A DNA stretch of 64,000 nucleotides. It comes from an uncultured Chloroflexia bacterium (GTDB taxonomy: Bacteria > Chloroflexota > UBA5177). The notes below the pieces were generated by a model. It was not told where the DNA came from. It ran no database searches and saw nothing but the letters and a program-made list of their open reading frames with translations. The stretch covers positions 1,758,355 to 1,822,354 of the forward strand of contig CAVTRL010000001.1 of assembly GCA_963737125.1 (NCBI GenBank), given 5' to 3'. The position numbers and the translations under genes were made by a program. Each line of letters opens with the position of its first letter. Positions within the stretch are counted from its first letter, which is position 1. Below, in pieces: positions 1 to 64,000 of this stretch.

Positions 1-1168
1 ACATCACCGCGCTGGTCGCAGCGACATCGGCCGGAAGGTATTCGTGTAGCGAGCGATCCGCGGTGCGCACGTAAAATTCCAGGACTTGCTCGGCCACTCG
101 CGGCCAGGAATACTCCACGACGGAGTGTCTGGCTTCCACTCCCATGGACAGCCGCAATGCAGGGCTCTGTAAGACCGTGCAAAGCGCATCGGCCAGCGCG
201 CGTTCGTCGCGTGGGGGAACAAGGAGGCCCTGCCGGCCATCGGACACGACCTGGCGATAGCCTTCGATGTCGCTCGCGACCACGGGTAGGCCGGCGGCCA
301 TGCCTTCGAGAAGCACGATCCCGAAGCTTTCGCCCTGGGTGGCGGGGCTGCACAGGACATCGGCGCTTCGATAGTACCTGGGCAGATCGTCGTCGGACAC
401 CCGGCCGACCACGATGATATCTCTCATATCGTGACGCTCGAGGTAGTCGACGTAGCGCGAGTTTTGCCAGTCGCCCGCGCCCACGACGATGAAGCGCGCA
501 TCGGGGAACGCAGCCTTGACGAGCGGGTAGGCCCGGAGGAGATAGCCGACGCCTTTGCGCTTTTCCGGCCTGCCGACGAAGAGGATATTGGGTCGACCAT
601 CGGAGAACTGGGGCAGCGGCTCGACCGACCCGGGATCGAAACGATTGATTTCGACCCCGTTCGGAATAATTCTGTAGGGGGCCATAAAGTACTGGCGAAC
701 AAAGCGTTTAGCAGCGCGTGATACCGCGATGCGGCCGTCGAGACTTCGGAACGCTCGCCGCAGTACGGGGCGGCCGTAGAAATATCCGTAGTACGAGCCG
801 CGGTAGGCATGAAACGTCCCGATATTCACCGAGCGAGAGTATCGCAATACGGTGGGAGGGAGCGACGGCATGAGGGGCTCGTGCACGTGCACGATGTCGA
901 ACCGTTCGGATGCGAGGACTTCCCGAACTCGCCGGGACAGGCGAAACGACAGCGTTATGCGAGCGATCGATCCATTTGCCGGCACGCGACGGACGTTTCC
1001 GATTCGATATACATCACTTTCCTCTCGCTCGAGATTGCGATTGGAAGACGGAGCCATGATGCGCACGTCGTGTCCCAACGCGGTAAATTCTCGATAGAGA
1101 TGCTTGACATGGTTGGTAACGCCGCCGGGGTAGGGATAATCGTACGGAGAGACCAGCGCAATCTTCAC
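1..1168 (-). CDS. GT4 glycosyltransferase, PimA-like (phosphatidylinositol mannosyltransferase-like); 3' end runs off the window
   Basis: My own minus-strand translation from a GTG at 1168 gives VKIALVSPYDYPYPGGVTNHV... and the GT4 motif ...ESFGIVLLEGMAAGLPVVASD...; not in the ORF track because the stop lies beyond position 1. The track ORF 4..360 is a different frame and is rejected. Confidence 0.7.
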   Translation of the reverse strand, partial: MKIALVSPYDYPYPGGVTNHVKHLYREFTALGHDVRIMAPSSNRNLEREESDVYRIGNVRRVPANGSIARITLSFRLSRRVREVLASERFDIVHVHEPLMPSLPPTVLRYSRSVNIGTFHAYRGSYYGYFYGRPVLRRAFRSLDGRIAVSRAAKRFVRQYFMAPYRIIPNGVEINRFDPGSVEPLPQFSDGRPNILFVGRPEKRKGVGYLLRAYPLVKAAFPDARFIVVGAGDWQNSRYVDYLERHDMRDIIVVGRVSDDDLPRYYRSADVLCSPATQGESFGIVLLEGMAAGLPVVASDIEGYRQVVSDGRQGLLVPPRDERALADALCTVLQSPALRLSMGVEARHSVVEYSWPRVAEQVLEFYVRTADRSLHEYLPADVAATSAVM

Positions 1169-1270
1169 GCGTTGCACCGCCGTACCGTCGCTGGCACGGC
1201 GAAGTTGCCTGGAAGAGGCACACTCCCGAGCGACCCGTCGAAAATTTCCGAACGTGCTGATTCAGACACT

Positions 1271-2194
1271 TTAAACAGCCGCCTCTTTATGATGCCTCAT
1301 GGTAGCAGCACCATTCGCGCCGGCGTTTGCGCTCCATACGGGTGAAAATGCCAGCCACTGTTCGGGATAGCGGGCAATGATGCGTTCCATCTGCCGGGCG
1401 AGGACATCGAGGTTCGCAGTGTCGTCGGCGTCCACATCGCCGGTGCGCTGTACGGGGAGAGGTACGATGAGGCCGTCGAAGGCACCCGGACTCTTTCGTA
1501 TGCCAACGGCCAGGACCAAGGGAGAGCCGAGCCGCCTGGCCAGCGCAACCGGGCCAACCGGTAAAGCCGCGACGTGGCCAAAGAGCTCGACGGGTTCCGT
1601 TCGGCCGGAAATATGGCGGTCTCCCGCGACGCCCACGATCTCGCCGGCCTTGAGAGCACGGATCATCTCGCGCGGCGCCCGTTCGAGCGGCACGATGTTG
1701 ATGCCGTGGGCGGCGCGTTCCTTGACGAGGAACTCAAAGAGCTGAGGCGGGCTCATCCGCTCGACCGGGACGGTGAGCCGGTAGCCGCGGGATGCAAGCA
1801 CCTGGCCGACCAGGTCGTGGTTTCCCAGATGCAGTGTGATCATGATCAGACCGTGCCCGGCCGACATCGCCGCGTCAACCGCTGACCAATCGGGCACATG
1901 TACCATGCGTTCGATCTCATCAATAGACAATGAGCCGATGCGCAGAGTATCGACCCAGTTCATGGCGTCGTGTTGGAACGTCCTGCGGGCGAGTCGGCGG
2001 ACGCGTTTCGAACCGGCCGGCTCGGACAGCACAATCGACAGATTCGAGGTGACGCCCGCCCGGGCGCGCGGCACGACGAAGTATGCGGCCCAGCCCGCAA
2101 CACGGGCCATCCGGTAGACGAGCGGAGCCGGTACCATGGCGAGGGTGCGACTCGCCAGGCGGAGGGCGACGTACAGGGCAACGTTCGGGGACAC
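1271..2194 (-). CDS. HtrB/LpxL-family lipid acyltransferase (paralog 2)
   Basis: 307-aa track ORF; overall resemblance to lysophospholipid/lipid A acyltransferases; start overlaps the stop of the upstream paralog. Confidence 0.65.
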   Translation of the reverse strand: MSPNVALYVALRLASRTLAMVPAPLVYRMARVAGWAAYFVVPRARAGVTSNLSIVLSEPAGSKRVRRLARRTFQHDAMNWVDTLRIGSLSIDEIERMVHVPDWSAVDAAMSAGHGLIMITLHLGNHDLVGQVLASRGYRLTVPVERMSPPQLFEFLVKERAAHGINIVPLERAPREMIRALKAGEIVGVAGDRHISGRTEPVELFGHVAALPVGPVALARRLGSPLVLAVGIRKSPGAFDGLIVPLPVQRTGDVDADDTANLDVLARQMERIIARYPEQWLAFSPVWSANAGANGAATMRHHKEAAV

Positions 2195-3111
2195 TATGCT
2201 TTCAGGTCCCCGCTCGTCTTCAAGGATGCGGCACCGGTGCGGGCATGGTCACGTTCCGGCCACATGGGACGAAACATGTACCACTGGTCGGGCCTTTCCC
2301 GAACAACCGTTTGCAGAGTGTCCATGAGCTTCTGCATGATGCCGGCGACGTCGGCGTCCCGATTGCCGGACTCGGCGCAGGGCACCGGCGGAAACAAGCG
2401 GCACTCGAAGGTTTGATCGGGTTGCCGGAACATGTATACCGGAAGGAGTGTTGCTCCGGTTTTCAAGGCGAGTACTGCCGGTCCGCCGGGGACGGCCGTC
2501 TCCCGTCCAAAAAAGCGAACGGTTACGCCCTCATCAGGAGGGAGTGGCCGGTCAAAGAGCAGGGTGAGTGAGCCGCCGGTGCGGAGCGCTTTCAGCATGC
2601 CGCGCGCGTCGTTCACGCCAATCAGGTGGATCCCTTTCTGGAGACGCTTGCGCTGAATGAGTCTGTCCAGATAGGCGGGTCGGAAGGTATCGTAGACGGC
2701 GTGTACAGCCGTGAAGTCTTGCAGACGCAGGCCGCCGACCTCAATAGTGCCGAAGTGGGCGCTCGCGATGATGACGCCTTTGCCGCGGGCGACGGCGGCC
2801 AACAAGTGCTCGAGCCCGTGGATTTTCATCGACGCGATGATTTCATCCGACGAGGACATGTTGGGTAGGTCGAGGAACTCGATGAGGTACTTGCAGTAAT
2901 TGCGCATGGACTTGCGCGCGATAGTGCGCACGTGGCCGTCGGAAGCATCACCACCGAGAACCGCCCGGGTATTGGCGAGGAGTATCCTGCGCTTGGCCGG
3001 CCAGGAGAGATACACGCAGTCGCCCACGGCGGTACCAATCAGGTACCGCCATGAACGGGGTATGAATCTCGAAAGAAACGCACTGATCTGAATGACCAGG
3101 TACAGCGCCAT
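2194..3111 (-). CDS. HtrB/LpxL-family lipid acyltransferase (paralog 1)
   Basis: 305-aa track ORF with HtrB-like acyltransferase features (..IIASAHFGTIE.., C-terminal ..RERPDQWYMFRPMW..). Confidence 0.65.
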   Translation of the reverse strand: MALYLVIQISAFLSRFIPRSWRYLIGTAVGDCVYLSWPAKRRILLANTRAVLGGDASDGHVRTIARKSMRNYCKYLIEFLDLPNMSSSDEIIASMKIHGLEHLLAAVARGKGVIIASAHFGTIEVGGLRLQDFTAVHAVYDTFRPAYLDRLIQRKRLQKGIHLIGVNDARGMLKALRTGGSLTLLFDRPLPPDEGVTVRFFGRETAVPGGPAVLALKTGATLLPVYMFRQPDQTFECRLFPPVPCAESGNRDADVAGIMQKLMDTLQTVVRERPDQWYMFRPMWPERDHARTGAASLKTSGDLKA

Positions 3112-3120
3112 GAACGTGTA

Positions 3121-4230
3121 CTAGGAGCTTGCCGTCACGGGGCTGTGCTCTTCAACCAGAGCCGTGGCGCGAATAAACGCTTCCGTCATCTCGCGAGCGA
3201 GCTCGTCCTTATGCTGGACAGGCGGTGATTTCATAAAGTACCCGGACGGCCCCTCGAGGGCGCCGGATATGTTGTGGTCAAGCGCCAGCTTGTTGCAGCG
3301 TATCGCGTCGATGACGACACCGGCGGAATTTGGAGAATCCCAGACTTCGAGCTTCATCTCGACGTTCAACGGAACGTCTCCGAAGGATCGGCCTTCCATC
3401 CGAATGTACGCCCACTTTCGGTCACTGAGCCATTCCACGTAGTCACTTGGTCCAATGTGCACATTGCCCTTGCCGACGTCGTAGTCGAGCTGCGAAGTGA
3501 CGGCGTTTGTTTTGGATATCTTCTTTGACTCGAGGCGGTCGCGCTCCAGCATGTTGAGGAAGTCGGTGTTGCCGCCGACGTTGAGCTGGCTGGTGCGTTC
3601 GACCTTGACTCCACGATCCTTGAAAAGGGTGGTCAAGGCGCGGTGAACGATGGTAGCGCCCACCTGAGATTTGATGTCGTCGCCAATGATCGGCAGTCCT
3701 GCCTGCTCGAAGCGACGGCGCCAGTATTCCTCGCGGGCGATGAAGACCGGGATGCAGTTTACGAATCCACATCCGGCCCGCAGCACCTGCTCGACATACC
3801 ACTTCGTCGCTTCCTCACTGCCGACGGGCAAGTAGCTGACGACTACATCGGTCTTGGTGTCCTTGAGGATTTGAACGACATCGGCGGTCGGACCGGGTGC
3901 TTTGGTGATGATCTCCGAAAGGTACTTGCCCAATCCGTCGTGGGTCATCCCGCGCTCAACCTTGACTCCGAGGCGCGGCACGTCAGAGAACTTGTAGGTG
4001 TTGTTGTGCCCTGAAAAAACCGCTTCCGAGAGGTCTTTGCCAACCTTTTCAGCGTCAATGTCGAAGGCGCAGCTGAACTCGATGTCCCGAATGTGATAGC
4101 CGCCCAAATTGACGTGCATGAGCCCTGGAACGAAATCGTCGTCCTTGGCGTCCTTGTAGTACTGCACGCCCTGCACAAGGGATGAGGCGCAATTTCCTAC
4201 CCCGATAATTCCAACTCGAACCTTCGACAC
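3121..4230 (-). CDS. ino1: myo-inositol-1-phosphate synthase
   Basis: 369 aa; N-terminal NAD-binding [21 protein letters not shown] and overall similarity to bacterial/archaeal MIPS. Confidence 0.85.
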
Positions 4231-4246
4231 GCTGCTTCTCCTTTGG

Positions 4247-4609
4247 CTACTGCTTGGTGGGTAAGGGGCTGGTGACGGTATTTGACGGGCTGTCGGCTTG
4301 ACTCGAGGCTTCCGAGTCTCGCTCTAGATTTGTCAACTGGAACATGGTTTCGATCTGCTGTTGGTAGGCCCGCAACTGCGGTCGATTCAGCGAACACAGG
4401 ACCTGCCGGCCGGTGCGAAGCGTGCTTACCACGCCGATTCGCCGCAGCACGCGGAGATGCCACGACATAAGCGGCTGACTTAGCCTGAACTCCACACTCA
4501 ACTGCGACACGGGCACGTGTTCGTGCAGCGCCAGATACTCAAGGATGGACAAGCGCTTACGATCGCTCAGGGCACGAAAGTACATTACGGGGTCGGCCAC
4601 GCCAGGCAC
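4247..4609 (-). CDS. ArsR/SmtB-family transcriptional regulator
   Basis: 120 aa with HTH core ..[42 protein letters not shown]..; true start may be the internal Met at about 4585. Confidence 0.65.
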
Positions 4610-4690
4610 CTACATATAAGTGTGTATTTCATAAACTTTCATTTGTATGTTAATGCGCGGTGAAGATGGATGTCAACCCGGTCGAGTGTG
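4610..4690. promoter_or_regulatory. AT-rich putative promoter/operator region upstream of the ArsR-led operon
   Basis: Locally AT-rich stretch (tacatataagtgtgtatttcataaactttcatttgtatgt) with weak dyad symmetry in an otherwise high-GC window, directly 5' of the arsR-like gene. Confidence 0.3.
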
Positions 4691-4693
4691 TGG

Positions 4694-6430
4694 CTAACTC
4701 GCCGCAGCGCCGGCCGATGCACCCGATTGGACGTCGGGTCGGAGTCCGAAGACGCGCCCACCAAGCTGGTACTGGCCGGAAAAATAGGCGTGGAGCTCGG
4801 TAGGGTCGATCACGTCCGCGAATGCTTCATGCAGTCCGGAGGGCGCGATCATAAAGGGGAACATCTGCGCCCCACCGAGGCCTCCGTGCGCGCCGCCGTG
4901 GTCCTCGAAGTTGACGACAGTCGCGCCGTCGTACGCGCCAAACACCATGAGGTCGCCCGCGCACGGCATGGCGGCGAGATTTACGAGCTGACGACGCACG
5001 ATTTCGGGATCGTCGTAGAGCCGCAGGAATTCGAGGTCTTCCGGGGCCGCCGACTGGAGCTCGATGCGGCGCTCGCGGTGGAGGAGCACGGTGCCATCCT
5101 CGTTCTGCACCAGGACGATGCCGATTCCGGGATGCCGCACGAGGGCATCGAGCAAACCGGGAGCAATCGCTTCGACGGCATCCAGCCCGGGACGGGTTTT
5201 CTCGTGCGTGAAGTAGACGTTGGCCAGAGCGCTGGAGTAGATAGCCAGTACCGGACTGTGGCTCTGCTCGGCCAGTCCGGCCTGGAGCGGGCCGGTACCG
5301 ATGCGCATTGCCAGCCGCATCGCTCGATCCACGAAAAAGCTCGTGGCGGAACTGGTTTTTGGCCCGATCTCGGCAGACAACTCTTCCAACTGCTGCAGAG
5401 TTGCCAGGTCTCGATAACCGCGGCCATCGAGCTCATCGGCACGCGGCGGCTGAACGCCGTGCGAGGCGATGAACTGACCGAGGGTCTGGCCGTAGAGGTG
5501 CCGAAATGGCAGGGACTGCGTCATGCCGTGGTCGCTCATGATGTAGAGGTCGTAGGGGCGCAACCCGAGCGCGCTGATCGCTCGGTGAATATCCCGGATC
5601 TGACGATCGAGGGCGCGAAGCGATCGATAGGCCGCGGTGCTGCGCGGACCCAGATGATGGGCGACTTCGTCGTATCCGATGTAATTCGCGTAGATGGCAG
5701 GCACGCCTCGAAATATGTCCAGGCGAACGCCGAGGGTGGTGAGCTCGCGAAACAGTACGTGGGTGAAGGCCCGGGTCAAAGGGAAGATGCCCTCAGGCGC
5801 GACATAGCGGCGCCGCAAGCGGTACAGCGCCTGTTCGTAAATCTCTATGAACACTTCCGCGACGGTGAGAAAGGCAGCTCGGGCCAGGCGCCAGGGATTG
5901 AGTACGAGTAGCAAGAACACGTCGATCCCAGTGAGCTTGGGTGGGAACGAGGTGCGCCCAAGGGCGCTCGTGGTAAAAACTGCACGCTGCGCGCCGCCGG
6001 AGGCCATGCCCATATACACGCTGCCGTGGCGAAAGAGACCCGCGCTGCCGTTCGCGTTCTCGGTTTCCACCGCGGCCATATCGAGGGGCCAGCTGCAGAT
6101 GACGGGCCTCTGTTTCCGCCGGTCAAACCAATAAAAACCGGGCACATTGGTCTTTTTGCCGTAAAATACGGCGCACTGAATTGCCGCGGTATCACTTGGA
6201 GCGCCACTCCTCCACTGCGATACGGCGTGTGTCGAGCCGATCAAGCGCTTCAGAAAGGGTAGATGCCCGTCAGCCATGGCACGGCCCAAATCCTCATGCG
6301 AGAGGGCGTCGATCTGCAGAATGATGAATCCCCGGCGCCGGCCCTCGATCTGGCTGTAGGGTAATTGAAGGCGTCGCAGGGTCGCCGTTGCTTTCAAAGC
6401 AGCCAGAGTTCCACGAAGGGAAACGCGCAA
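4694..6430 (-). CDS. alkaline-phosphatase-superfamily protein (type I phosphodiesterase / nucleotide pyrophosphatase-like)
   Basis: 578-aa ORF; N-terminal ..FIILQIDALSHEDLGRA.. metal-site-like region; family-level assignment only. Confidence 0.5.
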   Translation of the reverse strand: MRVSLRGTLAALKATATLRRLQLPYSQIEGRRRGFIILQIDALSHEDLGRAMADGHLPFLKRLIGSTHAVSQWRSGAPSDTAAIQCAVFYGKKTNVPGFYWFDRRKQRPVICSWPLDMAAVETENANGSAGLFRHGSVYMGMASGGAQRAVFTTSALGRTSFPPKLTGIDVFLLLVLNPWRLARAAFLTVAEVFIEIYEQALYRLRRRYVAPEGIFPLTRAFTHVLFRELTTLGVRLDIFRGVPAIYANYIGYDEVAHHLGPRSTAAYRSLRALDRQIRDIHRAISALGLRPYDLYIMSDHGMTQSLPFRHLYGQTLGQFIASHGVQPPRADELDGRGYRDLATLQQLEELSAEIGPKTSSATSFFVDRAMRLAMRIGTGPLQAGLAEQSHSPVLAIYSSALANVYFTHEKTRPGLDAVEAIAPGLLDALVRHPGIGIVLVQNEDGTVLLHRERRIELQSAAPEDLEFLRLYDDPEIVRRQLVNLAAMPCAGDLMVFGAYDGATVVNFEDHGGAHGGLGGAQMFPFMIAPSGLHEAFADVIDPTELHAYFSGQYQLGGRVFGLRPDVQSGASAGAAAS

Positions 6431-6530
6431 GGATGAACTCCTCTAGTACGAACGAAGGGAAAGCCGCTCGATTCTATAGACCTGGGCGGGGCGCGACCAA
6501 GGCGGGAAAACGAACGTACAGGATTACAGC

Positions 6531-7052
6531 ATGACCGATGACGAAGGGTTCTCCGGGCTCTCGCACGTGGGCGCCGACGGCAAGGCGCACATGGTCGACG
6601 TGGCGGCGAAACCGAGCAGCACACGAATCGCCGAGGCCGAGGGATATGTTTGCATGCTGCCGGCGACGCTCGACCGCGTGCGAAGCAACAGCGCCGAGAA
6701 GGGTGATGTACTGGGAGTGGCGCGTATTGCCGGAATCCTGGCCGCGAAGAAGACCTCGGAGCTCATCCCGCTCTGTCACGGACTGGCGCTGGACCATGTG
6801 GGGGTGGAATTCGAGCTCGACGAGCCGGGGTCACGGGTGCGGGTGAGCGCGAGGGCGATCACCCGAGGGCCGACGGGTGTGGAAATGGAAGCTCTGACCG
6901 CCGTGGCGGTGGCCTCCCTGACGGTGTACGACATGTTGAAGGCGGTCGATCGCGGCATGACGATTGACGGTGTACGACTGACTCTCAAGTCGGGCGGACG
7001 GTCAGGGACGTACCACGCAGGTGAAGCGGCTACGCCAGATCGTACTCTCTGA
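6531..7052 (+). CDS. moaC: cyclic pyranopterin monophosphate synthase accessory protein MoaC
   Basis: 173 aa; ..[22 protein letters not shown].. and ..[16 protein letters not shown].. are MoaC hallmarks. Confidence 0.85.
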
Positions 7053-8409
7053 TCTTGGCCTGCAACATCGTGCGCTGGATGCCGAGCTGTTTCGCGGCCT
7101 GGCCACGGTTGCCATCCGCCTGGTCCAGAGCGGCTTCGATCGCTTGACGCTCGACCTCGGCCACTATCTCTTTGAGTTTGACGCCGGCGGCAACCTTGTC
7201 TTGCACGCCGTCCGATGAAAGGTTGCCGTTTTTACCCGGGGCACCGGTGAACACGACGTGCTGGGGCGTGATGACCGACTCCCTGGCGAGGATTATGGCC
7301 CGATGGGTGGAGTTCTCCAGTTCCCGTACGTTGCCCGGCCAGTTGTAGGTCATGAGTTTGTCGAGTGCTTCCTCGGAAATGCGAGGGTTGTTGTTCGGGG
7401 CGTCATTCCGGTATTTCTGCAGGAAATGCTCGACCAGCAGCGGTACGTCGTCCATTCGATCGCGGAGCGGCGGGAGCTCGAGCGCGATCACGTTGAGACG
7501 GTAGTACAAATCCTCGCGAAAGCGACCTTCCGACACTTCCTTGGCAAGATTCCGGTTGGTGGCGGCGACGACACGGGTGTTTACCTTGATCGGCGTATTG
7601 CTTCCGACGCGCTCGAATTCGCGTTCCTGTAGAACGCGAAGTAACTTCTTCTGGGTGTTGAGCGACATTTCGCCAATTTCGTCGAGAAAAATCGTGCCAC
7701 CGTCGGCCATCTCGAAGCGACCCTTCCGGGTCTTCACGGCGCTGGTGAAACTGCCGGCCTCGTGACCGAAAAGCTCGCTCTCAAGTAGAGTCTCGGTCAG
7801 TGACGCGCACGGCACTTTGACGTAGGGTCCATTGCGCCGGTTGGAATTGAAGTGTAGAGCCCCCGCCACGAGCTCCTTTCCGGTGCCACTCTCGCCCGTT
7901 ATCAAGATGGTGGCCTCGGTGCGGGCCACCTGCCCGATGGTTTTGTAGACCTGCTGCATGGGCATTGTGTTGCCGATGATGTTGTCCAGGGGGTCGCGAA
8001 TGGTTTCATCGACGGCGCGGACCCGCCGAGCGAGATTGCGGTGGTCGAGGGTTCGGCGGACGGTGATAAGCAAGTCATCCAATTCGAATGGTTTGGTGAC
8101 GTAGTCGTAGGCGCCGCGCTGAATGGCCTCGATGGCGACGTTCGATGTGCCGTAGGCGGTCATCGTGAGGACCGGTACATCGTCGATATGCATTTTTTTC
8201 ATCTGGTCCAGCACATCAAGACCGCTCATACCCGGCATCCGGACGTCCATAATAAGGACATCGGGCCGGTGCTTGGTGAGGGCCGGAATGACGTCACGAC
8301 CGGACTTGGCCTCAATGGTATTGAAACCTTCGCTTTCCAGGAAGCTTTGAAGCAGGCCCCGGATCGATTGATCGTCGTCCGCGACAAGAATTAACGCCTT
8401 TTCGTCCAT
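7030..8409 (-). CDS. sigma-54-dependent Fis-family response regulator (NtrC-like)
   Basis: Receiver domain ([20 protein letters not shown]..), AAA+ sigma-54 activator core (..[19 protein letters not shown].., ..GAFTGA-like region), C-terminal Fis HTH. Track ORF extends to 8553; start at MDEK (8409) preferred. Confidence 0.8.
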
Positions 8410-8578
8410 TGACCCCTCGCACCCCCGCACACACCGCGCTGTTGCCGACGTCCGCCGCCAACCAACCGATTGTACAGTGCAAAGGGGCCGTTCGGGACGT
8501 CCGGCGGAGCCGGCGGGCAAGCGATCGACGGCCCGCACGTGTACTGGAGGCAACGATCAGGTCGAAGGCGCGTAAAGA

Positions 8579-10453
8579 ATGAAAGTGATCGGAACGGCGG
8601 GCCACATAGACCACGGCAAGTCCACGCTCGTTCGACGGCTCACGGGGATCGATCCGGATCGGCTGGACGAGGAGAAGCGGCGCGGCATGACGATCGACCT
8701 TGGCTTCGCTTGGCTCACGCTGCCGTCCGGGGTGGAGGCGAGCATCGTGGACGTCCCGGGACACGAGCGATTCGTGAAAACCATGGTGGCGGGCGCGGGT
8801 GGAGTGGATGTCGCACTGCTGGTGGTGGCGGCCGACGAGGGGATCATGCCGCAAACCAGGGAGCATCTGGACATTCTCGATGTACTGGGCGTCCGATATG
8901 GGGTAGTGGCGCTGACGAAGTGCGATCTGGTGGACGAGGAGTGGCGCGAGCTGGTGGCCGAAGAGGTACGCGAGGAACTTGTGGGCTCCTCACTGGAGGG
9001 CAGCTCCGTGGTTCCGGTGAGCGCCCAGTCGGGGGAAGGTCTGGACCGCTTGCTGCAGGCACTTGATTCCGCGCTCGCGGCGAGCCCGGCGCCGCGCGAT
9101 CGTGGACGACCGTACCTGCCTATTGACCGCGCGTTTTCAGTCGCGGGCTTCGGCACGGTGGCAACCGGTACGTTGCACGACGGCACGGTAACCGAAGGCA
9201 TGGAACTGACGCTGCTGCCGGCGGGCCGGCGGGTGAAAGTGAGGGGCCTGCAAACGCATCGCAAGCAGGTGGATGAGGCGACCGCGGGCGCGCGCGTGGC
9301 CGTCAATCTTTACGGGCTCAACGCGTCGGACCTGCAGCGAGGAGATGTGCTGGCGGCACCCGGCGCAGTCGCGGTCACGCAGCGAGCGGACGTATGGCTG
9401 AGGGTCGCTCGGTCGGCGCCGCACGCTTTGCGTCACGGAATGACCGTGATGGCCCACGTCGGCGCGGCGGAAGGCGCGACAACGCTCGCCCTCTTCGAGC
9501 GAGCCGAACTGCCGCCCGGGGAATCGGGCTGGGGACAACTCCGGTTTGAGACTCCACAGGCAATAACCCGTGATGAGCCATTCGTACTCCGACTACCGGC
9601 CCCGGCGCGCACGGTGGGCGGGGGCATTATCACCGACACGGCGCCACGTCACCGCAGATCCGACAGGTCGGCACTGAAGCGGTTGAGTGACCTCATGTCG
9701 CCGAACCAGCACGACCGCGTGCGAGCGGCGGTGACTGCCGCGTCACCACTTTCCATCGAGTCGATCGAGTTGAGGGCCGGCCTGACCCGGGCCGAGACGT
9801 CCTCGGCACTGCAGGAGCTGACGACGGATGGAAGTGTGGTCAGGGTGGGCCAGCGATACCTCTCGAAGGAAGGGTGGGACCGGCTGGAGCGTGAGGTGGA
9901 AGAGGCTCTGAGCGGGTACCACGCGCGGCATCCACTGGCGCTAGGCATGGCGCGTGAGGAGCTCAGAACGAGGGTTGGCTGGAGATTCGCCGGCTGGGCG
10001 GACGTGTTGGAGTGCCTGGCGGACCGGGGGATTGTGCGGGTGAGCGGCGCGCGTGTCGCGGCCAGTGGCCACGGCGGCGGTACCGGTAGCCGCCGCGCCG
10101 AGGCGGACGCCGTCAAGGAGCTGCTGACTGCAACGCCGTACGCGCCGCCCGGTGCGACGGTCTTGATGGCGGAAACGGGGGCGGACGCGGCGTTGTTGCA
10201 GGCGATGGTCGAGGAAGGCGAAATCGTGCGAGTGGACACGGGGCTGTATTTCGAGCGTGCGGCGCTCGACACTGTGAAAAGAACAGCCGTCGAGGCGATA
10301 CGTGCCGAGGGCTCGCTGACGGTGTCTACGCTGCGCGACAGACTGGGCACGTCGCGCAAGTACGCGCTCTCGCTCCTGGAGTTTCTCGATAGCGAACGAG
10401 TGACACGCCGGATCGGAGACGAGCGCGTGCTCGGTGTGCAGGCGGCGGAATGA
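8579..10453 (+). CDS. selB: selenocysteine-specific translation elongation factor SelB
   Basis: 624 aa; N-terminal GTPase [18 protein letters not shown] plus long C-terminal winged-helix-type extension typical of SelB rather than EF-Tu. Confidence 0.8.
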
Positions 10454-11583
10454 AAGTAGGCATAGCAGCCTATTTGCTGCACTCCGGCGCCGATTATCGC
10501 GCAGCCGGGGTAAGCCTCTATACGTATCAGCTGCTCCGATACTTGCCAGGAGCCGCGAACGACAGCGAATTTCTAGCTTTTTGCGGAAAGGACGCCCCGC
10601 CGGTGGAAAAGGTCCATTCGGTAGTCACGGCCGTGCCGACGGTCCATCCGGTCCTCAGAATCGCGTGGGAGCAAACCGGTTTTCCCTGGTCGGCCGGTCG
10701 GCACGACGTGGATCTGGTGCACGGCACGGTGAACGTGGTGCCGCTCCTTGCGCGGATTCCATCGGTCGTCACCGTGCATGACCTGTCGTTCTTGCGGCTG
10801 CCGGGCATGTTTCCCGCCGCGAAGTCGAGGTATCTGAAATTGGCCGTCGCGCAATCTGTGCGGCGGGCGACGCACGTTATCGCAGTTTCAGCCGGCACGA
10901 GGGCGGATGTGGTAGAGCTGCTCGGCATACCAGAAGGCAAAGTGACGGTGGTCCATTCTGGCGTGTCACCGGCATTTCGACCGCTGGCAGCGGCCACAAT
11001 CGAGCGATTTCGAGTCTCGCACTTTGGCGGCCGCCCGTACATCTTGCACGTGGGAACACTTCAGCCGCGTAAGAACATCGACGTCCTGATCCGGGCATAT
11101 GCAGGCCTCCGGCGCGAGCTGCAACTTCCGCACATGCTGGTCCTGGTCGGTGCGCGAGGATGGATGTTTGAAGATCTGTTCGATCTGGTCCGATCTGAGG
11201 GCCTGTCCGAGCACGTTTTCTTTGCCGGATACGTACGCTGGGAGGATTTACCACTCTGGTATAATTCCTCCGACCTGTTCGCCTACCCGTCGGCCTACGA
11301 AGGCTTCGGATTTCCCTTACTCGAGGCGATGGCGTGTGGAGTGCCGGTCGTCGCCTCTTCCGTTCCGACTTCGGTCGAGGTGGTTGGTGATGCAGGTCTA
11401 ACCGTTTCGCCCGGATCCCAGGAGGCTCTCCAAATGGCACTGACGCGCGTCCTGGAAGATTCGACGCTGCGCGCCGAATTGGTTGAGCGAGGTTTGGCGA
11501 GAGCCGCAACGTTTACCTGGGAACGTACGGCCGCCGAGACGGTCGCCGTGTATGAACGCGTCCGCAGGGAAACCGCACGTTGA
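10450..11583 (+). CDS. GT4-family glycosyltransferase
   Basis: 377 aa; C-terminal ..YPSAYEGFGFPLLEAMACGVPVVASS.. GT4 motif. Confidence 0.7.
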   Translation: MKVGIAAYLLHSGADYRAAGVSLYTYQLLRYLPGAANDSEFLAFCGKDAPPVEKVHSVVTAVPTVHPVLRIAWEQTGFPWSAGRHDVDLVHGTVNVVPLLARIPSVVTVHDLSFLRLPGMFPAAKSRYLKLAVAQSVRRATHVIAVSAGTRADVVELLGIPEGKVTVVHSGVSPAFRPLAAATIERFRVSHFGGRPYILHVGTLQPRKNIDVLIRAYAGLRRELQLPHMLVLVGARGWMFEDLFDLVRSEGLSEHVFFAGYVRWEDLPLWYNSSDLFAYPSAYEGFGFPLLEAMACGVPVVASSVPTSVEVVGDAGLTVSPGSQEALQMALTRVLEDSTLRAELVERGLARAATFTWERTAAETVAVYERVRRETAR

Positions 11584-13043
11584 TTGAATGGAGCCCGCGC
11601 GTCAGCGCCGGACGAGAGGCACGTTCCACCTCGTTTCAGCGACTCGTGCCGGTGACCACGGCGGCCCTCGATCTGGTCCTGATCTACGGCGCTTTCATTC
11701 TGGCTTACTGGCTTCGGTACACGCTGCGGTTGGGGCCGACAATACAACAGCACATCAGTTTCTGGCGGTATCAGCCGCCTGCGCTTTTGCTCGCGGCCGT
11801 AATGATGGTGGTGCTAATCGCGAAAGACTCGTACCGGCGGCGCATGGGCGGGGACATAGTGGGAGAGGCGATCAACGTTTTCAGCGCCTCTACCATTTCG
11901 GTGGCGACGATTGTGGTGATCAACGCGATGCTGCATCAGTGGGAATATTCACGTGCGGTCATCCTGTACGTATGGGTACTGGCGATCGCTCTGGTGATCA
12001 CGGGGCGCGCTCTGCACCGAAGTATGCAGACGATGCTTTACCGAAAAGGACGCGGTGTGCGACGACTGCTGGTGGTCGGGGCTACCGACGTTGGAAAGAT
12101 GATCATGCAAAGCGTGATGAACCGGCCGGACTTCGGTTATCAGCTCGTGGGGTTCGTAGAGCATCGATCATCGCCGACCGTAAAAAACTTCGGCCGCTTT
12201 CGGGCGCTCGGCACGGTGGTAGACGTGCCGTCGATCGTGGAAAGCGCCGGGATCGATGAGGTGATAATCGCGCTTCCGGCTTCGGCACACGAGGATATGT
12301 GGCCCATTCTCAGTAGCTGCGAACGCCTCGGGGTCGGAGTGAAGCTCGTGCCCGACCTGTTCGAAATGGGCCTTGGTAGGGTTCAGATGGACGACATCTC
12401 GGGTATCCCATTGATCGACGTGCAGGAGCGCCCGCTGAGAAATGTCGCGCGAGTAGCGAAGAGATTCACGGATGTGGCGTTGGGATCGATCCTCTTGATC
12501 GCGACGACGCCGGTGGTGTTACTGCTGGCGCTATTGATCCGTCTGGAGTCGGCCGGGCCGGGCTTTCTTCGACAAGAGCGGATCGGCGTGGGTGGCCGCC
12601 GCTTTCTGTGCCTGAAGCTACGGACCATGCGGGTGGATGCAAACGATGTGACGGCGTCGCTACAAGCGATGAATGAAAGCGATGGGCCGCTCTTTAAGAT
12701 TCGGAATGATCCGCGGTGCACGGTGCTGGGAAAGAGAATCCGGCGACTGAGCCTTGACGAGCTGCCGCAGTTGTGGAACGTGGTGAAGGGCGAGATGAGC
12801 CTGGTAGGCCCGCGTCCAGCACTTCCGCACGAAGTTGAGCAGTACGATCTACGTCAAATGCGACGTCTGGAAGTGAAGCCAGGCATCACCGGGATATGGC
12901 AGGTGAGCGGACGGAGCGATCTGTCTTTTGACGAGATGGTGATGATGGATATCCACTACGTGGAAAATTGGTCGATTGGCCTGGACATTGCGATTTTGCT
13001 GCGAACCGTGGTCGCGGTCGTTGCCAGACACGGGGCGTATTGA
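11580..13043 (+). CDS. polyprenyl-phosphate sugar phosphotransferase (WbaP/exopolysaccharide 'sugar transferase' family)
   Basis: 487 aa; C-terminal ..LSLDELPQLWNVVKGEMSLVGPRPALPHEV..KPGITGIWQVSGRSD.. bacterial sugar transferase domain preceded by TM segments. Confidence 0.75.
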   Translation: MIEWSPRVSAGREARSTSFQRLVPVTTAALDLVLIYGAFILAYWLRYTLRLGPTIQQHISFWRYQPPALLLAAVMMVVLIAKDSYRRRMGGDIVGEAINVFSASTISVATIVVINAMLHQWEYSRAVILYVWVLAIALVITGRALHRSMQTMLYRKGRGVRRLLVVGATDVGKMIMQSVMNRPDFGYQLVGFVEHRSSPTVKNFGRFRALGTVVDVPSIVESAGIDEVIIALPASAHEDMWPILSSCERLGVGVKLVPDLFEMGLGRVQMDDISGIPLIDVQERPLRNVARVAKRFTDVALGSILLIATTPVVLLLALLIRLESAGPGFLRQERIGVGGRRFLCLKLRTMRVDANDVTASLQAMNESDGPLFKIRNDPRCTVLGKRIRRLSLDELPQLWNVVKGEMSLVGPRPALPHEVEQYDLRQMRRLEVKPGITGIWQVSGRSDLSFDEMVMMDIHYVENWSIGLDIAILLRTVVAVVARHGAY

Positions 13044-13046
13044 CCG

Positions 13047-13742
13047 ATGGAGTGGGCCGCGTACGGGGGCCTGATTCGCCGCCGCTGGCTGATTCTGGCG
13101 GTCATCGTGGCCCTGGACCTGATCGCGGCCGGTGCGAGCTACGCCCGCAGCCGGCACGCGGCGGGCTACCAGGCGTGCGGCACGCTGTACCTCGCGGATG
13201 TTTCCGCTCCGAGCCTCATCGCCGCTCCTCCCACGTCGTTGGAGGCGGCCGGCGAACTCCTGGCAGGGGAAACTGCCGCCAATTTTTTCGGCGACGATAT
13301 TCTTGACGTGGCGTCGTCGCGATCGGTCGCCAGTTTTATTTCGGCTCATCTCTCCGGTCAGGTCTCAAGCTCGACAAGTGACATCTACGGGCAGGTGACG
13401 GGATCGCGGCGCGATCGAACGGTCTCGCTGTGCGTAAACAACGCGAACAGCGCCACGGCACTGGCCGCGGACCGGGTGCTGACCCAGGCGATGTCGGCCG
13501 ACCGCGCGCGATTTGTGGGGAAGAATATGGCCGGCCGTACGTTTGTTTCGGTCGTGTCGCCGGCGTCGGTAGCGACTGTTCCGGCGTCGTCCTCCCGTTT
13601 GCGACTGGCGCTGGAATTCGTGCTCGGCCTCCTGATCGCGGGCGGTGTCGCGTTGCTGTGGGATGCATTCGATGCGAACGTTCGGGACGAGCATGACGTG
13701 GAACGCATACTGGGCGTACGGGTGACGAGGCTGAGCCGATGA
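13047..13742 (+). CDS. Wzz/polysaccharide co-polymerase-like membrane protein
   Basis: 231 aa with N- and C-terminal TM helices flanking a periplasmic region; position after the sugar transferase. Confidence 0.4.
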   Translation: MEWAAYGGLIRRRWLILAVIVALDLIAAGASYARSRHAAGYQACGTLYLADVSAPSLIAAPPTSLEAAGELLAGETAANFFGDDILDVASSRSVASFISAHLSGQVSSSTSDIYGQVTGSRRDRTVSLCVNNANSATALAADRVLTQAMSADRARFVGKNMAGRTFVSVVSPASVATVPASSSRLRLALEFVLGLLIAGGVALLWDAFDANVRDEHDVERILGVRVTRLSR

Positions 13743-14218
13743 CGCTCGGTTCGCTCGCTATGCTCATCGCCGAATTGCAGATCACGATGGAGGCGATGCA
13801 ATCGTTGTTGGTGACGAGCCCGCTGGCCGATACACGCGTGCGCGGTATCGCGTCGGAAATTTCGGACAGTTTGCGCGGGCGAGAGATACCCGTACGTCTT
13901 CTCCTGTTAGATCCGGGTGGCCACCTGGTACCGCCGGGCGATACCACCGCGACGCCGGCGGGAGAGAACCACGCACCACCGGACATACGTACGCCGGCAG
14001 CGGCGCGGGGCTATTTGAACGCTCCCGGCATACTGACGGTGACCGGGTCCCCGGCGGTGCTGGAAGATCCGACGACGCTTATCCTGGCAGCAGCGGCCGA
14101 CGCGGTGGCACTGGTGGTGGAACAGGGAAAAACGTCGCGGAGGAGCTTGCAGGCGGCCAGGCAGGAGCTACACGCGGTCGGGGCGCACCTGGTCGCGGCT
14201 GTGCTCTACGGGAATTGA
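13739..14218 (+). CDS. BY-kinase (CapB/Wzc ATPase)-like domain protein with degenerate P-loop
   Basis: 159 aa; ..ILTVTGSPAVLEDPTTLILAAAADAVALVVEQGKTS.. resembles the C-terminal half of tyrosine-kinase ATPase domains, but no GxxxxGK[ST] Walker A is present. Confidence 0.35.
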   Translation: MTLGSLAMLIAELQITMEAMQSLLVTSPLADTRVRGIASEISDSLRGREIPVRLLLLDPGGHLVPPGDTTATPAGENHAPPDIRTPAAARGYLNAPGILTVTGSPAVLEDPTTLILAAAADAVALVVEQGKTSRRSLQAARQELHAVGAHLVAAVLYGN

Positions 14219-15426
14219 TCGACAGGTGAGGGGACAGATAACAGCCGCTCCACCTCATCCCAGAGGAGTCTGGCGACCTCGCTCTTGCTCGTTTCGGGAA
14301 TGACTCGCTCGCGGTTCGGAAACACGAAGGTCACCCGGTTGCGATCGGATCCAAACGGTGAGTGTTCCGGTCCGTGCTCGTTGGCAACGATCATCGATAG
14401 ACCCTTGCGCTGCAGCTTTTCCCGCGCCTGTGCGACCAGATCACCGGTCTGAAGGGCGAAGCCGATATGCAGGGCGGAAGGAGCGGCGGCTACGGCATCG
14501 GCCGCGATGTCAGGGGTCGGTTGGAGTGTGAGCTCGGTGACTTCCCCACGCTTCAGCTTACGATCGTGTACCTGCACGGGCGTGAAGTCGGCGACGGCGG
14601 CACACATCACGACGACGTCCTGAGCGCCGACGCTCGCCATGACGGCGTCTCGCATTTCGGCAGCGGTCTCGACATTCTGCACACTCACGGAACGGGGAGG
14701 TGAGAGAGCGGTGGGGCCGCTGACGAGCGTCACGCCGGCGCCGCGCCGCGCCGCCTCAGCGGCAATGGCGTAGCCCATCTTGCCCGAGCTGCGATTACCG
14801 ATATAGCGCACCGGATCAATTGGCTCGTGGGTTGGTCCTGCCGTGACCAGCACCCTTTTGCCACCGAGCGTGCGCCGGGGGGCGACAACGCACACCGATC
14901 TGATGAGATCCGCGATGACGCCAGGCTCGGACATCCGGCCGGGGCCGATGCCTCCCGACGCCAGGCGGCCCGACTGAGGACCGACAATGTGCGCACCGCG
15001 CTCGGCGAGCAGCCGCAAGTTGGCCTGCGTTGCGGCGTGCTCGAACATGTTGGTCTCCATGGCGGGCGCGATTACCAGCGGACCGCGAAACGAGAGGGCC
15101 ACGGCTCCAAGCAGGTCATCGCTCCGTCCCAGGGCCAGGCGGGCGATGGTGTCGGCACTGGCCGGCGCCACGGCCAGTAGGTCGATGGAGGTAGCCAGCG
15201 CCAGGTGGGCCATGGTGGCACCGGCGTTGCCATTTTCCCAGAGGGACGTGACCGCCTTCCGGCCAGTAATTCCTTCCAGAGTCGCCGCGGTGATGAAGTG
15301 AGCGCCGCCCTCGGTGAGCAGCGGCGTCACGTCGAGCCCATCCTGCACCAGCTCGCCGGCGAGGGAGGCCGCTTTAAAGGCCGCAATACTTCCCGAAACG
15401 GCAAGCAAAATGTGAGCGTGTGGCAC
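14206..15426 (-). CDS. coaBC: bifunctional phosphopantothenoylcysteine decarboxylase / phosphopantothenate-cysteine ligase
   Basis: 406 aa; flavoprotein N-domain (..ILLAVSGSIAAFKA..) plus CoaB ligase domain (..GNRSSGKMGYAIA..). Confidence 0.85.
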   Translation of the reverse strand: MPHAHILLAVSGSIAAFKAASLAGELVQDGLDVTPLLTEGGAHFITAATLEGITGRKAVTSLWENGNAGATMAHLALATSIDLLAVAPASADTIARLALGRSDDLLGAVALSFRGPLVIAPAMETNMFEHAATQANLRLLAERGAHIVGPQSGRLASGGIGPGRMSEPGVIADLIRSVCVVAPRRTLGGKRVLVTAGPTHEPIDPVRYIGNRSSGKMGYAIAAEAARRGAGVTLVSGPTALSPPRSVSVQNVETAAEMRDAVMASVGAQDVVVMCAAVADFTPVQVHDRKLKRGEVTELTLQPTPDIAADAVAAAPSALHIGFALQTGDLVAQAREKLQRKGLSMIVANEHGPEHSPFGSDRNRVTFVFPNRERVIPETSKSEVARLLWDEVERLLSVPSPVDQFP

Positions 15427-15545
15427 GCGCTTATCCTTGACCGATCGCTGCGAGGAGCGCTATACTTAGAGCGAACATATGAAGCGAGACATACTACAGC
15501 CAGGAGTTTCGGCTCCGGGCTTTATTGTCTCTCGAGGGGAATACC

Positions 15546-15812
15546 ATGGACGATGTGAAGATACCCGGGGAGCCCATTCCGGCTTCTCCTCTGATGAGGA
15601 GACTAACCATCGTAGCCAGCGGTTTAACGGCCGCGAGCCTCATTGTAAATCTCTTTTTGCAGTTGGCCGACTTTATGAGGAAGCGACCGATGCAGCCGGA
15701 CCAACGTGACAAGACCCAGGCGGCCACGTTGACTCTGAGTGTGCTTCGACAAATGCCGGGACTGATTCGACAAGTGCGGTTGTTTGTGAACCAGATTCGC
15801 TCCGCTTCCTAA
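15546..15812 (+). CDS. small hypothetical single-TM protein
   Basis: Track ORF 15525..15812; one hydrophobic helix (..LTIVASGLTAASLIVNLFLQL..); no recognisable family. Confidence 0.25.
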   Translation: MDDVKIPGEPIPASPLMRRLTIVASGLTAASLIVNLFLQLADFMRKRPMQPDQRDKTQAATLTLSVLRQMPGLIRQVRLFVNQIRSAS

Positions 15813-15827
15813 CGAAAGGACTCCCAC

Positions 15828-16031
15828 ATGAAACCAGGAATACATCCCGAGTACGCGGACGCCACGGTGCAGTGCGCGTGCGGGAACAGCTTTCAGACAC
15901 GTTCCACGAAGCCGATGATCAGGGTCGACGTTTGCTCGAACTGTCATCCCTTCTACACCGGTACGCAACGAATTATCGACTCGGCCGGACAGGTCGAACG
16001 ATTCCGACGTCGGTTCAATATCGACAAGTAA
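15828..16031 (+). CDS. rpmE: 50S ribosomal protein L31
   Basis: 67 aa; [28 protein letters not shown] zinc-ribbon L31. Confidence 0.9.
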
Positions 16032-16045
16032 CACTACCCGTACCG

Positions 16046-16080
16046 AATGGGGAGCCGCTGATGCGACTCCCCATTTTTTG
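16046..16080 (+). terminator. Rho-independent terminator after rpmE
   Basis: GC-rich hairpin aatggggag...ctccccatt followed by a T5 tract immediately downstream of the rpmE stop. Confidence 0.6.
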
Positions 16081-16098
16081 TAGGTGTAGGATTGAGCC

Positions 16099-17034
16099 AT
16101 GGCAGCGTTTTACTACGGTGGTCAAGCAGTTATAGAAGGCGTGATGATGCGCGGCAAACGCCAGGCCACGGTGGTGGTGCGTCGGTCCGATCAGACGCTG
16201 TTGTCGCGGACTCATCAGCTACCCGATGCGCTGTATCGAAACCCATTCGCGAGGCTGCCCTTCGTGCGAGGTCTCGTGGTGTTGTGGGAGATGATGATCC
16301 TCGGCACGCGCATGATGGTGTTTTCGGCGAACGTGCAAGCAAAGGGACAGATGGATCGCGAGATTCCAAAGCGCCTGCTCTTGTTTATGATGACGATTTC
16401 GCTGACGCTGGCAGTGGGCGTGTTTTTCGTGCTTCCCCTGCTGGCGGCGCGCTCGGAAGGCCGCCTGTCCTCCGGTTCACTTCAGGAGAATCTGGTGGAA
16501 GGGATCGTTCGACTGGCGTTATTCGTGGGATACCTGGCCCTCATGGGACGCGTGGAACGCATGAACCGCGTTTTTCAATACCACGGCGCCGAACACAAAA
16601 CGGTGAACGCGTTCGAACACGGTGCGCCGCTGGTACCCGCGGAAGTTCAGCGGTATTCGCTGACGCACACGCGGTGCGGGACAGCGTTTCTGCTGTGGGT
16701 GGTGGTGATTTCGATTCTGGTATTCGCGCTTATCGGACATCCGCCAATCGCGCTGGCGATCCTGGCAAGAATCGTGCTCATCCCGGTCGTAGCCGCGGTG
16801 AGCTATGAGATATTGCGTTTTGGCGCGCGCTTCTACGGAGTCTGGGTGGTTCGGATGATCCTGCAACCCGGGTTGTGGCTGCAGCGCTTGACCACGCGTG
16901 AACCGTCGGACGATCAGGTGGAAGTGGCGATTGCAGCGCTGCAGCCGGTTCTGTTGGCCGATGGTGTCCCCTTCGTTCGGGGACGTGGGGCGCAGACGCC
17001 GGCATACGAGTCCGTTCAGCCGGTCTTGACCTGA
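16099..17034 (+). CDS. DUF1385-family membrane protein (YqhQ-like)
   Basis: 311 aa; conserved position between rpmE and prfA, ..[14 protein letters not shown].. motif. Confidence 0.7.
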
Positions 17035-17036
17035 CC

Positions 17037-18107
17037 ATGGAGGAACGGATCGACGCTATTGAGCGCCGCTACGCCGAACTCGGCGAGCTGATGAGCCGGC
17101 CCGAAACGCTCTCCGACATGGCTCTCCTGCAAAAGTACGCACGTGAACATTCGGAGCTCACGCCGTTTGTGACGTCGATTCAGTCATTCCGCGAGACGGA
17201 CGCGGCGATCATCGACGCACGTTCACTGCTGGGTGACGGTGGAGACCCCGAACTGAAGGAACTGGCCGAACAGACGCTGGCGGAGCTGGAGCCGGTTCGG
17301 GAAGCGCAACTGGACGAGCTCAAAACCGCGCTCACGCCCAAGGACCCGAACGATCAGAAGAACGTGATACTGGAAATTCGAGCGGCCGCGGGCGGCGACG
17401 AGGCAGCGCTTTTCGCGCGCGAGCTGCTCCGAATGTACACGCTGTATGCCGAGCAGCAGGGATGGAGCACGGAGATGCTCGACCTGAGCGAAATCGGCAT
17501 TGGAGGCGTCAAGGAAGCGATCGTCAAAGTAGAAGGGACGGGCGCGTTCGGCAAACTGAAGTTTGAAAGCGGTGTCCACCGCGTGCAGCGTGTGCCGGCC
17601 ACGGAGTCTGGCGGACGTATCCACACTTCGACGGCGACCACGCACGTTCTACCGGAGGTGGAAGAGTTCGATGTGGAAATCAGACCGGAAGACCTGCGTA
17701 TTGACGTGTACCGCTCGGCCGGTCACGGCGGGCAAGGAGTGAACACGACGGACAGCGCGGTGCGGATCACGCACTTCCCGACCGGCACCGTGGTGACCTG
17801 CCAGAACGAGCGGTCCCAGATCCAGAACCGAGCCAGTGCCATGGCGGTGCTGCGAGCGCGCCTATACGAGAAGGAACAGGAGCGCCGCCAGAAGGAAATG
17901 GGTGAGTTTCGAAAGTCGCAAGTGCAGACCGGCGATCGCAGCGAAAAGATCCGGACGTACAATTATCCGCAAGATCGGGTTACCGATCATCGCATCAACC
18001 TTTCGGTGCACAACCTGCCCTCGGTGCTCAGTGGGAATCTGGGAGGCATCATCGAGCAGCTGGTGGCGCACGAACAAGAAGAAGGATTGAACGGCGATTC
18101 GGCCTGA
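17037..18107 (+). CDS. prfA: peptide chain release factor 1
   Basis: 356 aa; GGQ motif (..[20 protein letters not shown]..) and RF1-type domain organisation. Confidence 0.9.
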
Positions 18108-18216
18108 GAACGCTGCCACCGTTTCGGCCGAACCGGAGGGATCGACGGTACGTGATGCCGAGCTGTGGGCACGTGGGCGGCTGACGCCTTCGCCGACAGC
18201 GGCGCTGGACGCACAA

Positions 18217-18969
18217 TTGCTTCTCGCGCACGCGCTCGCCAAAGATCGATCGTGGGTATTGGGGCATTCAGAGGATGTTTGTCCGGCGGCGGCGCGAGCA
18301 CGGTTTATTCGGCTGGTGAAGGAAAGGGCGACCGGCGTGCCGGTGGCGTACCTGCGCGGATTCGTTGAGTGGTATGGGGTGCGGTTAACGGTTAACCGTT
18401 CCGTACTCGTGCCAAGGCCGGAAACCGAGGTCTTGCTGGAAGAAGCAGTACGTATCGCACGCCGACTAAACCTGCTGGATTTTGCCGACATCGGTACGGG
18501 CAGCGGCGCGCTGGCGATCGGGCTGGCTCGCGCCATTCCGGACGCGCGGGTGACTGCCACGGACGTAAGCACGGCGGCACTGCGGGTGGCGGCCGTCAAT
18601 CGTGATGAACTCGGGCTGACGGATCGGATCACGCTGCCGCTCGGCTCGTTGTTCGAGCCAATAACGGCCGAGCCGTCGCTCACGGTTGCCAATTTGCCGT
18701 ACCTATCGACCGCCATGATGGCCGAGCTGGAGGCCGACGTGCGGCATGAGCCATATCTGGCCCTGACGGCCGGACCGGACGGGCTGAGTCTGTACAACGA
18801 CCTGTTTCGGGAACGCCGTCGGCGGGCATGGACCGCACCCGTCCTGTTCGAAGTGGACCCCCGAGAAACAACGGCGGTAGGCGCGATGCTGGAGTCGCAC
18901 GGCGTTGCGGACTACCGGGTGCTGCGTGACTACGCGGGCCGGGATCGGGTCGTGGTGGTGGGCGCTTGA
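18217..18969 (+). CDS. prmC: release factor glutamine N5-methyltransferase PrmC/HemK
   Basis: 250 aa; SAM-binding ..DIGTGSGALAI.. and substrate motif ..VANLPY..; conserved N-terminal residues continue in-frame upstream of the first canonical start (see findings). Confidence 0.8.
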   Translation: MLLAHALAKDRSWVLGHSEDVCPAAARARFIRLVKERATGVPVAYLRGFVEWYGVRLTVNRSVLVPRPETEVLLEEAVRIARRLNLLDFADIGTGSGALAIGLARAIPDARVTATDVSTAALRVAAVNRDELGLTDRITLPLGSLFEPITAEPSLTVANLPYLSTAMMAELEADVRHEPYLALTAGPDGLSLYNDLFRERRRRAWTAPVLFEVDPRETTAVGAMLESHGVADYRVLRDYAGRDRVVVVGA

Positions 18970-19673
18970 GTCACGTGCCGGAACGTTCGCACGGCGAGCA
19001 ACCGACCTTGCTTTTAGATGGAAGCAATGCAGTCGAGCAACTGCGGGCAGTTTCCTTGATCCGGAGCGGAGGGCTGGTGGTGCTGCCCACCGATACCGGC
19101 TATGGCATCGCGGCGAGTCTCTTCGCGCCAGCAAGTGTGGAACGGGTCTACGCGATCAAACAGCGTGATCCATCGCTTCGGTTGCCGGTGCTGCTGGCCA
19201 CGGCGGCCGATCTGCCGATGGTGGTGTCCGCGGTTCCTTCACTTGGCTGGAAGCTGATTGGAAGGTTCTGGCCGGGACCGCTGTCTCTAGTGTTGCCGGC
19301 GACTTCGAATGTGCCGAGGGCGGTGACGGGGGGTCTGGGCACGGTGGCGGTGCGCGTGCCGGGCGCCAGATCCTGCCTCAGCGTACTTCAGTCGCTGGGG
19401 GAGCCCGTTACGGGCACGAGCGCCAATATAAGTGGCCGGCCGTCGGCGCGAACGGCCGACGAAGCTTTTGCTCAGTTGGGCGGCTTAGTCGACGCCATAC
19501 TGGTGGACGACGCAGCCGTGGTGCACGGCGCCGCGTCCACGGTGGTCGAAATCGGTAAGGAGGGCATGATACTGCATCGAACCGGCGTGGTATCGATTGA
19601 CGAGCTGCGGGTCGCTACGTCGGCGCGCGTCACGCCGGTACGCGCGTTGCCCGCCAGGAACGACGGGCGGTAA
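18966..19673 (+). CDS. tsaC: L-threonylcarbamoyladenylate synthase (YrdC/Sua5 family)
   Basis: 235 aa; ..LVVLPTDTGYGIAASL.. YrdC fold signature. Confidence 0.8.
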   Translation: MSHVPERSHGEQPTLLLDGSNAVEQLRAVSLIRSGGLVVLPTDTGYGIAASLFAPASVERVYAIKQRDPSLRLPVLLATAADLPMVVSAVPSLGWKLIGRFWPGPLSLVLPATSNVPRAVTGGLGTVAVRVPGARSCLSVLQSLGEPVTGTSANISGRPSARTADEAFAQLGGLVDAILVDDAAVVHGAASTVVEIGKEGMILHRTGVVSIDELRVATSARVTPVRALPARNDGR

Positions 19674-19787
19674 ACTGAACGTATACGCTCCCGCGATCTA
19701 GTTGGCAAGAGCGGAATCGACACGCTTTTCAACCTCTGTCGCCGCTGTGGCGGCTAGAGGCTATTGCCGTTTAAAGAGGACGATGGA

Positions 19788-22472
19788 ATGACGCTAGTTG
19801 AAGACCCCGCAGCCCCTATGGCGCCGCGGTACGACCCGGGCGAGGCCGAAGCGCGTTGGTACAAGCGGTGGGAAGAGGACGGCAGATTCAAACCCTCGGA
19901 CGAGAGCGATGCGCCGGTCTTCGTGATCACGATTCCGCCGCCGAACGTCACCGGTGATTTGCACATCGGTCACGCGCTGACCTTCGGCATCGAGGACGTG
20001 TTGGGCCGCTACAAGCGCATGCGCGGGTTCAACACCCTCATCGTTCCGGGTTCGGACCACGCCGGAATCGCCACGCAAAATGTGGTGGAGAAGCAACTGG
20101 CGCTGGAAGGGATCGATCGTCACGCGCTTGGTAGGGAAAAGTTTGTCGAGCGCGTATGGCAGTGGAAGGACCTGTACGCTGCCAATATTCGCAGCCAATT
20201 TCGCGCCCTGGGCTGTGGTTTCGACTGGAGCCGAGAGCGTTTCACGTTAGACCCCGGCTACGTGGACGCGGTTCACGAATTCTTCATCCGGCTCTTCGAT
20301 CAGGGGAAGATATACCGGGGTTGGCGCGTGATCAACTGGTGCCCGCGTTGCCAGTCGGCAATCTCCGATATTGAAGTCGAAGACGTGGAACGCCAGGACC
20401 CTCTGTACTACCTGCGCTATCCGCTGGCGGACGAAAGCGGGGAGATCGTCGTCGCCACCGTGCGGCCGGAAACGATCCTGGGCGACGTGGCCGTTGCGGT
20501 GCATCCCGAAGATGACCGGTATTCCAAGTACATTGGCCACTACGTGACCCTGCCGTTGCTCGGCCGCCGGCTCGAGATCGTCGCTGATTCGATGGTCGAC
20601 ATGGATTTCGGTACGGGCGCGGTCAAGATCACACCGGCCCACGACTTCAACGATTTCGAGGTGGCGGAACGCCATAACCTGGAGCGTCCGATTGCGATCA
20701 ACGCGGCCGGTATCATCACGGAGGTCGGCGGTCCGTACGCCGGACTGACGGTGGCAGAGGCGAGAACCGCGGTACTGGCCGACCTGGAGGCCGCGGGCTT
20801 CCTCGAAAGGACCGAGCTGCACGAGCACCGCGTCCCGACGTGCGAACGCTGCGGAACGGTGGTGGAACCATTGCTATCCGAACAGTGGTTCATGCGAATG
20901 GAGGAACTGGCGCGCCCGGCGATCGACGTGGTGCGGGATGGAACGGTGCGGTTTGTGCCCGAGCGGTGGGCCAAGGTCTACCTCGACTGGATGGAAAACA
21001 TTCGACCGTGGACCCTCTCGCGACAGCTCTGGTGGGGCCACCAGATCCCGATCTATTACTGCGTGAACGGTCACGCAAACGCTGCTCGGCAGTGGCCGCC
21101 GGCATGCAACGAGTGCGGTGAGGCGATCGATCATCAGGACCCCGACGTTCTGGATACGTGGTTTAGCTCGGCACTCTGGCCGTTCGCGGCGTTGGGTTGG
21201 CCGCGCGACACCGAGGATCTCCGACGTTTTTATCCGACGTCGTTTATGAACACCTCGAGCCAGATTCTGTACCTGTGGATTGCGCGGATGATCATGACCG
21301 GGCTGGAGTTTCGCGGGGAGGTTCCGTTTCCCCGGGTCCTGATCAACGCGACGATCCTCAACGAACTCGGCCAGCGCATGAGTAAATCACTGGGTACCGG
21401 TGGAGACCCGATGGAAATGGTCCGCGAATTCGGGGCCGATGCCCTGCGCTTTGGCCTGATGACGTCGGGAAGTACGCACCAGCAGGACGTCAGATTCTCG
21501 GCCGAGCGAGTGGAGCAGGCGCGTAACTTCGCGAATAAAGTGTGGAATATAGCGCGCTTTATCCTGTCGAACAGCACAGACGCGGATGAGGGTGAGATCG
21601 AGCTGGCGGCAGCGGATCGGTGGATACTGAGCCGGGCCAGCAGCGTGGTCGAGGCGGTAACCGCGGACTTCGAGCAGTACGAATTCGGCGGTGCGGGTCA
21701 GCAGCTGCACGATTTCCTCTGGTCGGAATTCGCCGACTGGTACCTCGAGATTGCCAAGATTCGGTTGTTCGACAGTTCAGATTCCACGGGCGCCCGCACG
21801 GTTCGCGCGGTACTACGCACGGTGCTCGACGTGGGGATCCGTCTACTGCATCCCTTCATGCCGTTCCTCACGGAGGAAATCTGGCACCACTTTCGGCGGG
21901 CGCAGGCGGCGGGGACCACTTTTGGGCTGACCGCCGGAGACCGGCCGGAAAGCATTATGGTGGCGTCGTGGCCGACGCCGGGATTCAGCGATCCGGAGGC
22001 GGAAGCGGCGTTGGGGATCGTGAGGACGACGATCACGTCGGTGCGCGCCGTGCGGTCGGAGTACAAGGTGGACCCGTCGGTTTTTATCGGCGCGTCGGTC
22101 AGCGCCGAACGCTTGCTTCCGGTCTTCGAGGAAAATGCCGTTGTCGTCGGCCGGCTAGCCCGGCTACACCCGCTGGTGGTTCACGAGCATATCGACGAGC
22201 AACCGTCCGATGCCGTGGCAGTGCTGGTCGAGGACTCGACGCTGTACATCCCGCTCAGCGAGATGACGGACGTGCAGGCGGAACGAGATCGGCTTACGCG
22301 CGAGCTGGAAGCGGCGCGACGCGCGCAGGCGGCGACTGCATCGAAACTGGCGAACGAGAACTTTACGTCGCGGGCCCCGCACGACGTCGTCGAGCGCGAG
22401 CGTGCCCGAGGCGACGAGATCGACGAACGTGTGCGCCGGTTGGTGGAGCGACTGGAACTGCTGACGACGTGA
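19788..22472 (+). CDS. valS: valine--tRNA ligase
   Basis: Track ORF 19764..22472 (902 aa); HIGH motif (..PNVTGDLHIGHAL..) and KMSKS (..MSKSLGT..); ATG at 19788 is preceded by the SD-like AAGAGGA. Confidence 0.9.
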   Translation: MTLVEDPAAPMAPRYDPGEAEARWYKRWEEDGRFKPSDESDAPVFVITIPPPNVTGDLHIGHALTFGIEDVLGRYKRMRGFNTLIVPGSDHAGIATQNVVEKQLALEGIDRHALGREKFVERVWQWKDLYAANIRSQFRALGCGFDWSRERFTLDPGYVDAVHEFFIRLFDQGKIYRGWRVINWCPRCQSAISDIEVEDVERQDPLYYLRYPLADESGEIVVATVRPETILGDVAVAVHPEDDRYSKYIGHYVTLPLLGRRLEIVADSMVDMDFGTGAVKITPAHDFNDFEVAERHNLERPIAINAAGIITEVGGPYAGLTVAEARTAVLADLEAAGFLERTELHEHRVPTCERCGTVVEPLLSEQWFMRMEELARPAIDVVRDGTVRFVPERWAKVYLDWMENIRPWTLSRQLWWGHQIPIYYCVNGHANAARQWPPACNECGEAIDHQDPDVLDTWFSSALWPFAALGWPRDTEDLRRFYPTSFMNTSSQILYLWIARMIMTGLEFRGEVPFPRVLINATILNELGQRMSKSLGTGGDPMEMVREFGADALRFGLMTSGSTHQQDVRFSAERVEQARNFANKVWNIARFILSNSTDADEGEIELAAADRWILSRASSVVEAVTADFEQYEFGGAGQQLHDFLWSEFADWYLEIAKIRLFDSSDSTGARTVRAVLRTVLDVGIRLLHPFMPFLTEEIWHHFRRAQAAGTTFGLTAGDRPESIMVASWPTPGFSDPEAEAALGIVRTTITSVRAVRSEYKVDPSVFIGASVSAERLLPVFEENAVVVGRLARLHPLVVHEHIDEQPSDAVAVLVEDSTLYIPLSEMTDVQAERDRLTRELEAARRAQAATASKLANENFTSRAPHDVVERERARGDEIDERVRRLVERLELLTT

Positions 22473-23686
22473 TCACCGTTCAGCGCTACGATCGATTCAT
22501 CCGTGAAGCATCGTACGAGCTCGGCGCCGACGGCGGACGCAGCCTGGTACCGGCGGAACGCGTAGGGACTTTACCGCCATGGGCCGCCGCATGGAGCGAC
22601 GTCATACTGATGGATACGCCGGGCGCGCCGTCGATAGTGGCCTTTACGAGGGGCGACGGGACGACGACCGACGAGCTGCAGACGCGGGTCGATCGGCTCG
22701 TAGCCGGTCTAGCCGACGCGGGTGTTTTTCGTGGCTCGCCAATCGGTTTACACGTCGTAACGGTGTTTGCCGATAGCCCCTCGGCGCTGACTGCCAAACA
22801 CGCTGGAAAGCTCGTGCCGGCGGCATTCATTCCCGGACTGCGGCCGCATAGCTACGTGGCGGATTTGACCGGTGGAACACTGACGGGACGCGGGAGCGAG
22901 GTGATTCGCGCCACGCTCCAGCGGGCGTTGCGCGCCGAGGGTGAGCCGGCCCGGGACATCGCACAATTTGAAGCACGGCGACTGGCCAGCCGCGAACGGG
23001 TGAGCTCGTTCTACGCGCTGATGCAGGGCCGCCGGCCGTATGCGACCTATGCACTGGTAGCAACGAACGTGCTGGTCTTCGCGCTGACGGTGTGGTCGGG
23101 CGGTTCCACGGAAGTATCGACGGTCCTGCACGGCGGACCGGTTTCGGACGGTACAGTGCGCACCTGGGGAGCGCTCTCGCCGATTCTGATGGAACATGGC
23201 CAGTGGTGGCGCGTGGTCTCAGAAATGTTTCTGCACGGAAGCTTGACGCACATTCTGTTCAATATGGCGTCGCTGCTGGCGGTCGGCACCCTGGCGGAGC
23301 GGCTGTACGGCAGTAGTAAGTTCCTGGCCATTTACTTCGGCGCGGGAATCATCGGTTCGCTGGCGAGTTTCACCTACGCAGTGTGGGGCGGCAACACGGA
23401 TATGCTGGCCGTCGGAGCGTCGGGGGCTATCTTCGGCGTGGCGGGTGCGCTGTTGACGGTCCGGTTTCAAGATAGCGATGTTATCCCGGCAAACGTGCGG
23501 CGCGGCATCTCGTCGTCGATGTTGCCGCTGGTAGCGATCAGCCTCTTCCTGGCGGCCGCGACGCAATACGTGGACAACTCGGCGCACGTGGGTGGGCTGT
23601 TAGGCGGTATCCTGTTATCGTTTGTATTTTCGCTATCGGGCGCGCGGTCTCCGATCTTGGCGCGGCCGGCGAAGGGCACGCAGTAG
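22469..23686 (+). CDS. rhomboid-family intramembrane serine protease
   Basis: C-terminal part of track ORF 21620..23686: rhomboid core with ..GASGAIFGV.. and downstream His in TM helices. Start taken as the GTG overlapping the valS stop; an ATG at about 22607 is an alternative. Confidence 0.65.
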   Translation: MITVQRYDRFIREASYELGADGGRSLVPAERVGTLPPWAAAWSDVILMDTPGAPSIVAFTRGDGTTTDELQTRVDRLVAGLADAGVFRGSPIGLHVVTVFADSPSALTAKHAGKLVPAAFIPGLRPHSYVADLTGGTLTGRGSEVIRATLQRALRAEGEPARDIAQFEARRLASRERVSSFYALMQGRRPYATYALVATNVLVFALTVWSGGSTEVSTVLHGGPVSDGTVRTWGALSPILMEHGQWWRVVSEMFLHGSLTHILFNMASLLAVGTLAERLYGSSKFLAIYFGAGIIGSLASFTYAVWGGNTDMLAVGASGAIFGVAGALLTVRFQDSDVIPANVRRGISSSMLPLVAISLFLAAATQYVDNSAHVGGLLGGILLSFVFSLSGARSPILARPAKGTQ

Positions 23687-23737
23687 GGGTGCAGCCTGGA
23701 TAACGAAGCAGCGGGCACGGCGGTTGAATCTCGTTAC

Positions 23738-26567
23738 ATGATGGTGGACGGGCACGCGCTGGTTCATCGTGCGTTTCACGCGTTGCCGGAAGACCTCGCG
23801 ACTTCGGCCGGCGAACCGACCAATGCGGTGTTGGGCTTCACCAACATCGTTCTGAAAGTGATGGCCGAGAAGCGGCCGTCGCACATCCTGATGGCCATGG
23901 ATCGGCCGGTGCCCACCTTCCGGCACGAGCGGTTTGCCGATTACAAGGCGACCCGGCCGCCGATGCCCAGGATCCTGGCGGGACAGTTTGCAAGAGTGCG
24001 GGAGGTCGCGGACGCGCTCGGTATTCGCATTTTCGAGCTCGACGGGTACGAAGCCGACGATGTCCTGGGCACGCTGGCCGGAGAAGCCGAACGAGAGGGA
24101 ATCGACACACTGATCGTTACCGGCGATCTTGACGCGCTGCAGCTGGTGTCGGACCGGGTTCACGTGCTGACGCCGGGGCGAGGCGTGGCGGAGACTACCG
24201 AGTATGACGTGGACGCGGTGCGGAATCGGTATGGCATCGAGCCGGGCCAGCTTCCGGATTGGAAGGCGCTGGTTGGGGACACTTCCGACAACATTCCGGG
24301 CGTCCGCGGAATTGGCAACAAGGGCGCGACAAAACTGGTCGCCGAGTTCGGTTCGCTGGAAGGCATATTTGCGCACCTCGACGAACTGCCGGCGCGCATG
24401 AAGCAGCTGCTGGAGGACGCCGCGGACCAGGCGTACGAAAGCCGCGAGCTGGCGACTATACTCCGGAACGCGCCGATCGAGCTGCCCGTCGAGGACACCC
24501 GGAATACGGGCGGCGACCGCGCGAAACTGGTAGAGCTATTTCGCGATCTGGAGTTCTACAGCCTGATCGAGCGCATTCAGAGCGCTCTGCCACGGGCGGC
24601 CAGTGAGCCGGCATGGAAAAAGCACGACACGGGCCCGGAACAGCTTGCCATGTTCGAGATCGAAACCCTGGAGACGCCGGGGACGGCGAACGGCGGCGGC
24701 TTTGGTTCGGTCCCGGCGCCAGTACTGCCGCCAGCAGCCGATTTGGGATCGCACGTGCGGACCACGGTGGTACGTTCAGAGGAGGAGCTGCGAGCGCTGG
24801 TGCGGGATCTGTCCAACGCCGACATCTTCGCATTTGATACCGAGACGACGTCCACCGATCCGATGCGTGCCCGGTTGGTCGGGCTCTCGTTTTCCACGGA
24901 GCGGCGGGCCGGTTGGTACGTTCCGGTCAATCACGCCGAGGGCCAGCAGCTCGAAATCGAAGTGGTGCTCAAAGCGCTGCGACCGCTGCTGGCGGATCCA
25001 GGCAAGGGCGAAAGTCGGGCACAACCTGAAGTACGACTATGCCGTGATGGCGAACTACGGGATTCGCCTGGCCGGGCTGGAGTTCGACACCATGGTGGCC
25101 GCGTACCTGGTGGAGCAGACCGGCCGAAATCTTTCGCTGGACGCTCTGGCCCTGAAATACGCGCACGTCGAAATGGTGCCGATCAGCGCGTTGATCGGGA
25201 AAGGCAAGTCGCAGATCACGATGGACCGCGTCGATATTGACGTGGCGGGTGAGTATGCGGCGGAGGATGCTGCCCTCACACTTGAGCTGAAGGGTCTACT
25301 GGAGCCGGAGCTCGCCAAAATGGAGCTGACCGAGCTATTCCACACGGTGGAAATGCCGCTGGTGCGCGTGCTGGCCGAGATGGAGCTTGTGGGAGTGAAG
25401 CTCGATACCCAGGTGCTGGCGCAAATGTCGGTTGAAATGAGCGACATTATCGGCCGACTGGAGGCCAACATCTACGAACTGGCGGGTGGCCGATTCAACA
25501 TCAACTCCACCCAGCAACTGGGACAGCTGCTGTTCGTGCAACTCAAGCTGCCGTCCGGCCGCCGCACAAAAACCGGGTTCTCGACGGACAATGAAGTGCT
25601 CGAGGGGCTGCGCGGCAAGCATCCAATCGTCGACGAATTACTGCAGTACCGGCAACTCGTAAAGCTGCGGAGCACGTACATCGACGCGCTGCCGGTGCTG
25701 ATCAATCCGGAAACTGGACGGGTGCATACGGACTATAACCAGTGCTCGACCTCGACCGGACGGCTGAGCTCATCGAGTCCCAATTTGCAGAACATTCCAA
25801 TTCGAGGAGACATCGGCCGGAAAATCCGCCGCGCTTTCATTCCACTGGAGAAGGACCACGTGCTGCTGACCGCGGATTATTCGCAGATCGAGCTGCGCGT
25901 GCTGGCGTCGATGTCGCACGACCCGAAATTGGTGGAAGCGTTCCGCTCCGGATTGGACGTGCATCGCGCGACCGCGTCGGCGGTGTTTGGCGTCGACCTG
26001 GATGCCGTTACGCCCGACCAACGCCGGATCGCGAAAATCGTGAACTTCGGGATTATCTACGGCATCGGCGAGAACCGGCTGGCACACGAGACCGGGATTT
26101 CACGGGCTGAAGCCGCCGAGTTCATAGCGAACTACAATCGCACCTATGCCGGGGTCAAGGCCTTCATGGATGACATGCGCCGGCGTGCGGTGCTGTACCA
26201 GTATGTTTCCACGCTGCTGAACCGACGCCGGTACCTACCCGATATACACTCGTCCAATCCCGGCATTCGCACCGCGGCCGAGCGGGCGGCGATCAACATG
26301 CCGATCCAGGGCACTGCCGCAGACATCATCAAACTGGCCATGATCCGGCTGCAGAATGAGATCAGGGACCGGTTTCCGGACACCCACATGGTGCTGCAGG
26401 TGCACGACGAACTCGTGTTTGACGTTCCGCTGAGCCGCTTAACCGAGCTGGCGCGACTCGTGCAGGACGTCATGGAGCACGCGCTGCCGCTTGACGTTCC
26501 ACTGGAGATCGACATGAAGGTGGGAGACGACTGGTACGACATGGCGCCGCTGGAACGGGTGAGCTAG
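23738..26567 (+). CDS. polA: DNA polymerase I (single apparent frameshift near 25006)
   Basis: 5'-nuclease, 3'-5' exo-like and polymerase domains across track ORFs 23738..25240 and 24603..26567; frames switch at a GGG run (25006-25008) between ..LLADPGK and AKVGHNLKYD... Confidence 0.85.
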
Positions 26568-26574
26568 CCGGCGG

Positions 26575-27645
26575 CTACTGGTGGAGTGGCTGACAGAGTG
26601 CGCACTGGCCCGATGGTCCGCGGCGGCAATGCGAGTGATAGAGGTGGTGTAGCCCCTGGTGCTGAGGAGCGCCTCGGGCTCGCGGGATCTCGTGTCCGGC
26701 GGATTGCATGAGGTGGAGCATGTGGCGCGTCCAGCGGGTGTCCGGCGGACTCGGGTAGTGCTGGAAGAGCCAGGCGGCGCGTCCGTCGGACGGCTCAAGC
26801 ACCGCTACCAGCGGTAGAACCACGCTAACGGCAAGCTCATCGGCTCGACCGGCCCCGATGAAGGCGCCGTCGGTAGCGGGTACGACAAGCCTGCGGCGCA
26901 GGTCCGAAGGGTGCTCGGAGCGCTGGACCCATTCGACCAGTCCGGCGCCGATGGAGCGTTCGGCGCGAGACAGAAGCGTCACCGCCCCATGGATCCGCCG
27001 TGCCGGGTGGTTGGCCGGCCGGAGCCGGGAGAGCCTCCACAGATCGGGGTCAATGCGTGCCGGCGGGCGCACACGGGCTGCCGGAGCGAGCCGAGCGGCG
27101 TCGAGCAGACTCGCGGCGCGATCCGCCGAGGGAAGGCTCATGAGCCAGGCATACGGCACCGCTTCGGCGAGGGCGCGAAAGGCGGCCCGGTTGGCTGAGT
27201 AGCCGAGGGCCTCCAGGAGGGCCCGATAGGCGACCTCGTCACATCCCAGAGCCGAGACGTCGGCGGCGAAGGTGTCGGCTCTGGCGCGAAATCGTTCGAG
27301 ACCGAACTCGTGGATGGCCAGCAGCAGGGGCTCGGTGTCGAAGGCGGCAAACGACTGGATACAGGGATGTGGCAGGAGGTGCCGGCTCGTCGGTAGGCCG
27401 AGACGTTGCTGATCCCCAACGGCCAGCACGGGCACTACACTGCCGTCTGTCCGAAGCGTGCTCGTACCGTCGTCGGTCCAAACGACATGCAGGATGACCC
27501 GGTTGTACGCCGGATTGAGGTGATGGCCGTGCCGGTACCAGTCGCTGGATCGCACGTGAAATTCGATGTCACCGCCGACCACAGCTCTGCCGCCGATGGC
27601 GAGAATGGCGTCCTGGTAATCGGGCCCACCGGCGTCGGAGGGCAT
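26575..27645 (-). CDS. conserved hypothetical protein (possibly DUF2851-like)
   Basis: Track ORF 26575..27876; ..SDWYRHGHHLNPAYNRVILHVVW.. is a conserved-looking block, family assignment from memory only; start set at internal Met. Confidence 0.35.
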   Translation of the reverse strand: MPSDAGGPDYQDAILAIGGRAVVGGDIEFHVRSSDWYRHGHHLNPAYNRVILHVVWTDDGTSTLRTDGSVVPVLAVGDQQRLGLPTSRHLLPHPCIQSFAAFDTEPLLLAIHEFGLERFRARADTFAADVSALGCDEVAYRALLEALGYSANRAAFRALAEAVPYAWLMSLPSADRAASLLDAARLAPAARVRPPARIDPDLWRLSRLRPANHPARRIHGAVTLLSRAERSIGAGLVEWVQRSEHPSDLRRRLVVPATDGAFIGAGRADELAVSVVLPLVAVLEPSDGRAAWLFQHYPSPPDTRWTRHMLHLMQSAGHEIPRARGAPQHQGLHHLYHSHCRRGPSGQCALCQPLHQ

Positions 27646-27801
27646 GCCTCGGAAGACAACGCTGCAGTCGAGCGCCTCGAGAGAGAGTGTTGGAAAGGAC
27701 TGCCGCTCCCAGCAATCGACGACGGTTCTTTCGTCGACGTCCAATTGAATCGGCACTGGCGCTCTCCCGGTCCGGACCGTGACGCTTTCCCCTATAATGC
27801 G

Positions 27802-28350
27802 ATGCTTATGACACCGCACACTGATATGGTAGAACGCCTGCGTTCGAACATCCGCGAGGTGCCCGGGTTCCCGCATGAGGGGATCCTGTTTTACGACATA
27901 ACGACGGTGCTCGGCAGGGGAGACCTGTTCCGGGACGCGGTGGACCTGATGTGCGAGCCTTTCAGCGACCGGGACGTCGACGTCGTGGTGGCGATGGAAT
28001 CACGCGGGTTCATTTTCGGCGCACCAATCGCGTATCAACTCGGCGTGGGCTTTGCACCCATTCGAAAGCTGGGCAAATTGCCGGCTGAGAAGGTGACTCG
28101 CGAGTACACGCTGGAGTATGCGAGCAACACGCTCGAGATGCATCGCGACGCGGTAGAGCCGGGACAGCGCGTGCTGCTGGTGGATGATCTACTGGCAACC
28201 GGCGGCACGGTGGCGGCTTCGCTGGAGATCGTCGAAGAGCTGGGTGGAGTTCCCATCGGGGTGGTCGTACTGGTGGAGCTGCCGGTGCTGGGAGGACGCG
28301 AACGCCTGAAATCACACGGCGTGGATGTCGTTTCGTTCATTACGTTTTGA
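27802..28350 (+). CDS. apt: adenine phosphoribosyltransferase
   Basis: C-terminal 182 aa of track ORF 27406..28350; PRPP-binding ..VLLVDDLLATGGT..; the N-terminal extension overlaps the divergent gene and is rejected. Confidence 0.85.
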   Translation: MLMTPHTDMVERLRSNIREVPGFPHEGILFYDITTVLGRGDLFRDAVDLMCEPFSDRDVDVVVAMESRGFIFGAPIAYQLGVGFAPIRKLGKLPAEKVTREYTLEYASNTLEMHRDAVEPGQRVLLVDDLLATGGTVAASLEIVEELGGVPIGVVVLVELPVLGGRERLKSHGVDVVSFITF

Positions 28351-28439
28351 TCCGGCGTATCGGGGGAGCAGCGATGCCTGCGCCGGCCGCTTTGCTACAA
28401 TTTCTCGGTGCCTGCCGGCTTGGGCAGAACAGACGTCGT

Positions 28440-28516
28440 GGCGCATTCGTCTAGCGGCCTAGGACACCGCCCTCTCAAGGCGGAGACCACGGGTTCGAAT
28501 CCCGTATGCGCTACCA
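28440..28516 (+). tRNA. tRNA-Glu (anticodon CUC)
   Basis: Hand-folded 77-nt cloverleaf: acceptor GGCGCAT/ATGCGCT, D-arm GTCT..GGAC, anticodon stem CCGCC/GGCGG with loop CTCTCAA, T-arm ACGGG-TTCGAAT-CCCGT, encoded CCA. Confidence 0.8.
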
Positions 28517-28681
28517 ATTTCCGCAGCGCTGATCAGCGCGGGCGAATGGCAAGAAACGACTCAGGGCACCGAGGGACCGGTTCATGGGACCGGCCAGACG
28601 ACCCAAATTCGGTGTAAAGACGGCGTCCAGCAGCCGGAGGCACCGGCAGCGGAATACGCCAGTACGTATCGAGGTGAGTGT

Positions 28682-29464
28682 TTGAACATCGTCGTCTGCA
28701 TGAAGCAGGTCCCGGACACCACGGCTCGCCGCGAGCTGCTTTCGGACTTCCGGCTCAAACGCGAGGGCGTCGACAACGTGATCAATCCGTTCGATGAGTA
28801 CGCCATCGAAGAGGCGCTGCGGCTGCGCGACGTACACGGTGGTGAAGTGGCAATCGTCACAATGGGACCGCCGGGGGCCGAAGAGTCCATTCGCAAGGCC
28901 CTGGCCATGGGCGCGGACCGAGGAGTGCTGATTACCGATCCGGCCCTGGTGGGCACGGATTGGAGCGGGACTTGCACGGTGCTGGCAAAGGCGCTGACTC
29001 GATCTTCCTTCGACCTGGTAATGCTGGGCACGGAGAGCACCGACGCGCGATCCGGTCTGGTGCCGGGCGGATTGTCCGAGATACTCGACCTTCCGCTGGT
29101 GACATACGCCATGCGAGTCGAGATCTCGGGATCGACGGTCCACCTCGACCGGCAGATTGCCGGCGGATACGCCGAGGTATCCACCGAGCTGCCGTGCATC
29201 GTCAGCGTGGTGAAGGGAGCCAATGACCCGCGATACCCGTCGCTTAAGGGAATCATGGCCGCGAAGCGAAAGGAAATCGCCAAGCTTTCGCTTTCCGATC
29301 TAGGGGTCGATCCGCAGGAGGTTGGTTTCGCCGGGGCGCGAACCATTGTCTCGGGCGCAAAAGAGCGCTCGGCGCGGGAGCCCGGCCAGGTTCTGACTCC
29401 GGAGTCAGCGGAGCAAGCGGCAGCCGCCATTGCGGATTTCCTGCAGTCTCGGAAATTTATCTAA
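28682..29464 (+). CDS. etfB: electron transfer flavoprotein beta subunit
   Basis: 260 aa; MNIVVCMKQVPDT.. N-terminus typical of EtfB; intact. Confidence 0.85.
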   Translation: MNIVVCMKQVPDTTARRELLSDFRLKREGVDNVINPFDEYAIEEALRLRDVHGGEVAIVTMGPPGAEESIRKALAMGADRGVLITDPALVGTDWSGTCTVLAKALTRSSFDLVMLGTESTDARSGLVPGGLSEILDLPLVTYAMRVEISGSTVHLDRQIAGGYAEVSTELPCIVSVVKGANDPRYPSLKGIMAAKRKEIAKLSLSDLGVDPQEVGFAGARTIVSGAKERSAREPGQVLTPESAEQAAAAIADFLQSRKFI

Positions 29465-29494
29465 TGCGGCACGAACGGTAAGGAAGCGAAACGG

Positions 29495-30482
29495 ATGGAA
29501 CCACGTGTTCTGGTGTATGTAGAGCAAGAGGATGGCGTGCCGAAGCGTACCGCGCTGGAAGCAGGGAGCAAGGCCGCGGAGCTTGCCGGGAATGGTGATG
29601 GAACCGTAACCGGTGTGGTGCTGGGAGTGGGAGCGGCACGATGCGTCGATGTGCTTCGCCGCCACGGATTCGATGAGATTCTGGTGTGCGAGGATGCCGC
29701 ATTCGGCGATTTTTTGGTCGATCCGCACGTGGAGATCGTGGCCCAGGTGATCGGCAATCGCCGGCCTCGGCGCCGTACTATTTCCCGATACCGGCCACAG
29801 CCGCGATATCGCCGCACGGGTCGCGGCCCGGGTGGGGGCAAGTCTGGTATCCGGTGTGGTCGATCTGACCTGGCGAGACGGTGCATGTTGAGGCGCAGGA
29901 GACGATTTTCGGGGGGAACTACGTCACGACGGTTGAAACTCGAAACGCCACAACCGGTGTGTTTTTGGTTCGGCCGAATGCGTTCGAGGCGCGCGAGACG
30001 CCGCGTGAGGGCGCCATTAGCAACCTAGAGTACGCGAGGGGCGAGCCCACGCAACGTGTCCGAATCGAGAAGGTGGTGGAGGAGCAGGGCGCCCCGATAC
30101 CGCTGGAGGAAGCCGCGATCATCGTGTCCGGCGGCCGGGGGCTGGGCGGACCGGAGCCGTTTCGCGCTCTTGCAGGAGCTTGCCGACGCGCTGGGAGGAG
30201 TGGTGGGAGCTTCTCGCGCGGCGGTCGACGCGGGGTGGATACCGTACTCGCATCAGGTTGGACAGACGGGACGGACGGTCAAGCCGTCGCTCTACATTGC
30301 CGATGGGGATATCCGGAGCGGTGCAGCACCGGGTGGGGATGCAGACCGCAGAGACGATAATCGCAATCAACAAGGACCCGGGTGCGCCGATTTTCACGTT
30401 GTCCGATCTGGCAGTAGTCGGCGACCTCTTTCAAATCGTCCCCGCTTTGACGGCGGAGATCAAGCGTCGGAAGGGAGCCTGA
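29495..30482 (+). CDS. etfA: electron transfer flavoprotein alpha subunit (at least 4 frameshifts)
   Basis: Conserved EtfA segments lie in different frames (29495.., [32 protein letters not shown] in a second frame, 29881.., 30056.., 30180..30482 ending ..[29 protein letters not shown]..). Confidence 0.75.
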
Positions 30483-30484
30483 CC

Positions 30485-31634
30485 CTGAATTTCGACCTTT
30501 CCGACGAACAAATCATGGTGCGAGATCTGGCCCGCGACTTCGCCACGAACGAGATGGCACCGAAGGCGGAGCATTACGACCGGGAGCACTCCGTTTCCGT
30601 ACGACGTGATCCAGGGATTGGCGGAACTCGGTTTCCTGGGGCTCCCTGTACCGGAAGAGTACGGTGGGGCGGGTGCCGACACGCTGACCTACGCGCTGGC
30701 CGTTGAGGAGCTCTCACGCGGTGACGCTTCAGTGGGCATCACGGTAGCAGCTCATACGTCGCTTGGCACCATGCCGTTTCTGCTATTCGGCTCTGAGGAG
30801 CAGAAACACGAATTCGTGCCTCCGCTAGCGCGCGGTGAGTCGCTCTGGTCATTCGGCCTGACGGAGCCCAACGCGGGGTCAGATGCCGGTGCGACGCGCA
30901 CGCAAGCGACGCTGACCGATGGTTCCTGGCGTGTGAACGGGGTGAAATCGTTCATCACGAATTCCGGCACGACCATGAGCGGGGGAGTAACTATCACCGC
31001 CGTTACCGGAACGTTGCCAGACGGTAAGGCGGAGATATCCAATTTGATCGTGCCGAGGGGCACACCCGGGTACTCGATTGCCAAAGACTACGACAAGATG
31101 GGCTGGCGGGCCTCCGACACTCACGAACTGGCGTTCAACGACGCGCAAGTGCCGGAGAACCGGCTGCTCGGCCCACGCGGTGAGGGGTTTCACCAGTTTC
31201 TAACGATTCTCGACGGCGGCCGGATTTCGGTGGCGGCGCTGAGCGTAGGGCTGGCGCAGGCGTGTTATGATGCCTCGTTCAAATACGCGCGCGAGCGGAG
31301 CCAGTTCGGGCGGGCAATCTCGAAATTCCAGGCGATCCAGTTTCGGCTGGCCGATATGGCGACGGAGATCGAGATGGCCCGCTTGATGACGTATAAGGCT
31401 GCCTGGCTGAAGGATGCCGGAAAGGACTTCCGGATGGCTGCCGGCATGGCAAAGCTCTACGCGACGGAAGTGGCGACACGCGCCGCGAACCACGCAGTGC
31501 AGATCCATGGTGGCTACGGAATCATGGAGGAGTTTCCGGTGGCTCGATACTGGCGGGACGTCAAGATCGGTGAAATCGGGGAAGGCACCTCCGAGATCCA
31601 GCGGACGGTTATCGCCCGACTGCTGGGCGCGTAA
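30485..31634 (+). CDS. acyl-CoA dehydrogenase (frameshift near 30600; start approximate)
   Basis: N-terminus ..[36 protein letters not shown].. in one frame, continuing as track ORF 30606..31634 (..[32 protein letters not shown]..). Confidence 0.75.
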
Positions 31635-31714
31635 TACAGTGGGAGTAGACGTCGCGCGTCGACTCGAACGTGCGCCCGCACCGCAGGCACCAGACCTTTC
31701 TAGAAAATAGCGTC

Positions 31715-32901
31715 ATGGAAGAAGTAGTTATTGTCTCGACGGCCCGCACGCCGTTCGGAAAGATGGGCGGCGCTCTCAGCCCATTGAGCGCGATCGATCT
31801 GGGCTCGTGCGTCGATTCGATCCGCGCTGGAACGGGCGCAGGTGCCGTTCGACGAGGTCGACGCAGGTAATCATGGGAACGGTCATCACGGCCGGTCTGG
31901 GTCAGATCCCGGCGCGGCAGGCGGCACTGAAAGCCGGGCTGCCCAAAGAGGTTTCGGCCCTGACGGTCAACAAGGTATGCGCGTCCAGTCTGAAGGCGGT
32001 CAATCTGGCCGCCCAGATGATCCGGGCCGGGGACGCCGACGTGGTGGTGGCGGGAGGCATGGAGAGCATGAGCAATGCTCCGTACCTCTTGCCCGGCGCA
32101 CGTTTCGGATACCGGATGGGCGACGGCGAGCTGGTCGACGCGATGATGCGCGACGGTCTCAACTGTCCTACCGGGTGCGTCCCCATGCACGAGTACGGAA
32201 GCGACGTGGCCGCGGAATTCGAGATCAGCCGGGAGGACCAGGATCGATGGTCGCTGCGCAGCCAGCAGCGGTACGCCGCAGCGCTGGACGCCGGGAAGTT
32301 TTCGGACGAAATCGTGCCAATCTCGGTACCGCAGCGAAAGGGACCGGCACTGCTGGTGGATCGGGACGAACAGCCCCGCCCGGACACGACCTTCGAAGGA
32401 TTGCAGAAGCTCAAGCCGCTCAAGCCGGGGGGCAGTGTGACGGCGGGAAACGCTCCCGGCGTCAACGACGGCGCGGCCGCGCTGGTGGTTATGTCGGGCC
32501 GGAAAGCGGCGGCGCTCGGCGTCACGCCGCTGGCCATTCACCTGGCGCAGGGCGAGGCAAACGACGAGAACCGCTATCTGCATACCGTGCCGGCGGATGC
32601 CATCCTTCGCGCTTTGAAACGGGCGAAGATCGACCTGGATCAGATCGGCCTATTCGAAATAAATGAGGCGTTCGCGGCGGTGACGCTGCGTAGCATGCAA
32701 ATGCTCTCGCTGGACGGCGAGAACGTCAACGTGAACGGCGGAGCAGTGGCGATCGGACATCCGATCGGCGCGTCGGGCGCGCGCATTCTGGGGGCATTGA
32801 TCCTCGAGATGGGCCGCCGCGGCGTGGAGTACGGCGCGGCAGGCATCTGCAGCGGCATGGCGCAGGGTGAGGCGACCGTGGTACGCCTCCCCTTCAGGTA
32901 A
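31715..32901 (+). CDS. acetyl-CoA C-acetyltransferase (thiolase); two frameshifts near 31800-31860
   Basis: MEEVVIVSTARTPFGK.. start; conserved ..VNKVCASSLKAV.. and C-terminal ..NVNGGAVAIGHPIGASGARIL..; N-terminal 45 aa in a different frame from the rest. Confidence 0.8.
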
Positions 32902-32940
32902 AGCGTCCGGGTGGTGTCTTGAGCGGAGCCGAAGCGTATC

Positions 32941-34087
32941 GTGGATATTGAGCTGACCCAGGACGAGACCGACATTCTCGACGTAGTACGGTCGTTCGCA
33001 CGCGAAGAAGTGCTGCCACGCGCAGCGGCGATCGACCGGGACGGTGAGTATCCGGTCGATCTGGTGCGTGCCATGGGGGAACTGGGACTGATGGGCGTGC
33101 CGTTTCCGGAAGAGTACGGCGGCGCAGACCAAAGGTATTTAATGTTTGCGCTGATCGTCGAAGAGCTATGCCGGGCGTGCGCCAGTACCGGCCTGATCAT
33201 GGACGTCAATATCTCGCTGTGCGGCGAGCCCATCTGGCTATTCGGCACCGAAGACCAGAAGCAGAAGTATCTGGGACGGCTGGCGCGCGGAGAGGCGCTG
33301 GGCGCACTGGCGATGACCGAACCGGAGGCAGGCTCGGACGCAGCGTCGATTCGGACGACAGCGGTGAAGGATGGCGATTGCTACGTCCTGAACGGCCGAA
33401 AGATCTTCATCACGAACGGTGAGGTCGCGGACATGTACATCGTGACGGCGGTGACCGACCCCGAGAAGGGAACGCACGGGATCACAGACTTCATCGTCGA
33501 AAAGGCATGGCCGGGTGTCTCATTCACGACTCACTACGAGAAGATGGGCATCCGCGGCGCACCGACCACGGACGTGGTGCTGGAGAACGTCGAGGTGCCG
33601 GTCGAGAACGTGCTGGGCGGCGAGGGAAACGGATTCAAAGTCACGATGGACACGCTCGACGCGGGGCGGATCGGCATCGCGGCGCAGGCGGTCGGTATTG
33701 CGCGCGCGGCGCTGGAGGACGCGACGGAGTACGTCAAGACCCGGCGGCAGTTTGGAAAGTCGATCTGCCGAATTCCAGGGCATGCAGTTCATGCTGGCCG
33801 ACATGGCGACAGCAATTCACGGCGCCAGGCTTTTAACCTTACGGGCGGCCGGTCTGCGCGACGCGAATATCCCGTGCGCGCGGGAATCTTCGATGGCGAA
33901 ACTGTTTGCAGGCGACACGGCGATGAACGTGACGACTGAGGCGGTCCAACTTTTCGGCGGGTACGGCTACATGCAGGAGTATCCAGTGGAGCGCCATATG
34001 CGAGACGCGAAAATCACGCAGATTTACGAGGGTACGCAACAGATCCAGCGAGTGGTGATTGCCCGCCAGGTGTTGAACGCCCGATGA
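32941..34087 (+). CDS. acyl-CoA dehydrogenase (frameshift near 33770)
   Basis: Track ORFs 32941..33939 and 33515..34087 together give a full ACAD (..[32 protein letters not shown]..). Confidence 0.75.
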
Positions 34088-35229
34088 ACTTCACTCTGAC
34101 CGACGATCAGGAAGCTATCCGCGACGCGGTACGCGACTTCGCACAGGGTGAAGTGGCGCCTCGCGCGGCGCAAATCGACCGCGACAATGTCTTTCCGCGC
34201 GATCTGGTGGAGGCGGCGGCGGGGCTCGATCTGCTGGGCATCGTCGTGCCGGAGCAGTACGGCGGGACCGGGCTGGACCATGTCTGCTTCGCGCTCTTCG
34301 TGGAGGAGATCGCGGCCGTCTCGGGCACGCTGGCCGTGATTCTCGACGTGCACACGTCGGTGGGTACCGAACCAATCATTGCTTTCGGAAGTGACGAACA
34401 AAAGCAGCGGTATCTTCCCCGACTGGCGCGCGGGGAGTATCTCGCGGCATTCGCGCTTTCCGAGCCTGAGTCTGGATCGGACGCCGCCAGCCTGACGTCC
34501 AGCGCCACTCTGGTCGACGGCTGTTATCGCTTGAACGGAACGAAGACGTTTATCACCAATGTCGGCGAGGCCGGACTCTACATCGTGATGGCACGCACCG
34601 GCGAGCCGGGAGCTCGCGGCATCTCGGCGTTCATCGTGGAGGCGGACACGCCCGGACTGTCGTTCGGGGCGCCGATGCACAAAATGGGCCTGCGAGGGTC
34701 GTCCACCGGCGAATTAGTGCTGCACAACGTCGAGGTGCCGGTGTCGAACCTGCTGGGCGACGAGGGACAGGGTTTCCGGGTGGCGATGAAGGCTCTGGAC
34801 AGCGGGCGGATCGGGATCAGCGCCCAGGCGGTCGGCCTGGCGCGAGGGGCGCTGGACCTGGCATCGTCGTACGCCACAGGAACGCCAACAGTTCGGCCAG
34901 CCGATTGCGCGCTTTGAGGGCATCCAGTTCATGCTGGCAGACATGGCAACCGCCATCGACGCGTCGCGGCTGATGACGTGGGAGGCAGCGGCACGCTGCG
35001 ACGCGGGGAAGCCCGTTTACGTCGTCGGCGTGCCATGGCAAAGCTGATGTCGACTGATACGGCGATGAAGGTTACGACCGACGCGGTGCAAATCCTGGGC
35101 GGATACGGCTATATCAAAGAGTTTCCGGCCGAGCGGTTCATGCGCGATGCGAAGGCGACCCAGATCTACGAGGGTACCAATCAGATCCAGCGTATCGTCA
35201 TCGCGCGCGACCTGCTGCGCGGTGGATGA
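34084..35229 (+). CDS. acyl-CoA dehydrogenase (frameshifts near 34880 and 35030)
   Basis: Track ORFs 34084..34917 and 34978..35229 plus an intervening third-frame segment (..[16 protein letters not shown]..). Confidence 0.75.
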
Positions 35230-35236
35230 CCCCGGT

Positions 35237-36220
35237 ATGGCGACGCCGAGCACAGATGTGCTGGTCGATGGTTTACGGCGGCGCAACCGGAGAGCTGCCG
35301 GAAGGCTCATCAGCCTGATTGAGGATCAGTCCGCCGAGGTAGAAGCGGTGATGCGGGAGGTGTACCCATACACCGGCAAGGCGTATTTCATCGGCGTCAC
35401 GGGACCGCCGGGCGCCGGAAAGAGCACGGTGGTGGACGAATTGATACGCGTGGTGCGCGAAACGGGTGACGCCATTGCGGTGGTCGCGGTGGATCCGAAC
35501 AGCCCGTTTTCGGGCGGCGCGATTCTGGGGGACCGGATCCGAATGATGCGCCACGCTTCGGATTCCGGTGTGTTCATTCGCAGCATGGGCGCACGCGGGC
35601 ATCTCGGCGGCATCGCCACGGCGACTCTGAACGCCATGTTGATCCTCGATGCCATGGGGAACGATATCGTCCTGGTGGAAACGGTGGGAGTGGGACAGTC
35701 GGAACTGGAGGTGGCGTCGACGGCCGATACCACGATCGTGATTTTGCCGCCGGGCCAGGGGGATGGTGTGCAGGCGATCAAGGCAGGCATCATGGAGATT
35801 GCAGATGTTTACGTCGTAAATAAGGCGGATCATCCCCAGACCAAGCGCACGGTGGCGGAGCTACGCGAACTGCTGAGAACCGCGCCCGTGCAACCGCCAT
35901 GGGTGCCTCCCATCGTGGAAACCATCGGCACACAGAACGCCGGTATTGAAGACCTGTGGGAGGCGATTACCAAGCATCGTGACTACCTGGAGCGAAGCGG
36001 AGAGCTCGAGCAGCGACGGACTGACCGGATCGAGCGCGAGATAGTGGACATCGTGGAAAGGCGTCTGAGATCGGAATTTTTGCTACCACAGCTCCAAACT
36101 GAGGAATTTACCAGCATGGTTCAGCAGGCAGCACGCCGGGAGTTGAGCCCCTACGAGGTGGCGGAACGTCTGTTACCCGCAGACCGACTACCGAGAAAGC
36201 AGGCATCGATTGGACGATAA
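35237..36220 (+). CDS. meaB: MeaB/ArgK-family G-protein chaperone for B12-dependent acyl-CoA mutase
   Basis: P-loop ..[12 protein letters not shown].., ..[10 protein letters not shown].., ..VVNKADH..; start set at MATPSTD within track ORF 35147..36220. Confidence 0.85.
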
Positions 36221-37863
36221 CGCAGGTCTCGAGGCCGAGTTCCAGGCATGGCGCGAGCATCGGTACGGGAAGGATCGCGCCGTTTCATTCACGACTCTTT
36301 CCGATCACGGCATCAAGCCGCTGTATTCGCCGCTCGACACGCCGCCCGCGAGCTTTGAGGCCAAGGTCGGCTGGCCTGCCCAGTACCCGTATACGCGTGG
36401 CATCTACGGAAATATGTATCGCGGCCGTCTCTGGACCATGCGTCAGTTTGCCGGGTTCGGCACAGCTCGGGATACAAACGAGCGGTTTCACTACTTGCTT
36501 GAGCACGGCATGACCGGCCTCTCGGTGGCCTTCGATAATCCCACTCTGATGGGAATCGACTCGGACGATCCGCGCGCGCTGGGAGAGGTGGGACGGACCG
36601 GCGTCGCGATGGATTCGCTGGCCGACATGGAAGTGCTGTTCGAAGGGATTCCACTGGATCGGGTCAGCACCTCGATGACCATCAACGCTCCGGCCGCTGT
36701 TCTGCTGGCAATGTACGTCGCCGTAGGGGAGAAACAGGGCGTTCCGAGCGTTCAACTCACGGGGACGCTACAGAACGACATTTTGAAGGAGTACATCGCC
36801 CAGAAGGAATGGATTTATCCCCCGGCAGCGGGCGTCAAACTGATCGTCGATACGGTTGAATTTGCGATGGAGCACATGCCAAAGTACAACCCGATCAGCA
36901 TCAGCGGCTATCACATTCGCGAAGCGGGCGCGACTGCCGTACAGGAACTGGCTTTCACGATTGCCGACGGCGTGACCTACGTAGAAGCATGCATTGCGAG
37001 GGGCCTGGAGGTGGATGCTTTCGCACCGCGACTCTCGTTCTTCTGGAACTCGCACATCGATTTCTTCGAGGAAATTGCGAAGTTTCGCGCGGCGCGACGC
37101 ATGTGGGCGTCGATCATGCGGGATACGTTCGGAGCGAGGGATCCGAAATCGTGGCTGATGCGTTTCCACACGCAGACGGCGGGAGTGTCGCTCACGGCCC
37201 AGCAGCCCGAGAACAACATCGTGCGGACCGCTCTGGAGGCGATGGCGGCGGTGCTGGGCGGCACGCAGTCGCTCCACACCAACTCGATGGACGAGGTGCT
37301 TGCTTTACCGACCGAGAAGGCGGTTGAAATTGCGCTCCGGACGCAGCAGATCATCGCCCACGAGACCGGCGTGGTGAACACGGTGGACCCACTCGGCGGA
37401 TCGTACTTCGTGGAGGCGCTGACAGACGAATGGAGGCCGGCGCACGCCAATACTTCGCGACGGATCGAGGAGTTGGGCGGCGTGCTGGCAGGGATCGAGG
37501 CCGGATTCTTCCAGCGAGAGATCGGCGAGTCGGCGTTCCACTATCAGCGGCAACTGGAACGCGGCGAGAAGGTGATGGTGGGAGTCAATCAATTCGTGAC
37601 GGACGCGCCGATCGATATTCCCGATACTCAGTATCGATCCCGAGGTGGAACGATCGCAGGTGGCGCGCGTGCTGGAACTCAAAAAAGCCCGGACGGAAAA
37701 CCGCGTACACGACGCGCTGGCGCGGGTAAAACTGGCCGCGGCGGACGGCCGGAACGTCATGCCATCGCTGCTGGCGGCCGTACGCGAGTACGCGACCATT
37801 GGAGAAATGTCGGAAGCAATGAAGGTTGAGTTCGGAAGTTATCGAGAGCCCGCTCTGGTGTAA
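36210..37863 (+). CDS. B12-dependent acyl-CoA mutase, large (substrate-binding) subunit; ICM-like signature; frameshift near 37625
   Basis: ..[18 protein letters not shown].. and ..[16 protein letters not shown].. plus ..[14 protein letters not shown]..; C-terminal 72 aa in a second frame (track ORF 37645..37863). Confidence 0.8.
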
Positions 37864-37904
37864 GCTGCCACGGTGGGCCGCTGGCAAAGTAGGAGTGTGA
37901 AGTC

Positions 37905-38324
37905 GTGGCGGAAGGAAAGATTCGCGTCCTGATGGCAAAAGCGGGGCTGGACGGACACGACCGCGGGGTAAAAGTCGTGTCCCGCGCGCTGCGAGACGCC
38001 GGCATCGAAGTTATTTACACGGGTCTCCATCAGACTCCGGAGGGTGTGGTAAGCGCAGCAGTGCAGGAAGACGTGGACGCAATCGGATTGAGCCTGCTGT
38101 CCGGGGCGCACATGACCCTATTTCCGCGAATTCTGAGCCTCCTGCGAGAAGAGGATGCGGGCGATATCCTGGTGTTCGGCGGAGGAACGATTCCTCAGGG
38201 TGACGTGGCGAGTCTAAAGGCGATGGGCGTGGCGGAGGTCTTCACGCCCGGTGCCTCGACAGTCGATATCGTGGAGTGGGTCCGGACGAACGTGACGAAG
38301 AAGAGCCTGAGCGGGCAGACCTGA
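37905..38324 (+). CDS. acyl-CoA mutase small subunit (B12-binding domain)
   Basis: 139 aa; ..[15 protein letters not shown].. cobalamin-binding DxHxxG motif. Confidence 0.85.
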
Positions 38325-38330
38325 CGGGGT

Positions 38331-38654
38331 CTACAGCTTACTCAGTGCAAGCACCAGCAGCACCAGCGGCAGCGATAGAAACGACCCTACGATGGTGGTT
38401 GCCATTGGTGCCACCGACAACGCGCGCCACTGCGAAATTTCGACAGCGGTGTGCGAGGGAGCTCGCAGCATGGCACGCGTACCGACTATCGCCGCGCCCA
38501 GCAGGACACAATAGAAGACGCCGAGGAGTGCAGTCTGCGCGACCGAGAATGCCAGGAACCGGCTGAAGAGGAAGCCCTCCGCGAACCAGATGAGAACCGA
38601 CGCGCCGATATAGATAGAGGTTCGAATCATTTTATTTTGGTCCGCCAGCATAAT
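38331..38654 (-). CDS. hypothetical membrane protein
   Basis: Hydrophobic track ORF 38331..38735; upstream part overlaps the tRNA-Leu gene, so the start is set at the internal Met. Confidence 0.3.
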   Translation of the reverse strand: MMLADQNKMIRTSIYIGASVLIWFAEGFLFSRFLAFSVAQTALLGVFYCVLLGAAIVGTRAMLRAPSHTAVEISQWRALSVAPMATTIVGSFLSLPLVLLVLALSKL

Positions 38655-38705
38655 GACGGCGCCCCGCCGACTTTTCGACAGGGCGCCGTAGGGTTTCGAG
38701 ATGAT

Positions 38706-38793
38706 TGGTGCGCCCGACTGGACTCGAACCAGCACTCCCTTAACGGGAACTAGGCCCTCAACCTAGCGCGTCTACCTGTTCCGCCACGGGCGC
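38706..38793 (-). tRNA. tRNA-Leu (anticodon GAG)
   Basis: Reverse complement folds as a class II tRNA: acceptor GCGCCCG/CGGGCGC, anticodon stem CTAGG/CCTAG with loop TTGAGGG, long variable arm (tcccgttaaggga), T-loop TTCGAGT, encoded CCA. Confidence 0.8.
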
Positions 38794-38891
38794 GACAATC
38801 TAAAGTATAGAAATGGCTTTCCGGCACTGTCAACGCGCCGTCTTCGTGGCTGTGCAGGCGCACGACGCACACTCAATTCAGGGGCAGGGCA

Positions 38892-39435
38892 ATGGCACGG
38901 GTAACGACCGGTACGGGAGACGAAGGCTGGACCGATCTGCTCGGCTCGGAACGCGTGCCCAAGTACCATCCCCGTCCGGAAACGTTCGGAACGGTCGACG
39001 AGGCGACGTCCGCGCTGGGGCTAGCCCGGGCGCATCTCGAACGATGCGGCGCTCAAAGATCAGATTTACCGGCTCCAGCAGGATCTATACGTGCTGATGG
39101 CGGAGCTCGCGACGCCTGCCGAGAACTACGCCAAAGTCGACTTCAAAATTCGATCGGAACACGTGGAGCGCCTCGAAAAGGAAAGCGAAGTGCTCAAAGC
39201 GGAAGTCGAAATCGGAAAGGTATTCGTGGTGCCGGGGGCGACGGTGGCGGGAGCCGCGCTGGACGTGGCACGCACGGTGGTTCGCCGCGCTGAGCGCCAG
39301 GTGGCCCGGCTTTATCACGAAGGCGACATAACGAACGCATTCGCGCTGCGCTATCTGAACCGACTGTCGGATCTGTTATTCATCATGGCGAGGTACGAGG
39401 AAGCTACGACCAGGGAGCCGCCGGACGACAACTAG
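38892..39435 (+). CDS. PduO-type ATP:cob(I)alamin adenosyltransferase (frameshift near 39050)
   Basis: MARVTTGTGDEGWTDLLGSERVPK.. N-terminus and ..DLYVLMAELATP.. C-terminal half in two frames; stop codon TAG (39433-39435) abuts the inverted repeat. Confidence 0.7.
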
Positions 39436-39451
39436 TGGGTCACTTGTGTTG
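39432..39451. repeat. left terminal inverted repeat (with flanking C-TA)
   Basis: ctagtgggtcacttgtgttg, perfect reverse complement of 45449-45468. Confidence 0.8.
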
Positions 39452-39543
39452 GTCAAAGCCACTGGTTCGTGCTGCTCGTCGTCTCCGGGGTGACCCCTTC
39501 AAGGCGCCACGAGGGAATGGCTCTGGCCGACCCCCTTGACCCA

Positions 39544-40002
39544 CTAAGAGCGACTCGTGGTCAGCGGAAGCCCAAGCAGGAGAATAGCCCGTGCAACCAG
39601 CACCCCTGCTCCCACCGCCACGAGCGCCATGAGGCCATGCAGCACCTCCTCCAGCACCACGGGACCCGGCGAAGTATTAGTGTAAAAACTCTGAAAGCCA
39701 ATGGCGACGAGGCTGAGAAAGAGGACGACTTCACCAGCGAGAGCCAGGGCAGCATACTGTAGGGATTGAAGAGCGCCGCGGTGGTACCTCTGCGGCCGAA
39801 GGAACGCCAGCCAGATGATGCCTCGCTCGGAGGCAACGACAAGAAGACTGAGGGCCACGATGCCGACGATCACCGCCACTCCACATTGAAAAGTCCCCAG
39901 CCCGACACTAATTGGGAGGCCGCTCGGACGGTGAAGGAAGGGTGTGCTGGTGGCTATCCCAGCCAGAACCGCAAGGCCGCCAAGGACGCAGAACGTTTTC
40001 AC
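39544..40002 (-). CDS. hypothetical polytopic membrane protein (family A, copy 1)
   Basis: 152 aa, about 4 TM helices; N-terminal 60 aa clearly paralogous to ORF 42717..43436 (..LAVLAGI(A/G)(T/A)STPFL(H/Q)RP..GTFQ..). Confidence 0.5.
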   Translation of the reverse strand: MKTFCVLGGLAVLAGIATSTPFLHRPSGLPISVGLGTFQCGVAVIVGIVALSLLVVASERGIIWLAFLRPQRYHRGALQSLQYAALALAGEVVLFLSLVAIGFQSFYTNTSPGPVVLEEVLHGLMALVAVGAGVLVARAILLLGLPLTTSRS

Positions 40003-40020
40003 AGCATGTCCGCCTTCAGG

Positions 40021-40548
40021 TCACGGCAGTTGCACGGTACCCCGAAATGTCACCGTTACGGGTCCAGGTGGAGCGTGCTGCCCGTGCACGAATTGCTCCG
40101 TGTACGTTCCGCGCCCACGAGCATGTGCGAACCGCCCCGTGCCCCCGGTAATCGTGAACGTCCCAACCTGGGCAGGTGTACCTGGAGGGACTGGACGGAA
40201 GCAGGCAGAGAACGTGGAGCGGTACGTCAGGCTGTTACCTCCGGCGCCACGAAGCCGCCCCGGTCCTTTCATCGGAATACAGCCGCTCGGATTGGGAACG
40301 CCGACGCTGTGGGAGCGGAGAGTGCTGCGACCGAGGATGGTTGCCGTTCCGCTCGCAACAACCGCCTCCCGCAACTGGTGCGCGTCCGGAAGGTGAGACA
40401 TCCCGTGATAGGTGGCACGAAAGGCTATACGACCGAACAGGCCGCTGGCATGGGTACCAGGAACGGGTGATGAGAGTGCCGCGCACGCTGCAGCAGCAAC
40501 AGCCAACCATGAGAATCGTTGCATCATGTCATCGGACCTCCCTTTCAC
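40021..40548 (-). CDS. hypothetical secreted protein
   Basis: 175 aa; predicted signal peptide (..MMQRFSWLAVAAAACAALSSP..), Gly/Thr-rich beta-like remainder. Confidence 0.45.
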   Translation of the reverse strand: MKGRSDDMMQRFSWLAVAAAACAALSSPVPGTHASGLFGRIAFRATYHGMSHLPDAHQLREAVVASGTATILGRSTLRSHSVGVPNPSGCIPMKGPGRLRGAGGNSLTYRSTFSACFRPVPPGTPAQVGTFTITGGTGRFAHARGRGTYTEQFVHGQHAPPGPVTVTFRGTVQLP

Positions 40549-41987
40549 CGTACCCCGTCAATTCGGACGCTGAAGTCGGCGCAGTGTGCCGAAACGATGT
40601 CTACGCGCAGCCTGCCTTTGATCCGCACCGTGGTATAAAACTCCCCCGGTCCCGGCATCAGACCGCGAACAGGAACTGCCACGCGCTTCGCGGCCGCGGT
40701 CTGCACGGCGATGCGCACGCCGGTCACACCGGGACACGGAGGTGCATCGGGATACACGCCCGCCGTTACCTGCCACGGTCCGGTCGCGGTAAACCACGGG
40801 GAATACGTATGGAGCTGCGGTCTGGCGTTGTACGTGCCGGAGAAGAAGATCGCCGGGACCACGTCATGCCACGTCTTGCCGCTGTCGCTGCTGCGCACCA
40901 ACCGGCGCAATCTGCCTGCGGCGTAGCAGGTAGAGGCGCTGGGGCACGCGATGGCAGTAAGGGGAGACGCGCCCGGGAGGTTCACCACCCTCCAGCTCTT
41001 CCCTCCATCGGTCGTCCTGGCGGTGGTTCCTGCCCTGCCCAGGGCAATGCAGGTGGTCGGCGTGGGACAGGAAAGGGCACCCATGCCCGGGGTCAGCACG
41101 TGGTTGGCTCCTGGACCCGGTCCTCCAGCCACGGCGCCGAGTCCGGGGATCAAGTGGCGCTTCCAGGTGCGGAACCCGTCCTGGGTGGTAACGGCCACTG
41201 CGTGGTACACGCCGCCATGGTAGTAGCTCGCCCCGGCGAAACAGATGCGCTGCGTTGGACAGGCGATCGCGTGGAACTCGTAGCACGCTAAGGGGGAACA
41301 CGCCGCTCCGCCAACATGGCTGATGAGCCACCGTTTCGCGCCGCCCGTGCTCCGTCCAATTACGTTGTAGCCACCCGCGTAACAGACCGTGGCGCTGGGG
41401 CAGGAGAGCGGCACTGATACACCGCCGCCAAAATCACGCGTCAGCGCTCCCGTGCTCCTCCAGCTCCTGCCGCCATCCATGGTCCGGATGACTTCGTCCC
41501 CCGAGGGGGGCCGAAAGAGCTGAACCGAGCAAGTAGACCCATTTACGCAGGCAAGTCCGGGGAGAGCGCATCCTAGCGGGTGAGATCGTTCCGCCCAGGT
41601 GCGGCCGCCATTAGTGGTGTTCAGCACAGGAAGCGGAGAGGAGCCATTGAGGCAGCCTTCGGTGAGGGCAAAGCAGGCACTGATAGCGGGACAGGTGATC
41701 GTGGCAAGGGAACTCGGCGACCGGCTGGGCTGTGCCTGCCAGGTGGCCCCCGCGTCATGCGTACTGAGGATCGAGCCCTGACTTCCGACGACATAGCACA
41801 CGCGCACGCTGGGACACGAGATGTCTCGGAGCGTTTCCTCCGCCGTTCCCGAGGGTAGGGCGGATTGCTCAGTCGCGGGAGACGCAGCCCGCGTTGTGAA
41901 ATCAGGACTGCCGGCTCCTGCTGCGGTGAGCACGAGAGCGAGCAGGAAGGGCACGAGTACGGAATGATGCTGCCGTATATGTGTCAC
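40545..41987 (-). CDS. secreted Asp-box (BNR)-repeat beta-propeller protein with repeated CPxxxxC motifs
   Basis: About 7 repeats each with C-P-x-x-x-x-C-(Y/F)-x-x-G followed by an Asp-box-like [ST]xDxGx[ST]W (e.g. TTDGGKSWR, SSDSGKTWH); signal-peptide-like start at a GTG (..VTHIRQHHSVLVPFLLALVLTAAGAGS..). The 5' part of track ORF 40545..42509 is rejected. Confidence 0.55.
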   Translation of the reverse strand: MTHIRQHHSVLVPFLLALVLTAAGAGSPDFTTRAASPATEQSALPSGTAEETLRDISCPSVRVCYVVGSQGSILSTHDAGATWQAQPSRSPSSLATITCPAISACFALTEGCLNGSSPLPVLNTTNGGRTWAERSHPLGCALPGLACVNGSTCSVQLFRPPSGDEVIRTMDGGRSWRSTGALTRDFGGGVSVPLSCPSATVCYAGGYNVIGRSTGGAKRWLISHVGGAACSPLACYEFHAIACPTQRICFAGASYYHGGVYHAVAVTTQDGFRTWKRHLIPGLGAVAGGPGPGANHVLTPGMGALSCPTPTTCIALGRAGTTARTTDGGKSWRVVNLPGASPLTAIACPSASTCYAAGRLRRLVRSSDSGKTWHDVVPAIFFSGTYNARPQLHTYSPWFTATGPWQVTAGVYPDAPPCPGVTGVRIAVQTAAAKRVAVPVRGLMPGPGEFYTTVRIKGRLRVDIVSAHCADFSVRIDGVR

Positions 41988-41989
41988 GG

Positions 41990-42490
41990 CTATGCCGCTC
42001 GACGAGCCAGGAATAGTAGCGCGACGGGGCCCAGGATAATTCCTATGACTGCGGCGATGAGGAAGCCGAAGGCGGCCGCAGTGAGAAACGCGTATCCGGC
42101 CGTTGGGCCGGCCGTGCAGCTCGCTTTCTCGAAGCAGGGATTGGCGTAGCCGGCGGACAGTGCGGCTACGACCAGATCGACAAAGGCAAGGATACCGCCA
42201 AGGGCATAGATGATCGTAGCCTGACCGTAGATGCCGTCTCGCGCGCGAGCAGCTGAGAAGAGCAGCGCACCGCACGGTAGCAGCGCGAAGGCGAGGCTGG
42301 TGAGGAACACAGATCCGCCATATCGCTGCGCAATTGAACCGGAGAGGAGCGCGAGGGCCGAGAGGATGGCACAGAGTGGGCCGGCCAGCACGACCGCCCA
42401 CGCCACGTGTCTGCCCGCGGACATGCCCGGCTCGTCCCCTCGTATCGTCAGTTGCTGTTTCCTGTGCCGTGTTGCAGCGGTCGGTTCCAT
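41990..42490 (-). CDS. hypothetical polytopic membrane protein (family B, copy 1)
   Basis: 166 aa; shares (F/Y)ANPC(F/W)..(A/P)SCT(A/G)G loop motif and TM layout with ORF 43438..43935. Confidence 0.5.
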   Translation of the reverse strand: MEPTAATRHRKQQLTIRGDEPGMSAGRHVAWAVVLAGPLCAILSALALLSGSIAQRYGGSVFLTSLAFALLPCGALLFSAARARDGIYGQATIIYALGGILAFVDLVVAALSAGYANPCFEKASCTAGPTAGYAFLTAAAFGFLIAAVIGIILGPVALLFLARRAA

Positions 42491-42716
42491 GAGTCCCTCC
42501 TTGCAGCACTCACTCTATGCCTGTCCTGCACAGAACGCGTGAGGATGACTACCGATGGTCTCTTGGGGAGAATCACGTAGGTGGACAGCCGGGTACCGCG
42601 ACCGAGGGGACAGCGCAGATATGTTTGCTCGGACGATTCCGTATACCTGGCCGATCTAGGCCCACCGAAAAGGTAGCGCATCACCGTCTCAATCATCGAC
42701 CGTTTGTGCTCCAGAG

Positions 42717-43436
42717 CTAGCGTCCAACCAAGAACGGATAGAGTTCGGCCCTGTGCTTCCACCGCCCCACCAGCACGTAGGAGCCGGAGGATGGGAAGAA
42801 GAGATAGCCGCAATAGAACAGGAATCGCCTGGCGTTCTTGTCGCGCCTATATGCATCCGACATGGGATCCAAGCGCAGAACCGGGCCAGCGGTCTGCGGA
42901 CTGTCTCCAAACATAACCGCCTTACCCGATGCGAGGTTCCATCCACGCACCGTGATAACGTCTGTGAGCGCGGGGCCTGCCGCCGAGACAGCCTTTTGGT
43001 ACGGGGCACGCGGCCTGGTCCTCGTGTGGAGGATCCCGTCCACTGTGGACGGATTGACCCACAGCGGAGCTCGACCAAACGCGTGGTGAAAGGCCCCGGC
43101 GAGTCGCTGCATTGGAGCTCGGGGTGGGCAATTCTTCGGCACCGGCCCGTAGTGGGGGGACGGCTTGTTAGCGCTGACCATTGCGGCGCCGGCCGGCCAG
43201 AGTACGCCAGCCGCAGACGCCACGGCCAGGAGAGCCAGCATCACCATCCCGTCTGCCGCCGCCACCACCACTTGAAAGGTCCCCGGTCCGACACTCGATG
43301 AGAGGCTGGTCGGACGTTGAAGGAACGGCGTGCTGGCACCTATCCCCGCCAGAACCGCAAGGGCACCAATGACCAGGAACGACTTCACGGACAACTGCTG
43401 TATCCGCGGCGACCCTTTGGGCATCTCCCCAGACAT
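42717..43436 (-). CDS. hypothetical membrane protein (family A, copy 2) with divergent C-terminal region
   Basis: 239 aa; N-terminus paralogous to 39544..40002; C-terminal half unlike copy 1 and may be partly non-coding read-through. Confidence 0.4.
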   Translation of the reverse strand: MSGEMPKGSPRIQQLSVKSFLVIGALAVLAGIGASTPFLQRPTSLSSSVGPGTFQVVVAAADGMVMLALLAVASAAGVLWPAGAAMVSANKPSPHYGPVPKNCPPRAPMQRLAGAFHHAFGRAPLWVNPSTVDGILHTRTRPRAPYQKAVSAAGPALTDVITVRGWNLASGKAVMFGDSPQTAGPVLRLDPMSDAYRRDKNARRFLFYCGYLFFPSSGSYVLVGRWKHRAELYPFLVGR

Positions 43437-43437
43437 G

Positions 43438-43935
43438 TCAGGGCCCGTGCCCGCTCACAATGTGCTCAGTCGATCGTCGTGCCGCGCGAAGGAGCAGGGG
43501 CGAAAGAAGCAGAGCAACGGCTGCGGCCAGCAGCAAGACGAGTAGCGCAGCCTTGAGGATGCTGTCCTCGAGGGATGACCCGCCCGTACAGCTTGGGTTG
43601 TCCCAGCAGGGGTTGGCGAAGACCCTGAACAGGGCGACCGCTCCGATGCCGGGCAGAAGAACCACCCCTCCTGCAAGAGACGCGCTCCTGGCTGCAGGCA
43701 GATCCGCCCGGCGCGCCAATTTCGCTGCCCGGAGGAGCATCTGGCAGGGGACCATCCCAAGGCCGACTACCCCAACCACGATGGCTATTTGTACGCCGAT
43801 GGGGAAGCGCAATACTCTGTCGTCGTACAGAGCTGTGCCAAGGACGACGGCACACACTCCGAGGGCAGCGAGCACCGCACCGGCGACTGCTGCGAGGTAG
43901 GCCATCCATTGTGAGATCGGAGCGGAGCGGGTCAT
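43438..43935 (-). CDS. hypothetical polytopic membrane protein (family B, copy 2)
   Basis: 165 aa; ..FANPCWDNPSCTGG.. motif paralogous to 41990..42490. Confidence 0.5.
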   Translation of the reverse strand: MTRSAPISQWMAYLAAVAGAVLAALGVCAVVLGTALYDDRVLRFPIGVQIAIVVGVVGLGMVPCQMLLRAAKLARRADLPAARSASLAGGVVLLPGIGAVALFRVFANPCWDNPSCTGGSSLEDSILKAALLVLLLAAAVALLLSPLLLRAARRSTEHIVSGHGP

Positions 43936-44063
43936 CTCGGTGCCTCGATAGCTCGACTTTATACCGGCGCAGAGGGGAAGACATCCGTAAGACCACGGAA
44001 GATCTCGTCCTCAGCCGAAGAGATGGGGAGCGGCCCCGCCAGCCGGCTGCGCTCGACTCCTGG

Positions 44064-44089
44064 CGGGTCACGTGTATTGGTCACAACCC
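44064..44089. repeat. internal degenerate copy of the left terminal repeat
   Basis: gcgggtcacgtgtattggtcacaacc vs left end gtgggtcacttgtgttggtcaaagcc: 21/26 identical, same orientation as the left end, no TA flank. Confidence 0.55.
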
Positions 44090-44094
44090 TTGTC

Positions 44095-45421
44095 TCAGGC
44101 TGCCCGTCGGCGGTGGAGTGGCCGCCGGGTATAGGCACCTGAGCCACCGAGGGCATGACGTCGCTCCCGTGCTCGCTGGCGTCGGGCCTGCCGTTTCCCA
44201 CCCCACTCGAAGGGCGTCGGCTCTCGGTTCCAGGCACGGGCTGTTGCCTCCAGCCAGTCGATGATCTCCTCGGGCGTCTTGGGATGGGCGCCGTCGAGTG
44301 CGCGCCGCTTGAGGATGCGCTGAATCGACTCGCACATATTGAGGTACGAGCCGCCCAGCGGGGTGAAGAGGGGCATGATCCCGTGGTGGAAGAGCCACAG
44401 GATGAGATCGACGGTGTAGTGCCCGGTGAGGTTATCCCAGACCAGGAGCATGCGGAGCGGTGGGAGGTCCTGAGGAAGGGTGGTGCGGATCGTCAGCCCC
44501 TCTTGCCAGCGCTGCCAGCACCGTCGGTTCTCCTCCGGCGGGAGGGCGTCCGGCTTAGGCAGGGTTGCCAGGATGGCCAGCAACTCCGCTTCGAGCCAGG
44601 GATGCAGGATGGCATTAGCACCGCTTCGCACCCCTTTCACCCGCACGTGCCCAGTGGCGGGATGGAAGAGCGTCAACTGCTTGGCCGTGCCTTCCCGGAC
44701 ATACTCATGGGGATAGCGAACCGGCTCTCCAGCCGGATGCCAGTGGGAGCCGGGATAGGGGAGCGTCCCATACGGACCCGCCTCGTCTTCTGCCCAGACC
44801 GGCGGGAGGGACTGGGTATATGCCGCCTGGATCAACTTTTTTTCGCTGCGGCATCGGGATCGACGACCGTCACGGTTCCACTTTTCCGCTTCCTGACCAC
44901 GGTCCCTGTCTCGCACCAACTCTGATCCTTGGTCCAGACAAAGCCGGCATCGTGCAAGACGCACCAGATGGTGTAGGTGCTGATCCCGGGCAGGCCATCC
45001 GGCGCGCGCGTCGCAGCGTGGTGAGTGACCACGTCGCCGTGCCATCCGTGTTCCGATCCGGTGTGCGCCGCACCTCCCGCAGAATCCGCTCTTGCTCGGT
45101 CTCGGTGTAGCGCTTCGGCTGCCCACCACCATGATGCTCGACCAGCGCGTCGATCCCGTCCCGGTTGAACCGGGTCACCAGATGGGCAACGGCATCGCCA
45201 CTCTTGCGACCGGCACGGCGTGCTGCGCTCTCGAAGCTTGCGCCATCCGCGACCGCGAGGAGTTCCTTGGCTCGCACCACCTGAGCGGCGGGATCGGTGC
45301 GCGATCGACTCACTAGTTCAAGGTGGAGGCGTTCGTTGGGCGTAAGGGGACGCAAGGGATCTTTCTGGCGAGCCGGCATGGCAGACTCCGGGGAAGGCGA
45401 GGCGGCGAATACCTGCCACAA
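44095..45421 (-). CDS. IS630/Tc1-family DDE transposase, split over three reading frames
   Basis: N-terminal HTH frame (track ORF 44870..45421), middle frame (44832..45032: ..[31 protein letters not shown]), DDE_3 frame (44095..45132: ..LVWDNLTGH.., ..[16 protein letters not shown]..); the last switch is at an A7 tract (plus-strand T7 at 44837-44843). Confidence 0.7.
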
Positions 45422-45448
45422 GCCTACTGCCGTCGATTGGCAGTCATC

Positions 45449-45468
45449 AACACAAGTGACCCACTAGA
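45449..45468. repeat. right terminal inverted repeat (with flanking TA-G)
   Basis: caacacaagtgacccactag; its CTA (45464-45466) is the minus-strand TAG stop codon of tsaD. Confidence 0.8.
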
Positions 45469-46507
45469 ACTGCAGGGACGGGTTTATGTCGGACCGGTCC
45501 CAGGCATCGGGCTCATAGTGGGCGGCGGCGGCGATCATGGCAGCGTTGTCGGTTGCCAGGTCCGGCCGGGCGACGTAGACCGGCAGATTGCTCTCGGCGT
45601 GCATTCTCGCGCGTAAGGCCGCATTCGCGGCGACTCCTCCGACGACCGCGATCGACGCGACACCCAACGCGCCAGATGCCGCGATCGTCTTCTTCACCAG
45701 GACGTCGACCACGCTGTCCTGGAAGGCACCGGCTATGCCGGCAACCACTGCCTGGTCGAGAGGCTCACCGGTCTTTGCCGGTGGATCGACGCCAGGCGCG
45801 TTGCCGGCGGGCGCAACTTCGCCGTGAGCGGCTCGGACAGCGTGTAAAACCGCCGTTTTCAAGCCGCTGAAGCTGAAGTCGTAGGTGCCGGGCAGCCAGG
45901 CGCGGGGAAGAGCAGTGCCGGCCGTGGAGGCGGCGGCACGCTGAATTGCCGGGCCGCCCGGGTAGGACAGTCCCAGGAGGCGTGCAACCTTGTCGAACGC
46001 TTCGCCGGCCGCGTCGTCCAGAGTTCGGCCCACGACCTGGTACGATCCGTGGTCACGAATCAACACCAATTCGGTGTGCCCACCGGACACGATGAGGGCG
46101 AGCATCGGCAGCAGCGGGGGTGGGGGCGCCGGATCCTGGGTTGAGAGCCAGACGGAGTATACGTGCCCATGAAGGTGATTGACGCCCGCAAACGGCAGTG
46201 ACCGGGCAAACGCCAGAGCGCGAGCAAAGTTGAAGCCCACAAGAAGCGAGCCGGCGAGGCCGGGGCCACGGGTGGCTGCCACGCCTTCAATGTCTCCGAG
46301 TGAGATTCCTGCCTGGTCGAGCGCGAGCTCGGCCACGGCGACGATCGACGTGACGTGCTGCCGGCTTGCTATCTCAGGGACGACTCCGCCGTAGGGGGCA
46401 TGAATGGCGATCTGCGACGAAACAACGTTAGAAAGTATGTGCCGACCGTCGCGGACTACCGCAACGCTGGTTTCGTCGCAGGACGTTTCGACGGCGAGTA
46501 TTAGCAT
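45464..46507 (-). CDS. tsaD: tRNA N6-adenosine threonylcarbamoyltransferase
   Basis: 347 aa; MLILAVETSCDETSVAVV.. and ..HLHGHVYS.. Kae1/TsaD signatures. Confidence 0.9.
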   Translation of the reverse strand: MLILAVETSCDETSVAVVRDGRHILSNVVSSQIAIHAPYGGVVPEIASRQHVTSIVAVAELALDQAGISLGDIEGVAATRGPGLAGSLLVGFNFARALAFARSLPFAGVNHLHGHVYSVWLSTQDPAPPPPLLPMLALIVSGGHTELVLIRDHGSYQVVGRTLDDAAGEAFDKVARLLGLSYPGGPAIQRAAASTAGTALPRAWLPGTYDFSFSGLKTAVLHAVRAAHGEVAPAGNAPGVDPPAKTGEPLDQAVVAGIAGAFQDSVVDVLVKKTIAASGALGVASIAVVGGVAANAALRARMHAESNLPVYVARPDLATDNAAMIAAAAHYEPDAWDRSDINPSLQF

Positions 46508-46519
46508 GGCGCGATCGCG

Positions 46520-47197
46520 TTACAGGGCGCCGGCATCTTCGACCGCGGTTACCGCCGGCGCTTCCACCGGCAGACTCGGGTCCGCCTCGAAACGGTTGCG
46601 CAGGGCGCGGACCGACTCCTCAAACGACCGGCGGTAGCTCTCAGCGCGGATATCGGAAGTCGTCATGATATAGGCGTCCTCGTTATTGTCGCTGTAGTAG
46701 CGAGGACGCAGCCCTTCCTGGGTGAAGCCGTATTTTCGATATAAATTCTGTGCAGGCTCGTTAGTAACGCGCACTTCGAGGGTGACACGGTGAGATCCGA
46801 GGTCGTGCGCACTTTCGATCAGACTCGCGAGCAAGAGCTCGCCCAGGCCCTTTCCCCGCCACTGGGTGCGCATCGCGATCGTCGTGATATGCGCCTCGTT
46901 CAGCATCAGCCACATGCCGGCATATCCCACTATCGTACCGGCGCGGTCGGAGGAGGAGCCATCGGGCCGTGATGGCTTTCGAAAAAAACCGAAGGGAAAC
47001 TTCGGCCGTTCGTCGCGCGGATCGTCTTCATCGGCCGGGGTGCTCGTCTGGCGCAGGACGATGTAGTGGGCGTTGCGATTATGCATGATCTCGTGACGAT
47101 AGGCGCTGGCAGGCCAGGGAAGCGCATAGCTCTCCTTATCGACTTCAAGCACCTGCGCGATATCATCCAGTTCCATGGACTCGACGACGAGTCTCAC
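46520..47197 (-). CDS. rimI: ribosomal-protein-alanine N-acetyltransferase (GNAT)
   Basis: 225 aa; GNAT motif ..QWRGKGLGELLLASLIE.. and position between tsaB and tsaD. Confidence 0.75.
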   Translation of the reverse strand: MRLVVESMELDDIAQVLEVDKESYALPWPASAYRHEIMHNRNAHYIVLRQTSTPADEDDPRDERPKFPFGFFRKPSRPDGSSSDRAGTIVGYAGMWLMLNEAHITTIAMRTQWRGKGLGELLLASLIESAHDLGSHRVTLEVRVTNEPAQNLYRKYGFTQEGLRPRYYSDNNEDAYIMTTSDIRAESYRRSFEESVRALRNRFEADPSLPVEAPAVTAVEDAGAL

Positions 47198-47200
47198 GAC

Positions 47201-47890
47201 TTACTCCCCTCCCGCCAACCGTCTTTCCTCGGCGGCGGACCGGCGCACATAGAGTGGCTCCAGAGTGTGACGCTGGTCTTCGCCGCCAGCTGCAAGGCAC
47301 CGTCTACACAATTCTGCCAAATACGTCGCTCGACGCAGCCGGAAATAGTCCGGTTCGACGACCCACTCTCCGGCGGTCGCGCCACCGGCGGCCGCTATCG
47401 AGGCCGCGCCCGGGCCACACAGCACGGTTCCTGGCATAATGCCGTTGGCCGCCTGAACCGGGGTCGTCAGCTCGATGTGGCCCATCATGACGACGTTGCC
47501 CTCGCTTGACGTATAACGCGCAGCGTAAATCTGTCCCCTCCCGGCCGGTAATGACGCAATCAGTGTGCCACCCAGACACGACGCCGAGAACGCGATGACA
47601 TCGAGAGTACCGACGCCTATGAGCGGAACGTCGAGGGACAGCGCGAGGCCCTTGGCAAAACTAAGACCCACCCGGAGCCCGCTGAACGATCCCGGCCCCG
47701 TGGCAACGGCCACGGCATGTATCTCGGTTGGAGTGAGGTTTTCGGTCTCGATGAGTACGTCCAGCAAACGCGAAAGATGAGCGGAGTGATTGGAGCTCGC
47801 TGTCCAGGAAAACTCGGCTCGAGGGGCGCGTTCCTGCAGAAGTCCGAGCGATGCCTGATCGGTTGACGTGTCGATGGCCAGGATCAACAT
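47201..47890 (-). CDS. tsaB: tRNA threonylcarbamoyladenosine biosynthesis protein TsaB
   Basis: Start set at MLILAIDTSTDQASLGLL within track ORF 47201..48022; YeaZ-type inactive Kae1 paralog. Confidence 0.75.
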   Translation of the reverse strand: MLILAIDTSTDQASLGLLQERAPRAEFSWTASSNHSAHLSRLLDVLIETENLTPTEIHAVAVATGPGSFSGLRVGLSFAKGLALSLDVPLIGVGTLDVIAFSASCLGGTLIASLPAGRGQIYAARYTSSEGNVVMMGHIELTTPVQAANGIMPGTVLCGPGAASIAAAGGATAGEWVVEPDYFRLRRATYLAELCRRCLAAGGEDQRHTLEPLYVRRSAAEERRLAGGE

Positions 47891-48339
47891 TGCGCGGCGG
47901 CTACCGACGCCGAATCGTGGACCGTCATGAGCCGCCTGTCGCCCGATCCGTGCTCGAGGTTGATCCGCACCAGCCGCTCCGCCGGGAGCGAGGCGAGGTA
48001 ATGGGCGGCGCGATCGGCCCATTCAATGACCAGGACGGTGGAGTGGCCGGCGTACTCCTCGAGTCCCAGCTCTTCAACTTCCCGGGCCTCCAGGCGGTAG
48101 AGATCGCCGTGTACCAGACGGGGCCAGGAGTCGTATTCGTGAATCAGGGAGAAGGTGGGGCTCCCCCGCCAGTAAGGCACACCGAGCGCCGCGCCGATAC
48201 CGCGCGAAAGCACCGTTTTCCCGGCGCCAATTTCTCCGGTAAGCAGGACGACCTCGCCCCCGTGAAAGGAGCGTGCCAGGCACTCGGCGAAGCGATGCGT
48301 TTCGACTGCGTCGTGCAGCGTCCGTTGTAGAGATGTCAT
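47884..48339 (-). CDS. tsaE: tRNA threonylcarbamoyladenosine biosynthesis ATPase TsaE
   Basis: Walker A ..LTGEIGAGKTVLSRGI..; start at MTSLQRT within track ORF 47884..48375. Confidence 0.8.
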   Translation of the reverse strand: MTSLQRTLHDAVETHRFAECLARSFHGGEVVLLTGEIGAGKTVLSRGIGAALGVPYWRGSPTFSLIHEYDSWPRLVHGDLYRLEAREVEELGLEEYAGHSTVLVIEWADRAAHYLASLPAERLVRINLEHGSGDRRLMTVHDSASVAAAQC

Positions 48340-48393
48340 GGATACTTGCGCGCCTTTCGCCAATGCCGTGAACATGAGACCGGATGGTGCTAC

Positions 48394-50031
48394 ATGTCGA
48401 AACAGGTAACCGGGCGCCGTAGGCGCAGCGCCAGAATTCTCTGGCTGTTTTTCATACTCGTTTTCAGTTTTTTTTCGGAGTATCTGGTCGCCCGGGTAAG
48501 TGGCCGATCGTACGATTTCTTCGGTAACAGCAATTTAAATCGAAGCCGTGCACGCAAGATCCGTACTACCGCTTTACAGATGGGCGGCGTACTGATCAAA
48601 GTTGGGCAGTTTTTGAGTTCCCGCGTCGATTTGCTCCCACCCGAATATATCGAAGAGTTGTCGCTGCTGCAGGACGAAGTGCCCGGAGTTCCGTTTCCGG
48701 AGATCCGCACGGCAGCGGAAGGGGAACTGGGCGGTACCCTCGAGACATTTTACTCGAGCTTTTCGGAAGTTCCCCTGGCGGCGGCATCGCTCGGGCAGGT
48801 TCATCGGGCCACGCTGCCGACCGGCGAGAGAGTCGCGGTCAAAGTACAGAGGCCTCAGATTGAGTCGATCGTGGCGGCGGACCTGGCGAGTCTGCGGTAC
48901 ATCGTGAGCTGGCTGGAGAGGTTCACGGCGATCAAGCGCCGCGTCGACTTGACCGGCGTGCTCAAGGAGTTTGAGGAAACACTGAGCCTGGAATTGGATT
49001 ACACGGCCGAAGGCCACCATGCGGAACGAATCTCAGTCATGTTCAGGAACGACCCCGGGATCGCCGTGCCACGCGTGTACTGGTCGCACTCCACTTCCCG
49101 TTTGATCACGCTGGAGTATATGGAGGGCGTGAAGGTGACCGACTTTGCCGCGCTGGATCGGCTGCAAATCGACCGCACCATGGTCGCCGATATCTTGATG
49201 CGGGCGTATTTCAAGCAAGTGCTGGAGGTGGGATTCTTTCACGCCGATCCTCACCCGGGAAATATTGCGGTGCGTCCCGGTCCGGTGGTGGTGCTGCTTG
49301 ACTTTGGCATGGTGGGGGAGATCACGCCGACTATGCGCGATAGCATACGACGGATCTTTCTCGGCGTCATACGGCGCGACTTTGACCAGGTGCTCCTGGC
49401 CGCAGAGCGCCTGGGCTTCGTGGCGCGCGGGGCGGACCGACGCGCTCTCAAGCAGGCCCTGACCTGGATCGTGGACACCTTCTACGAGATGTCGCTGGGA
49501 GAGCTCCAGACGATCGACCCGCGTCTGGTACTGAGCGAGCTACAGGAAGTGTTGTTTTCCGAGTCGCTGCGGGTTCCTCCAAATTTCGCCTTTCTGGGGC
49601 GTGCTCTCGGCACGCTGGTGGGATTAGCGACCGCGCTTGATCCCAGTTTCCAGTTCGTCGAAGTAGCGGAGCCGTACGCGAGAAGCTTACTGCGTGAGCA
49701 GCGAGGCGTGATCCCGACTCTGCAATCGTTACGCAGGGAGGCCCGTAACCTGGGAGCGACGGCCTATTCGCTGCCCTACCTGGCGGCGACGACGTTGTCC
49801 GACGTGCAAGGCATGGAGAGCGAATTCAGCCAGAGAATCGAAGCGGTCTCCCGTGCGATGGAGCGCGTGGAGTACTCCATTCGGAGGGTCCTCTACGGCC
49901 TGCTGGTGCTGACGATTCTGTTTGCCTCCAGTACGGTACTACACCGAGATCCCGTGTTCACGACGATCGCGTTTGTGGCGGCTTTGTTGCTTCTGCTGGC
50001 GGCGGTTCTGCCGAGACGGAAACGGCGATAG
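48394..50031 (+). CDS. ABC1/UbiB-family atypical kinase with C-terminal TM anchor
   Basis: ..AAASLGQVHRATL..VAVKVQRP.. kinase-like motifs and ..FHADPHPGNI..; start at MSKQV within track ORF 48346..50031. Confidence 0.8.
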   Translation: MSKQVTGRRRRSARILWLFFILVFSFFSEYLVARVSGRSYDFFGNSNLNRSRARKIRTTALQMGGVLIKVGQFLSSRVDLLPPEYIEELSLLQDEVPGVPFPEIRTAAEGELGGTLETFYSSFSEVPLAAASLGQVHRATLPTGERVAVKVQRPQIESIVAADLASLRYIVSWLERFTAIKRRVDLTGVLKEFEETLSLELDYTAEGHHAERISVMFRNDPGIAVPRVYWSHSTSRLITLEYMEGVKVTDFAALDRLQIDRTMVADILMRAYFKQVLEVGFFHADPHPGNIAVRPGPVVVLLDFGMVGEITPTMRDSIRRIFLGVIRRDFDQVLLAAERLGFVARGADRRALKQALTWIVDTFYEMSLGELQTIDPRLVLSELQEVLFSESLRVPPNFAFLGRALGTLVGLATALDPSFQFVEVAEPYARSLLREQRGVIPTLQSLRREARNLGATAYSLPYLAATTLSDVQGMESEFSQRIEAVSRAMERVEYSIRRVLYGLLVLTILFASSTVLHRDPVFTTIAFVAALLLLLAAVLPRRKRR

Positions 50032-50429
50032 ACGTTTCGTTGCAGTTCGGTTCCCGGGTAGGATGCCGCGGCTAGAAAGGGCAGATTTTACCGTGCGGGC
50101 GGCAAACCACGAATGGCTGCCCGCTGGGCAATGTCGAGGAAGCACAAGGACCCCACGGCCGTGTCTCACCACCTGCGACGGCCGTAGGCCGCACCCGGTG
50201 TGGTGTGGCGCCTGCGGCTGGGGTGGAGGCAGGCCGTCAGCCCGGGATGATGGTGGTGGGGTGTGTCGCGCGGTCGTGGATGGCCGGTTCGAGGGGCAGG
50301 GCCACACCGCACACCGGCGGTGTGCTACGACGGAGATGACATCCGGGCATGTGGACGTGGCCGGGACGCAAAGTGCCGCGAGTCTTGTCGCTTAAACTGT
50401 GGAATCTGGGATAGTGCGGGAGGATAAGC

Positions 50430-50639
50430 TTGAGCTTGCGGGCGTTGATCGACGTGACGACCAAATTGATGACTGACGGTGAATACCGCAATCTGTTGGT
50501 GAACGATCCGAACGCGGCTCTTGCCCCGTTTAACCTGTCGGCCGACGAGAGTCAGGCGCTGCGCACGCGAGATCGCTGGCTGCTCGAGGAGTGCGGGTTA
50601 GAGGAATGGACCGCTCGATGGGTGTCGGCGCTGCGTTAA
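50430..50639 (+). CDS. small hypothetical protein (69 aa)
   Basis: Track ORF with helix-like ..EYRNLLVNDPNAALAPF..; preceded by about 400 bp of apparently non-coding sequence. Confidence 0.3.
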   Translation: MSLRALIDVTTKLMTDGEYRNLLVNDPNAALAPFNLSADESQALRTRDRWLLEECGLEEWTARWVSALR

Positions 50640-50727
50640 GCGGCTGCGCGCATGATTGACTGGGTTTTCATGCGCTGACTACAATGCTGGGCCGGTTCGC
50701 GATCAGCGGGCTTGCAGGTGGATACAA

Positions 50728-50804
<77 letters not shown>

Positions 50805-50832
50805 GATCCACCCCATGGGAGACCGCGGGGGA

Positions 50833-52149
50833 TTACCGCGTCGTCGGCTGCCGGCCAACGAGCCACACCGTGGTCGTGGGCAATTTGACGTAGCGGTACC
50901 GAGCGTCGAGATATCGCACAAACCCCGGCGGATAGCCGCTACTCGCGCCGCTGCTCATGACGACCGCCTGTGCCGCTCCCACACGTCGCTCGAGGTAGCG
51001 TGCATTCACCAGCACGCCGATATTCCAAAAGTAATGTGCCAGGGCGGGCCGATGCGCGAGATAGGCGTATTCGAAACGATCACCCAGGATCGCGCCGGAC
51101 GGCGTCGTGCGAGCATCCAGCAGGTGAACGGTGGGAGCTACATCCGATAGGTGAGCGGCGGTAATAAACAGTGGACTGACGCCTCCGGTCCGGACCACGA
51201 TGCCGGCGACAAGCGCCACGCCGAGGGCGATCGCGGCTACGAGTCGAATCGCCGGAGGTCGTAGACCGACGATCGATCGAGACGCGAGTAGAGCAGCAAA
51301 CGGAAGCGCCGGCACGAAGTAGTGGTAGTAGGTCTGGGGCGCCAAGACGAATGCTCCGGCGAGGAGAAAGCCGACTCGCAACCAGGCAGGTGCCGGCCGG
51401 AAGAGGGCGGGAATCGATAACACGTTGAGCGCCAACCAGAAGAGCAACGTCGTCTCGATCCGCTGGTCGACTGACATGGTCCACCGAGTGCTCTGAAATG
51501 TCACGGTTTGCGCGTACACGGCGTGGAGGTTGCCATAGAAGGGAGCAAGCAAGAAGCAGAACGTGACAACCGTGCTCAGCAGTACCAAGGGAGCGCGGCG
51601 GGGCGAGAGGAGAATGCAGACCGGAACGAAATAGAGTGCCGGGAACTTTACCCACACCGCGAGGGCCAGCAGAGCGCCGGCTCCAACGGTGAAGTACCAA
51701 TTCCGATCGCCACGGACCAGACAGGCAACCGCGGCCGTTCCCAGCATGGTGAGAAGCGGGTCCTGACCAACGCGCACACCGACAATCATGGCAAGGGGCG
51801 ATACGGCATACAGCAAGCCGGCTAGGAGCGCGGTACGGCGATCGAACAGCCGGATCCCGATCAAGAGCACCAGTACCGCCGTGATCGAGTCCACGATGGC
51901 CTCGGCGAGGCGTGCCAGAGGCCACCACAGGGAGCTGAGAGGCTCCAGAGCGCGAAAAAACACGAGTGCGCCGGGAGGATGGAAGAACATGAAGTCTTTG
52001 TACGGGACGGCCCCGTGCGCGAAGTCACGCGCCAGTAGTAACAACACGAATTCGTCGTAGTCATAGGTATTGGCGACGATGAGCCCGAACACCATCCTCA
52101 GGCTCAGTGCGCATACAAAGACGCCGGCGACCAGACGAACGAGTGGCAT
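50833..52149 (-). CDS. polytopic membrane protein, putative GT-C glycosyltransferase (DUF2029/GT87-like)
   Basis: 438 aa, multi-TM; N-terminal ..[18 protein letters not shown].. resembles the DUF2029-type mannosyl/arabinosyltransferase loop; assignment from memory. Confidence 0.45.
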
Positions 52150-52232
52150 GCGGGGCGCACTCCGTTCGGTCCCCGGTTCTTCCGCCCTCGATAGGTTACG
52201 AATTGTTGCGACCGATCTCGCCCGCGAGTAGA

Positions 52233-53336
52233 ATGTTTGGTCGAAAAGATGCTACGAGGCGGACGTCCCAAGCATCTATCTTATTGCCTGTGAAATGGAG
52301 CGCAGCCGGCTTGCGCGACACCTACAGGCGCGCGACGCCGTATGTCCTGGCGGTCTATGTAGCGTGTGTTGCGGGCCTTTTTCTGTTCTTCAACATGCGT
52401 TTGACCGTGGAGTGGGTGGCGATCATTCTCTTTGTCGCTGCCCTTCTGTCAGGGCGAGCACTACTGTTCGTGCGCGACTGGGGTGTATTCATCGCGGTGC
52501 TGCTGGCCTGGCAACTTGCATCGCCGCTCGCTACTCGATTCACCTTCCCCTGGCATCTGACCGAAATGGTGTCCGCGGACAAGTGGATGTTCTGGGGCAC
52601 GGTGCCGTCGGTGTGGCTCCAGCAGCACCTGTACCATCCGGGTCGTCTGGAGCCGTGGGACGTGCTGGCGGCAACCATGTATATGCTGCATTTCCTCTCT
52701 CCGCTGGCGGCAGGCTTTCTTCTCTGGTCGACGAATCGAGCGCTCTTCCAGAAGTTTGCAATCACCTTCGTACTGGTGGCGCTGGCCGGATTCGTGACCT
52801 ACATTGTGTACCCGGCGGTGCCTCCGTGGATGGCGGCTCAGCCTCTGGTGGCTGTCGGCAATCAGTATCTGTACCCGTGGGTCGCGGCGTCGCACTATCC
52901 CGGCGGCCTGCGCGGGGCGTGGGCGCACGCGCACGTCTATCTTCCCGGCGTACAGAACCTTTTCAACAGCATCGCGTCACGCTGGTACAACCCATATCAC
53001 GGAACGATTTTCTTCGGAAGCCTGCATCTCCATTACGACCAGGTGGCGGCCATTCCCTCCGAACACGCAATGTATCCGCTACTCTTCTTCTTGTTCCTGC
53101 GGCGTCAGTTCGGAAGCTGGGGGTACCTGGCACTGATCTATATTGCGCTCTTGCTGTTCAGCATCACCTACCTGGGACAGCATTACGTGATTGACGCGGT
53201 AGTGGGTTTTGTCTATGCCGGGATGGGCTACGCAAGCGTGATGCACGGCTGGCCCTGGCTGCGACAGCGGATGAAGCGTCGCGAACGCGCGAGAGCGTAC
53301 GTCCCGTCGGGAATGCGCGAACTCGAGGAAGCATAG
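52233..53336 (+). CDS. PAP2-superfamily membrane protein (phosphatase / inositol-phosphoceramide-synthase-like)
   Basis: Track ORF 52107..53336 trimmed to avoid the divergent gene; PAP2-like motifs ..IPSEHAMYP.. and ..LGQHYVIDAVVG... Confidence 0.45.
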   Translation: MFGRKDATRRTSQASILLPVKWSAAGLRDTYRRATPYVLAVYVACVAGLFLFFNMRLTVEWVAIILFVAALLSGRALLFVRDWGVFIAVLLAWQLASPLATRFTFPWHLTEMVSADKWMFWGTVPSVWLQQHLYHPGRLEPWDVLAATMYMLHFLSPLAAGFLLWSTNRALFQKFAITFVLVALAGFVTYIVYPAVPPWMAAQPLVAVGNQYLYPWVAASHYPGGLRGAWAHAHVYLPGVQNLFNSIASRWYNPYHGTIFFGSLHLHYDQVAAIPSEHAMYPLLFFLFLRRQFGSWGYLALIYIALLLFSITYLGQHYVIDAVVGFVYAGMGYASVMHGWPWLRQRMKRRERARAYVPSGMRELEEA

Positions 53337-53341
53337 GTGCA

Positions 53342-54940
53342 GTGAGTCCCGGCGACATGAGGCCAAGGCTGGCGCCGGCTCTGCGCGTGTTCGTACTGGC
53401 ATTGGTCGTGTACGGCTACTTTCTTCCCCGTTGGGCGGACTGGAACCAGGATTCGCGCTTTGACCTGACGCGAGCGCTGGTGGATCTGCATACTCTGCGA
53501 ATCGATCGATTTCACTTCAATACCTGGGACAAGGCGAAGTTCCGAGGACACTTCTACAGCGACAAGGCCCCGGGCACCGCGGTGCTAGGGGCGGCCGTGT
53601 ACGCGGCGTTTGCGCTGGGAAGAAATGCACCATTGGTCGATTCCGGCATCAAGGACGTCGAGTCCAACGGCGTCTGGAACATTGCGATACGTCTGGGAAG
53701 GACTTCGACTCAGAACTCGCCCGCACCGAAAGGCACCAATCTGGGGGGCTGTCAACGTTCGGGGGGCGGCGGGAACGTGCAATTCATCCCCTGGGGGAAT
53801 CGACTGTATCCGCCTTTTCGGGACTGGGCGCTTTCCAAGTACGTGACCACGGTCGGGGCAGTGGCTTTGCCGTCCGCGGCGTTTCTGGCATTCTTCTTCT
53901 GGTTTCTGGGCTTCTTTTCACGGCGCCTCTGGACGCGACTGGCGGCAACACTGGTCTACGGCTTCGCAACGGTGGCCCTGCCGTACTCCACGGTCTTCTA
54001 CTCTCACCAGCTAAGTGCCGCCTGCCTATTTACCGCGTTCGCCTTGCTCTTTTTATTTGGGAGGGGCCTTGCCGGCGGAAAAGCGGTGCTCGCCGCGGGC
54101 TTCTTGCTCGGCTTTGCCTTCTTCACGGAGTACACGGTAGCGCTGGCAATCGTGACGATCGGGATGTACGGGCTGTACGTTTGCCGACGCTCCGGATCCG
54201 CCATACTCGGGTTTCTGATAGCGGGAGTGATACCGGTTGGCGGACTGATGGCGTACAACGCGGCCGCATTCGGAAATCCTCTGGATACCGGTTACTCGCA
54301 CGATTTTTGCTGGTCGGCGGCTCAGGCCGGCGGATACGCTGGGTTCACGTATCCGCACCTCGCTGCACTTTTCGACCTCACGATCGGGCCCTTCCGGGGT
54401 TTGTTCTACGGCTCGCCAGTTCTCGTGCTGGCTCTGGCCGGGGGCGTGGTGATGAGCCGCCGGGGCATGAGAGTGGAAGCGGTCCTATGCCTGGGCACGG
54501 CGTTGGCGTTCATTCTTGCAATCAGCTCGTATTGGGGCTGGAATGGCGGCCAGGTGGACGGACCGCGGTATCTCGTGCCAATCGTGCCGTTTCTGGCATT
54601 TGCACTGTTTTTCTACCTCGACGCGGTGGCAAGGGCGAGGCCGGGCGTACTTGTTTTCGGGATACTCACTATCTGGTCGGTTGGAGCGGTCTGGGCAGAG
54701 TTTCTGGGCGGAGAGCTCTTTCCGCCTTCCGGAATGAGATATCCTCTGGTCAACTACTCGTTTCCAGCACTGCAACGCAACGAGATCGCCCCCAACCTCG
54801 GAATGTTTTTCGGTTTAAGCGGGTGGGTCTCGTTACTTCCGCTGGCGGCGGTCGCCGTTCTCATAGGAGCAAGCGCCGCGTTGCCACGGTCCAGGGGAAC
54901 CCGCGCGGCTCTCAACCGCGACGCTCCATACGCGCAATAG
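53342..54940 (+). CDS. polytopic membrane protein, putative glycosyltransferase
   Basis: 532 aa with many TM helices and a conserved-looking N-terminal loop (..WNQDSRFDLTRAL..FHFNTWDKAKFRGHFYSDKAPG..); no firm family. Confidence 0.35.
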   Translation: MSPGDMRPRLAPALRVFVLALVVYGYFLPRWADWNQDSRFDLTRALVDLHTLRIDRFHFNTWDKAKFRGHFYSDKAPGTAVLGAAVYAAFALGRNAPLVDSGIKDVESNGVWNIAIRLGRTSTQNSPAPKGTNLGGCQRSGGGGNVQFIPWGNRLYPPFRDWALSKYVTTVGAVALPSAAFLAFFFWFLGFFSRRLWTRLAATLVYGFATVALPYSTVFYSHQLSAACLFTAFALLFLFGRGLAGGKAVLAAGFLLGFAFFTEYTVALAIVTIGMYGLYVCRRSGSAILGFLIAGVIPVGGLMAYNAAAFGNPLDTGYSHDFCWSAAQAGGYAGFTYPHLAALFDLTIGPFRGLFYGSPVLVLALAGGVVMSRRGMRVEAVLCLGTALAFILAISSYWGWNGGQVDGPRYLVPIVPFLAFALFFYLDAVARARPGVLVFGILTIWSVGAVWAEFLGGELFPPSGMRYPLVNYSFPALQRNEIAPNLGMFFGLSGWVSLLPLAAVAVLIGASAALPRSRGTRAALNRDAPYAQ

Positions 54941-54993
54941 GTGAGGCGTATGAGGCCCATACCGCTTGACCGGTCGAGATCGAGGTCGGCGAT

Positions 54994-55863
54994 TTGAGGT
55001 GGTTTGCGATCCTGGCGCTGGTATGCGTCACAGCCGTGTGGGGATATACCTTCGTGGTGGTCCAGAACGCGATCCGACTTTACCCGGTGGTTCCGTTTCT
55101 CTCGCTCAGGTTCGCGTTTGGCGCACTGTTACTGTGCCCGCTCCTGCTGCGTGGAGCGAGGGACATAACCTCCGGGATCATGCCCGGTCTGGCGCTGGCG
55201 GCGGGCTATCTCTTTCAGACGGTGGGACTGGAGTACACAACCGCCTCACAGGCCGGCTTGTTGACCGGGCTATTTGTCGTGTTGACTCCGCTTTTGGAGT
55301 TTGCCGCCTATCGATCGAGGCCTCGATCGGTGACTGTGGTAGCAGTGCTGGTGGCATTTGCCGGGGTCGCGCTCCTGGCACTGACCGGCAGCACTCACAT
55401 GAGTCGCCGCATCGTACTCGGCGATTCGCTCGAGCTCGCCACGGCCCTGGCGTTTTCGGTCCATTTGATCCTGTTAGGACGAGCGTCGACGGGTAGAAAT
55501 TCCGGGCAGGTAGCAGTCGGACAAATTGCGACAGCCGCGGTGTTGTTCACGGCGGGAGCTTCAACCATGCGGGGCTACTCACCCGTGGCGCCGACGGTGG
55601 GAGTTGCGCTACTAATCACCGCAGCGGGCGCGACCGCCGCGGCCTTCTGGGTACAAACGTTCGTGCAGCAGCGATTGTCTCCGTCCCGAACGGCTCTGGT
55701 GCTAGTGTTGGAACCGGCCTTCGCAACCTTCTTTGGCTTCTTGCTGGCCGGCAACACGTTCACACACCTACAGGCGATCGGTGCCTCGTGCATCTTCGTG
55801 GCGCTGGCAGGTCATGAAATGACGCTCTCGCTCAAGCCGGGGACCCGCCCAGTGGCCGGCTAG
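54994..55863 (+). CDS. DMT-superfamily (EamA-like) transporter
   Basis: 289 aa, about 10 TM helices in two EamA-like halves. Confidence 0.65.
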   Translation: MRWFAILALVCVTAVWGYTFVVVQNAIRLYPVVPFLSLRFAFGALLLCPLLLRGARDITSGIMPGLALAAGYLFQTVGLEYTTASQAGLLTGLFVVLTPLLEFAAYRSRPRSVTVVAVLVAFAGVALLALTGSTHMSRRIVLGDSLELATALAFSVHLILLGRASTGRNSGQVAVGQIATAAVLFTAGASTMRGYSPVAPTVGVALLITAAGATAAAFWVQTFVQQRLSPSRTALVLVLEPAFATFFGFLLAGNTFTHLQAIGASCIFVALAGHEMTLSLKPGTRPVAG

Positions 55864-56599
55864 TAGCGAGGCCGATTCTCCTCGGGTAGCCCTCCGGCGT
55901 GCGCGCTACCTTTCGGTAGATGACAACGTACCGGTCGTCTCCGAGGCCAACGTCGACCGGTATTCGCGTCAGGGCTGTGCATTCGACCCGCAGAGCGCGC
56001 GCGGCGGCCGTAGCGGTGGCGATTTCGCCGCTGACATCGCCACTTTTGGGAAAGACCAAGAACCCTCCGGAACGGACGAACGGACTGCAAAGCTCGATCA
56101 GCGCGGGGAGTGCCGCTACGGCGCGCGCAAAGCAGAGGTCGGCCGCGTCGCGAAAGCGGTCCAACCAGGCGACTTCCTCGGCGCGGCGTGCCTCGACGGC
56201 GACGTCCTCCAGACCGAGCTCTTCGAGCATACGGGAGAGAAATCGAGCTTTTTTCTGGACCGACTCAACGAAGGTAAAGGACCAGGCCGGAAACAGGATC
56301 TTGAGAGGCAGCCCCGGCGCACCCGAGCCGGTGCCGACATCGACCGCGCGCACTGTTTTACCCGGGTCAACCACATCCCGAGGCAGATACGGGGCGATAG
56401 ACAATGAGTCCACGATGAGACGCTGCATCACGTCCTCGGGCGTGCGAAACGCGGTGAGATTGAAGGACCGGTTGGTTTCGATCAGACGGGAGCAATACGC
56501 TTCGAACAACTCGATCTGACGGCGCGACAAGTCGAGGCGCAGGGCGCGAGCTCCGGACTTCAACAGGGCGACGGCGGACGCGCTATTCGACTCGTTCAC
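55832..56599 (-). CDS. rsmG: 16S rRNA (guanine527-N7)-methyltransferase
   Basis: C-terminal 255 aa of track ORF 55832..57310: ..VDVGTGSGAPGLPLKILFP.. SAM-binding motif; GTG start at 56599 chosen. Confidence 0.75.
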   Translation of the reverse strand: MNESNSASAVALLKSGARALRLDLSRRQIELFEAYCSRLIETNRSFNLTAFRTPEDVMQRLIVDSLSIAPYLPRDVVDPGKTVRAVDVGTGSGAPGLPLKILFPAWSFTFVESVQKKARFLSRMLEELGLEDVAVEARRAEEVAWLDRFRDAADLCFARAVAALPALIELCSPFVRSGGFLVFPKSGDVSGEIATATAAARALRVECTALTRIPVDVGLGDDRYVVIYRKVARTPEGYPRRIGLATSRPLGGSPA

Positions 56600-57870
56600 G
56601 CTATCGATCTCGACTCTGTCGGGGGCCGTGCCGGTGCTCCGGCGGCGCGAGATCGCGACCCCACCAGCGTGGCGAGAAGCGCAGCCAGCAACGCCAGGGC
56701 CGGCGCCGCAAAAATAGCTGTCCGTACGCCGGTGTGCTCGGAAACGGTCGTAATAACGGACGCGACGATACCGGAGAGGCCGAACCCGAGCCCGAGCGTC
56801 AGACCGGAGGCCAGTCCTCGATTCAAGGGTAAGAATTCCTGCCCCTGGACCACCGTCACGGAATTTGACGCGAGCATGGTGGCACCGGAGAGCGCGATCA
56901 GTGGCCACACGAAGAGCGGCGGGACCAAAAGCGCCACGACCAGCAGTGGGACCGAGACCAAGAGCGATAAGACGACAGTGGGTTTGCGGCCATGCATGTC
57001 GGAAAGGTGGCCTCCCACCAGTCCACCTGCCGCTCCGGCGAGGGAGAAAACGAACGCGAAGTACGAGCCGAGCTCGGGCGCGAAGCCACGCAAATGGAAA
57101 TAGAGGGGAAGAAAAATGATCAAACAGTAGAGGGCGGAGCTTCGAATCGCGATGACGGACACGAGAAGTGTGAGCGGTTTCCAGACGTTGGCCACGGAGG
57201 TCTTGAGCACTTGCCACGAGAAGACTTCCGTGGAGGCGCCGGTGTGGGGCGTGTAGCGTGCCAGCGCGATGGTGAGTAACGCTCCGGGTACAAGCAGAGC
57301 GGGACTCCAATCGAGGCCTACGGTGGCGACAACCGCCGCGGCCACCGGCCCGAGCGCAAAACCGATATTGCCTCCCATCGAGAAAAAGGCCATGGACCGC
57401 CCCTTGTTGCTGGGACTCACCGAGTCCACCATGGCGGCCGCCTGGGGGTGAAATGCAGCGGTACCGAGGCCGCCGATGGCAGCAACGAGCAGCACCGTGA
57501 AGGTGGTGTTCGAGTGTGCAATGATGCCGGCCGCGACGCCGACCCAGAGCGGTCCGATGATCGCAAAGATACGGCGACCGGTGCGATCGGCCATCAAGCC
57601 GAAAATAGGCTGCAACACCGAGCTTCCGATGAGGTACACGAGTAGCACGAAACCGGCCGCGGCGGTCGTGATGCTGTGTCGAAGTACCAGGTACGGCATG
57701 AGCGAGGTTATGAAGTTGCCATACATGTCGTTGACCAGGTGTCCGGCGCTGAGAAAACCAACACGAAGGTAGTCGGTACCGGAGCGGAGAGCGGATTGAT
57801 GGCGAGTTTCTTTTGCAATCACGGCGCGAACCTCGGGGAAGGTTTTGTAATCCGATTGTGCCCGCTGCAT
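56596..57870 (-). CDS. MFS transporter
   Basis: 12-TM MFS-like ORF (..GLMADRTGRR.. loop motif); start set at the Met that avoids overlap with the divergent L,D-transpeptidase start. Confidence 0.7.
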   Translation of the reverse strand: MQRAQSDYKTFPEVRAVIAKETRHQSALRSGTDYLRVGFLSAGHLVNDMYGNFITSLMPYLVLRHSITTAAAGFVLLVYLIGSSVLQPIFGLMADRTGRRIFAIIGPLWVGVAAGIIAHSNTTFTVLLVAAIGGLGTAAFHPQAAAMVDSVSPSNKGRSMAFFSMGGNIGFALGPVAAAVVATVGLDWSPALLVPGALLTIALARYTPHTGASTEVFSWQVLKTSVANVWKPLTLLVSVIAIRSSALYCLIIFLPLYFHLRGFAPELGSYFAFVFSLAGAAGGLVGGHLSDMHGRKPTVVLSLLVSVPLLVVALLVPPLFVWPLIALSGATMLASNSVTVVQGQEFLPLNRGLASGLTLGLGFGLSGIVASVITTVSEHTGVRTAIFAAPALALLAALLATLVGSRSRAAGAPARPPTESRSIA

Positions 57871-59091
57871 ACTACTGGTAGGAAAGGGAGGATCCATGCG
57901 CAGGCGTGTGTGGTGGTGGGTAACCGTCGCCCTCGTTTTGCTGCTGTGCGCCACATTCGGCACGGCTCGGGCAACGCAGGTTGTGGACCGGAACGCCGCA
58001 TACGGAACTTTCACGGCGGCGCGGACCGTGGCCGTTCATGCGTTGGCATCAGCTTCTACCGACGGGATGCGTTCCAAAGCATTGTCGCCCTTCCAGGCCC
58101 GTGCGGCCCAGCTTGCGCGGCGGCCGGCTCCGCCGAGCACTCCGCTCTGGGACACCGCCAGCGCGGCCTACTACCGTGCCCTGGCGGCCGACTACCGCGT
58201 ACTGGCCCGGCAGGTGAAGGCGGCAGACAAACTTCAGCGGATACGGTCCCGACACGCTGCGACAGGTGCGCTCACGACTCTGGGGCGACTTATCACGATC
58301 GCGGCTCGTCTGGATCTCGATACCTCGGAGGCAGTGAACGTGCAGAAGGCGCAGCAGAGCGCTCTCTCGAGCTCGACGTCGACGCGGTCGAGCAGGGCAG
58401 TGCGGACCGCCGTGCGCGCCGAAGTGCTCAAGCTGAGCTCCGTGGTGGAGGCACGAAAAGCGGCGTTTAGCAGCGTCCTGTCGAAATCGGGCGGAACGCT
58501 CGCCGGAGTGCAAACACTCGCCGATACGGAAGCCAACGAGGCGCAGAGCCGGCTGTCACTGCTCTCTCTACTGACGACACGATCCTCGGCATATTCGAGC
58601 ACCGTCACCGGGCTGGTGAGTGCAATCCATGACCAAACGACGGTAGCGGGCGCGGTCGACCGAGAACTTGCCCTCGAGGACGAGCTACAGCGCATCGACG
58701 CGGATTATGACCGTACCATTCCCGCCAAGATGATCGTGGTTTCAACGGAAAATCAGACCGCGACTATGTACGAGAAGTCGACCGCGGTGTACTCGACGGT
58801 GGTCACGACGGGCGGGCCGGAGCTCCCCACGGACCATGGCGTGTTCCACATCTACTTCAAAGCGAGCCCGTTTGTTTTCCACTCGCCGTGGCCCATCGGG
58901 TCGCCGTACTACTACGATCCCACGCCGGTACAGTTCTGGATGCCGTTCGACGGTGGCGAAGGGCCTGCATGACGCATCGTGGCGGTCGAACTTTGGCCCC
59001 GGGTCAAACCTGGCGCCGACCGATCTCGGAAACGGCAATACTATTCTGGGGACACATGGTTGCGTCAATCTGCCGTTCGCCGCGGCTCAAT

Positions 59092-60804
<1,713 letters not shown>

Positions 60805-61525
60805 GGGGCGTGGGCCGTGACTCAGGTGTCATACGGTCCGCGCTGCACCCTGCGGCACGGGGCGCGAGCCCCAGCGGATGACCGCGCCGATGATGTAAAT
60901 GACAGCGGAAATGAGCGCCAAGCCATATGCCGAAGCCACGGCTCATGCCCTGGCACTGAATGCACGCGTACTTCCCCAGCTGGTACACGAACAGCAGGAG
61001 AAGCACGGTACCGACCGTAAGATAGACGATGGGTGTGCCGAACGGAAGTGGCGGAAGTCCGGTGGGAGCCGCAATCGCCGGGTACAACGACCAAAAACAC
61101 GGTGGCAAGAAAGAAGACGATGACGACCACGGAGGCGACTTCCGAATACGTAAAGGCCCACTCACTGTGGGGGCGCGGCACGCTGCTCGTAAACCAGGGT
61201 AAGAACAGACTCACGAGCGTCAACACGCTCGCGACGAGCACGATGTAGTCGCCAATCGATGATGCGCCGCAGGTCAATGAAGCCGCGCCGGCGCGTGGCA
61301 GCGTTACGCATGGTGTTCTCCTCCCACCGATGCCAGCAGGCATGCCTGGCACTGTTACTCCTCGCACAGTGTACAACTGGTGCTCACGGAAGGGTCCCGA
61401 ACGGCACCTTGTGGTAATGTAAAAGTAGGTTTTGACGGCGTAAAACAGGCGACCGGCAAGAATTCCAGGTACGTATCAGCCGGGCGGATGAGAACCTGTC
61501 GCCAGCGTCTATGGCGTGAGGAAGC

Positions 61526-61883
61526 ATGGTTCAGGATTATGTCCCGCTTCTGATCCTCACGATCCTGGCGGGCGGTTTTGCAGTGACCAATATGTTCATC
61601 ACGTTCGTGGTCGGGCCGTGCCGTCCGACGCGCGAAAAGCTGTCATCCGTACGAGTCGGGAATGACGGAGATCCAGCCGCCGAGGCAGCGGTTTCCGATC
61701 AAGTTCTACGTCATCGCGATGCTGTTTCTTCTTGTTCGACATCGAAGCGATTTCGTTTTATCCGTGGGCGATGTTGCTTCGGGTCTTGCACTTTTCAGGC
61801 TTCATTGAAATGTTCATCTTTATAGTCGTCCTCTTGTAGGGTACGTCTACATCTGGAAGAAGGGAGCGCTCGATTGGGAATAG
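61526..61883 (+). CDS. nuoA: NADH-quinone oxidoreductase subunit A (about 3 frameshifts)
   Basis: [20 protein letters not shown].. then ..[10 protein letters not shown] / [12 protein letters not shown].. / ..[15 protein letters not shown] in successive frames. Confidence 0.7.
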
Positions 61884-62446
61884 ATGGAACACCCGATGCG
61901 AACGCAATTGAAAGCGTCTCAATCATTCAGCCGCGCACTCTCCGTGAGCGAGGCGACACTGACTACTTGCCCACGCACCAGGGCGCGTATCTTCACGACG
62001 ACGGTCAAGCAGATGGGCCACTGGGCGCAGGCCAACTCGATCTGGCCGGCGCTGTTTGGTCTAGCCTGTTGCGCCATCGAAATGATGGCGATGAGCGCGG
62101 CCCGCTGGGATGTGGCCCGCTTTGGCGCAGAGGTGTTCCGGGCCTCGCCCCAGGACAGTCGGACCTGATGATCGTTGCAGGCCGGCTGTCCACCAAGATG
62201 GCGCCGGTACTGCGCCAGGTCTACGACCAGATGCCGGACCCGAAGTGGGTGATCAGCATGGGTGCATGCGCTTCCACGGGCGGCGTGTTCAACAACTACG
62301 CAATCGTTCAGGGAGTCGATCAGATCGTGCCGGTCGATGTCTATGTGCCGGGCTGTCCGCCCACGCCGGACATGCTGATGTACGGATTCACCATGCTGCA
62401 GGACAAGATCAAGCAGGCATTCCGCCCGCCTCCGATCATGGCCTGA
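61884..62446 (+). CDS. nuoB: NADH-quinone oxidoreductase subunit B (frameshifts)
   Basis: ..[18 protein letters not shown].. and ..[41 protein letters not shown].. in two frames. Confidence 0.75.
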
Positions 62447-62459
62447 GCGCGCGCGGAGT

Positions 62460-62950
62460 GTAGCTGTGACCCCGCGAGGAGACAGCCGACGGTACTGCAA
62501 GCAAGTGTTCGGCGATACGAGTGCTGGACGTCGTGCAATTCCGGGGCGAGGTGACGGCAGTGCTGGTCGCGCGAGCGCAATCGTAGACGTGCTGCTCGTT
62601 CTGTCGCGACGAACTGCGGTTACGACTTCTGCTCGGACGTGACCTGCACCGATTGGCTCGATCGGCACCCACGCTTCGATGTGGTGTATCACATCACGAT
62701 TCGTGCCGGACACTGGATCCGCTTCCGCCTGAAAGTGCAGACGAACGACGGCGAGCCGGTGCCGACGGTCATTCCGGTGTGGCGGCGCGCCAACTGGGCC
62801 GAACGCGAAGTATGGGACCTGTTTGGCATCGAGTTTGACGGGCATCCCGACCTGCGACGGCTTCATGCTGCCGGAGGGATGGATCGGACATCCCCTGCGC
62901 AAAGACTACCCGCAGACTCAAATCGCACTGCCGCGTCCCAAGAGCCGACA
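62460..62950 (+). CDS. nuoC: NADH-quinone oxidoreductase subunit C (frameshifts; boundaries approximate)
   Basis: ..RFDVVYHITIRAGHWIRFRLKV..ANWAEREVWDLFGIEFDGHPDLRRL.. with N- and C-terminal parts in other frames. Confidence 0.6.
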
Positions 62951-62989
62951 AGGTTAGGCGATTCGATTCCATGGTCACCACCGAACGCA

Positions 62990-64000
62990 CGCGGCGACAC
63001 CATGGTCCTCAACATGGGGCCGCACCATCCGTCGACCCACGGCGTGCTTCGACTGCTGCTGGAGCTCGACGGTGAAACCGTCGTCAGCGTCGTGCCCGAC
63101 ATTGGGTATCTCCACACCGGTATCGAGAAGACCGGCGAGCGACTGAAGTACCAGCAGGTCATCACGCTGACCGACCGCATGGGATACCTCGACAACATGC
63201 TCGACGAGCTCGCGTACGTGCTGGCCGCGGAAAAACTGCTCGGGATCGAGGTGCCGGAACGGGTGAAGTGGATCCGGGTCCTGCTCGGCGAGCTGGAGCG
63301 AATCTCCAGCCACTGTGTCTGGCTCGGGACCCACGCGCTCGATCTCGGCGCGCTGAGCATGTTCATGTACGGCTTCCGGGAGCGCGAAAAGATACTCGAC
63401 ATCAAAGAGACCATCAGCGGCGTCCGGATGATGACGTGCTTCATTCCGCATCGGCGGTTTGATGGCCGATCTACCGCCGGAGTTCGAGCCCAAGGTCCGC
63501 GATTTTCTGAAGATACATGCCGGCCCGCATCGACGAATATCGAGGAGCTGCTGACCGCGCAACGAGATCTGGCTGGAGCGCACCAAAGGGGTCGGAGTCA
63601 TCCTGCCGGCCGAGGTAGCGCATCGAGATGGGCTGTTCCGGACCAACGCTGCGGGCTTCCGGCGTGCCGTACGACATCCGGCAGGAGACGCCGTACAGCG
63701 GCTACGAGAACTTCGACTTCGACGTGATCGTCGGCGAACACGGGGATGTATACGACCGGTTTCTAGTGCCGGGTGCGGGAGATGCGCGAGAGCCTGCGCA
63801 TCATCGAACAGGCGACTGGACGGAATGCCGGACGGCCCGTGGCGAATCGACGACCGCAAGATCGTCCCACCGCCAAAGGATGAGATCGTCACGAGCATGG
63901 AGTCGCTGATCCACCATTTCAAGCTGTTCACGGAGGGTCTGAAGCCTCCGGTCGGCGAGGTGTACAGCGCCATCGAGGGCGGCCCGAGGGGAGATGGGGT
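62990..64000 (+). CDS. nuoD: NADH-quinone oxidoreductase subunit D (partial, runs off window; frameshifts)
   Basis: ..[38 protein letters not shown].. then ..[32 protein letters not shown].. in another frame. Confidence 0.7.

Follow-up and report, generated by a model that had tools for sequence, protein, structure and literature searches.

Mobile units driven by insertion sequences (IS) are defined as (i) composite transposons, (ii) transposable modules, (iii) transporter IS and (iv) mobile insertion cassettes; a transposable module consists of a single IS and adjacent DNA that ends in a surrogate inverted repeat (IR) (PMC9330008). The locus considered here lies in a stretch of 64,000 nucleotides from an uncultured Chloroflexia bacterium, which is called the window below. 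It resembles these units in that an IS630-family IS forms one end and a cognate IR the other, with passengers in between (Table 1); the target sites are TA/CTAG, and the ends are intact on the outside and decayed on the inside. It differs in its second end, which is a 114-bp MITE instead of another IS copy, and in its passenger, which is an orphan membrane protein and no resistance or catabolic gene. IS630/Tc1-mariner elements are normally described with the transposase as their sole gene.

The six genes of the locus look like a patchwork with an IS630 insertion sequence on one side and its matching miniature element on the other. It is fairly likely that the 4.4-kb 'cargo operon', as it was first called, is an accessory mosaic of two separately linked gene sets put together in IS-rich DNA, bracketed by the IS630-family IS and its cognate MITE, and does not encode a single machine. 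The first set would be a B-A cassette for small four-helix inner-membrane proteins, with B under its own conserved upstream region; in the B2-A2 copy the A gene is cut short and continues into unrelated sequence, while B1...A1 would be a second, divergent copy. The second set would consist of two exported proteins, a propeller and a barrel, nested between B1 and A1.

Table 1. Features of the locus, with positions counted from the first nucleotide of the window
Feature	Position	Strand	Basis
Whole IR-bounded unit, 6,034 bp	39433..45466	.	Inverted pair I2, IR matches
MITE-like element, 114 bp, IS630 family of the window's IS	39433..39546	.	Inverted pair I1
A1, 152 aa, four hydrophobic segments	39544..40002	-	Full-length orphan family A member
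Secreted barrel (signal-peptide) protein	40021..40548	-	AF2, Foldseek, weak profile matches
Exported seven-blade Asp-box (BNR) beta-propeller, 480 aa, GTG start	40545..41987	-	PF14870 match, AF2, Foldseek
B1, 166 aa, four hydrophobic segments	41990..42490	-	Divergent paralog of B2
A2, chimera, 239 aa	42717..43436	-	Family A N-terminus and unrelated tail
B2, 165 aa, four hydrophobic segments	43438..43935	-	Core family B gene
B2 upstream region	43936..44060	-	Alignment, blastn boundaries
IS630-family insertion sequence, canonical length, 1406 bp	44061..45466	-	IRs, HTH and DDE_3, copies elsewhere

As the preliminary description had it, six co-oriented open reading frames occupy 39544-43935; they are on the minus strand. 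Read in frame, five of them have a higher GC3 than GC2 and the signal-peptide protein has equal values, which is compatible with coding sequence. Successive genes from B1 through the propeller and the barrel to A1 are separated by 2 nt (from the B1 stop codon to the propeller start), a 4-nt overlap and 18 nt, and this spacing, as read from the sequence, is tight enough for co-translation; the B2 stop codon lies 1 nt ahead of the A2 start. The cargo genes would be organised as operons, B2-A2 being transcribed as one unit and B1-propeller-barrel-A1 as another with translational coupling. For B, the propeller and the barrel dN/dS is below 1, suggesting that these genes are probably functional yet fast-evolving.

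The 6-kb unit, made up of the IS630 copy, the cargo and the MITE, lies between two stop codons, that of a PduO-type adenosyltransferase gene and that of tsaD, and each of these is the TAG within the terminal CTAG of the unit. Precise excision is predicted to leave AACTAGAA and to preserve both neighbouring stop codons. The two outer IRs agree with each other at all 19 positions (0.01 matches expected by chance), bearing out the earlier placement of the genes inside an IS630-bounded element, and the inner IRs are degenerate. In the IS, the outer IR (45448-45466) is intact and the inner IR (44061-44079) has 4 mismatches in 19 positions, with the terminal TA changed to TG. The limits of this copy agree with those of more than 50 others, and metagenomes contain over 50 homologs measuring 1.41-1.44 kb. 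Its transposase (HTH and DDE_3) is spread over three frames, with shifts near 44840, where there is an A7G run, and near 45005; because the frame is broken twice, the element may be immobile now. The outer tip of the MITE (39433-39451) serves the 6-kb unit as its intact IR of the right-end type (an exact 19-nt match, 0.01 expected by chance), and the inner tip (39546 downwards) is degenerate, with 5 mismatches in 19, and contributes the TAG stop codon of A1. The 6-kb unit may be mobile: the whole of it, or at least the IS, B-A and the distal IR, would have moved by IS630 transposition into TA targets, with its two intact outer IRs serving as the ends. Neither an empty site nor a further copy of the 6-kb unit was found.

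Families A and B are, to judge from their sequences, tiny, lineage-restricted orphan families of four-helix membrane proteins. They match no described family in Pfam, NCBIfam, PADLOC, PHROGs or the PDB sequences, and 5.8 billion proteins include six relatives of B and three of A; relatives of B are absent from 185,579 GTDB species genomes and from the PLSDB plasmids. B1 and B2 are 29-35% identical (35% over 57 residues, E 6e-7); B1 has ANPCFEKASCTAG, with a Cys pair, in the loop between segments 3 and 4, and B2 has ANPCWDNPSCTGG in the same loop, so both the similarity and the common loop motif reported for these proteins hold. B2 is the core gene of the family, the one that recurs beside IS630 ends elsewhere, and has an invariant ANPCWDNPxCTxGS loop on the outer side by predicted topology; B and A would lie in the membrane with their termini inside and the Cys-pair loop of B outside. 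Upstream of B2, the proximal 68 nt are common to every close B locus and the full stretch is conserved in loci L003 and L004. It is taken to be the putative promoter and leader of B; a promoter scan detected no sigma-70 consensus in it.

A1 is 63% identical to P0002, a metagenome homolog of 170 aa. Residues 1-82 of A2 are a family A N-terminus (83% identical to P0002), followed by a 157-residue tail (residues 83-239) that has a coding-like base composition and no detectable relative; an A-like C-terminus is absent in all frames, and only the first two of the four hydrophobic segments seen in A1 are kept. The similarity first noted between A1 and A2 is confined to the N-terminal third (59% identity over 66 residues, E 2e-16; 72% across 197 nt of DNA), the rest of A2 being unrelated.

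The two remaining proteins were rightly recognised as a signal-peptide protein and a ~480-aa Cys-rich protein with seven Asp-box repeats. The latter has 20 Cys, 18 of them invariant within its subfamily, seven Asp-box-like [ST]xDxGxxW motifs and eight Cx4-6C[YFIV] motifs, with a conserved Cys pair in each blade. A hydrophobic signal or anchor segment is predicted at residues 7-28, and the C-terminal ~100 residues make up a beta domain that contains a further Cys pair (C418, C469); disulfides may form. The propeller passes the gathering threshold of Pfam PSII_BNR (PF14870; 45.7 bits vs 27), and many of its 199 homologs found are source-labelled 'photosystem II stability/assembly factor-like'. 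Its AF2 model (pLDDT 80, pTM 0.82) also resembles GH74, sortilin and DAIP, and the best structural matches are the Ycf48 crystal structures (5ojr and 2xbg; target-normalised TM 0.67-0.70 in Foldseek). With Ycf48/HCF136 (PSII_BNR, COG4447) it shares the seven-blade Asp-box fold and a predicted secreted or lumenal-type location. It differs in being only 16-18% identical in structural alignment, in having a conserved Cys pair on each blade and 100 additional C-terminal residues that form a beta domain, and in belonging to a clade found in metagenomes. Orthology to Ycf48 is rejected (48.7 bits vs the 326-bit NCBIfam equivalog cut-off), and the window has no photosystem genes. The nearest genome-resolved relatives are at most 31% identical and come largely from Actinomycetota, Acidobacteriota and Chloroflexota MAGs. 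The propellers of Ycf48, sortilin and DAIP are binding scaffolds; like them (in sortilin, the Vps10 propeller), the window protein is probably a non-catalytic scaffold for peptides or glycans. This functional part of the model is an analogy, because we know of no ligand, partner or phenotype for non-photosynthetic Ycf48-like propellers.

The barrel gene probably starts at the ATG at 40527, after a GGGAGG ribosome-binding site, giving 168 aa. In its AF2 model (pLDDT 86) an N-terminal signal-type helix precedes an eight-stranded barrel, which on this model is an allene-oxide-cyclase (AOC)/dirigent-like fold: AOC and dirigent proteins come out on top in Foldseek, and a profile from 32 relatives gives weak matches to dirigent 7r5z, PodA 5k21 and AOC. 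The barrel shares with the AOC/dirigent/PodA/DUF3224 superfamily eight antiparallel strands in about 140 mature residues and a GGTGxFxxAxG motif close to the C-terminus (here TITGGTGRFxxAxG), and with plant dirigent proteins a predicted secretion. It differs in falling under every curated sequence threshold (Pfam Dirigent: E 0.012, 15.8 bits vs 29.1) and in a TM of only about 0.5. Clustered at 50% identity, the family comprises about 68 representatives, and no member is characterised. Propeller and barrel would both be secreted and lie on the outer side of the membrane, where the barrel may bind a small hydrophobic ligand. The initial impression that nothing here matches a known system thus stands for A and B, which profile searches left unplaced, and falls for the propeller, placed confidently by its HMM match, and for the barrel, the folds of both being recognised by structure prediction.

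No evidence was found that the six genes form a conserved new system. The module first proposed, an A/B membrane complex with the propeller, is unsupported: A, B, barrel and propeller occur together in this window only, and at no further locus is the B/A set found with the propeller/barrel set. Homologs of B stand in five other contexts, loci L002, L005-7, L003/4 and L093/94 included, without propeller or barrel, propeller loci (L009, L012, L217 and 80 distant ones in GTDB, 0/80) without A, B or barrel, and barrel loci L215/216 without propeller. A confident profile match and homologs that do not co-occur, which the preliminary description had named as arguing against its module, are largely what the propeller match and these loci provide. 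Pairs do recur, B-A on two to three metagenome contigs and barrel-propeller in L008, which is without A or B. On the P0002 contig, the gene immediately upstream of A, at most a putative B, stops 1 nt short of the A start, which is also the spacing in the window, and in L003/4 B is followed by an A remnant. These pairs, the two paralogous B...A units in one island, the predicted extracytoplasmic or membrane location of all four proteins and a spacing that would look like that of a genuine four-component operon argue for a dedicated envelope system, in which a B/A platform docks both secreted proteins and B2-A2 is a degenerating duplicate. Such a system is nonetheless unlikely, given that the two sets are united nowhere else, that A is a pseudogene or missing beside an intact B in L003/4, L002, L005 and L093, and that a small polytopic membrane ORF adjoins the propeller in only 3/76 distant loci. 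In L008, barrel and propeller are divergently oriented, abutting an IS630 transposase fragment, so the operon is not conserved. The comparison of the B1-propeller-barrel-A1 segment rests on one close genome, and a lineage-specific four-component complex may therefore exist.

B is a recurrent passenger of IS630-type ends, which is a new result; the IS630 association that was to be checked for homologs elsewhere is real for this family. L003 and L004 are non-autonomous IR-bounded passenger carriers of the kind known among IS-driven units, in which a 942-bp cassette, with IRs at 2096(+) and 3037(-), 1 mismatch in each and TA at both sides, encloses B and a frameshifted A fragment. The window and these two loci have in common the outer left IR, the 125-nt B leader, B itself, the N-terminal part of A and the right-end IR, and the inner IR tip survives in them as a diverged remnant. 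L093, in another genome, is an IS that has the passenger between its IRs (2.3 kb, IR-B-transposase-IR). The 99.8% identity of L094 to it sets in right at the IR tip, and the left flanks of the two differ, so that two left junctions of this element are seen. It is rather improbable that the cargo is resident chromosomal DNA into which IS630 and the MITE inserted independently at TA, at the tsaD and A1 stops, with B lying near IS630 ends elsewhere through the mere abundance of the IS. Two such insertions explain the window itself equally well: removal of the MITE only or the IS only likewise gives the neighbours plausible stop codons, the 2-bp TA duplication is uninformative, and the island has a GC content (0.61-0.65) like that of its surroundings. 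The IS is also so abundant (at least 120 loci) that some B-IS adjacency could be chance, and typical copies lack cargo, as do 52 transposase-bearing loci among the 120 fetched with the window's IR. Against resident DNA stand the L003/4 cassette, whose different flanks put it at another chromosomal site, and the exact junction of L093/L094; moreover, intact outer and degenerate inner ends are expected for a unit transposing whole.

That the small membrane proteins serve the mobile element, stabilising an IS630 derivative by addiction, exclusion, immunity or defence, is very improbable. PADLOC and PHROG models give no match, a partner toxin or nuclease is absent, those 52 loci are without B, and near B no IS ends are detectable in L005-7 and at most a weak IR-like site with 5 mismatches in L002. 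The observations consistent with such a role are that B keeps an intact ORF and the invariant outer-loop motif in 6/6 contexts, with a dN/dS of 0.2-0.6, and that between the window and L093 B (56% identical) and the C-terminal transposase ORF (52%) have diverged roughly in parallel.

The six cargo genes lie within an island between the stop codons of a PduO-type cobalamin adenosyltransferase gene and tsaD. Each of these stop codons is a TAG read within a terminal CTAG, and a CTAG stands at both outer junctions. The 19-mer TAGTGGGTCACTTGTGTTG is present in exactly two inverted copies within the window, one at 39433 and one at 45466, against 0.01 expected by chance. These copies bound a 6-kb unit made up of an IS630-family insertion sequence (IS), the cargo genes and a MITE, with 30-nt outer arms that are 87% complementary; the inner end of the IS shows 4 mismatches in 19 positions and a terminal TG in place of TA. 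The structure of the unit fits the composite transposon or the transposable module, IS-driven categories summarised in PMC9330008, and the locus is read as an IS-driven passenger-carrying element.

The transposase matches HTH_32/HTH_29 and DDE_3, and NCBIfam transpos_IS630 is found on both of its ORFs; since the gene is split, neither ORF reaches the full-length cut-off. The IS is 65-77% identical in DNA to more than 50 IS copies, and its transposase is about 60% identical in protein to annotated Deinococcus, Microvirga and Leptolyngbya plasmid transposases. The inverted repeat (IR) TAGTGGGTCASTTGTNTTG occurs on at least 120 metagenome contigs (L095-L214), where the IS has a canonical length of 1.41-1.44 kb; many of its matches are found some 100-125 nt short of a contig end, where a high-copy repeat that breaks assemblies should place them. 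In the window, the transposase (44095-45421) has to be read in three frames, so that this copy of the IS may be inactive. Near 44840 the frame shifts at an A7G run resembling a slippery site; near 45005 it shifts again, within a GC-rich run.

All six cargo ORFs claimed in the preliminary description were recovered on the minus strand, and its account of their internal likeness was confirmed. The family-A membrane proteins A1 and A2 are 59% identical over the first 66 residues (E 2e-16; DNA 72% over 197 nt), and the family-B membrane proteins B1 and B2 are 35% identical over 57 residues (E 6e-7) and have the loop ANPC(F/W)xxxSCT(A/G)G in common. In the Cys-rich protein (hereafter the propeller) there are 20 cysteines, seven Asp-box-like motifs of the form [ST]xDxGxxW and eight motifs of the CxxxxxC[YF] type. 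In-frame GC3 is higher than GC2 in five of the six ORFs; in the sixth, that of the signal-peptide protein (hereafter the barrel), the two are equal. The 168-aa version of the barrel is also called as a gene on a Logan contig.

Features of the 6-kb unit (window positions)
Feature	Position	Strand	Length	Remarks
MITE, same IS630 family	39433-39546		114 bp	inner tip degenerate, supplies A1 stop codon
A1	39544-40002	-	152 aa	ORF
Barrel (signal-peptide protein)	40021-40548	-	168 aa	likely start ATG 40527 after GGGAGG
Propeller (Cys-rich protein)	40545-41987	-	480 aa	ORF, GTG start
B1	41990-42490	-		ORF
A2	42717-43436	-		ORF
B2	43438-43935	-		ORF
IS630-family IS	44061-45466		1406 bp (canonical)	limits set by more than 50 other homologous copies

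The most noteworthy result is that IS630-type ends repeatedly enclose B. IS630/Tc1-mariner elements are usually regarded as cargo-free, with a transposase only, and an orphan membrane family found repeatedly inside such ends is for that reason of some interest for insertion-sequence research. The preliminary description had proposed to check whether A, B and the propeller associate with IS630 elements elsewhere; for B, such an association is borne out by two pairs of metagenome loci. In L003/L004, the same IRs, with one mismatch each, bound a 942-bp element that has TA on both sides and occupies a chromosomal site unrelated to that of the window. It consists of a remnant of the IS left end, a diverged vestige of the inner IR tip, the 125-nt B leader, B, the A pseudogene and a right-end IR, and looks like the window unit after deletion of the transposase and most cargo genes. 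In L093, a 2.3-kb element has a B homolog (56%) and a transposase between its IRs, the latter 52% identical to the C-terminal transposase ORF of the window. L094 is 99.8% identical to L093 beginning exactly at the IR tip and has a different left flank, which is direct sequence evidence that a B-carrying element inserted twice. In L002 and L005-7, the conserved part is confined to B and 68 nt upstream of it (79-85% DNA identity); the flanks are unrelated, and a clear IR was not found there. At L093 (2680-2700) and L166 (1491-1526), two IS630-type ends stand back to back with a single shared CTAG, which suggests nested or tandem insertion into a palindromic target regenerated by an earlier insertion.

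The preliminary description had seen in the cargo a candidate for an undescribed module, a reading that is only partly supported. A and B are indeed orphan membrane families, with four hydrophobic segments each in A1, B1 and B2, of which A2 retains the first two only; the propeller and the barrel, by contrast, fall into known folds or families. Scans against Pfam, NCBIfam, PADLOC and PHROGs classify the propeller and the transposase alone and leave A and B unmatched. PADLOC gave no match at E up to 1, and PHROGs only insignificant ones (E 0.02 or higher), for the six proteins and their homologs. PDB sequence searches with A and B profiles also gave no match; B has no relative on PLSDB plasmids, and its 26 pattern matches in 185,579 GTDB species genomes include no relatives. 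The relatives that were found are few: besides itself, A2 retrieves three metagenome proteins of 169-170 aa, and B2 retrieves six others. A profile-profile comparison, with a probability of 27%, demonstrates no relationship between A and B.

The three metagenome A proteins are intact, and combine an A2-like N-terminus (83% identity) with an A1-like C-terminus, which ends in LTTSRS as in A1. Since intact A proteins end with the A1-type C-terminus, A1 is a full-length, divergent family-A paralog (63%). A2 is a chimera with a last stretch of 157 residues that match nothing; this unusual C-terminal part has a coding-like GC3/GC2 pattern as well. No A-like C-terminus was found in any frame of the A2 region, frameshifted or otherwise, so that the chimera is not accounted for by an error in sequencing. 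With dN/dS of 0.2-0.6, B, the propeller and the barrel are probably functional but quickly evolving.

The propeller scores 45.7 bits against Pfam PSII_BNR (PF14870; gathering threshold 27, E 6.8e-12). A word-indexed search found 199 homologs, many of which carry the source label ‘photosystem II stability/assembly factor-like’; among the 120 that were listed, nearly all have a precomputed PF14870 match. Within the subfamily (alignment A4, 39-80% identity), 18 of the 20 cysteines are invariant, with one pair in each blade and one in the C-terminal 100 residues. The AlphaFold (AF2) model built from this alignment (pLDDT 80, pTM 0.82) is a seven-bladed beta-propeller. Its best Foldseek matches are to Ycf48 (5ojr/2xbg, E about 1e-10, target-normalised TM 0.67-0.70), followed by GH74 xyloglucanases, sortilin Vps10 domains and the Streptomyces DAIP propeller. 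Although the protein resembles the Ycf48/COG4447 family in its PF14870 match and seven Asp-box blades, it falls far below the equivalog score of PRK13684 (48.7 bits against an NCBIfam cut-off of 326), and orthology with Ycf48/HCF136 was rejected. No photosystem genes were seen within the approximately 20 kb examined around the element. Judging from Ycf48, sortilin and DAIP as analogues, the most likely role of the propeller is that of a scaffold for binding rather than of an enzyme.

For the barrel, about 68 cluster representatives were found among 1.84 billion proteins. It scores 15.8 bits against Pfam Dirigent, below the threshold of 29.1, and a profile from 32 relatives gives weak matches (E 0.002-0.5) to dirigent, PodA (pyocyanin demethylase) and AOC chains. 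The AF2 model (pLDDT 86) has a signal-type helix followed by eight strands, which form the antiparallel barrel of the dirigent/AOC superfamily; AOC, dirigent/pterocarpan synthase, the PloI4 cyclase and uncharacterised bacterial barrels dominate its top 30 Foldseek matches in the PDB (probability mostly near 1.0, best TM 0.45-0.52). On the weak profile matches, the confident eight-strand model and the Foldseek matches together, the protein is read as a secreted AOC/dirigent-like barrel. Many conserved cysteines and N-terminal hydrophobic segments argue for export. The propeller and the barrel are new members of large, catalogued, functionally obscure families.

The ‘cargo operon’ is probably, if far from certainly, a mosaic of accessory envelope genes put together in IS-rich DNA. 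A B-A cassette would move with IS630 ends and be present twice in the window: B2-A2 would be a broken copy and B1...A1 a divergent one, with the Ycf48-like propeller and its conserved Cys pairs, and the AOC/dirigent-like barrel, nested between B1 and A1. The spacing of 2 nt, 4-nt overlap and 18 nt suggests that B1, propeller, barrel and A1 would be co-translated. That these four proteins form a lineage-specific envelope complex is unlikely. The claim that the gene types form a conserved, co-occurring module was not borne out: all four stand together only in the window and on the Logan contig L001, whose six encoded proteins are identical to those of the window and which is therefore probably the same strain. 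Close B homologs (53-79%) have five other neighbourhoods, all lacking the propeller and the barrel. Elsewhere, L003/L004 are the only loci with A behind B, and what is left of A there is about 190 nt of frameshifted A2-type N-terminus; on the JGI contig of the 170-aa A homolog P0002, a short upstream gene stops 1 nt ahead of A, the same spacing as in the window. Different genes adjoin the propeller homologs at 39-57% identity (L009-L012, L217), and a barrel homolog at 52% is not adjacent to a propeller. A GTDB scan with the propeller subfamily gave 80 loci at no more than 31% identity, in MAGs largely of Acidimicrobiia and other Actinomycetota, Acidobacteriota, Chloroflexota and Dormibacterota; none of these has relatives of A, B or the barrel. 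A general pairing of the propeller with a small polytopic membrane ORF was rejected, being seen at 3 of 76 distant loci only. In L008 (2358-4850), the only other locus to keep the two genes adjacent, a barrel gene (68% identical) adjoins a propeller gene (55%) in divergent orientation, abutting an IS630 transposase fragment; with this locus, all four cargo gene types appear beside IS630 remnants somewhere. The fragment (46% identical) ends 48 nt from the barrel gene. The survey thus leaves two weak linkages, B-A and barrel-propeller, and no evidence of a conserved six- or four-gene module.

It is quite improbable that resident genes were caught between two independent insertions. Outer ends that are intact and inner ends that have decayed are the pattern that would be expected of a unit transposing whole; neither a second copy of the unit nor an empty AACTAGAA site, the junction expected between the adenosyltransferase gene and tsaD in its absence, was found, the IR scan giving at least 120 metagenome loci. 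It is just as doubtful that B, alone or together with A, has long been the dedicated passenger of a single IS630 clade, a transporter-IS lineage in which B, as a conserved four-helix membrane protein, benefits element or host (by retention, exclusion or an envelope function, for instance), and that B1-propeller-barrel-A1 is an enlarged form of this, with propeller and barrel anchored by B and A as a new envelope complex. That B serves the element is highly improbable. The IR scan gave no cargo homologs among its at least 120 loci; the 52 transposase-bearing loci among the 120 fetched all lack a cargo gene, so that B is a recurrent but minority IS630 passenger. If the mosaic reading is true, the locus mainly illustrates how IS630 elements and their MITEs can capture and shuffle small genes for envelope proteins, in soil or sediment bacteria that are poorly sampled. 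No long-standing question is opened by it, and there is no evidence of a new multi-protein system.

Several minor features accompany the unit. The stretch 42448-42716 takes in the 226-nt gap between A2 and B1, with an 82-aa ORF, gene-called on the Logan contig and overlapping the B1 start, which is probably not a gene given its weak GC3 signal (0.64, against a GC2 of 0.55). Beside the island, two housekeeping genes are split by frameshifts: in the methylmalonyl-CoA mutase (36210-37863), Pfam profile positions 2-445 are covered by one ORF and 453-512 by another, out of frame with it, and in the PduO-type adenosyltransferase (38892-39435), positions 1-49 and 68-170 do not share a frame. The two may be genuine pseudogenes or else indel errors of a long-read assembly. 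With the transposase, this makes three frameshifted genes in a 10-kb stretch, and the assembly may contain indel errors. A promoter and terminator scan gave nothing above shuffled expectation. The RNA-family scan returned only the known tRNA: this is tRNA-Leu(GAG) at 38706-38793, the 5' side of which is overlapped by a putative 134-aa hydrophobic ORF (38331-38735) without a Pfam match.

Follow-up and report, generated by a model that had tools for sequence, protein, structure and literature searches.

In the 64-kb stretch of DNA analysed here (the window), a unit of 6,030 bp extends from 39435 to 45464 with the limits C-TA/.../TA-G, where slashes mark element borders. It comprises an IS core of the IS630 family, six cargo genes downstream of its transposase gene and, on the far side of these genes, a small MITE-like unit (Table 1). 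Our analysis indicates that the IS core, by pairing with a surrogate end provided by the MITE-like unit, probably moved the six genes as one transposon, which would now be a fossil.

Table 1. Features of the 6,030-bp unit and its borders, in window coordinates.
Feature	Position	Strand	Description or basis
Left TA target duplication	39433-39434	.	C39432, TA and G39435 form CTAG (at 39432)
Outer left inverted repeat A, transposase-distal type	39435-39460	+	Repeat comparison
MITE-like unit A-B, 110 bp	39435-39544	.	Inverted repeat, 19/26 match, simulation, DNA hairpin fold
Fourth, degenerate inverted-repeat copy B	39519-39544	-	19/26 to A
Cargo block (~4.5 kb): six genes, all in one direction, downstream of the transposase	39547-44062	-	ORFs; same block in L013
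c152	39544-40002	-	Cargo gene
c175	40021-40548	-	Cargo gene
Secreted Cys-rich BNR/Ycf48-like protein	40545-41987	-	Cargo gene
c166	41990-42490	-	Cargo gene
c239	42717-43436	-	Cargo gene
c165	43438-43935	-	Cargo gene
Internal copy I	44063-44088	+	Vestige of the core's own transposase-distal inverted repeat; alignment A1, end census
IS630-family core (I to D)	44063-45464	-	1,402 bp; collinear with L007 (1,395 bp), L011 and L012
Transposase pseudogene	44095-45369	-	HTH N-terminus, DD35E catalytic domain
Right, transposase-proximal inverted repeat D	45439-45464	-	Paired inverted repeat
Right TA target duplication	45465-45466	.	CTAG at 45464-45467 supplies the TAG stop of tsaD, - strand

The internal repeat I is the 26-mer gcgggtcacgtgtattggtcacaacc on the + strand. 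The first-pass annotation had placed it at 44064-44089, one base to the right of its true position, and its identity of 21/26 to the left terminus A could be reproduced. Identity to the right terminus D is 19/26. It was also correctly described as lying directly downstream of the transposase gene, whose stop codon (44095-44097) is 32 nt away from the outer base of I. When both strands of the 64-kb window were scanned for matches of at least 17/26 to the left 26-mer, only four places were found: A itself, D (22/26), I (21/26) and B (19/26). Hence, the three repeat copies listed before are all present, but a fourth one had been overlooked. Among 300 simulated 64-kb windows drawn from a first-order Markov model, none contained a 21/26 match (0/300), and a match of at least 19/26 appeared in 2.3%.

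Alignment of the window element with three related loci (alignment A1), which are collinear with it end to end, places I, with no offset in any column, on the repeat at the transposase-distal end of L007, L011 and L012. Moreover, the spacing of 32 nt between stop codon and element end is the same in L011 and L012. Given this position and this spacing, I is the distal repeat of the 1.4-kb core itself, in a mutated state, which supports the earlier proposal that a 1.4-kb IS core later recruited a distal, perfect left end. Within its terminal 12 nt, I carries the changes T2C and T10G. Its flank is CTG (44060-44062), versus CTA in 24 out of 24 related ends; where the relatives read ...GTGACCCAC/TAG at the distal end, the window reads ...GTGACCCgC/cAG. 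The absence of a TA flank is therefore correct to the letter, but the flank is not unrelated sequence, rather CTA with one mutated base. Sequencing error is excluded for the repeat and for its flank, because both recur base for base in L013 (Logan ERR11594400), an independent contig built from the short reads of a different sample. Altogether, I and its TA flank have accumulated three changes in the terminal 14 nt (TA plus 12 nt), compared with none in A and D. Such an uneven decay is to be expected if selection for transposition kept A, D and the transposase, but not I.

The core belongs to a divergent subgroup of the IS630 family. Members of this family, part of the IS630/Tc1/mariner superfamily, duplicate a TA target, often located within CTAG, as in IS630 itself. 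The core shares with them the transposase type, consisting of an HTH region and a DDE_3 domain (Pfam matches to HTH_29, HTH_32 and DDE_3) with a DD35E spacing read off the translated protein, short inverted repeats, a strict targeting of CTAG with TA duplication, and a size of ~1.4 kb within the ~1.1-1.4 kb of the family. The NCBIfam model transpos_IS630 (NF033545) matches the transposase with E=4e-26 and 92 bits, under its curated cutoff of 100. Protein identity to the transposase of the window is 72-86% for its nearest relatives and only ~25% for plasmid-borne transposases with an IS630-family annotation.

What this element no longer has is an active transposase. In comparison with three relatives, a deletion of 10 bp at ~45003-45009 (columns 506-515 of alignment A1) shifts the reading frame; the protein is dead, its gene a pseudogene and the element an immobile fossil at present. 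This deletion and a second site aside, the frame of ~430 codons has no in-frame stops. The second site is an A7 run at 44837-44843 (- strand), where a -1 shift is needed. It coincides with the orfA/orfB junction and is kept in eight relatives, including L011 (~7990), L021, L025, L026, L027 and L028, and dozens of clusters of 246-aa orfB proteins begin just past it. On the basis of this conservation, the A7 run probably represents a programmed -1 frameshift in this IS630 subgroup. In L007 the run is A6 and the frames are fused. Relatives on plasmids of Deinococcus, Microvirga and Leptolyngbya (53-58% identical) are also annotated as two ORFs. We considered assembly errors as the origin of both frameshifts and rejected them, as the shift at A7 is conserved in eight relatives and a 10-bp deletion is too large for a homopolymer error. 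Of note, the source contig is absent among the best 120 transposase matches, which makes an intact sister copy in the source genome unlikely.

The outer left end A has a different ancestry. A and D are identical over their first 17 nt (17/17) in opposite orientation, and both carry the family consensus in the terminal 12 nt. Homology of A to the distal termini of complete IS copies reaches as far as ~39483 and contains a relic of the 3' end of a transposase gene. BLAST matches of 86-88% over 50-51 nt link A to L019, L025, L028 and L032; over its first 50 nt, A is 84% identical to the distal termini of the complete copies L025, L026, L028 and L032, and only 76% identical to I. Since A is closer to the termini of these relatives than to I, it was not copied from I and derives from a sibling lineage. 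This is in agreement with the recruitment of a distal end, with A as a genuine distal-type terminus of another lineage.

A and the degenerate copy B, whose terminal GTGGGTCA is perfect, enclose a segment of 110 bp flanked by TA on both sides (39433-39434 and 39545-39546). This segment is small and non-coding, and its inverted repeats are related to those of the IS; we regard it as MITE-like, and its anatomy suggests a deletion derivative of a sibling IS. Multiple dispersed copies, as expected for a MITE, were not observed: the window contains it once, and BLAST with the B half retrieved no further match among the fetched loci. The recognition of B places the left end of the 6-kb unit within a TA-flanked, MITE-like unit, and so it opens the rival explanation of separate insertions of MITE and IS, which we weigh below.

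The cargo proteins are mostly predicted to be membrane-bound or secreted, and only the BNR/Ycf48-like protein was matched by Pfam and NCBIfam. Two pairs of paralogues, c165/c166 and c239/c152, can be recognized: c166 and c165 are 31-35% identical, and c152 and c239 share their N-terminal 66 aa with 61% identity (39806-40002 versus 43192-43388). These pairs imply an older internal duplication of a two-gene module. The stop codon of c152 is made of TA plus the first base of the B end of the MITE-like unit. The cargo block is present at 99.9% identity in L013, a contig that covers this very locus in a different sample and was the sole match in exact-protein look-ups of the BNR protein and c165. 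The corresponding look-up for c152 gave no record, and no alternative genomic context for the cargo was found, as the exact-protein look-ups returned only L013. The ends of this contig (39639 and 44269) lie off the repeat boundaries, and it holds no information on copy number. In contig L014, homologues of the BNR protein (55%) and of c175 (68%) occur together without an IS.

The target site provides further evidence that the unit came in as a whole. Two correctly oriented, functional-looking ends (A on the + strand, D on the - strand) enclose the cargo, and the CTAG at each border doubles as a stop codon, the left one being the TAG of a cobalamin adenosyltransferase (cob) gene. In two relatives with TsaD proteins 68-70% identical to that of the window, L015 (GCA_025449555.1) and L016 (a JGI metagenome), the genes tsaE-tsaB-rimI-tsaD converge with Cob_adeno_trans, leaving 8-10 bp between the stops. 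Given this short distance, everything between cob and tsaD in the window, that is, all 6,030 bp, is inserted relative to the ancestral arrangement. Removing in silico the 6,030 bp and one TA yields ...GACAAC-TAG-AACTGCAG..., in which both genes retain their stop codons and no bases are left over; the uninterrupted cob/tsaD junction is expected to read ...GACAACTAGAACTGCAG.... A target duplication is thus accompanied by an empty site, the latter defined by synteny at ~70% TsaD identity and not by the exact site. The exact C-TA and TA-G borders of a unit that fills a junction 8-10 bp wide in two relatives agree with the recruitment of the outer end. That the 6-kb unit moved as one, as the first-pass annotation had concluded, we infer from these boundaries and from synteny: scans of end sequences in the genome and metagenome collections revealed no second 6-kb copy, at another site or otherwise, and a search for a near-identical, strain-level empty site found none, the exact-protein look-up of TsaD being without record.

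CTAG, the target of this IS, is strongly depleted in the 64-kb window (35 observed versus 219 expected from base composition), as is TA to a lesser degree (1,469 versus 2,272), and the CTAGs at the junctions of the element are TAG stops too. The case shows that elements targeting CTAG in high-GC genomes tend towards TAG stops, at which an insertion causes hardly any harm. The unit and its flanks are alike in GC content, which favours none of the hypotheses. The PduO-type cobalamin adenosyltransferase gene (38892-39435, + strand) is split in two frames near 39040-39050; comparison with a 178-aa orthologue in L015 shows that one frame encodes the N-terminal 50 aa and a second frame the remainder, reflecting either a pseudogene or a 1-nt assembly error. 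A tRNA-Leu(GAG) gene (38706-38793, - strand) is located ~640 bp to the left of the element, with the adenosyltransferase gene in between, and we saw no sign of its use as an integration site.

A census of related copies had been suggested earlier as a way to find out which boundaries recur. The metagenome scan for the distal-type end identified 16 loci. The family end sequence is GTGGGTCACTTG, and complete copies measure 1,395-1,417 bp (L007, L021, L025, L028 and L032). All 24 distinct related end contexts are flanked CTA/G, and their terminal 12 nt are the same in every case. This invariance is partly built in, since the pattern used to search for distal ends already prescribed these bases; five complete copies show it too at their proximal ends, on which the pattern imposed nothing. 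Among the loci collected, the other complete copies are of 1.4 kb with CTAG targets, and the 6-kb boundary does not recur. A scan for degenerate ends in the genome collection, to which the source genome does not belong, returned six single matches in unrelated taxa, which were treated as chance; the one inspected (L001) has no TA flank. In three loci, copies are arranged end to end and share a single TA (...CCCAC-TA-GTGGG...), namely at 1507/1510 in L025, at 2020/2023 in L028, and at 23 and 1439 in L032. This arrangement shows that the CTAG regenerated at the ends of an element is itself a target of the family. It had been reasoned that finding only 1.4-kb cores, with the cargo genes independently elsewhere, would make the left repeat a solo remnant. 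This is what we observe in part, with two cargo genes in an IS-free context in L014. The observation is not decisive, because synteny shows the cargo to be foreign to the cob/tsaD junction.

The history that we propose starts at an earlier location, where a 1.4-kb IS would have adjoined the block of six genes and a 110-bp MITE-like derivative of a sibling IS would have stood on the far side of this block. The transposase would then have paired the outer end of the MITE-like unit (39435) with the intact proximal end of the IS (45464), and the 6,030 bp in between would have been cut out. Their presumed destination was the CTAG formed by the overlapping stops of the convergent cobalamin adenosyltransferase and tsaD genes, where TA was duplicated. 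The inner end I, no longer needed, may have decayed afterwards; alternatively, its decay may have forced the use of the outer end. A later deletion of 10 bp in the transposase would have turned the unit into an immobile fossil. The four repeat copies with their identities, the match in position between I and the distal repeat, the CTAG/TA borders, the adjacent tsaD and cob genes of relatives and the transposase lesion are directly observed. A single transposition of the whole unit, the order of events and the source of the transposase, which could have acted in cis before the deletion or in trans, are what we infer from the present arrangement.

Transposition as one unit accounts for the precise limits of the insertion and for the uneven decay of its ends; the TA next to B and the CTG next to I would be relics of the previous site. 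The same flanks can be read against it: with TA on both sides of the MITE-like unit and CTG/CTA around the IS core, two independent insertions are also self-consistent. Further points against it are the single copy of the MITE-like unit, the fact that neither a second 6-kb copy nor the empty site of a near-identical strain was found, and the distance of the relatives used for synteny. According to the alternative of two insertions, the cargo had arrived by another route; later the MITE-like unit entered at the TA of the cob stop and, separately, the IS at that of the tsaD stop. I would then be the left end of this IS, decaying where it stands, and the 6-kb unit would never have been mobile as a whole. 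The perfect TAs of the MITE-like unit, the single substitution that separates the flanks of the IS from a TA duplication, the 1.4-kb size of every complete related copy and the joint occurrence of BNR and c175 homologues without an IS in L014 all point in this direction. Moreover, CTAG is rare and coincides with TAG stops, so that independent insertions at gene ends are not improbable. However, this scenario needs three events, one of which is the unexplained arrival of 4.5 kb that fit from stop to stop without a spare base, between genes that in relatives are only 8-10 bp apart. It also leaves unexplained why the terminal 14 nt of the inner end have three changes and those at the other end of the IS have none. 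For these reasons, we consider two independent insertions unlikely, and a single transposition of the hybrid unit is the most economical account.

Recombination or repair offers a further route, in which a 1.4-kb IS bounded by A and D was inserted first, and B, the cargo, I and the 3' region of the transposase gene were placed inside it later. This could have occurred by gene conversion or double crossover with a locus that carried IS plus cargo, or by template switching during gap repair. The perfect pairing of A and D with their CTAG flanks would follow directly, the IS homology of A ends after only ~50 nt, and the copies of this family, often arranged end to end, would be suitable substrates. 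But the left crossover would have had to rely on only ~50 nt of 76%-identical homology, the number of steps exceeds that of one transposition, and no junction or duplicated segment is visible; we find such an origin very improbable. Least probable of all, and scarcely credible, is the reading of I as a relic of nested insertion, in which I would belong to another element that had entered an older, larger transposon. The family does insert at CTAGs that its own copies have regenerated at their ends (L025, L028 and L032). Nevertheless, I sits exactly where the core's own distal repeat belongs, 32 nt past the stop codon and collinear with the relatives, and no interrupted element can be reconstructed. 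This reading, put forward in the first-pass annotation as one of two options, was rejected, as the cargo side of I holds no inverted partner.

The preferred account, in which a surrogate outer end moved the cargo, is also supported by three other loci that have an outer distal-type end, CTAG flanks and enclosed non-transposase genes (L011/L017, L012 and L019). The first is a unit of 2.1 kb (L011 6668-8770, L017 125-2227) with a PRK/uridine-kinase-family gene and a transposase, limited by an outer distal-type end and a normal distal end with CTAG at both. L011 and L017 are 99.9% identical rightwards from the outer end, and their left flanks diverge exactly at the TA, which points to a rearrangement at this end or to a second site of insertion. 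The unit in L012 (5157-8761; GCA_025449555.1) measures 3.6 kb; upstream of its transposase, a stretch of 2.2 kb that leads to the outer distal-type end holds cupin, hypothetical, cupin and MarR genes. Its proximal end is at the normal position and degenerate in the terminal ~25-30 nt, a layout that mirrors that of the window on the other side of the IS. Finally, L019 (110-1735; also L020) shows two inverted distal-type ends with CTAG flanks over 1.6 kb, enclosing a single gene of ~364 aa and no transposase; it may be a non-autonomous cargo element. The product of this gene bears a weak resemblance to M29 peptidases (Pfam E=5e-4, below cutoff). Altogether, these units hint that this outer-end route to enclosing genes recurs, although no unit was encountered at more than one site.

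A broader, tentative proposal, which we hold to be somewhat unlikely as it stands, is that gene capture is recurrent in this Chloroflexota-associated IS630 subgroup. A nearby distal-type end, from a MITE or a sibling copy, would replace an end that is decayed or lost, and the flanking genes would become cargo, with the window (6.0 kb), L012 (3.6 kb), L011/L017 (2.1 kb) and L019 (1.6 kb) as four independent products. If true, bacteria would have Tc1/mariner-type elements able to mobilise genes in a manner comparable to ISEcp1 and ISPme1 or to plant Pack-MITEs. Taken by itself, the case described here would be an ordinary, if neat, gene capture, an event of a known class of which few descriptions exist for this family. 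It illustrates how a simple cut-and-paste element of the IS630 type could turn into a vehicle for genes by swapping an end, and the locus preserves the history of this assembly in its inner repeat, now vestigial, in the inner end of the MITE-like unit and in the two outer ends, which are intact and have their target duplication. It also calls for caution in annotation, as an IS with one poor end may be part of a larger mobile unit.

With regard to known systems, the window element departs from IS630 in that its transposase is encoded in two frames joined at a conserved A7 and that it carries 4.5 kb of genes unrelated to transposition. IS630-family elements with passenger genes are seldom reported, and in full-text literature that pairs the family with passenger genes we found no cargo-carrying element of this sort. 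The closest mechanistic parallel is offered by transposable modules (TMos of ISPme1, and ISEcp1-blaCTX-M; IS1380 family), in which a single IS moves 3'-adjacent DNA through a surrogate distal end (PMC9330008). As in these modules, a downstream sequence takes the place of the authentic repeat, and the cargo lies downstream of the transposase and co-directional with it. In TMos and ISEcp1, however, the surrogate resembles an end only weakly and by chance, and the authentic inner end stays functional, whereas here the surrogate is the terminus of a sibling element and the inner end is mutated; an intact inner end combined with variable, weak surrogate ends is not what we find. The IS family differs too, and the chemistry in the window is presumably cut-and-paste. 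Our results thus extend the surrogate-end mechanism, known from other IS families, to IS630.

The contribution of a miniature element has its own precedents. TIME-COMPs are composites bounded by miniature elements (PMC4133298), and a pair of 439-bp MITEs surrounds an integron of Acinetobacter (PMC3934969). Likewise, in the window a miniature, non-autonomous derivative supplies a transposon end and makes the genes in between mobilisable. In those systems, the miniature element is present at both ends and the transposase acts in trans, whereas the window has a full IS at one end and the miniature element at the other; the families are Tn3-derived or unassigned there and IS630 here. Transporter IS (tIS), on the other hand, carry passenger genes inside the inverted repeats of an IS derivative (PMC9330008). 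The window element resembles them in that one pair of repeats encloses a transposase and passenger genes. To our knowledge, the tIS category does not include a second, internal copy of an end. Unlike tIS, the window element keeps a vestigial inner repeat and an inner MITE end, a record of how it would have been assembled.

Follow-up and report, generated by a model that had tools for sequence, protein, structure and literature searches.

A defective IS630-family insertion sequence and the probable use of programmed -1 recoding at an A-rich run by its clade

A transposase gene on the minus strand of the window (the whole 64-kb stretch of DNA analysed here) is distributed over three reading frames. 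Our analyses suggest that it belongs to a defective copy of an IS630-family insertion sequence (IS), and that the clade of this element very probably produces its full-length transposase (OrfAB) by programmed -1 recoding at an A-rich run. Judging from comparison with related elements, the frame switch located at a run of seven adenines (A7) is the native signal by which orfA and orfB are recoded into OrfAB and is unchanged in the window, and the other switch, between the helix-turn-helix (HTH) and linker parts, is a lesion private to the window copy.

Six-frame translation revealed three collinear minus-strand transposase segments (A, B, and C) from position 45379 to position 44095, each in a different frame, and a conceptual 428-aa fusion of these segments mapped back onto the window as three pieces with 97-100% identity in a tblastn search. 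Both analyses agree with the original prediction that the transposase is spread over three successive frames. Each switch represents a -1 change, the second one falling on the A7 run, and a 10-nt deletion is what places segment B in the -1 frame with respect to the start codon. The description of the three segments as HTH, linker, and DDE parts could be retained only in part: segment B does contain the linker but is not a linker only, since the C-terminal half of HTH_32 is included in it. In the fusion, HTH_29 (residues 36-97) and HTH_32 (residues 64-142) were both detected above the Pfam cutoffs, and the match to Pfam DDE_3 was weak (E 5e-4). A bipartite N-terminal HTH is therefore present, but in the window copy the 10-nt deletion disrupts its second HTH. 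When 40 fusions from the clade were aligned, residues D199, D316, and E351 (fusion numbering) proved invariant in 39-40 of them, with a D-to-E spacing of 35 residues, and orfB shares 85-86% identity with its closest relatives. Considering its architecture, ends, target, and catalytic motif, the element is a member of the IS630 family, with a score against NCBIfam NF033545 (IS630 transposase; E 4e-25, 88.8 bits, the sole NCBIfam match) just below the curated cutoff of 100. It resembles other members of the IS630 family (IS630/Tc1/mariner) in its length of approximately 1.4 kb, inverted repeats, TA duplication in CTAG, paired HTH motifs, DD35E motif, and sub-cutoff match to NF033545, but differs from classical IS630, which has one ORF, in having two ORFs that overlap in the -1 frame.

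The extent of the element was defined by its inverted repeats and by end-to-end alignment with related elements, whose length is 1,350-1,450 bp when complete. Terminal inverted repeats of 25 nt, 76% complementary to each other, were found at 44060-44084 and 45443-45467. The left end of the IS reads GTGGGTCACTTGTG and is directly preceded by TA. Alignment of the right repeat and its flank with the consensus (...ATGACCAACACAAGTGACCCAC, followed by TA) identified four substitutions, including those in the second-to-last base and in the flanking TA. Duplication of TA within a CTAG target is a hallmark of IS630 elements, and CTA and TAG flank the IS in approximately 90% of the complete relatives. 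In the window, the flanking TA and the first G of the IS (45464) together form TAG, the stop codon of tsaD (Pfam TsaD match, E 3e-85), which lies upstream. Coordinates of all features are given in Table 1.

Table 1. Features of the IS630-family element in the window (plus-strand coordinates of the window)
Feature	Position	Strand	Description
IS630-family insertion sequence, defective copy	44063..45464	-	1,402 bp; delimited by inverted repeats and end-to-end alignment with related elements
Left (transposase-proximal) inverted repeat	45443..45464	-	GTGGGTCACTTGTGTTGATGAC; matches the clade consensus
TA flanking the left end	45465..45466	.	Half of the target duplication (CTAG target)
Segment A / 5' part of orfA	45379 to ~45010 (listed 45011..45379)	-	ATG at 45379; HTH_29 and first half of HTH_32; start-codon frame
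10-nt deletion, private	45001..45012 (45001-45010)	-	In or beside CGCGCGCGCC; DNA and protein alignment; exact junction ambiguous
Segment B / 3' part of orfA	~45008 to 44835 (listed 44835..45000)	-	Recognition helix of the second HTH, basic RKRKSG stretch, and linker; -1 relative to the start codon
A7 run, predicted slippery and conserved -1 recoding site	44837..44843	-	Plus-strand T7; orfA frame GCG AAA AAA AGT TGA; -1 frame GAA AAA AAG TTG ATC
TGA stop of orfA	44832..44834	-	One codon past A7; within the conserved Leu-Ile codons of the -1 frame
Segment C / orfB, DDE catalytic domain	44095..44847	-	-1 frame; open; coding 44847 to 44098, stop 44097-44095
DDE catalytic codons	D 44787-44785, D 44436-44434, E 44331-44329	-	DD35E spacing
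Right inverted repeat, degenerate	44063..44084	-	Repeat search and alignment with relatives
Expected second copy of TA	44061..44062	.	TG on the plus strand (CA on the minus strand); mutated

A 110-bp MITE-like element was also observed at 39435-39544, with flanking TA at 39433-39434 and 39545-39546. Its termini (GTGGGTCA) are the same as those of the IS, it folds into a long hairpin (-49 kcal/mol), and over its first 48 nt it shares 87.5% identity with the right-end region of a related IS found in one of the metagenome or genome loci examined (L010); it appears to be a non-autonomous derivative of the same IS630 clade. Likewise, this element lies exactly on the TAG stop codon (39433-39435) of an upstream adenosyltransferase gene, the G of the stop being the first base of the element. 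CTAG occurs far less often in the window than base composition predicts (35 observed versus approximately 219 expected), and thus TAG stop codons may provide a CTAG-specific IS with some of its few possible targets in this high-GC genome. Two 8-nt matches to the end motif, at 3940 and 43055, were considered as further IS ends and rejected as chance occurrences.

The evidence for recoding is comparative and comes from the relatives of the element. In the window, the homopolymer at the linker-to-DDE switch is exactly seven bases long and the -1 change occurs there, just as originally described. A total of 94 related loci were compared in judging the A7 run. The fusion was mapped onto all 9 genome loci (from Anaerolineales, other Chloroflexota, Thermomicrobiales, Acidimicrobiales, and Armatimonadota MAGs) and 80 metagenome loci (including many soil ones) that were fetched, yielding 85 informative copies; no relative above 66% identity was found in the scan of the genome collection. 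Two overlapping ORFs with the downstream one in the -1 frame are conserved among these diverged homologues: in 75 of the 85 informative copies (43-86% identity), residues 1-181 lie in one frame and the sequence from about residue 180 onward lies in the -1 frame. The frame change in these 75 copies always takes place at a run of A5-A9, and a TGA in the 0 frame follows one or two codons later in nearly all of them, whereas a +1 change is needed in five of the remaining copies and the other five are in a single frame. The closest relatives (L010 and L011, 85-86% identity) have exactly the same GCGAAAAAAAG as the window. The most common type of site, GCG AAA AAA RNN TGA (A6 or A7, with the run starting at codon position 1), was found in 37 loci, and the other main types are xxA AAA AAA AGY TGA (A8), AAA AAA AAC TGA, and xxA AAA AGG GGC TGA. 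These run variants (A6G, A7, A8, and A5G4) differ from each other by substitutions that keep the -1 requirement and not by indels. Thirty-nine loci are intact except for the single shift at the A-run, and the further frame breaks seen in other loci fall at various unrelated positions. Outside the site, only 33% of the Lys codons are AAA in these genes, whose GC content is 66%. Comparison with intact IS630-family relatives, which the original prediction had called for, hence revealed that they carry the same -1 switch at an A-run, in favour of its first suggestion, a programmed slippery site. It had also named the restoration of a single continuous ORF by resequencing as the outcome that would speak against it; this does not apply to A7, where intact relatives are discontinuous too.

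Two classes of proteins were detected by protein search. The closest matches (76-88% identity) are essentially all DDE-only ORFs of 237-290 aa, dozens in number, as would be expected from gene callers given a split gene. The other class comprises single-ORF proteins of 430-450 aa with 52-71% identity. Because single-ORF relatives exist (50-71% identity over all searches), not every member of the wider family has a split gene. Tract lengths range from A5G4 to A9 in split members and from A8 to A10 in single-ORF members. Some length changes of the run were also observed: in L014 and L080, runs that are 2 nt shorter than those of split relatives result in a single ORF (KNLIE), and L037, L049, L084, and L086 lack one base at the run or immediately past it and would need a +1 shift. 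The A-tract is evidently mutable at the DNA level.

Based on these comparisons, we propose the following model for expression of the transposase. In intact relatives, orfA of approximately 185 codons would encode the two HTH motifs and the linker and would end at a TGA located one or two codons past a run of A5-A9, where orfB, which encodes the DD35E domain, takes over in the -1 frame. Normal decoding would yield OrfA only, a DNA-binding protein that might act as a regulator by analogy with IS1 and IS3. A minority of ribosomes might slip one base back on the Lys codons, either by P-site slippage on A_AAA or, where the phase provides A_AAA_AAA or A_AAA_AAC, by a tandem shift; alternatively, RNA polymerase might add one A, and either event would give the full transposase. 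The slip may take place at the ribosome or at RNA polymerase. In-phase A_AAA in every variant and runs as short as A5 argue for a ribosomal event. It counts against the proposal that the run starts at codon position 1 in the window and in about half of the relatives, so that an in-phase X_XXY_YYZ heptamer is absent from the window site, in which only the weaker tetramer A_AAA is in phase, as in 37 relatives; A_AAA_AAA, A_AAA_AAC, or A_AAG_GGA is in phase in approximately 19 relatives. We could not detect any consensus structure around the site using RNAalifold (68 sequences, -80 to +120; energy 0.0), per-sequence folding against shuffled sequences gave mean z-scores of -0.2 downstream and -0.5 upstream (no conserved structure), and visual inspection of the aligned upstream sequences revealed no Shine-Dalgarno (SD)-like stimulator.

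The proposed strategy is of the known orfA/orfB frameshift type, which has already been recorded for some IS630 members: decoding makes use of frameshifting in the families IS1, IS3, IS5, and IS630 (PMC5009743). As in IS1 (insA/insB, A_AAA_AAC) and the IS3 family (e.g. IS911, A_AAA_AAG), an upstream DNA-binding ORF is followed by a catalytic ORF in the -1 frame, a slippery A-run lies on Lys codons in the overlap, and the fusion is the transposase. However, the transposase belongs to an unrelated, Tc1-like DD35E family, and the phase of the run varies among members, many of which have only the A_AAA tetramer in phase. No pseudoknot, stem-loop, or SD-like stimulator was found here, in contrast to IS911 and IS3, whereas IS1 also lacks an evident stimulatory structure; since the A_AAA_AAC site of IS1 works without a known stimulator (PMC4066793), such an element is not obligatory.

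A plausible though not favoured alternative, which concerns the slip step only, is that RNA polymerase turns A7 into A8 by adding one A to some of the mRNAs, which are then translated conventionally into OrfAB. The occurrence of the run in all three codon phases (0, 1, and 2) among relatives is what a phase-independent process predicts, and both the absence of an in-phase tandem heptamer at about half of the sites and the absence of a conserved ribosomal stimulator structure are in line with it, as are the long runs kept in single-ORF relatives (A8 in L090 and A10 in L091-L093) and the difference of only one A (L090 versus L012/L019) or two (L014 and L080) between split and fused forms. IS elements are known to slip at A9 (PMC1088944). 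However, efficient slippage of bacterial RNA polymerase has been documented for nine A or T (PMC5009743, PMC1088944), whereas most sites here are A6-A7 and twelve have only A5 or A6 followed by G4; moreover, the in-phase A_AAA of every variant can support P-site slippage of the ribosome. A precedent is an IS630-family element of Roseiflexus that uses stem-loop-dependent transcriptional slippage (Penno et al. 2015, per PMC5009743). It is likewise an IS630-family element from a Chloroflexota host whose transposase extends across two frames and needs recoding, but it relies on T5C5 with an adjacent upstream hairpin (GCGGGCgcaaGCCCGC) and on deletion of one C from the RNA (a +1-type event), neither of which has a counterpart in the present clade, where an A-run requires a -1 correction (one added base) and no conserved hairpin was found. 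A broader version of polymerase slippage appears rather unlikely: the A-tract might act as a polymerase-level switch conserved throughout this Chloroflexota-centred clade, in split and single-ORF members alike, setting the OrfA:OrfAB ratio at unusually short runs without an RNA stimulator, and gain or loss of A at the DNA level might toggle between a split state of low activity and a fused state of high activity.

It is very unlikely that OrfA and OrfB function as two separate polypeptides without fusion, with OrfB translated from an internal start such as the TTG or CTG of Leu-Ile-Glu, which is where gene callers begin it. The free-standing 246-aa ORFs predicted by gene callers in dozens of relatives would fit such an arrangement, but amino acid conservation is unbroken over the junction (DPDAxAKK to LIEAAY), the same region is part of one polypeptide in single-ORF relatives, and no SD-like sequence was seen by eye before the supposed OrfB start in the junction sequences. 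Besides, IS630/Tc1 transposases require their DNA-binding and catalytic domains in one chain. Least probable of all is the suggestion, also raised originally, that the A7 switch is an accident (a homopolymer sequencing error or an inactivating 1-nt loss from an ancestral A8) in an element whose intact form is a single ORF: single-ORF relatives with A8 (KKN LIE) or A10 are known, run-length changes giving +1 or fused frames in a few relatives indicate that the run is mutable, and another gene within the window is frameshifted, but the same -1 arrangement at the same codon in most independent copies from many assemblies and phyla, the exact A7 in the closest relatives, and the expectation that random indels would produce +1 about as often as -1 changes, with no compensation by neighbouring substitutions, already contradict it, and a private mutation or sequencing error at A7 is for practical purposes excluded.

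In contrast to programmed recoding at A7, the HTH-to-linker switch has no counterpart among the relatives, as a frame change at this site was found in no related locus. DNA alignment revealed a 10-nt gap in the window copy against all seven aligned relatives, between CTGC(A/G)ACG and CCGGATGGC, with an ambiguous junction because of a CG repeat; where relatives read LQRALRRAPDGLP, the window reads LRRA and then, past the loss of frame, RPDGLP. In the protein alignment, WSLTTLQRALRRAPDGLP of the relatives is replaced by WSLTTLRRA and then RPDGLP. The deletion, possibly a product of slippage between short CG repeats, eliminates part of the second HTH and hits nearly invariant Leu and Arg columns. 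As a consequence, the start-codon frame ends at a TGA (44872-44870) 27 nt ahead of A7, and no single slip can therefore restore the transposase. Across 140 nearly invariant columns, the window copy deviates at only four, two of which are due to the deletion and the other two being R to Q and E to Q changes; inactivation thus looks recent, which also speaks against an old, heavily eroded pseudogene. Considering the deletion together with the degenerate right repeat and flanking TA, the window copy is judged to be defective and dead, and it is probably poorly mobilisable in trans as well. The original prediction that the element may be non-autonomous is consequently supported in its conclusion but not in its reason, since the A7 switch is normal for the clade and the copy is disabled by the HTH-to-linker switch, for which the prediction offered no explanation. 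It had also raised the possibility of intact copies acting in trans; blastn and tblastn searches with the element identified no second transposase copy within the 64-kb window, where the 110-bp MITE-like derivative was the only related sequence.

Another broken gene was noticed in the window. A PduO-type cobalamin adenosyltransferase gene at 38892-39435 on the plus strand is split over two frames with a change near 39033-39040, and joining the two parts conceptually gives a match to Pfam Cob_adeno_trans that covers positions 1-170 of 171 (E 8e-51). No homopolymer is present at this break, which resembles a loss of 2 nt near GCGCATCTCG; it represents either a real pseudogene or an assembly indel. 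Because a second gene of the window is also frameshifted, an assembly indel is conceivable as the origin of the 10-nt gap, although a gap of this size would be unusual as a sequencing error. Either the genome contains several true pseudogenes or some assembly indel errors are present.

Several relatives occur close to other copies. At positions 1-46 of L010, the IS lies head to tail with another copy, its left end directly adjoining the right end of that copy, with one CTAG shared (...CAAGTGACCCACTAGTGGGTCACTTG...), and many short metagenome loci are flanked by ACTA and TAGT, that is, by AC...GT just outside the TA. Possible explanations for these flanks and for the L010 junction are tandem copies, circular IS junctions, a repeat wrapped around by the assembler, or a preference for the palindrome ACTAGT. 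Two diverged members of the clade (43-67% identity), adjacent or inverted, were found in each of seven loci (L001, L038, L047, L053, L068, L069, and L073), most of the copies with an A-run -1 junction of their own; this points to clustering or nesting of these IS elements.

With regard to annotation, the break at the A-run in members of this clade should be recorded as programmed recoding, and not as a pseudogene or a homopolymer error; at present, the DDE half appears in dozens of database entries as a hypothetical protein of 246 aa standing on its own. The window copy itself would be a fossil, which could not transpose on its own and would be a poor substrate in trans. Its clade, however, provides a set of natural slippery-site variants (A6G, A7, A8, and A5G4, in three phases) with no obvious stimulator, by which ribosomal and transcriptional slippage in high-GC bacteria could be told apart.

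Follow-up and report, generated by a model that had tools for sequence, protein, structure and literature searches.

What do three adjacent genes for large membrane proteins do in the genome of a soil Chloroflexota bacterium? The genes, here called P1, P2 and P3, lie within positions 50833-54940 of the window, by which we mean the whole 64-kb stretch of DNA that was analyzed. An earlier note on this DNA had described their products as a DUF2029/GT87-like protein, a PAP2 protein with motifs reminiscent of inositol-phosphotransferases and a second GT-C-like protein, and had suggested that, with an ino1/PimA-like operon, they could perform the extracytoplasmic elaboration of an inositol glycolipid. 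Those family calls were weak at the time; HMM and structure-based assignment has now made them stronger, and none of the three proteins was clearly assigned to an unrelated family. The likely task of the trio is to assemble or decorate a glycolipid of the cell surface.

Layout of the locus

P1, a putative GT-C glycosyltransferase of 438 aa, is encoded at 50833..52149 on the minus strand. On the plus strand, P2, a putative PAP2_3/AUR1-like lipid phosphotransferase of 367 aa, occupies 52233..53336, and P3, a putative GT-C-fold glycosyltransferase, occupies 53342..54940. All three genes are intact, and they correspond to called proteins P0389, P0121 and P0001, respectively, on a 2.35 Mb NCBI contig. 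Hydropathy analysis predicted ~11 transmembrane segments in P1, 8 in P2 and ~12 in P3, so that three large polytopic membrane proteins do sit together, as the earlier note had stated. Split genes are common elsewhere in the window.

The listed P2 ORF spans 52107-53336 (+), and its GTG start falls within the 5' end of P1; the start was set at ATG 52233 by a public protein of 367 aa that is 100% identical (P0121). The P3 ORF encodes 532 aa and begins 5 nt past the P2 stop. Since the public P3 protein (P0001) has 527 aa, its length places the start 5 codons downstream, at 53357. P1 and P2 are divergent, with 83 bp between their starts (52150..52232). A consensus promoter scan of this region returned a single weak sigma-70-like site (52206-52234), a count no better than that in shuffled sequence.

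Family and fold of the three proteins

P2 matched Pfam PAP2_3 (PF14378) at 63.6 bits (cut-off 27), a family that was present in all 120 P2 homologues listed. In NCBI records, orthologues of P2 go by 'phosphatase PAP2 family protein'. In a profile search against the PDB, the yeast inositol-phosphoceramide (IPC) synthase AUR1 was the top match (E=1e-4), followed by the best phosphatase, YodM/PgpB (0.09). The AF2 model of P2 was of moderate confidence (pLDDT 74.8), and Foldseek matched it to IPC synthase (9vj4_A, E=4.2e-5; 9ivc_A, 6.6e-5) ahead of SMSr (0.15), LpxE (0.16) and PgpB (0.5), although the Foldseek alignments with AUR1 showed only ~18-20% identity. P2 carries the motifs P194-A-V-P-P-W199, P275-S-E-H278 and S310...H317-Y-V-I-D321, and residues H153, S276, H278, H317 and D321 were invariant among 18 homologues. 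In AUR1, the triad H255/H294/D298 is essential by mutagenesis, and H157 and S253 are auxiliary (PMC13133130); these residues align to H278/H317/D321 and to H153/S276 of P2, respectively.

At the position of phosphatase motif C1 (KxxxxxxRP), P2 has PAVPPW, aligned with PAAPPW in AUR1, and at the position of the C3 Arg, P2 has S310-I311 and AUR1 has S-T, whereas YodM has S-R. The Lys and Arg residues of PAP2 phosphatases (C1 Lys/Arg and C3 Arg) are thus absent from P2, as they are from AUR1. Eight K/R at each terminus of P2 indicate an N-in and C-in topology; both termini are predicted to be cytoplasmic and the catalytic residues to lie on the outer face, and the AUR1 active site is likewise non-cytoplasmic. 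Invariant positions on this predicted face comprise His, Asp, Gln, Asn, Trp and Tyr, and neither Lys nor Arg. Judged by profile, predicted fold and motifs, P2 is closer to AUR1 (9ivc, 9vj3/9vj4) than to phosphatases, sharing its Pfam family, His-His-Asp triad, auxiliary His and Ser, and P-A-x-P-P-W motif, and the earlier reading of the motifs as inositol-phosphotransferase-like has gained weight accordingly. The NCBIfam equivalog for PI-dihydroceramide synthase of the BT_1522 type (NF052609) scored 44.6 bits against a cut-off of 480; P2 is not an orthologue of BT_1522, the one bacterial enzyme of this kind that has been characterized. P2 also differs from AUR1 in having no Kei1-like partner, and from the AUR1/Ipt1/BT_1522 group in having several paralogues per genome. 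The genes that accompany it encode GT-C enzymes rather than ceramide-pathway or PI-synthesis functions.

P1 exceeded the Pfam cut-offs for PMT_2 (38.7 bits; cut-off 26.1) and PMT (26.8 bits; cut-off 22.7). Its orthologues bear the names ArnT-family or GT39. GT87/DUF2029 (PF09594) did not match P1 in the Pfam search at E<=0.01, and precomputed matches to GT87 (PF09594) or PIG-U were found for some P1 orthologues only. In a profile search against the PDB, the top match was GPI mannosyltransferase 1 (PIG-M; 23gx_B, E=1.9e-8), with marginal matches to mechanosensitive channels as the only others and no PimE, ArnT or PMT at E<=10. PIG-M mannosylates a PI-anchored glycolipid. The likeness of P1 to PIG-M (GT50), a GT-C enzyme and its best solved relative, extends to the acidic motif after TM1, where 'DYDEF' of P1 pairs with 'DIDYF' of PIG-M in the profile alignment. 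This motif lies in the first outer loop (T28-x-D30-x-D32-E33-F34), and D30, D32 and E33 were invariant in 22 homologues; a soluble domain of ~119 aa forms the C-terminus. On its Pfam matches, polytopic topology and acidic loop motif, P1 is classed as a GT-C glycosyltransferase of the PMT_2/ArnT-like type. The GT-C part of the earlier assignment therefore stands, and its GT87 label does not: unlike PimE (GT87), P1 scores with PMT_2 and PMT, and its gene does not adjoin the PimA operon.

P3 had no Pfam match and no PDB match by sequence. The only model that touched it, the NCBIfam LA_3751/LA_3752 putative glycosyltransferase (NF047440) from Leptospira, scored 50.8 bits, below its 200-bit cut-off. 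When the AF2 model of P3 (pLDDT 85.8, pTM 0.89) was compared with the PDB by Foldseek, all of the top 25 matches were GT-C enzymes, among them DPY19, EmbA/B/C, ArnT, AftB, ALG9, STT3, AftA, Pmt4 and PglB; for ArnT, Emb, AftB, ALG9 and DPY19, the Foldseek probability was 1.00, with TM-scores of 0.35-0.49. The first outer loop has 142 aa, and the motifs are PRWADWNQDSRFD (24-36), NTWD58 and YSDK70APG73. Across 38 distant representatives, D58 was invariant, and K70 and G73 were at least 90% conserved. A long first outer loop with an invariant Asp is also found in ArnT-type GT-Cs, and the conserved D-K-A-P-G can be read as reminiscent of the ArnT EKPP motif. On its modeled fold, P3 is a GT-C-fold glycosyltransferase, in agreement with the earlier description of a second GT-C-like protein. 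Unlike ArnT, Emb, AftB, ALG9 and DPY19, however, it belongs to a large family of its own (18,520 clusters at 50% identity) that is separate from the Pfam-covered families and has neither a Pfam model nor a PDB sequence match. The P1 and P3 families are distant homologues, with a probability of 96.4% in hhalign.

Genomic context

The trio was kept in all 13 orthologous loci, from at least 13 related Chloroflexota genomes, and the P2 stop and P3 start, 5 nt apart here, overlap in relatives. The same genomes contain three further arrangements of PAP2_3 paralogues, each adjoining GT-C genes. In paralogue group B (6 loci), the PAP2_3 gene is directly followed by a PMT_2 gene; in group C (7 loci), it is flanked by a WecA/MraY-family (Glycos_transf_4) gene and by a set of SDR, methyltransferase and GT-C genes; and at locus L030, a PMT_2 gene overlaps the PAP2_3 start. 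All 35 GT-C-like ORFs detected in 31 PAP2_3 loci were no more than 2.5 kb away from the PAP2_3 gene and none was found in 284 kb of outer flanks, a count made with HMMs built from those very neighbors, so that flanking genes of other GT-C families may have escaped it. These recurrent PAP2_3/GT-C pairings in the same genomes argue for functional coupling. A PAP2-superfamily membrane enzyme is likewise encoded beside a GT-C glycosyltransferase in the mycobacterial AftB - UbiA - Rv3807c locus, which serves envelope glycan synthesis. Rv3807c is a canonical PAP2 phosphatase with a polyprenyl-phospho-sugar phosphate as its substrate; P2, by contrast, appears to be of the PAP2_3 transferase type and has none of the phosphatase Lys/Arg residues.

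The ino1/PimA-like operon named in the earlier note does exist, at 2-4230 on the minus strand. It consists of ino1 (3121-4230; Inos-1-P_synth, 128.7 bits; NCBIfam inositol-3-phosphate synthase, 546.5 bits, below the cut-off of 638), two genes for PatA-like acyltransferases (2194-3111 and 1271-2194; one Lip_A_acyltrans match each; best NCBIfam match PIM acyltransferase, 127.6 and 149.7 bits, below the cut-off of 209) and a PimA gene (2-1168) that runs off the window edge. This PimA matched M. smegmatis PimA (2gej/4n9w) over its full length at E=2e-60, the next GT4 following at 6e-24. The early cytoplasmic genes of the mycobacterial-type PIM/LM pathway (ino1, PimA, PatA-like) are all in the window, and P1 thus shares its genome with PimA and PatA-like proteins, the cytoplasmic starter enzymes of the mycobacterial PIM system. 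Between the operon and the trio lie 46.6 kb that include housekeeping genes, and no gene for ino1, pimA or PI-synthase was among the annotated neighbors of the module in the 31 PAP2_3 loci. On both counts, the suggested tie between operon and trio was not borne out, and it stands as unproven. Extracytoplasmic elaboration of an inositol glycolipid is a reasonable hypothesis for the trio, and the earlier interpretation as a whole is partly supported.

Proposed function and its alternatives

Starting from the folds, catalytic motifs, predicted topology, operon spacing, conservation and recurrent PAP2_3/GT-C pairing, we tentatively favor an outward-facing envelope glycoconjugate module that combines phospholipid head-group phosphotransfer with polyprenyl-phosphate-sugar glycosylation of one glycoconjugate, and we put its chances at close to, if somewhat short of, even. 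The choice of donor, acceptor and sugar, the sequence of the steps and the action of all three proteins on one product are inferred. P2 would be a lipid phosphotransferase of the AUR1/Ipt1 type, Ipt1 being a homologue of AUR1. If P2 works as AUR1 does, Asp321 would activate His317 for attack on the phosphodiester of a phospholipid in the outer leaflet; diacylglycerol would leave, a phospho-head-group-P2 enzyme intermediate would form, and His278 would help hand the head group to an acceptor hydroxyl. Phosphatidylinositol (PI) is the preferred donor of AUR1. Together with this preference, the bacterial AUR1 homologue BT_1522, which is required for production of phosphoinositol-dihydroceramide (PMC9246714), and the organism's own ino1, PimA and PatA-like enzymes make PI the most plausible phosphate donor for P2; with ino1, PimA and the two PatA-like genes in the window, PI is plausibly available to it. 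Following an Ipt1-like logic, the acceptor is more likely to be a glycan or glycolipid than ceramide. On the outer face, P1 and P3 would use polyprenyl-phosphate sugars as donors to glycosylate that same membrane-anchored glycolipid or lipoglycan.

A bolder extension, which we consider unlikely, is a Chloroflexota family of Ipt1-like enzymes of the AUR1 type that move a phospho-alcohol, inositol phosphate or another, from a membrane phospholipid to an outer glycan or glycolipid, each paralogue being tied to its own GT-C. If true, this would be a previously undescribed bacterial route to phospho-decorated lipoglycans, and would point to a class of enzymes that might install inositol-phosphate caps, for example on PILAM of fast-growing mycobacteria, for which we know of no identified capping enzyme.

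The three genes might also be neighbors by descent only, with unrelated jobs: P1 could O-mannosylate secreted proteins, P3 act on a separate polysaccharide and P2 on membrane lipids. Synteny across the clade extends to the housekeeping flanks of the trio (TsaBDE, ABC1, a small NHLP-like ORF, GidB, urocanase and nuo), which leaves the persistence of the trio by itself with little weight. P1 is transcribed divergently from the other strand, and paralogues of P1 with 45% identity are found in other contexts, adjoining DUF5666 proteins and another PMT_2 gene. Distant P3 homologues lie in Wzy/GT2/GT4 polysaccharide clusters without a PAP2_3 gene, the closest P2 paralogue (~57-62% identity) is solo, with no GT-C neighbor, and P2 homologues of Acidimicrobiia and Actinomycetes are near MFS transporters rather than GT-C genes. 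We nevertheless regard independent functions as rather improbable, given the close spacing or overlap of P2 and P3, the PAP2_3/GT-C adjacency in three other, non-orthologous arrangements of the same genomes, and the fact that the only two GT-C genes detected in the window flank its only PAP2_3 gene.

Two further alternatives concern the chemistry of P2. P2 could be an LpxT-like phosphate transferase, or a phosphatase of lipid phosphates or pyrophosphates, that supports the GT-C enzymes either by recycling the polyprenyl pyrophosphate set free outside the membrane or by trimming phosphate off a lipid-linked intermediate, on the model of PgpB/BcrC or of Rv3807c beside AftB. Membership in the PAP2 superfamily, the NCBI name of the orthologues and the presence of LpxE and PgpB in the Foldseek list fit such a role, as does group C, where Glycos_transf_4, which would make a polyprenyl-PP-sugar, and GT-C genes adjoin PAP2_3, as expected for carrier recycling. 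However, AUR1 replacements occupy the C1 and C3 positions, the invariant residues of the predicted outer face include no Lys or Arg, and in the sequence and the fold searches alike, AUR1 is ahead of all phosphatases by some three orders of magnitude; we regard a phosphatase, too, as rather improbable. Still less probable, in fact very unlikely, is a genuine sphingolipid role for P2, as an IPC or PI-dihydroceramide synthase like that of Bacteroides, with the GT-Cs glycosylating an inositol sphingolipid. AUR1 is the best solved relative of P2, the PI-dihydroceramide synthase model is its sole NCBIfam match, and BT_1522 is a bacterial precedent for such an enzyme (PMC9246714). Set against this are the score far below the NCBIfam cut-off, the lack of any serine palmitoyltransferase-like gene among the window ORFs scanned, and the multiple PAP2_3 paralogues per genome, which sit poorly with a single ceramide step. 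To our knowledge, moreover, Chloroflexota have no known sphingolipids.

If the favored envelope module is correct, a fourth protein may take part. A gene for an EamA/DMT-family transporter with 10 transmembrane segments (54994..55863, plus strand as for P3; Pfam EamA, 84.2 bits) follows P3 at a distance of 53 nt, and its product may flip a lipid-linked sugar donor. We consider it a possible accessory of the module and a candidate flippase, with uncertain membership: among orthologous loci, EamA was absent 3' of P3 in L002/L003/L009, L010 and L014, and present there in L001/L012, L008, L013 and L034.

Fold families of the three membrane proteins

The interval 50833-54940 contains three ORFs, all of which are annotated as proteins on an NCBI contig of 2.35 Mb: P1 (50833-52149, - strand, 438 aa), P2 (+ strand) and P3 (53342-54940, + strand, 532 aa; public counterpart P0001, 527 aa). 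The P2 ORF as listed (52107-53336) begins with a GTG and overlaps the 5' end of P1; we used the ATG at 52233 as the start, yielding 367 aa, because a 100% identical public protein (P0121, 367 aa) begins there. Each protein is within a known superfamily, and relatives are labelled Chloroflexota, mainly soil MAGs. All three genes are intact, in a window where many other genes are split. Hydropathy analysis predicted about 11, 8 and 12 membrane spans in P1, P2 and P3, respectively, in agreement with the earlier note, which had described three large polytopic membrane proteins together. An EamA transporter gene lies 53 nt 3' of P3, and a convergent tRNA-Pro (CGG) gene (50728-50804, + strand) lies 29 nt from the P1 stop codon. 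Beyond the 3' end of P1, between P1 and an ABC1 kinase gene, is a conserved 69-aa ORF (50430-50639, + strand) with a near-identical copy in L002, a public homologous locus; it matched an Os1348-family NHLP-clan (RiPP-precursor-like) model at 34.3 bits (cut-off 40), and its relatives weakly matched Pfam Frankia_peptide. A promoter and terminator scan of 50000-56200 gave no more sites than shuffled sequence and was uninformative on operon structure.

P2 matched Pfam PAP2_3 at 63.6 bits (cut-off 27), and its orthologues are named 'phosphatase PAP2 family protein' by NCBI. Single-sequence PDB searches with P1, P2 and P3 gave no usable match, and profiles were required. With a profile of 18 homologues, the best solved relative of P2 was yeast AUR1, the inositol-phosphoceramide (IPC) synthase (E=1e-4), and the best phosphatase was YodM/PgpB (0.09). 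Similarly, a fold search with the P2 AlphaFold model (pLDDT 74.8) retrieved IPC synthase structures (E=4e-5 and 7e-5), with SMSr, LpxE and PgpB ranking behind at 0.15 or weaker. In AUR1, H255, H294 and D298 are essential, H157 and S253 are auxiliary, and a phospho-inositol-histidine intermediate has been proposed (PMC13133130). HMMER alignment paired these residues with H278, H317, D321, H153 and S276 of P2, respectively, all of which are invariant among homologues. Where phosphatases carry the C1 Lys/Arg motif, P2 has PAVPPW and AUR1 has PAAPPW; Ile occupies the phosphatase C3 Arg position in P2. This evidence points to P2 belonging to the transferase branch of the PAP2 superfamily, despite its phosphatase naming, and the inositol-phosphotransferase-like motifs that the earlier note saw in a PAP2 protein are borne out by profile, fold and catalytic residues. 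By the positive-inside rule, both termini are predicted to be cytoplasmic and the catalytic motifs to lie on the outer face. P2 scored 44.6 bits against a cut-off of 480 for the PI-dihydroceramide synthase equivalog, indicating that it is not an orthologue of BT_1522, the one characterised bacterial enzyme of that type (PMC9246714). An LCP phosphotransferase was rejected as a candidate, as none of the three proteins matched an LCP family.

P1 passed the Pfam cut-offs of both PMT_2 (38.7 bits) and PMT (26.8 bits). Its orthologues are named as ArnT-family or GT39 proteins, and only some of them carry GT87 or PIG-U matches; the label 'GT87-like' previously given to P1 does not fit this protein. 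A profile of 22 homologues gave one significant solved relative, the GPI mannosyltransferase I PIG-M (E=1.9e-8), in which D-I-D-Y-F aligned with the invariant D30-Y-D32-E-F of P1. There is some support for the wider idea of P1 as a relative of lipid-linked mannosyltransferases with PI-anchored glycolipid substrates. Distant P1 homologues do not keep the trio; they are paralogues in other contexts. Some of these paralogues (~45% identity) directly follow large DUF5666 proteins (L042:3340-9101, L044:4317-7386 and L040:886-2853), and another PMT_2 gene accompanies one of these pairs. A DUF5666-containing phosphoesterase is also found near a PAP2_3 paralogue that stands alone. The DUF5666 proteins could be glycoprotein substrates.

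P3 had no Pfam match, only a sub-threshold NCBIfam match to a Leptospira 'putative glycosyltransferase' family, and no PDB sequence match with either single sequence or profile. Its AlphaFold model is confident (pLDDT 85.8, pTM 0.89), and all of its top 25 PDB fold matches are GT-C enzymes, indicating that P3 is the second GT-C-like protein that had been proposed. P3 is also remotely homologous to P1 (hhalign probability 96.4%). The first outer loop of P3 contains an invariant Asp, D58, together with K70 and G73, each of which shows conservation of 90% or more. The family comprises 18,520 clusters (50% identity) at E<=1e-3 and 3,213 at E<=1e-30. Pfam searches on 38 distant members gave only two weak PMT_2 matches, indicating that no existing Pfam model describes this GT-C family, and the searchable literature yielded no description of it. 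Distant homologues (~40% identity) are encoded alongside other GT-C genes, but without PAP2_3, in polysaccharide clusters (Wzy/GT2/GT4/rhamnose); this setting ties the family to surface glycan assembly. O-antigen ligase was rejected as a candidate, since P3 folds as a GT-C and Wzy_C occurs only in separate genes of the distant clusters. The distant homologues in L004:9574-12893, L005:9485-12723 and L007:9496-16146 precede one or two unannotated proteins (~560-610 aa), with PMT_2 proteins after them; these tandem putative GT-C arrays close Wzy/GT2/GT4 polysaccharide clusters, with BNR-repeat proteins next in L004 and L007.

Pairing of PAP2_3 and GT-C genes

The trio was present in 13 of 13 orthologous loci recovered. 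Because the flanking housekeeping genes were equally present, we set aside synteny among close relatives; conservation of the trio by itself is weak evidence of coupling. More weight falls on the spacing of P2 and P3, which are 5 nt apart in the window and overlap stop to start in relatives, and on recurrent neighbours: the same genomes encode further PAP2_3 paralogues, most of which adjoin GT-C genes in differing arrangements. With HMMs made from those same neighbours, all 35 GT-C-like ORFs detected in 31 loci lay within 2.5 kb of a PAP2_3 gene, and the outer flanks (284 kb) yielded none. Orthologous loci do not count as separate events, so the data represent about four independent arrangements. 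Within the window, no GT-C gene was detected apart from the two on either side of the single PAP2_3 gene. Our search of the literature retrieved no description of a PAP2_3 and GT-C module.

In Group B (six loci, ~36% identity to P2), a PMT_2 protein of ~480 aa comes immediately after PAP2_3. In Group C (seven loci, ~35% identity), PAP2_3 lies between two gene sets: one comprises a WecA/MraY-family gene and a UDP-glucose-dehydrogenase-like gene, the other an SDR, a SAM methyltransferase and a GT-C gene that is a weak P3 homologue. This seven-gene cluster is conserved in L024, L026-L029, L031 and L032 (e.g. L029:6635-13492); it resembles a pathway that makes a modified lipid-linked sugar, and as a system it is better defined than the trio. 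A GT9 gene lies near it in L024. In L030, PAP2_3 overlaps at its start with a PMT_2 gene (640 aa), and a further group (~57-62% identity to P2) has no GT-C neighbour. The pairing was not found in Acidimicrobiia and Actinomycetes loci, where nearby polytopic proteins were MFS transporters; it is a trait of these Chloroflexota. In an Acidimicrobiia MAG (L033:2758-4620), the PAP2_3 domain covers only residues 429-594 of a 621-aa stop-to-stop frame and is preceded by up to ~400 unannotated residues, so this protein may be a fusion.

Inositol lipids and a candidate head-group transfer

An ino1/PatA-like/PatA-like/PimA operon is encoded at the window start (2-4230, - strand). The best NCBIfam match of both acyltransferases is the PIM acyltransferase PatA, and the GT4 protein matched M. 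smegmatis PimA over its full length (E=2e-60; next GT4, 6e-24). With this gene set the organism very probably makes PI and also acylated PI-mannosides, suggesting that the latter occur outside Actinobacteria, in a Chloroflexota genome; the literature searched gave no description of PIMs in this phylum. The window showed no PIP synthase gene. If PI and PI-mannosides are made, an AUR1-like enzyme would have PI at its disposal as a donor, and a PIG-M-like enzyme would have PI-anchored glycolipids as acceptors. As for the tie between operon and trio drawn in the earlier note, the operon is real, but it lies 46.6 kb from the trio, and no PAP2_3 module examined had inositol-lipid genes beside it.

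From the folds, motifs, predicted topology and gene pairing, which are shown by the analysis, we infer a donor, an acceptor, a sugar and an order of steps. P2 would transfer the head-group phosphate of an outer-leaflet phospholipid, with PI as the most plausible donor, through a His317 intermediate to a glycolipid or glycan hydroxyl, following the logic of the AUR1 homologue Ipt1. The product would also be glycosylated by P1 and P3 using polyprenyl-phosphate sugars, which the EamA protein might flip. We put forward this whole reading tentatively, as a real possibility short of an even one. P2 might instead act as a phosphatase or carrier-recycling enzyme, as the database naming implies, but the Lys/Arg residues of phosphatases are absent, and we consider this unlikely. 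The equal conservation of the housekeeping flanks would also fit three unrelated neighbours; the recurrent pairing of PAP2_3 with GT-C genes weakens that explanation, to which we assign a similarly low probability. Least probable is that P2, for all its likeness to AUR1, is a true ceramide-dependent IPC synthase, given its low NCBIfam equivalog score and the multiple PAP2_3 paralogues per genome.

If head-group transfer by P2 and glycosylation by P1 and P3 do converge on one molecule, AUR1-type head-group transferases reach beyond sphingolipid synthesis, and their bacterial members are modular GT-C partners for surface glycoconjugates. Such a result would assign a function to part of a GT-C family of >18,000 clusters, extend PimA/PatA-type inositol glycolipid biology beyond Actinobacteria, and open up the almost unknown envelope chemistry of Chloroflexota that are abundant in soil. 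If it is wrong, the trio is an ordinary group of envelope enzymes with the pipeline labels 'PAP2 phosphatase', 'ArnT family glycosyltransferase' and 'hypothetical protein'. The head-group transfer proposal is a clear, testable hypothesis on how a little-known phylum builds its envelope.

Other genes of the window

A GT4 glycosyltransferase and a Bac_transf protein (polyprenyl-phosphate sugar-1-phosphate transferase) with a CoA_binding_3 domain are encoded at 10450-13043 (+ strand), adjoining selB (8579-10453) and a sigma-54 activator (7030-8553). The two form a separate entry into lipid-linked glycan synthesis.

Apparent frameshifts have split or fused many genes of the window (23738-26567, 30056-34917, 55832-57310, 59195-60159 and 62639-63727), a pattern that looks like long-read assembly error or pseudogenisation. 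PolA is divided between two overlapping ORFs. Several acyl-CoA dehydrogenases are cut short, and one of these is joined to an ETF-alpha fragment; urocanase is a 225-aa fragment, compared with 528-553 aa in relatives. NuoC and NuoD are fused in one ORF, and an extended GidB ORF spans 492 aa.
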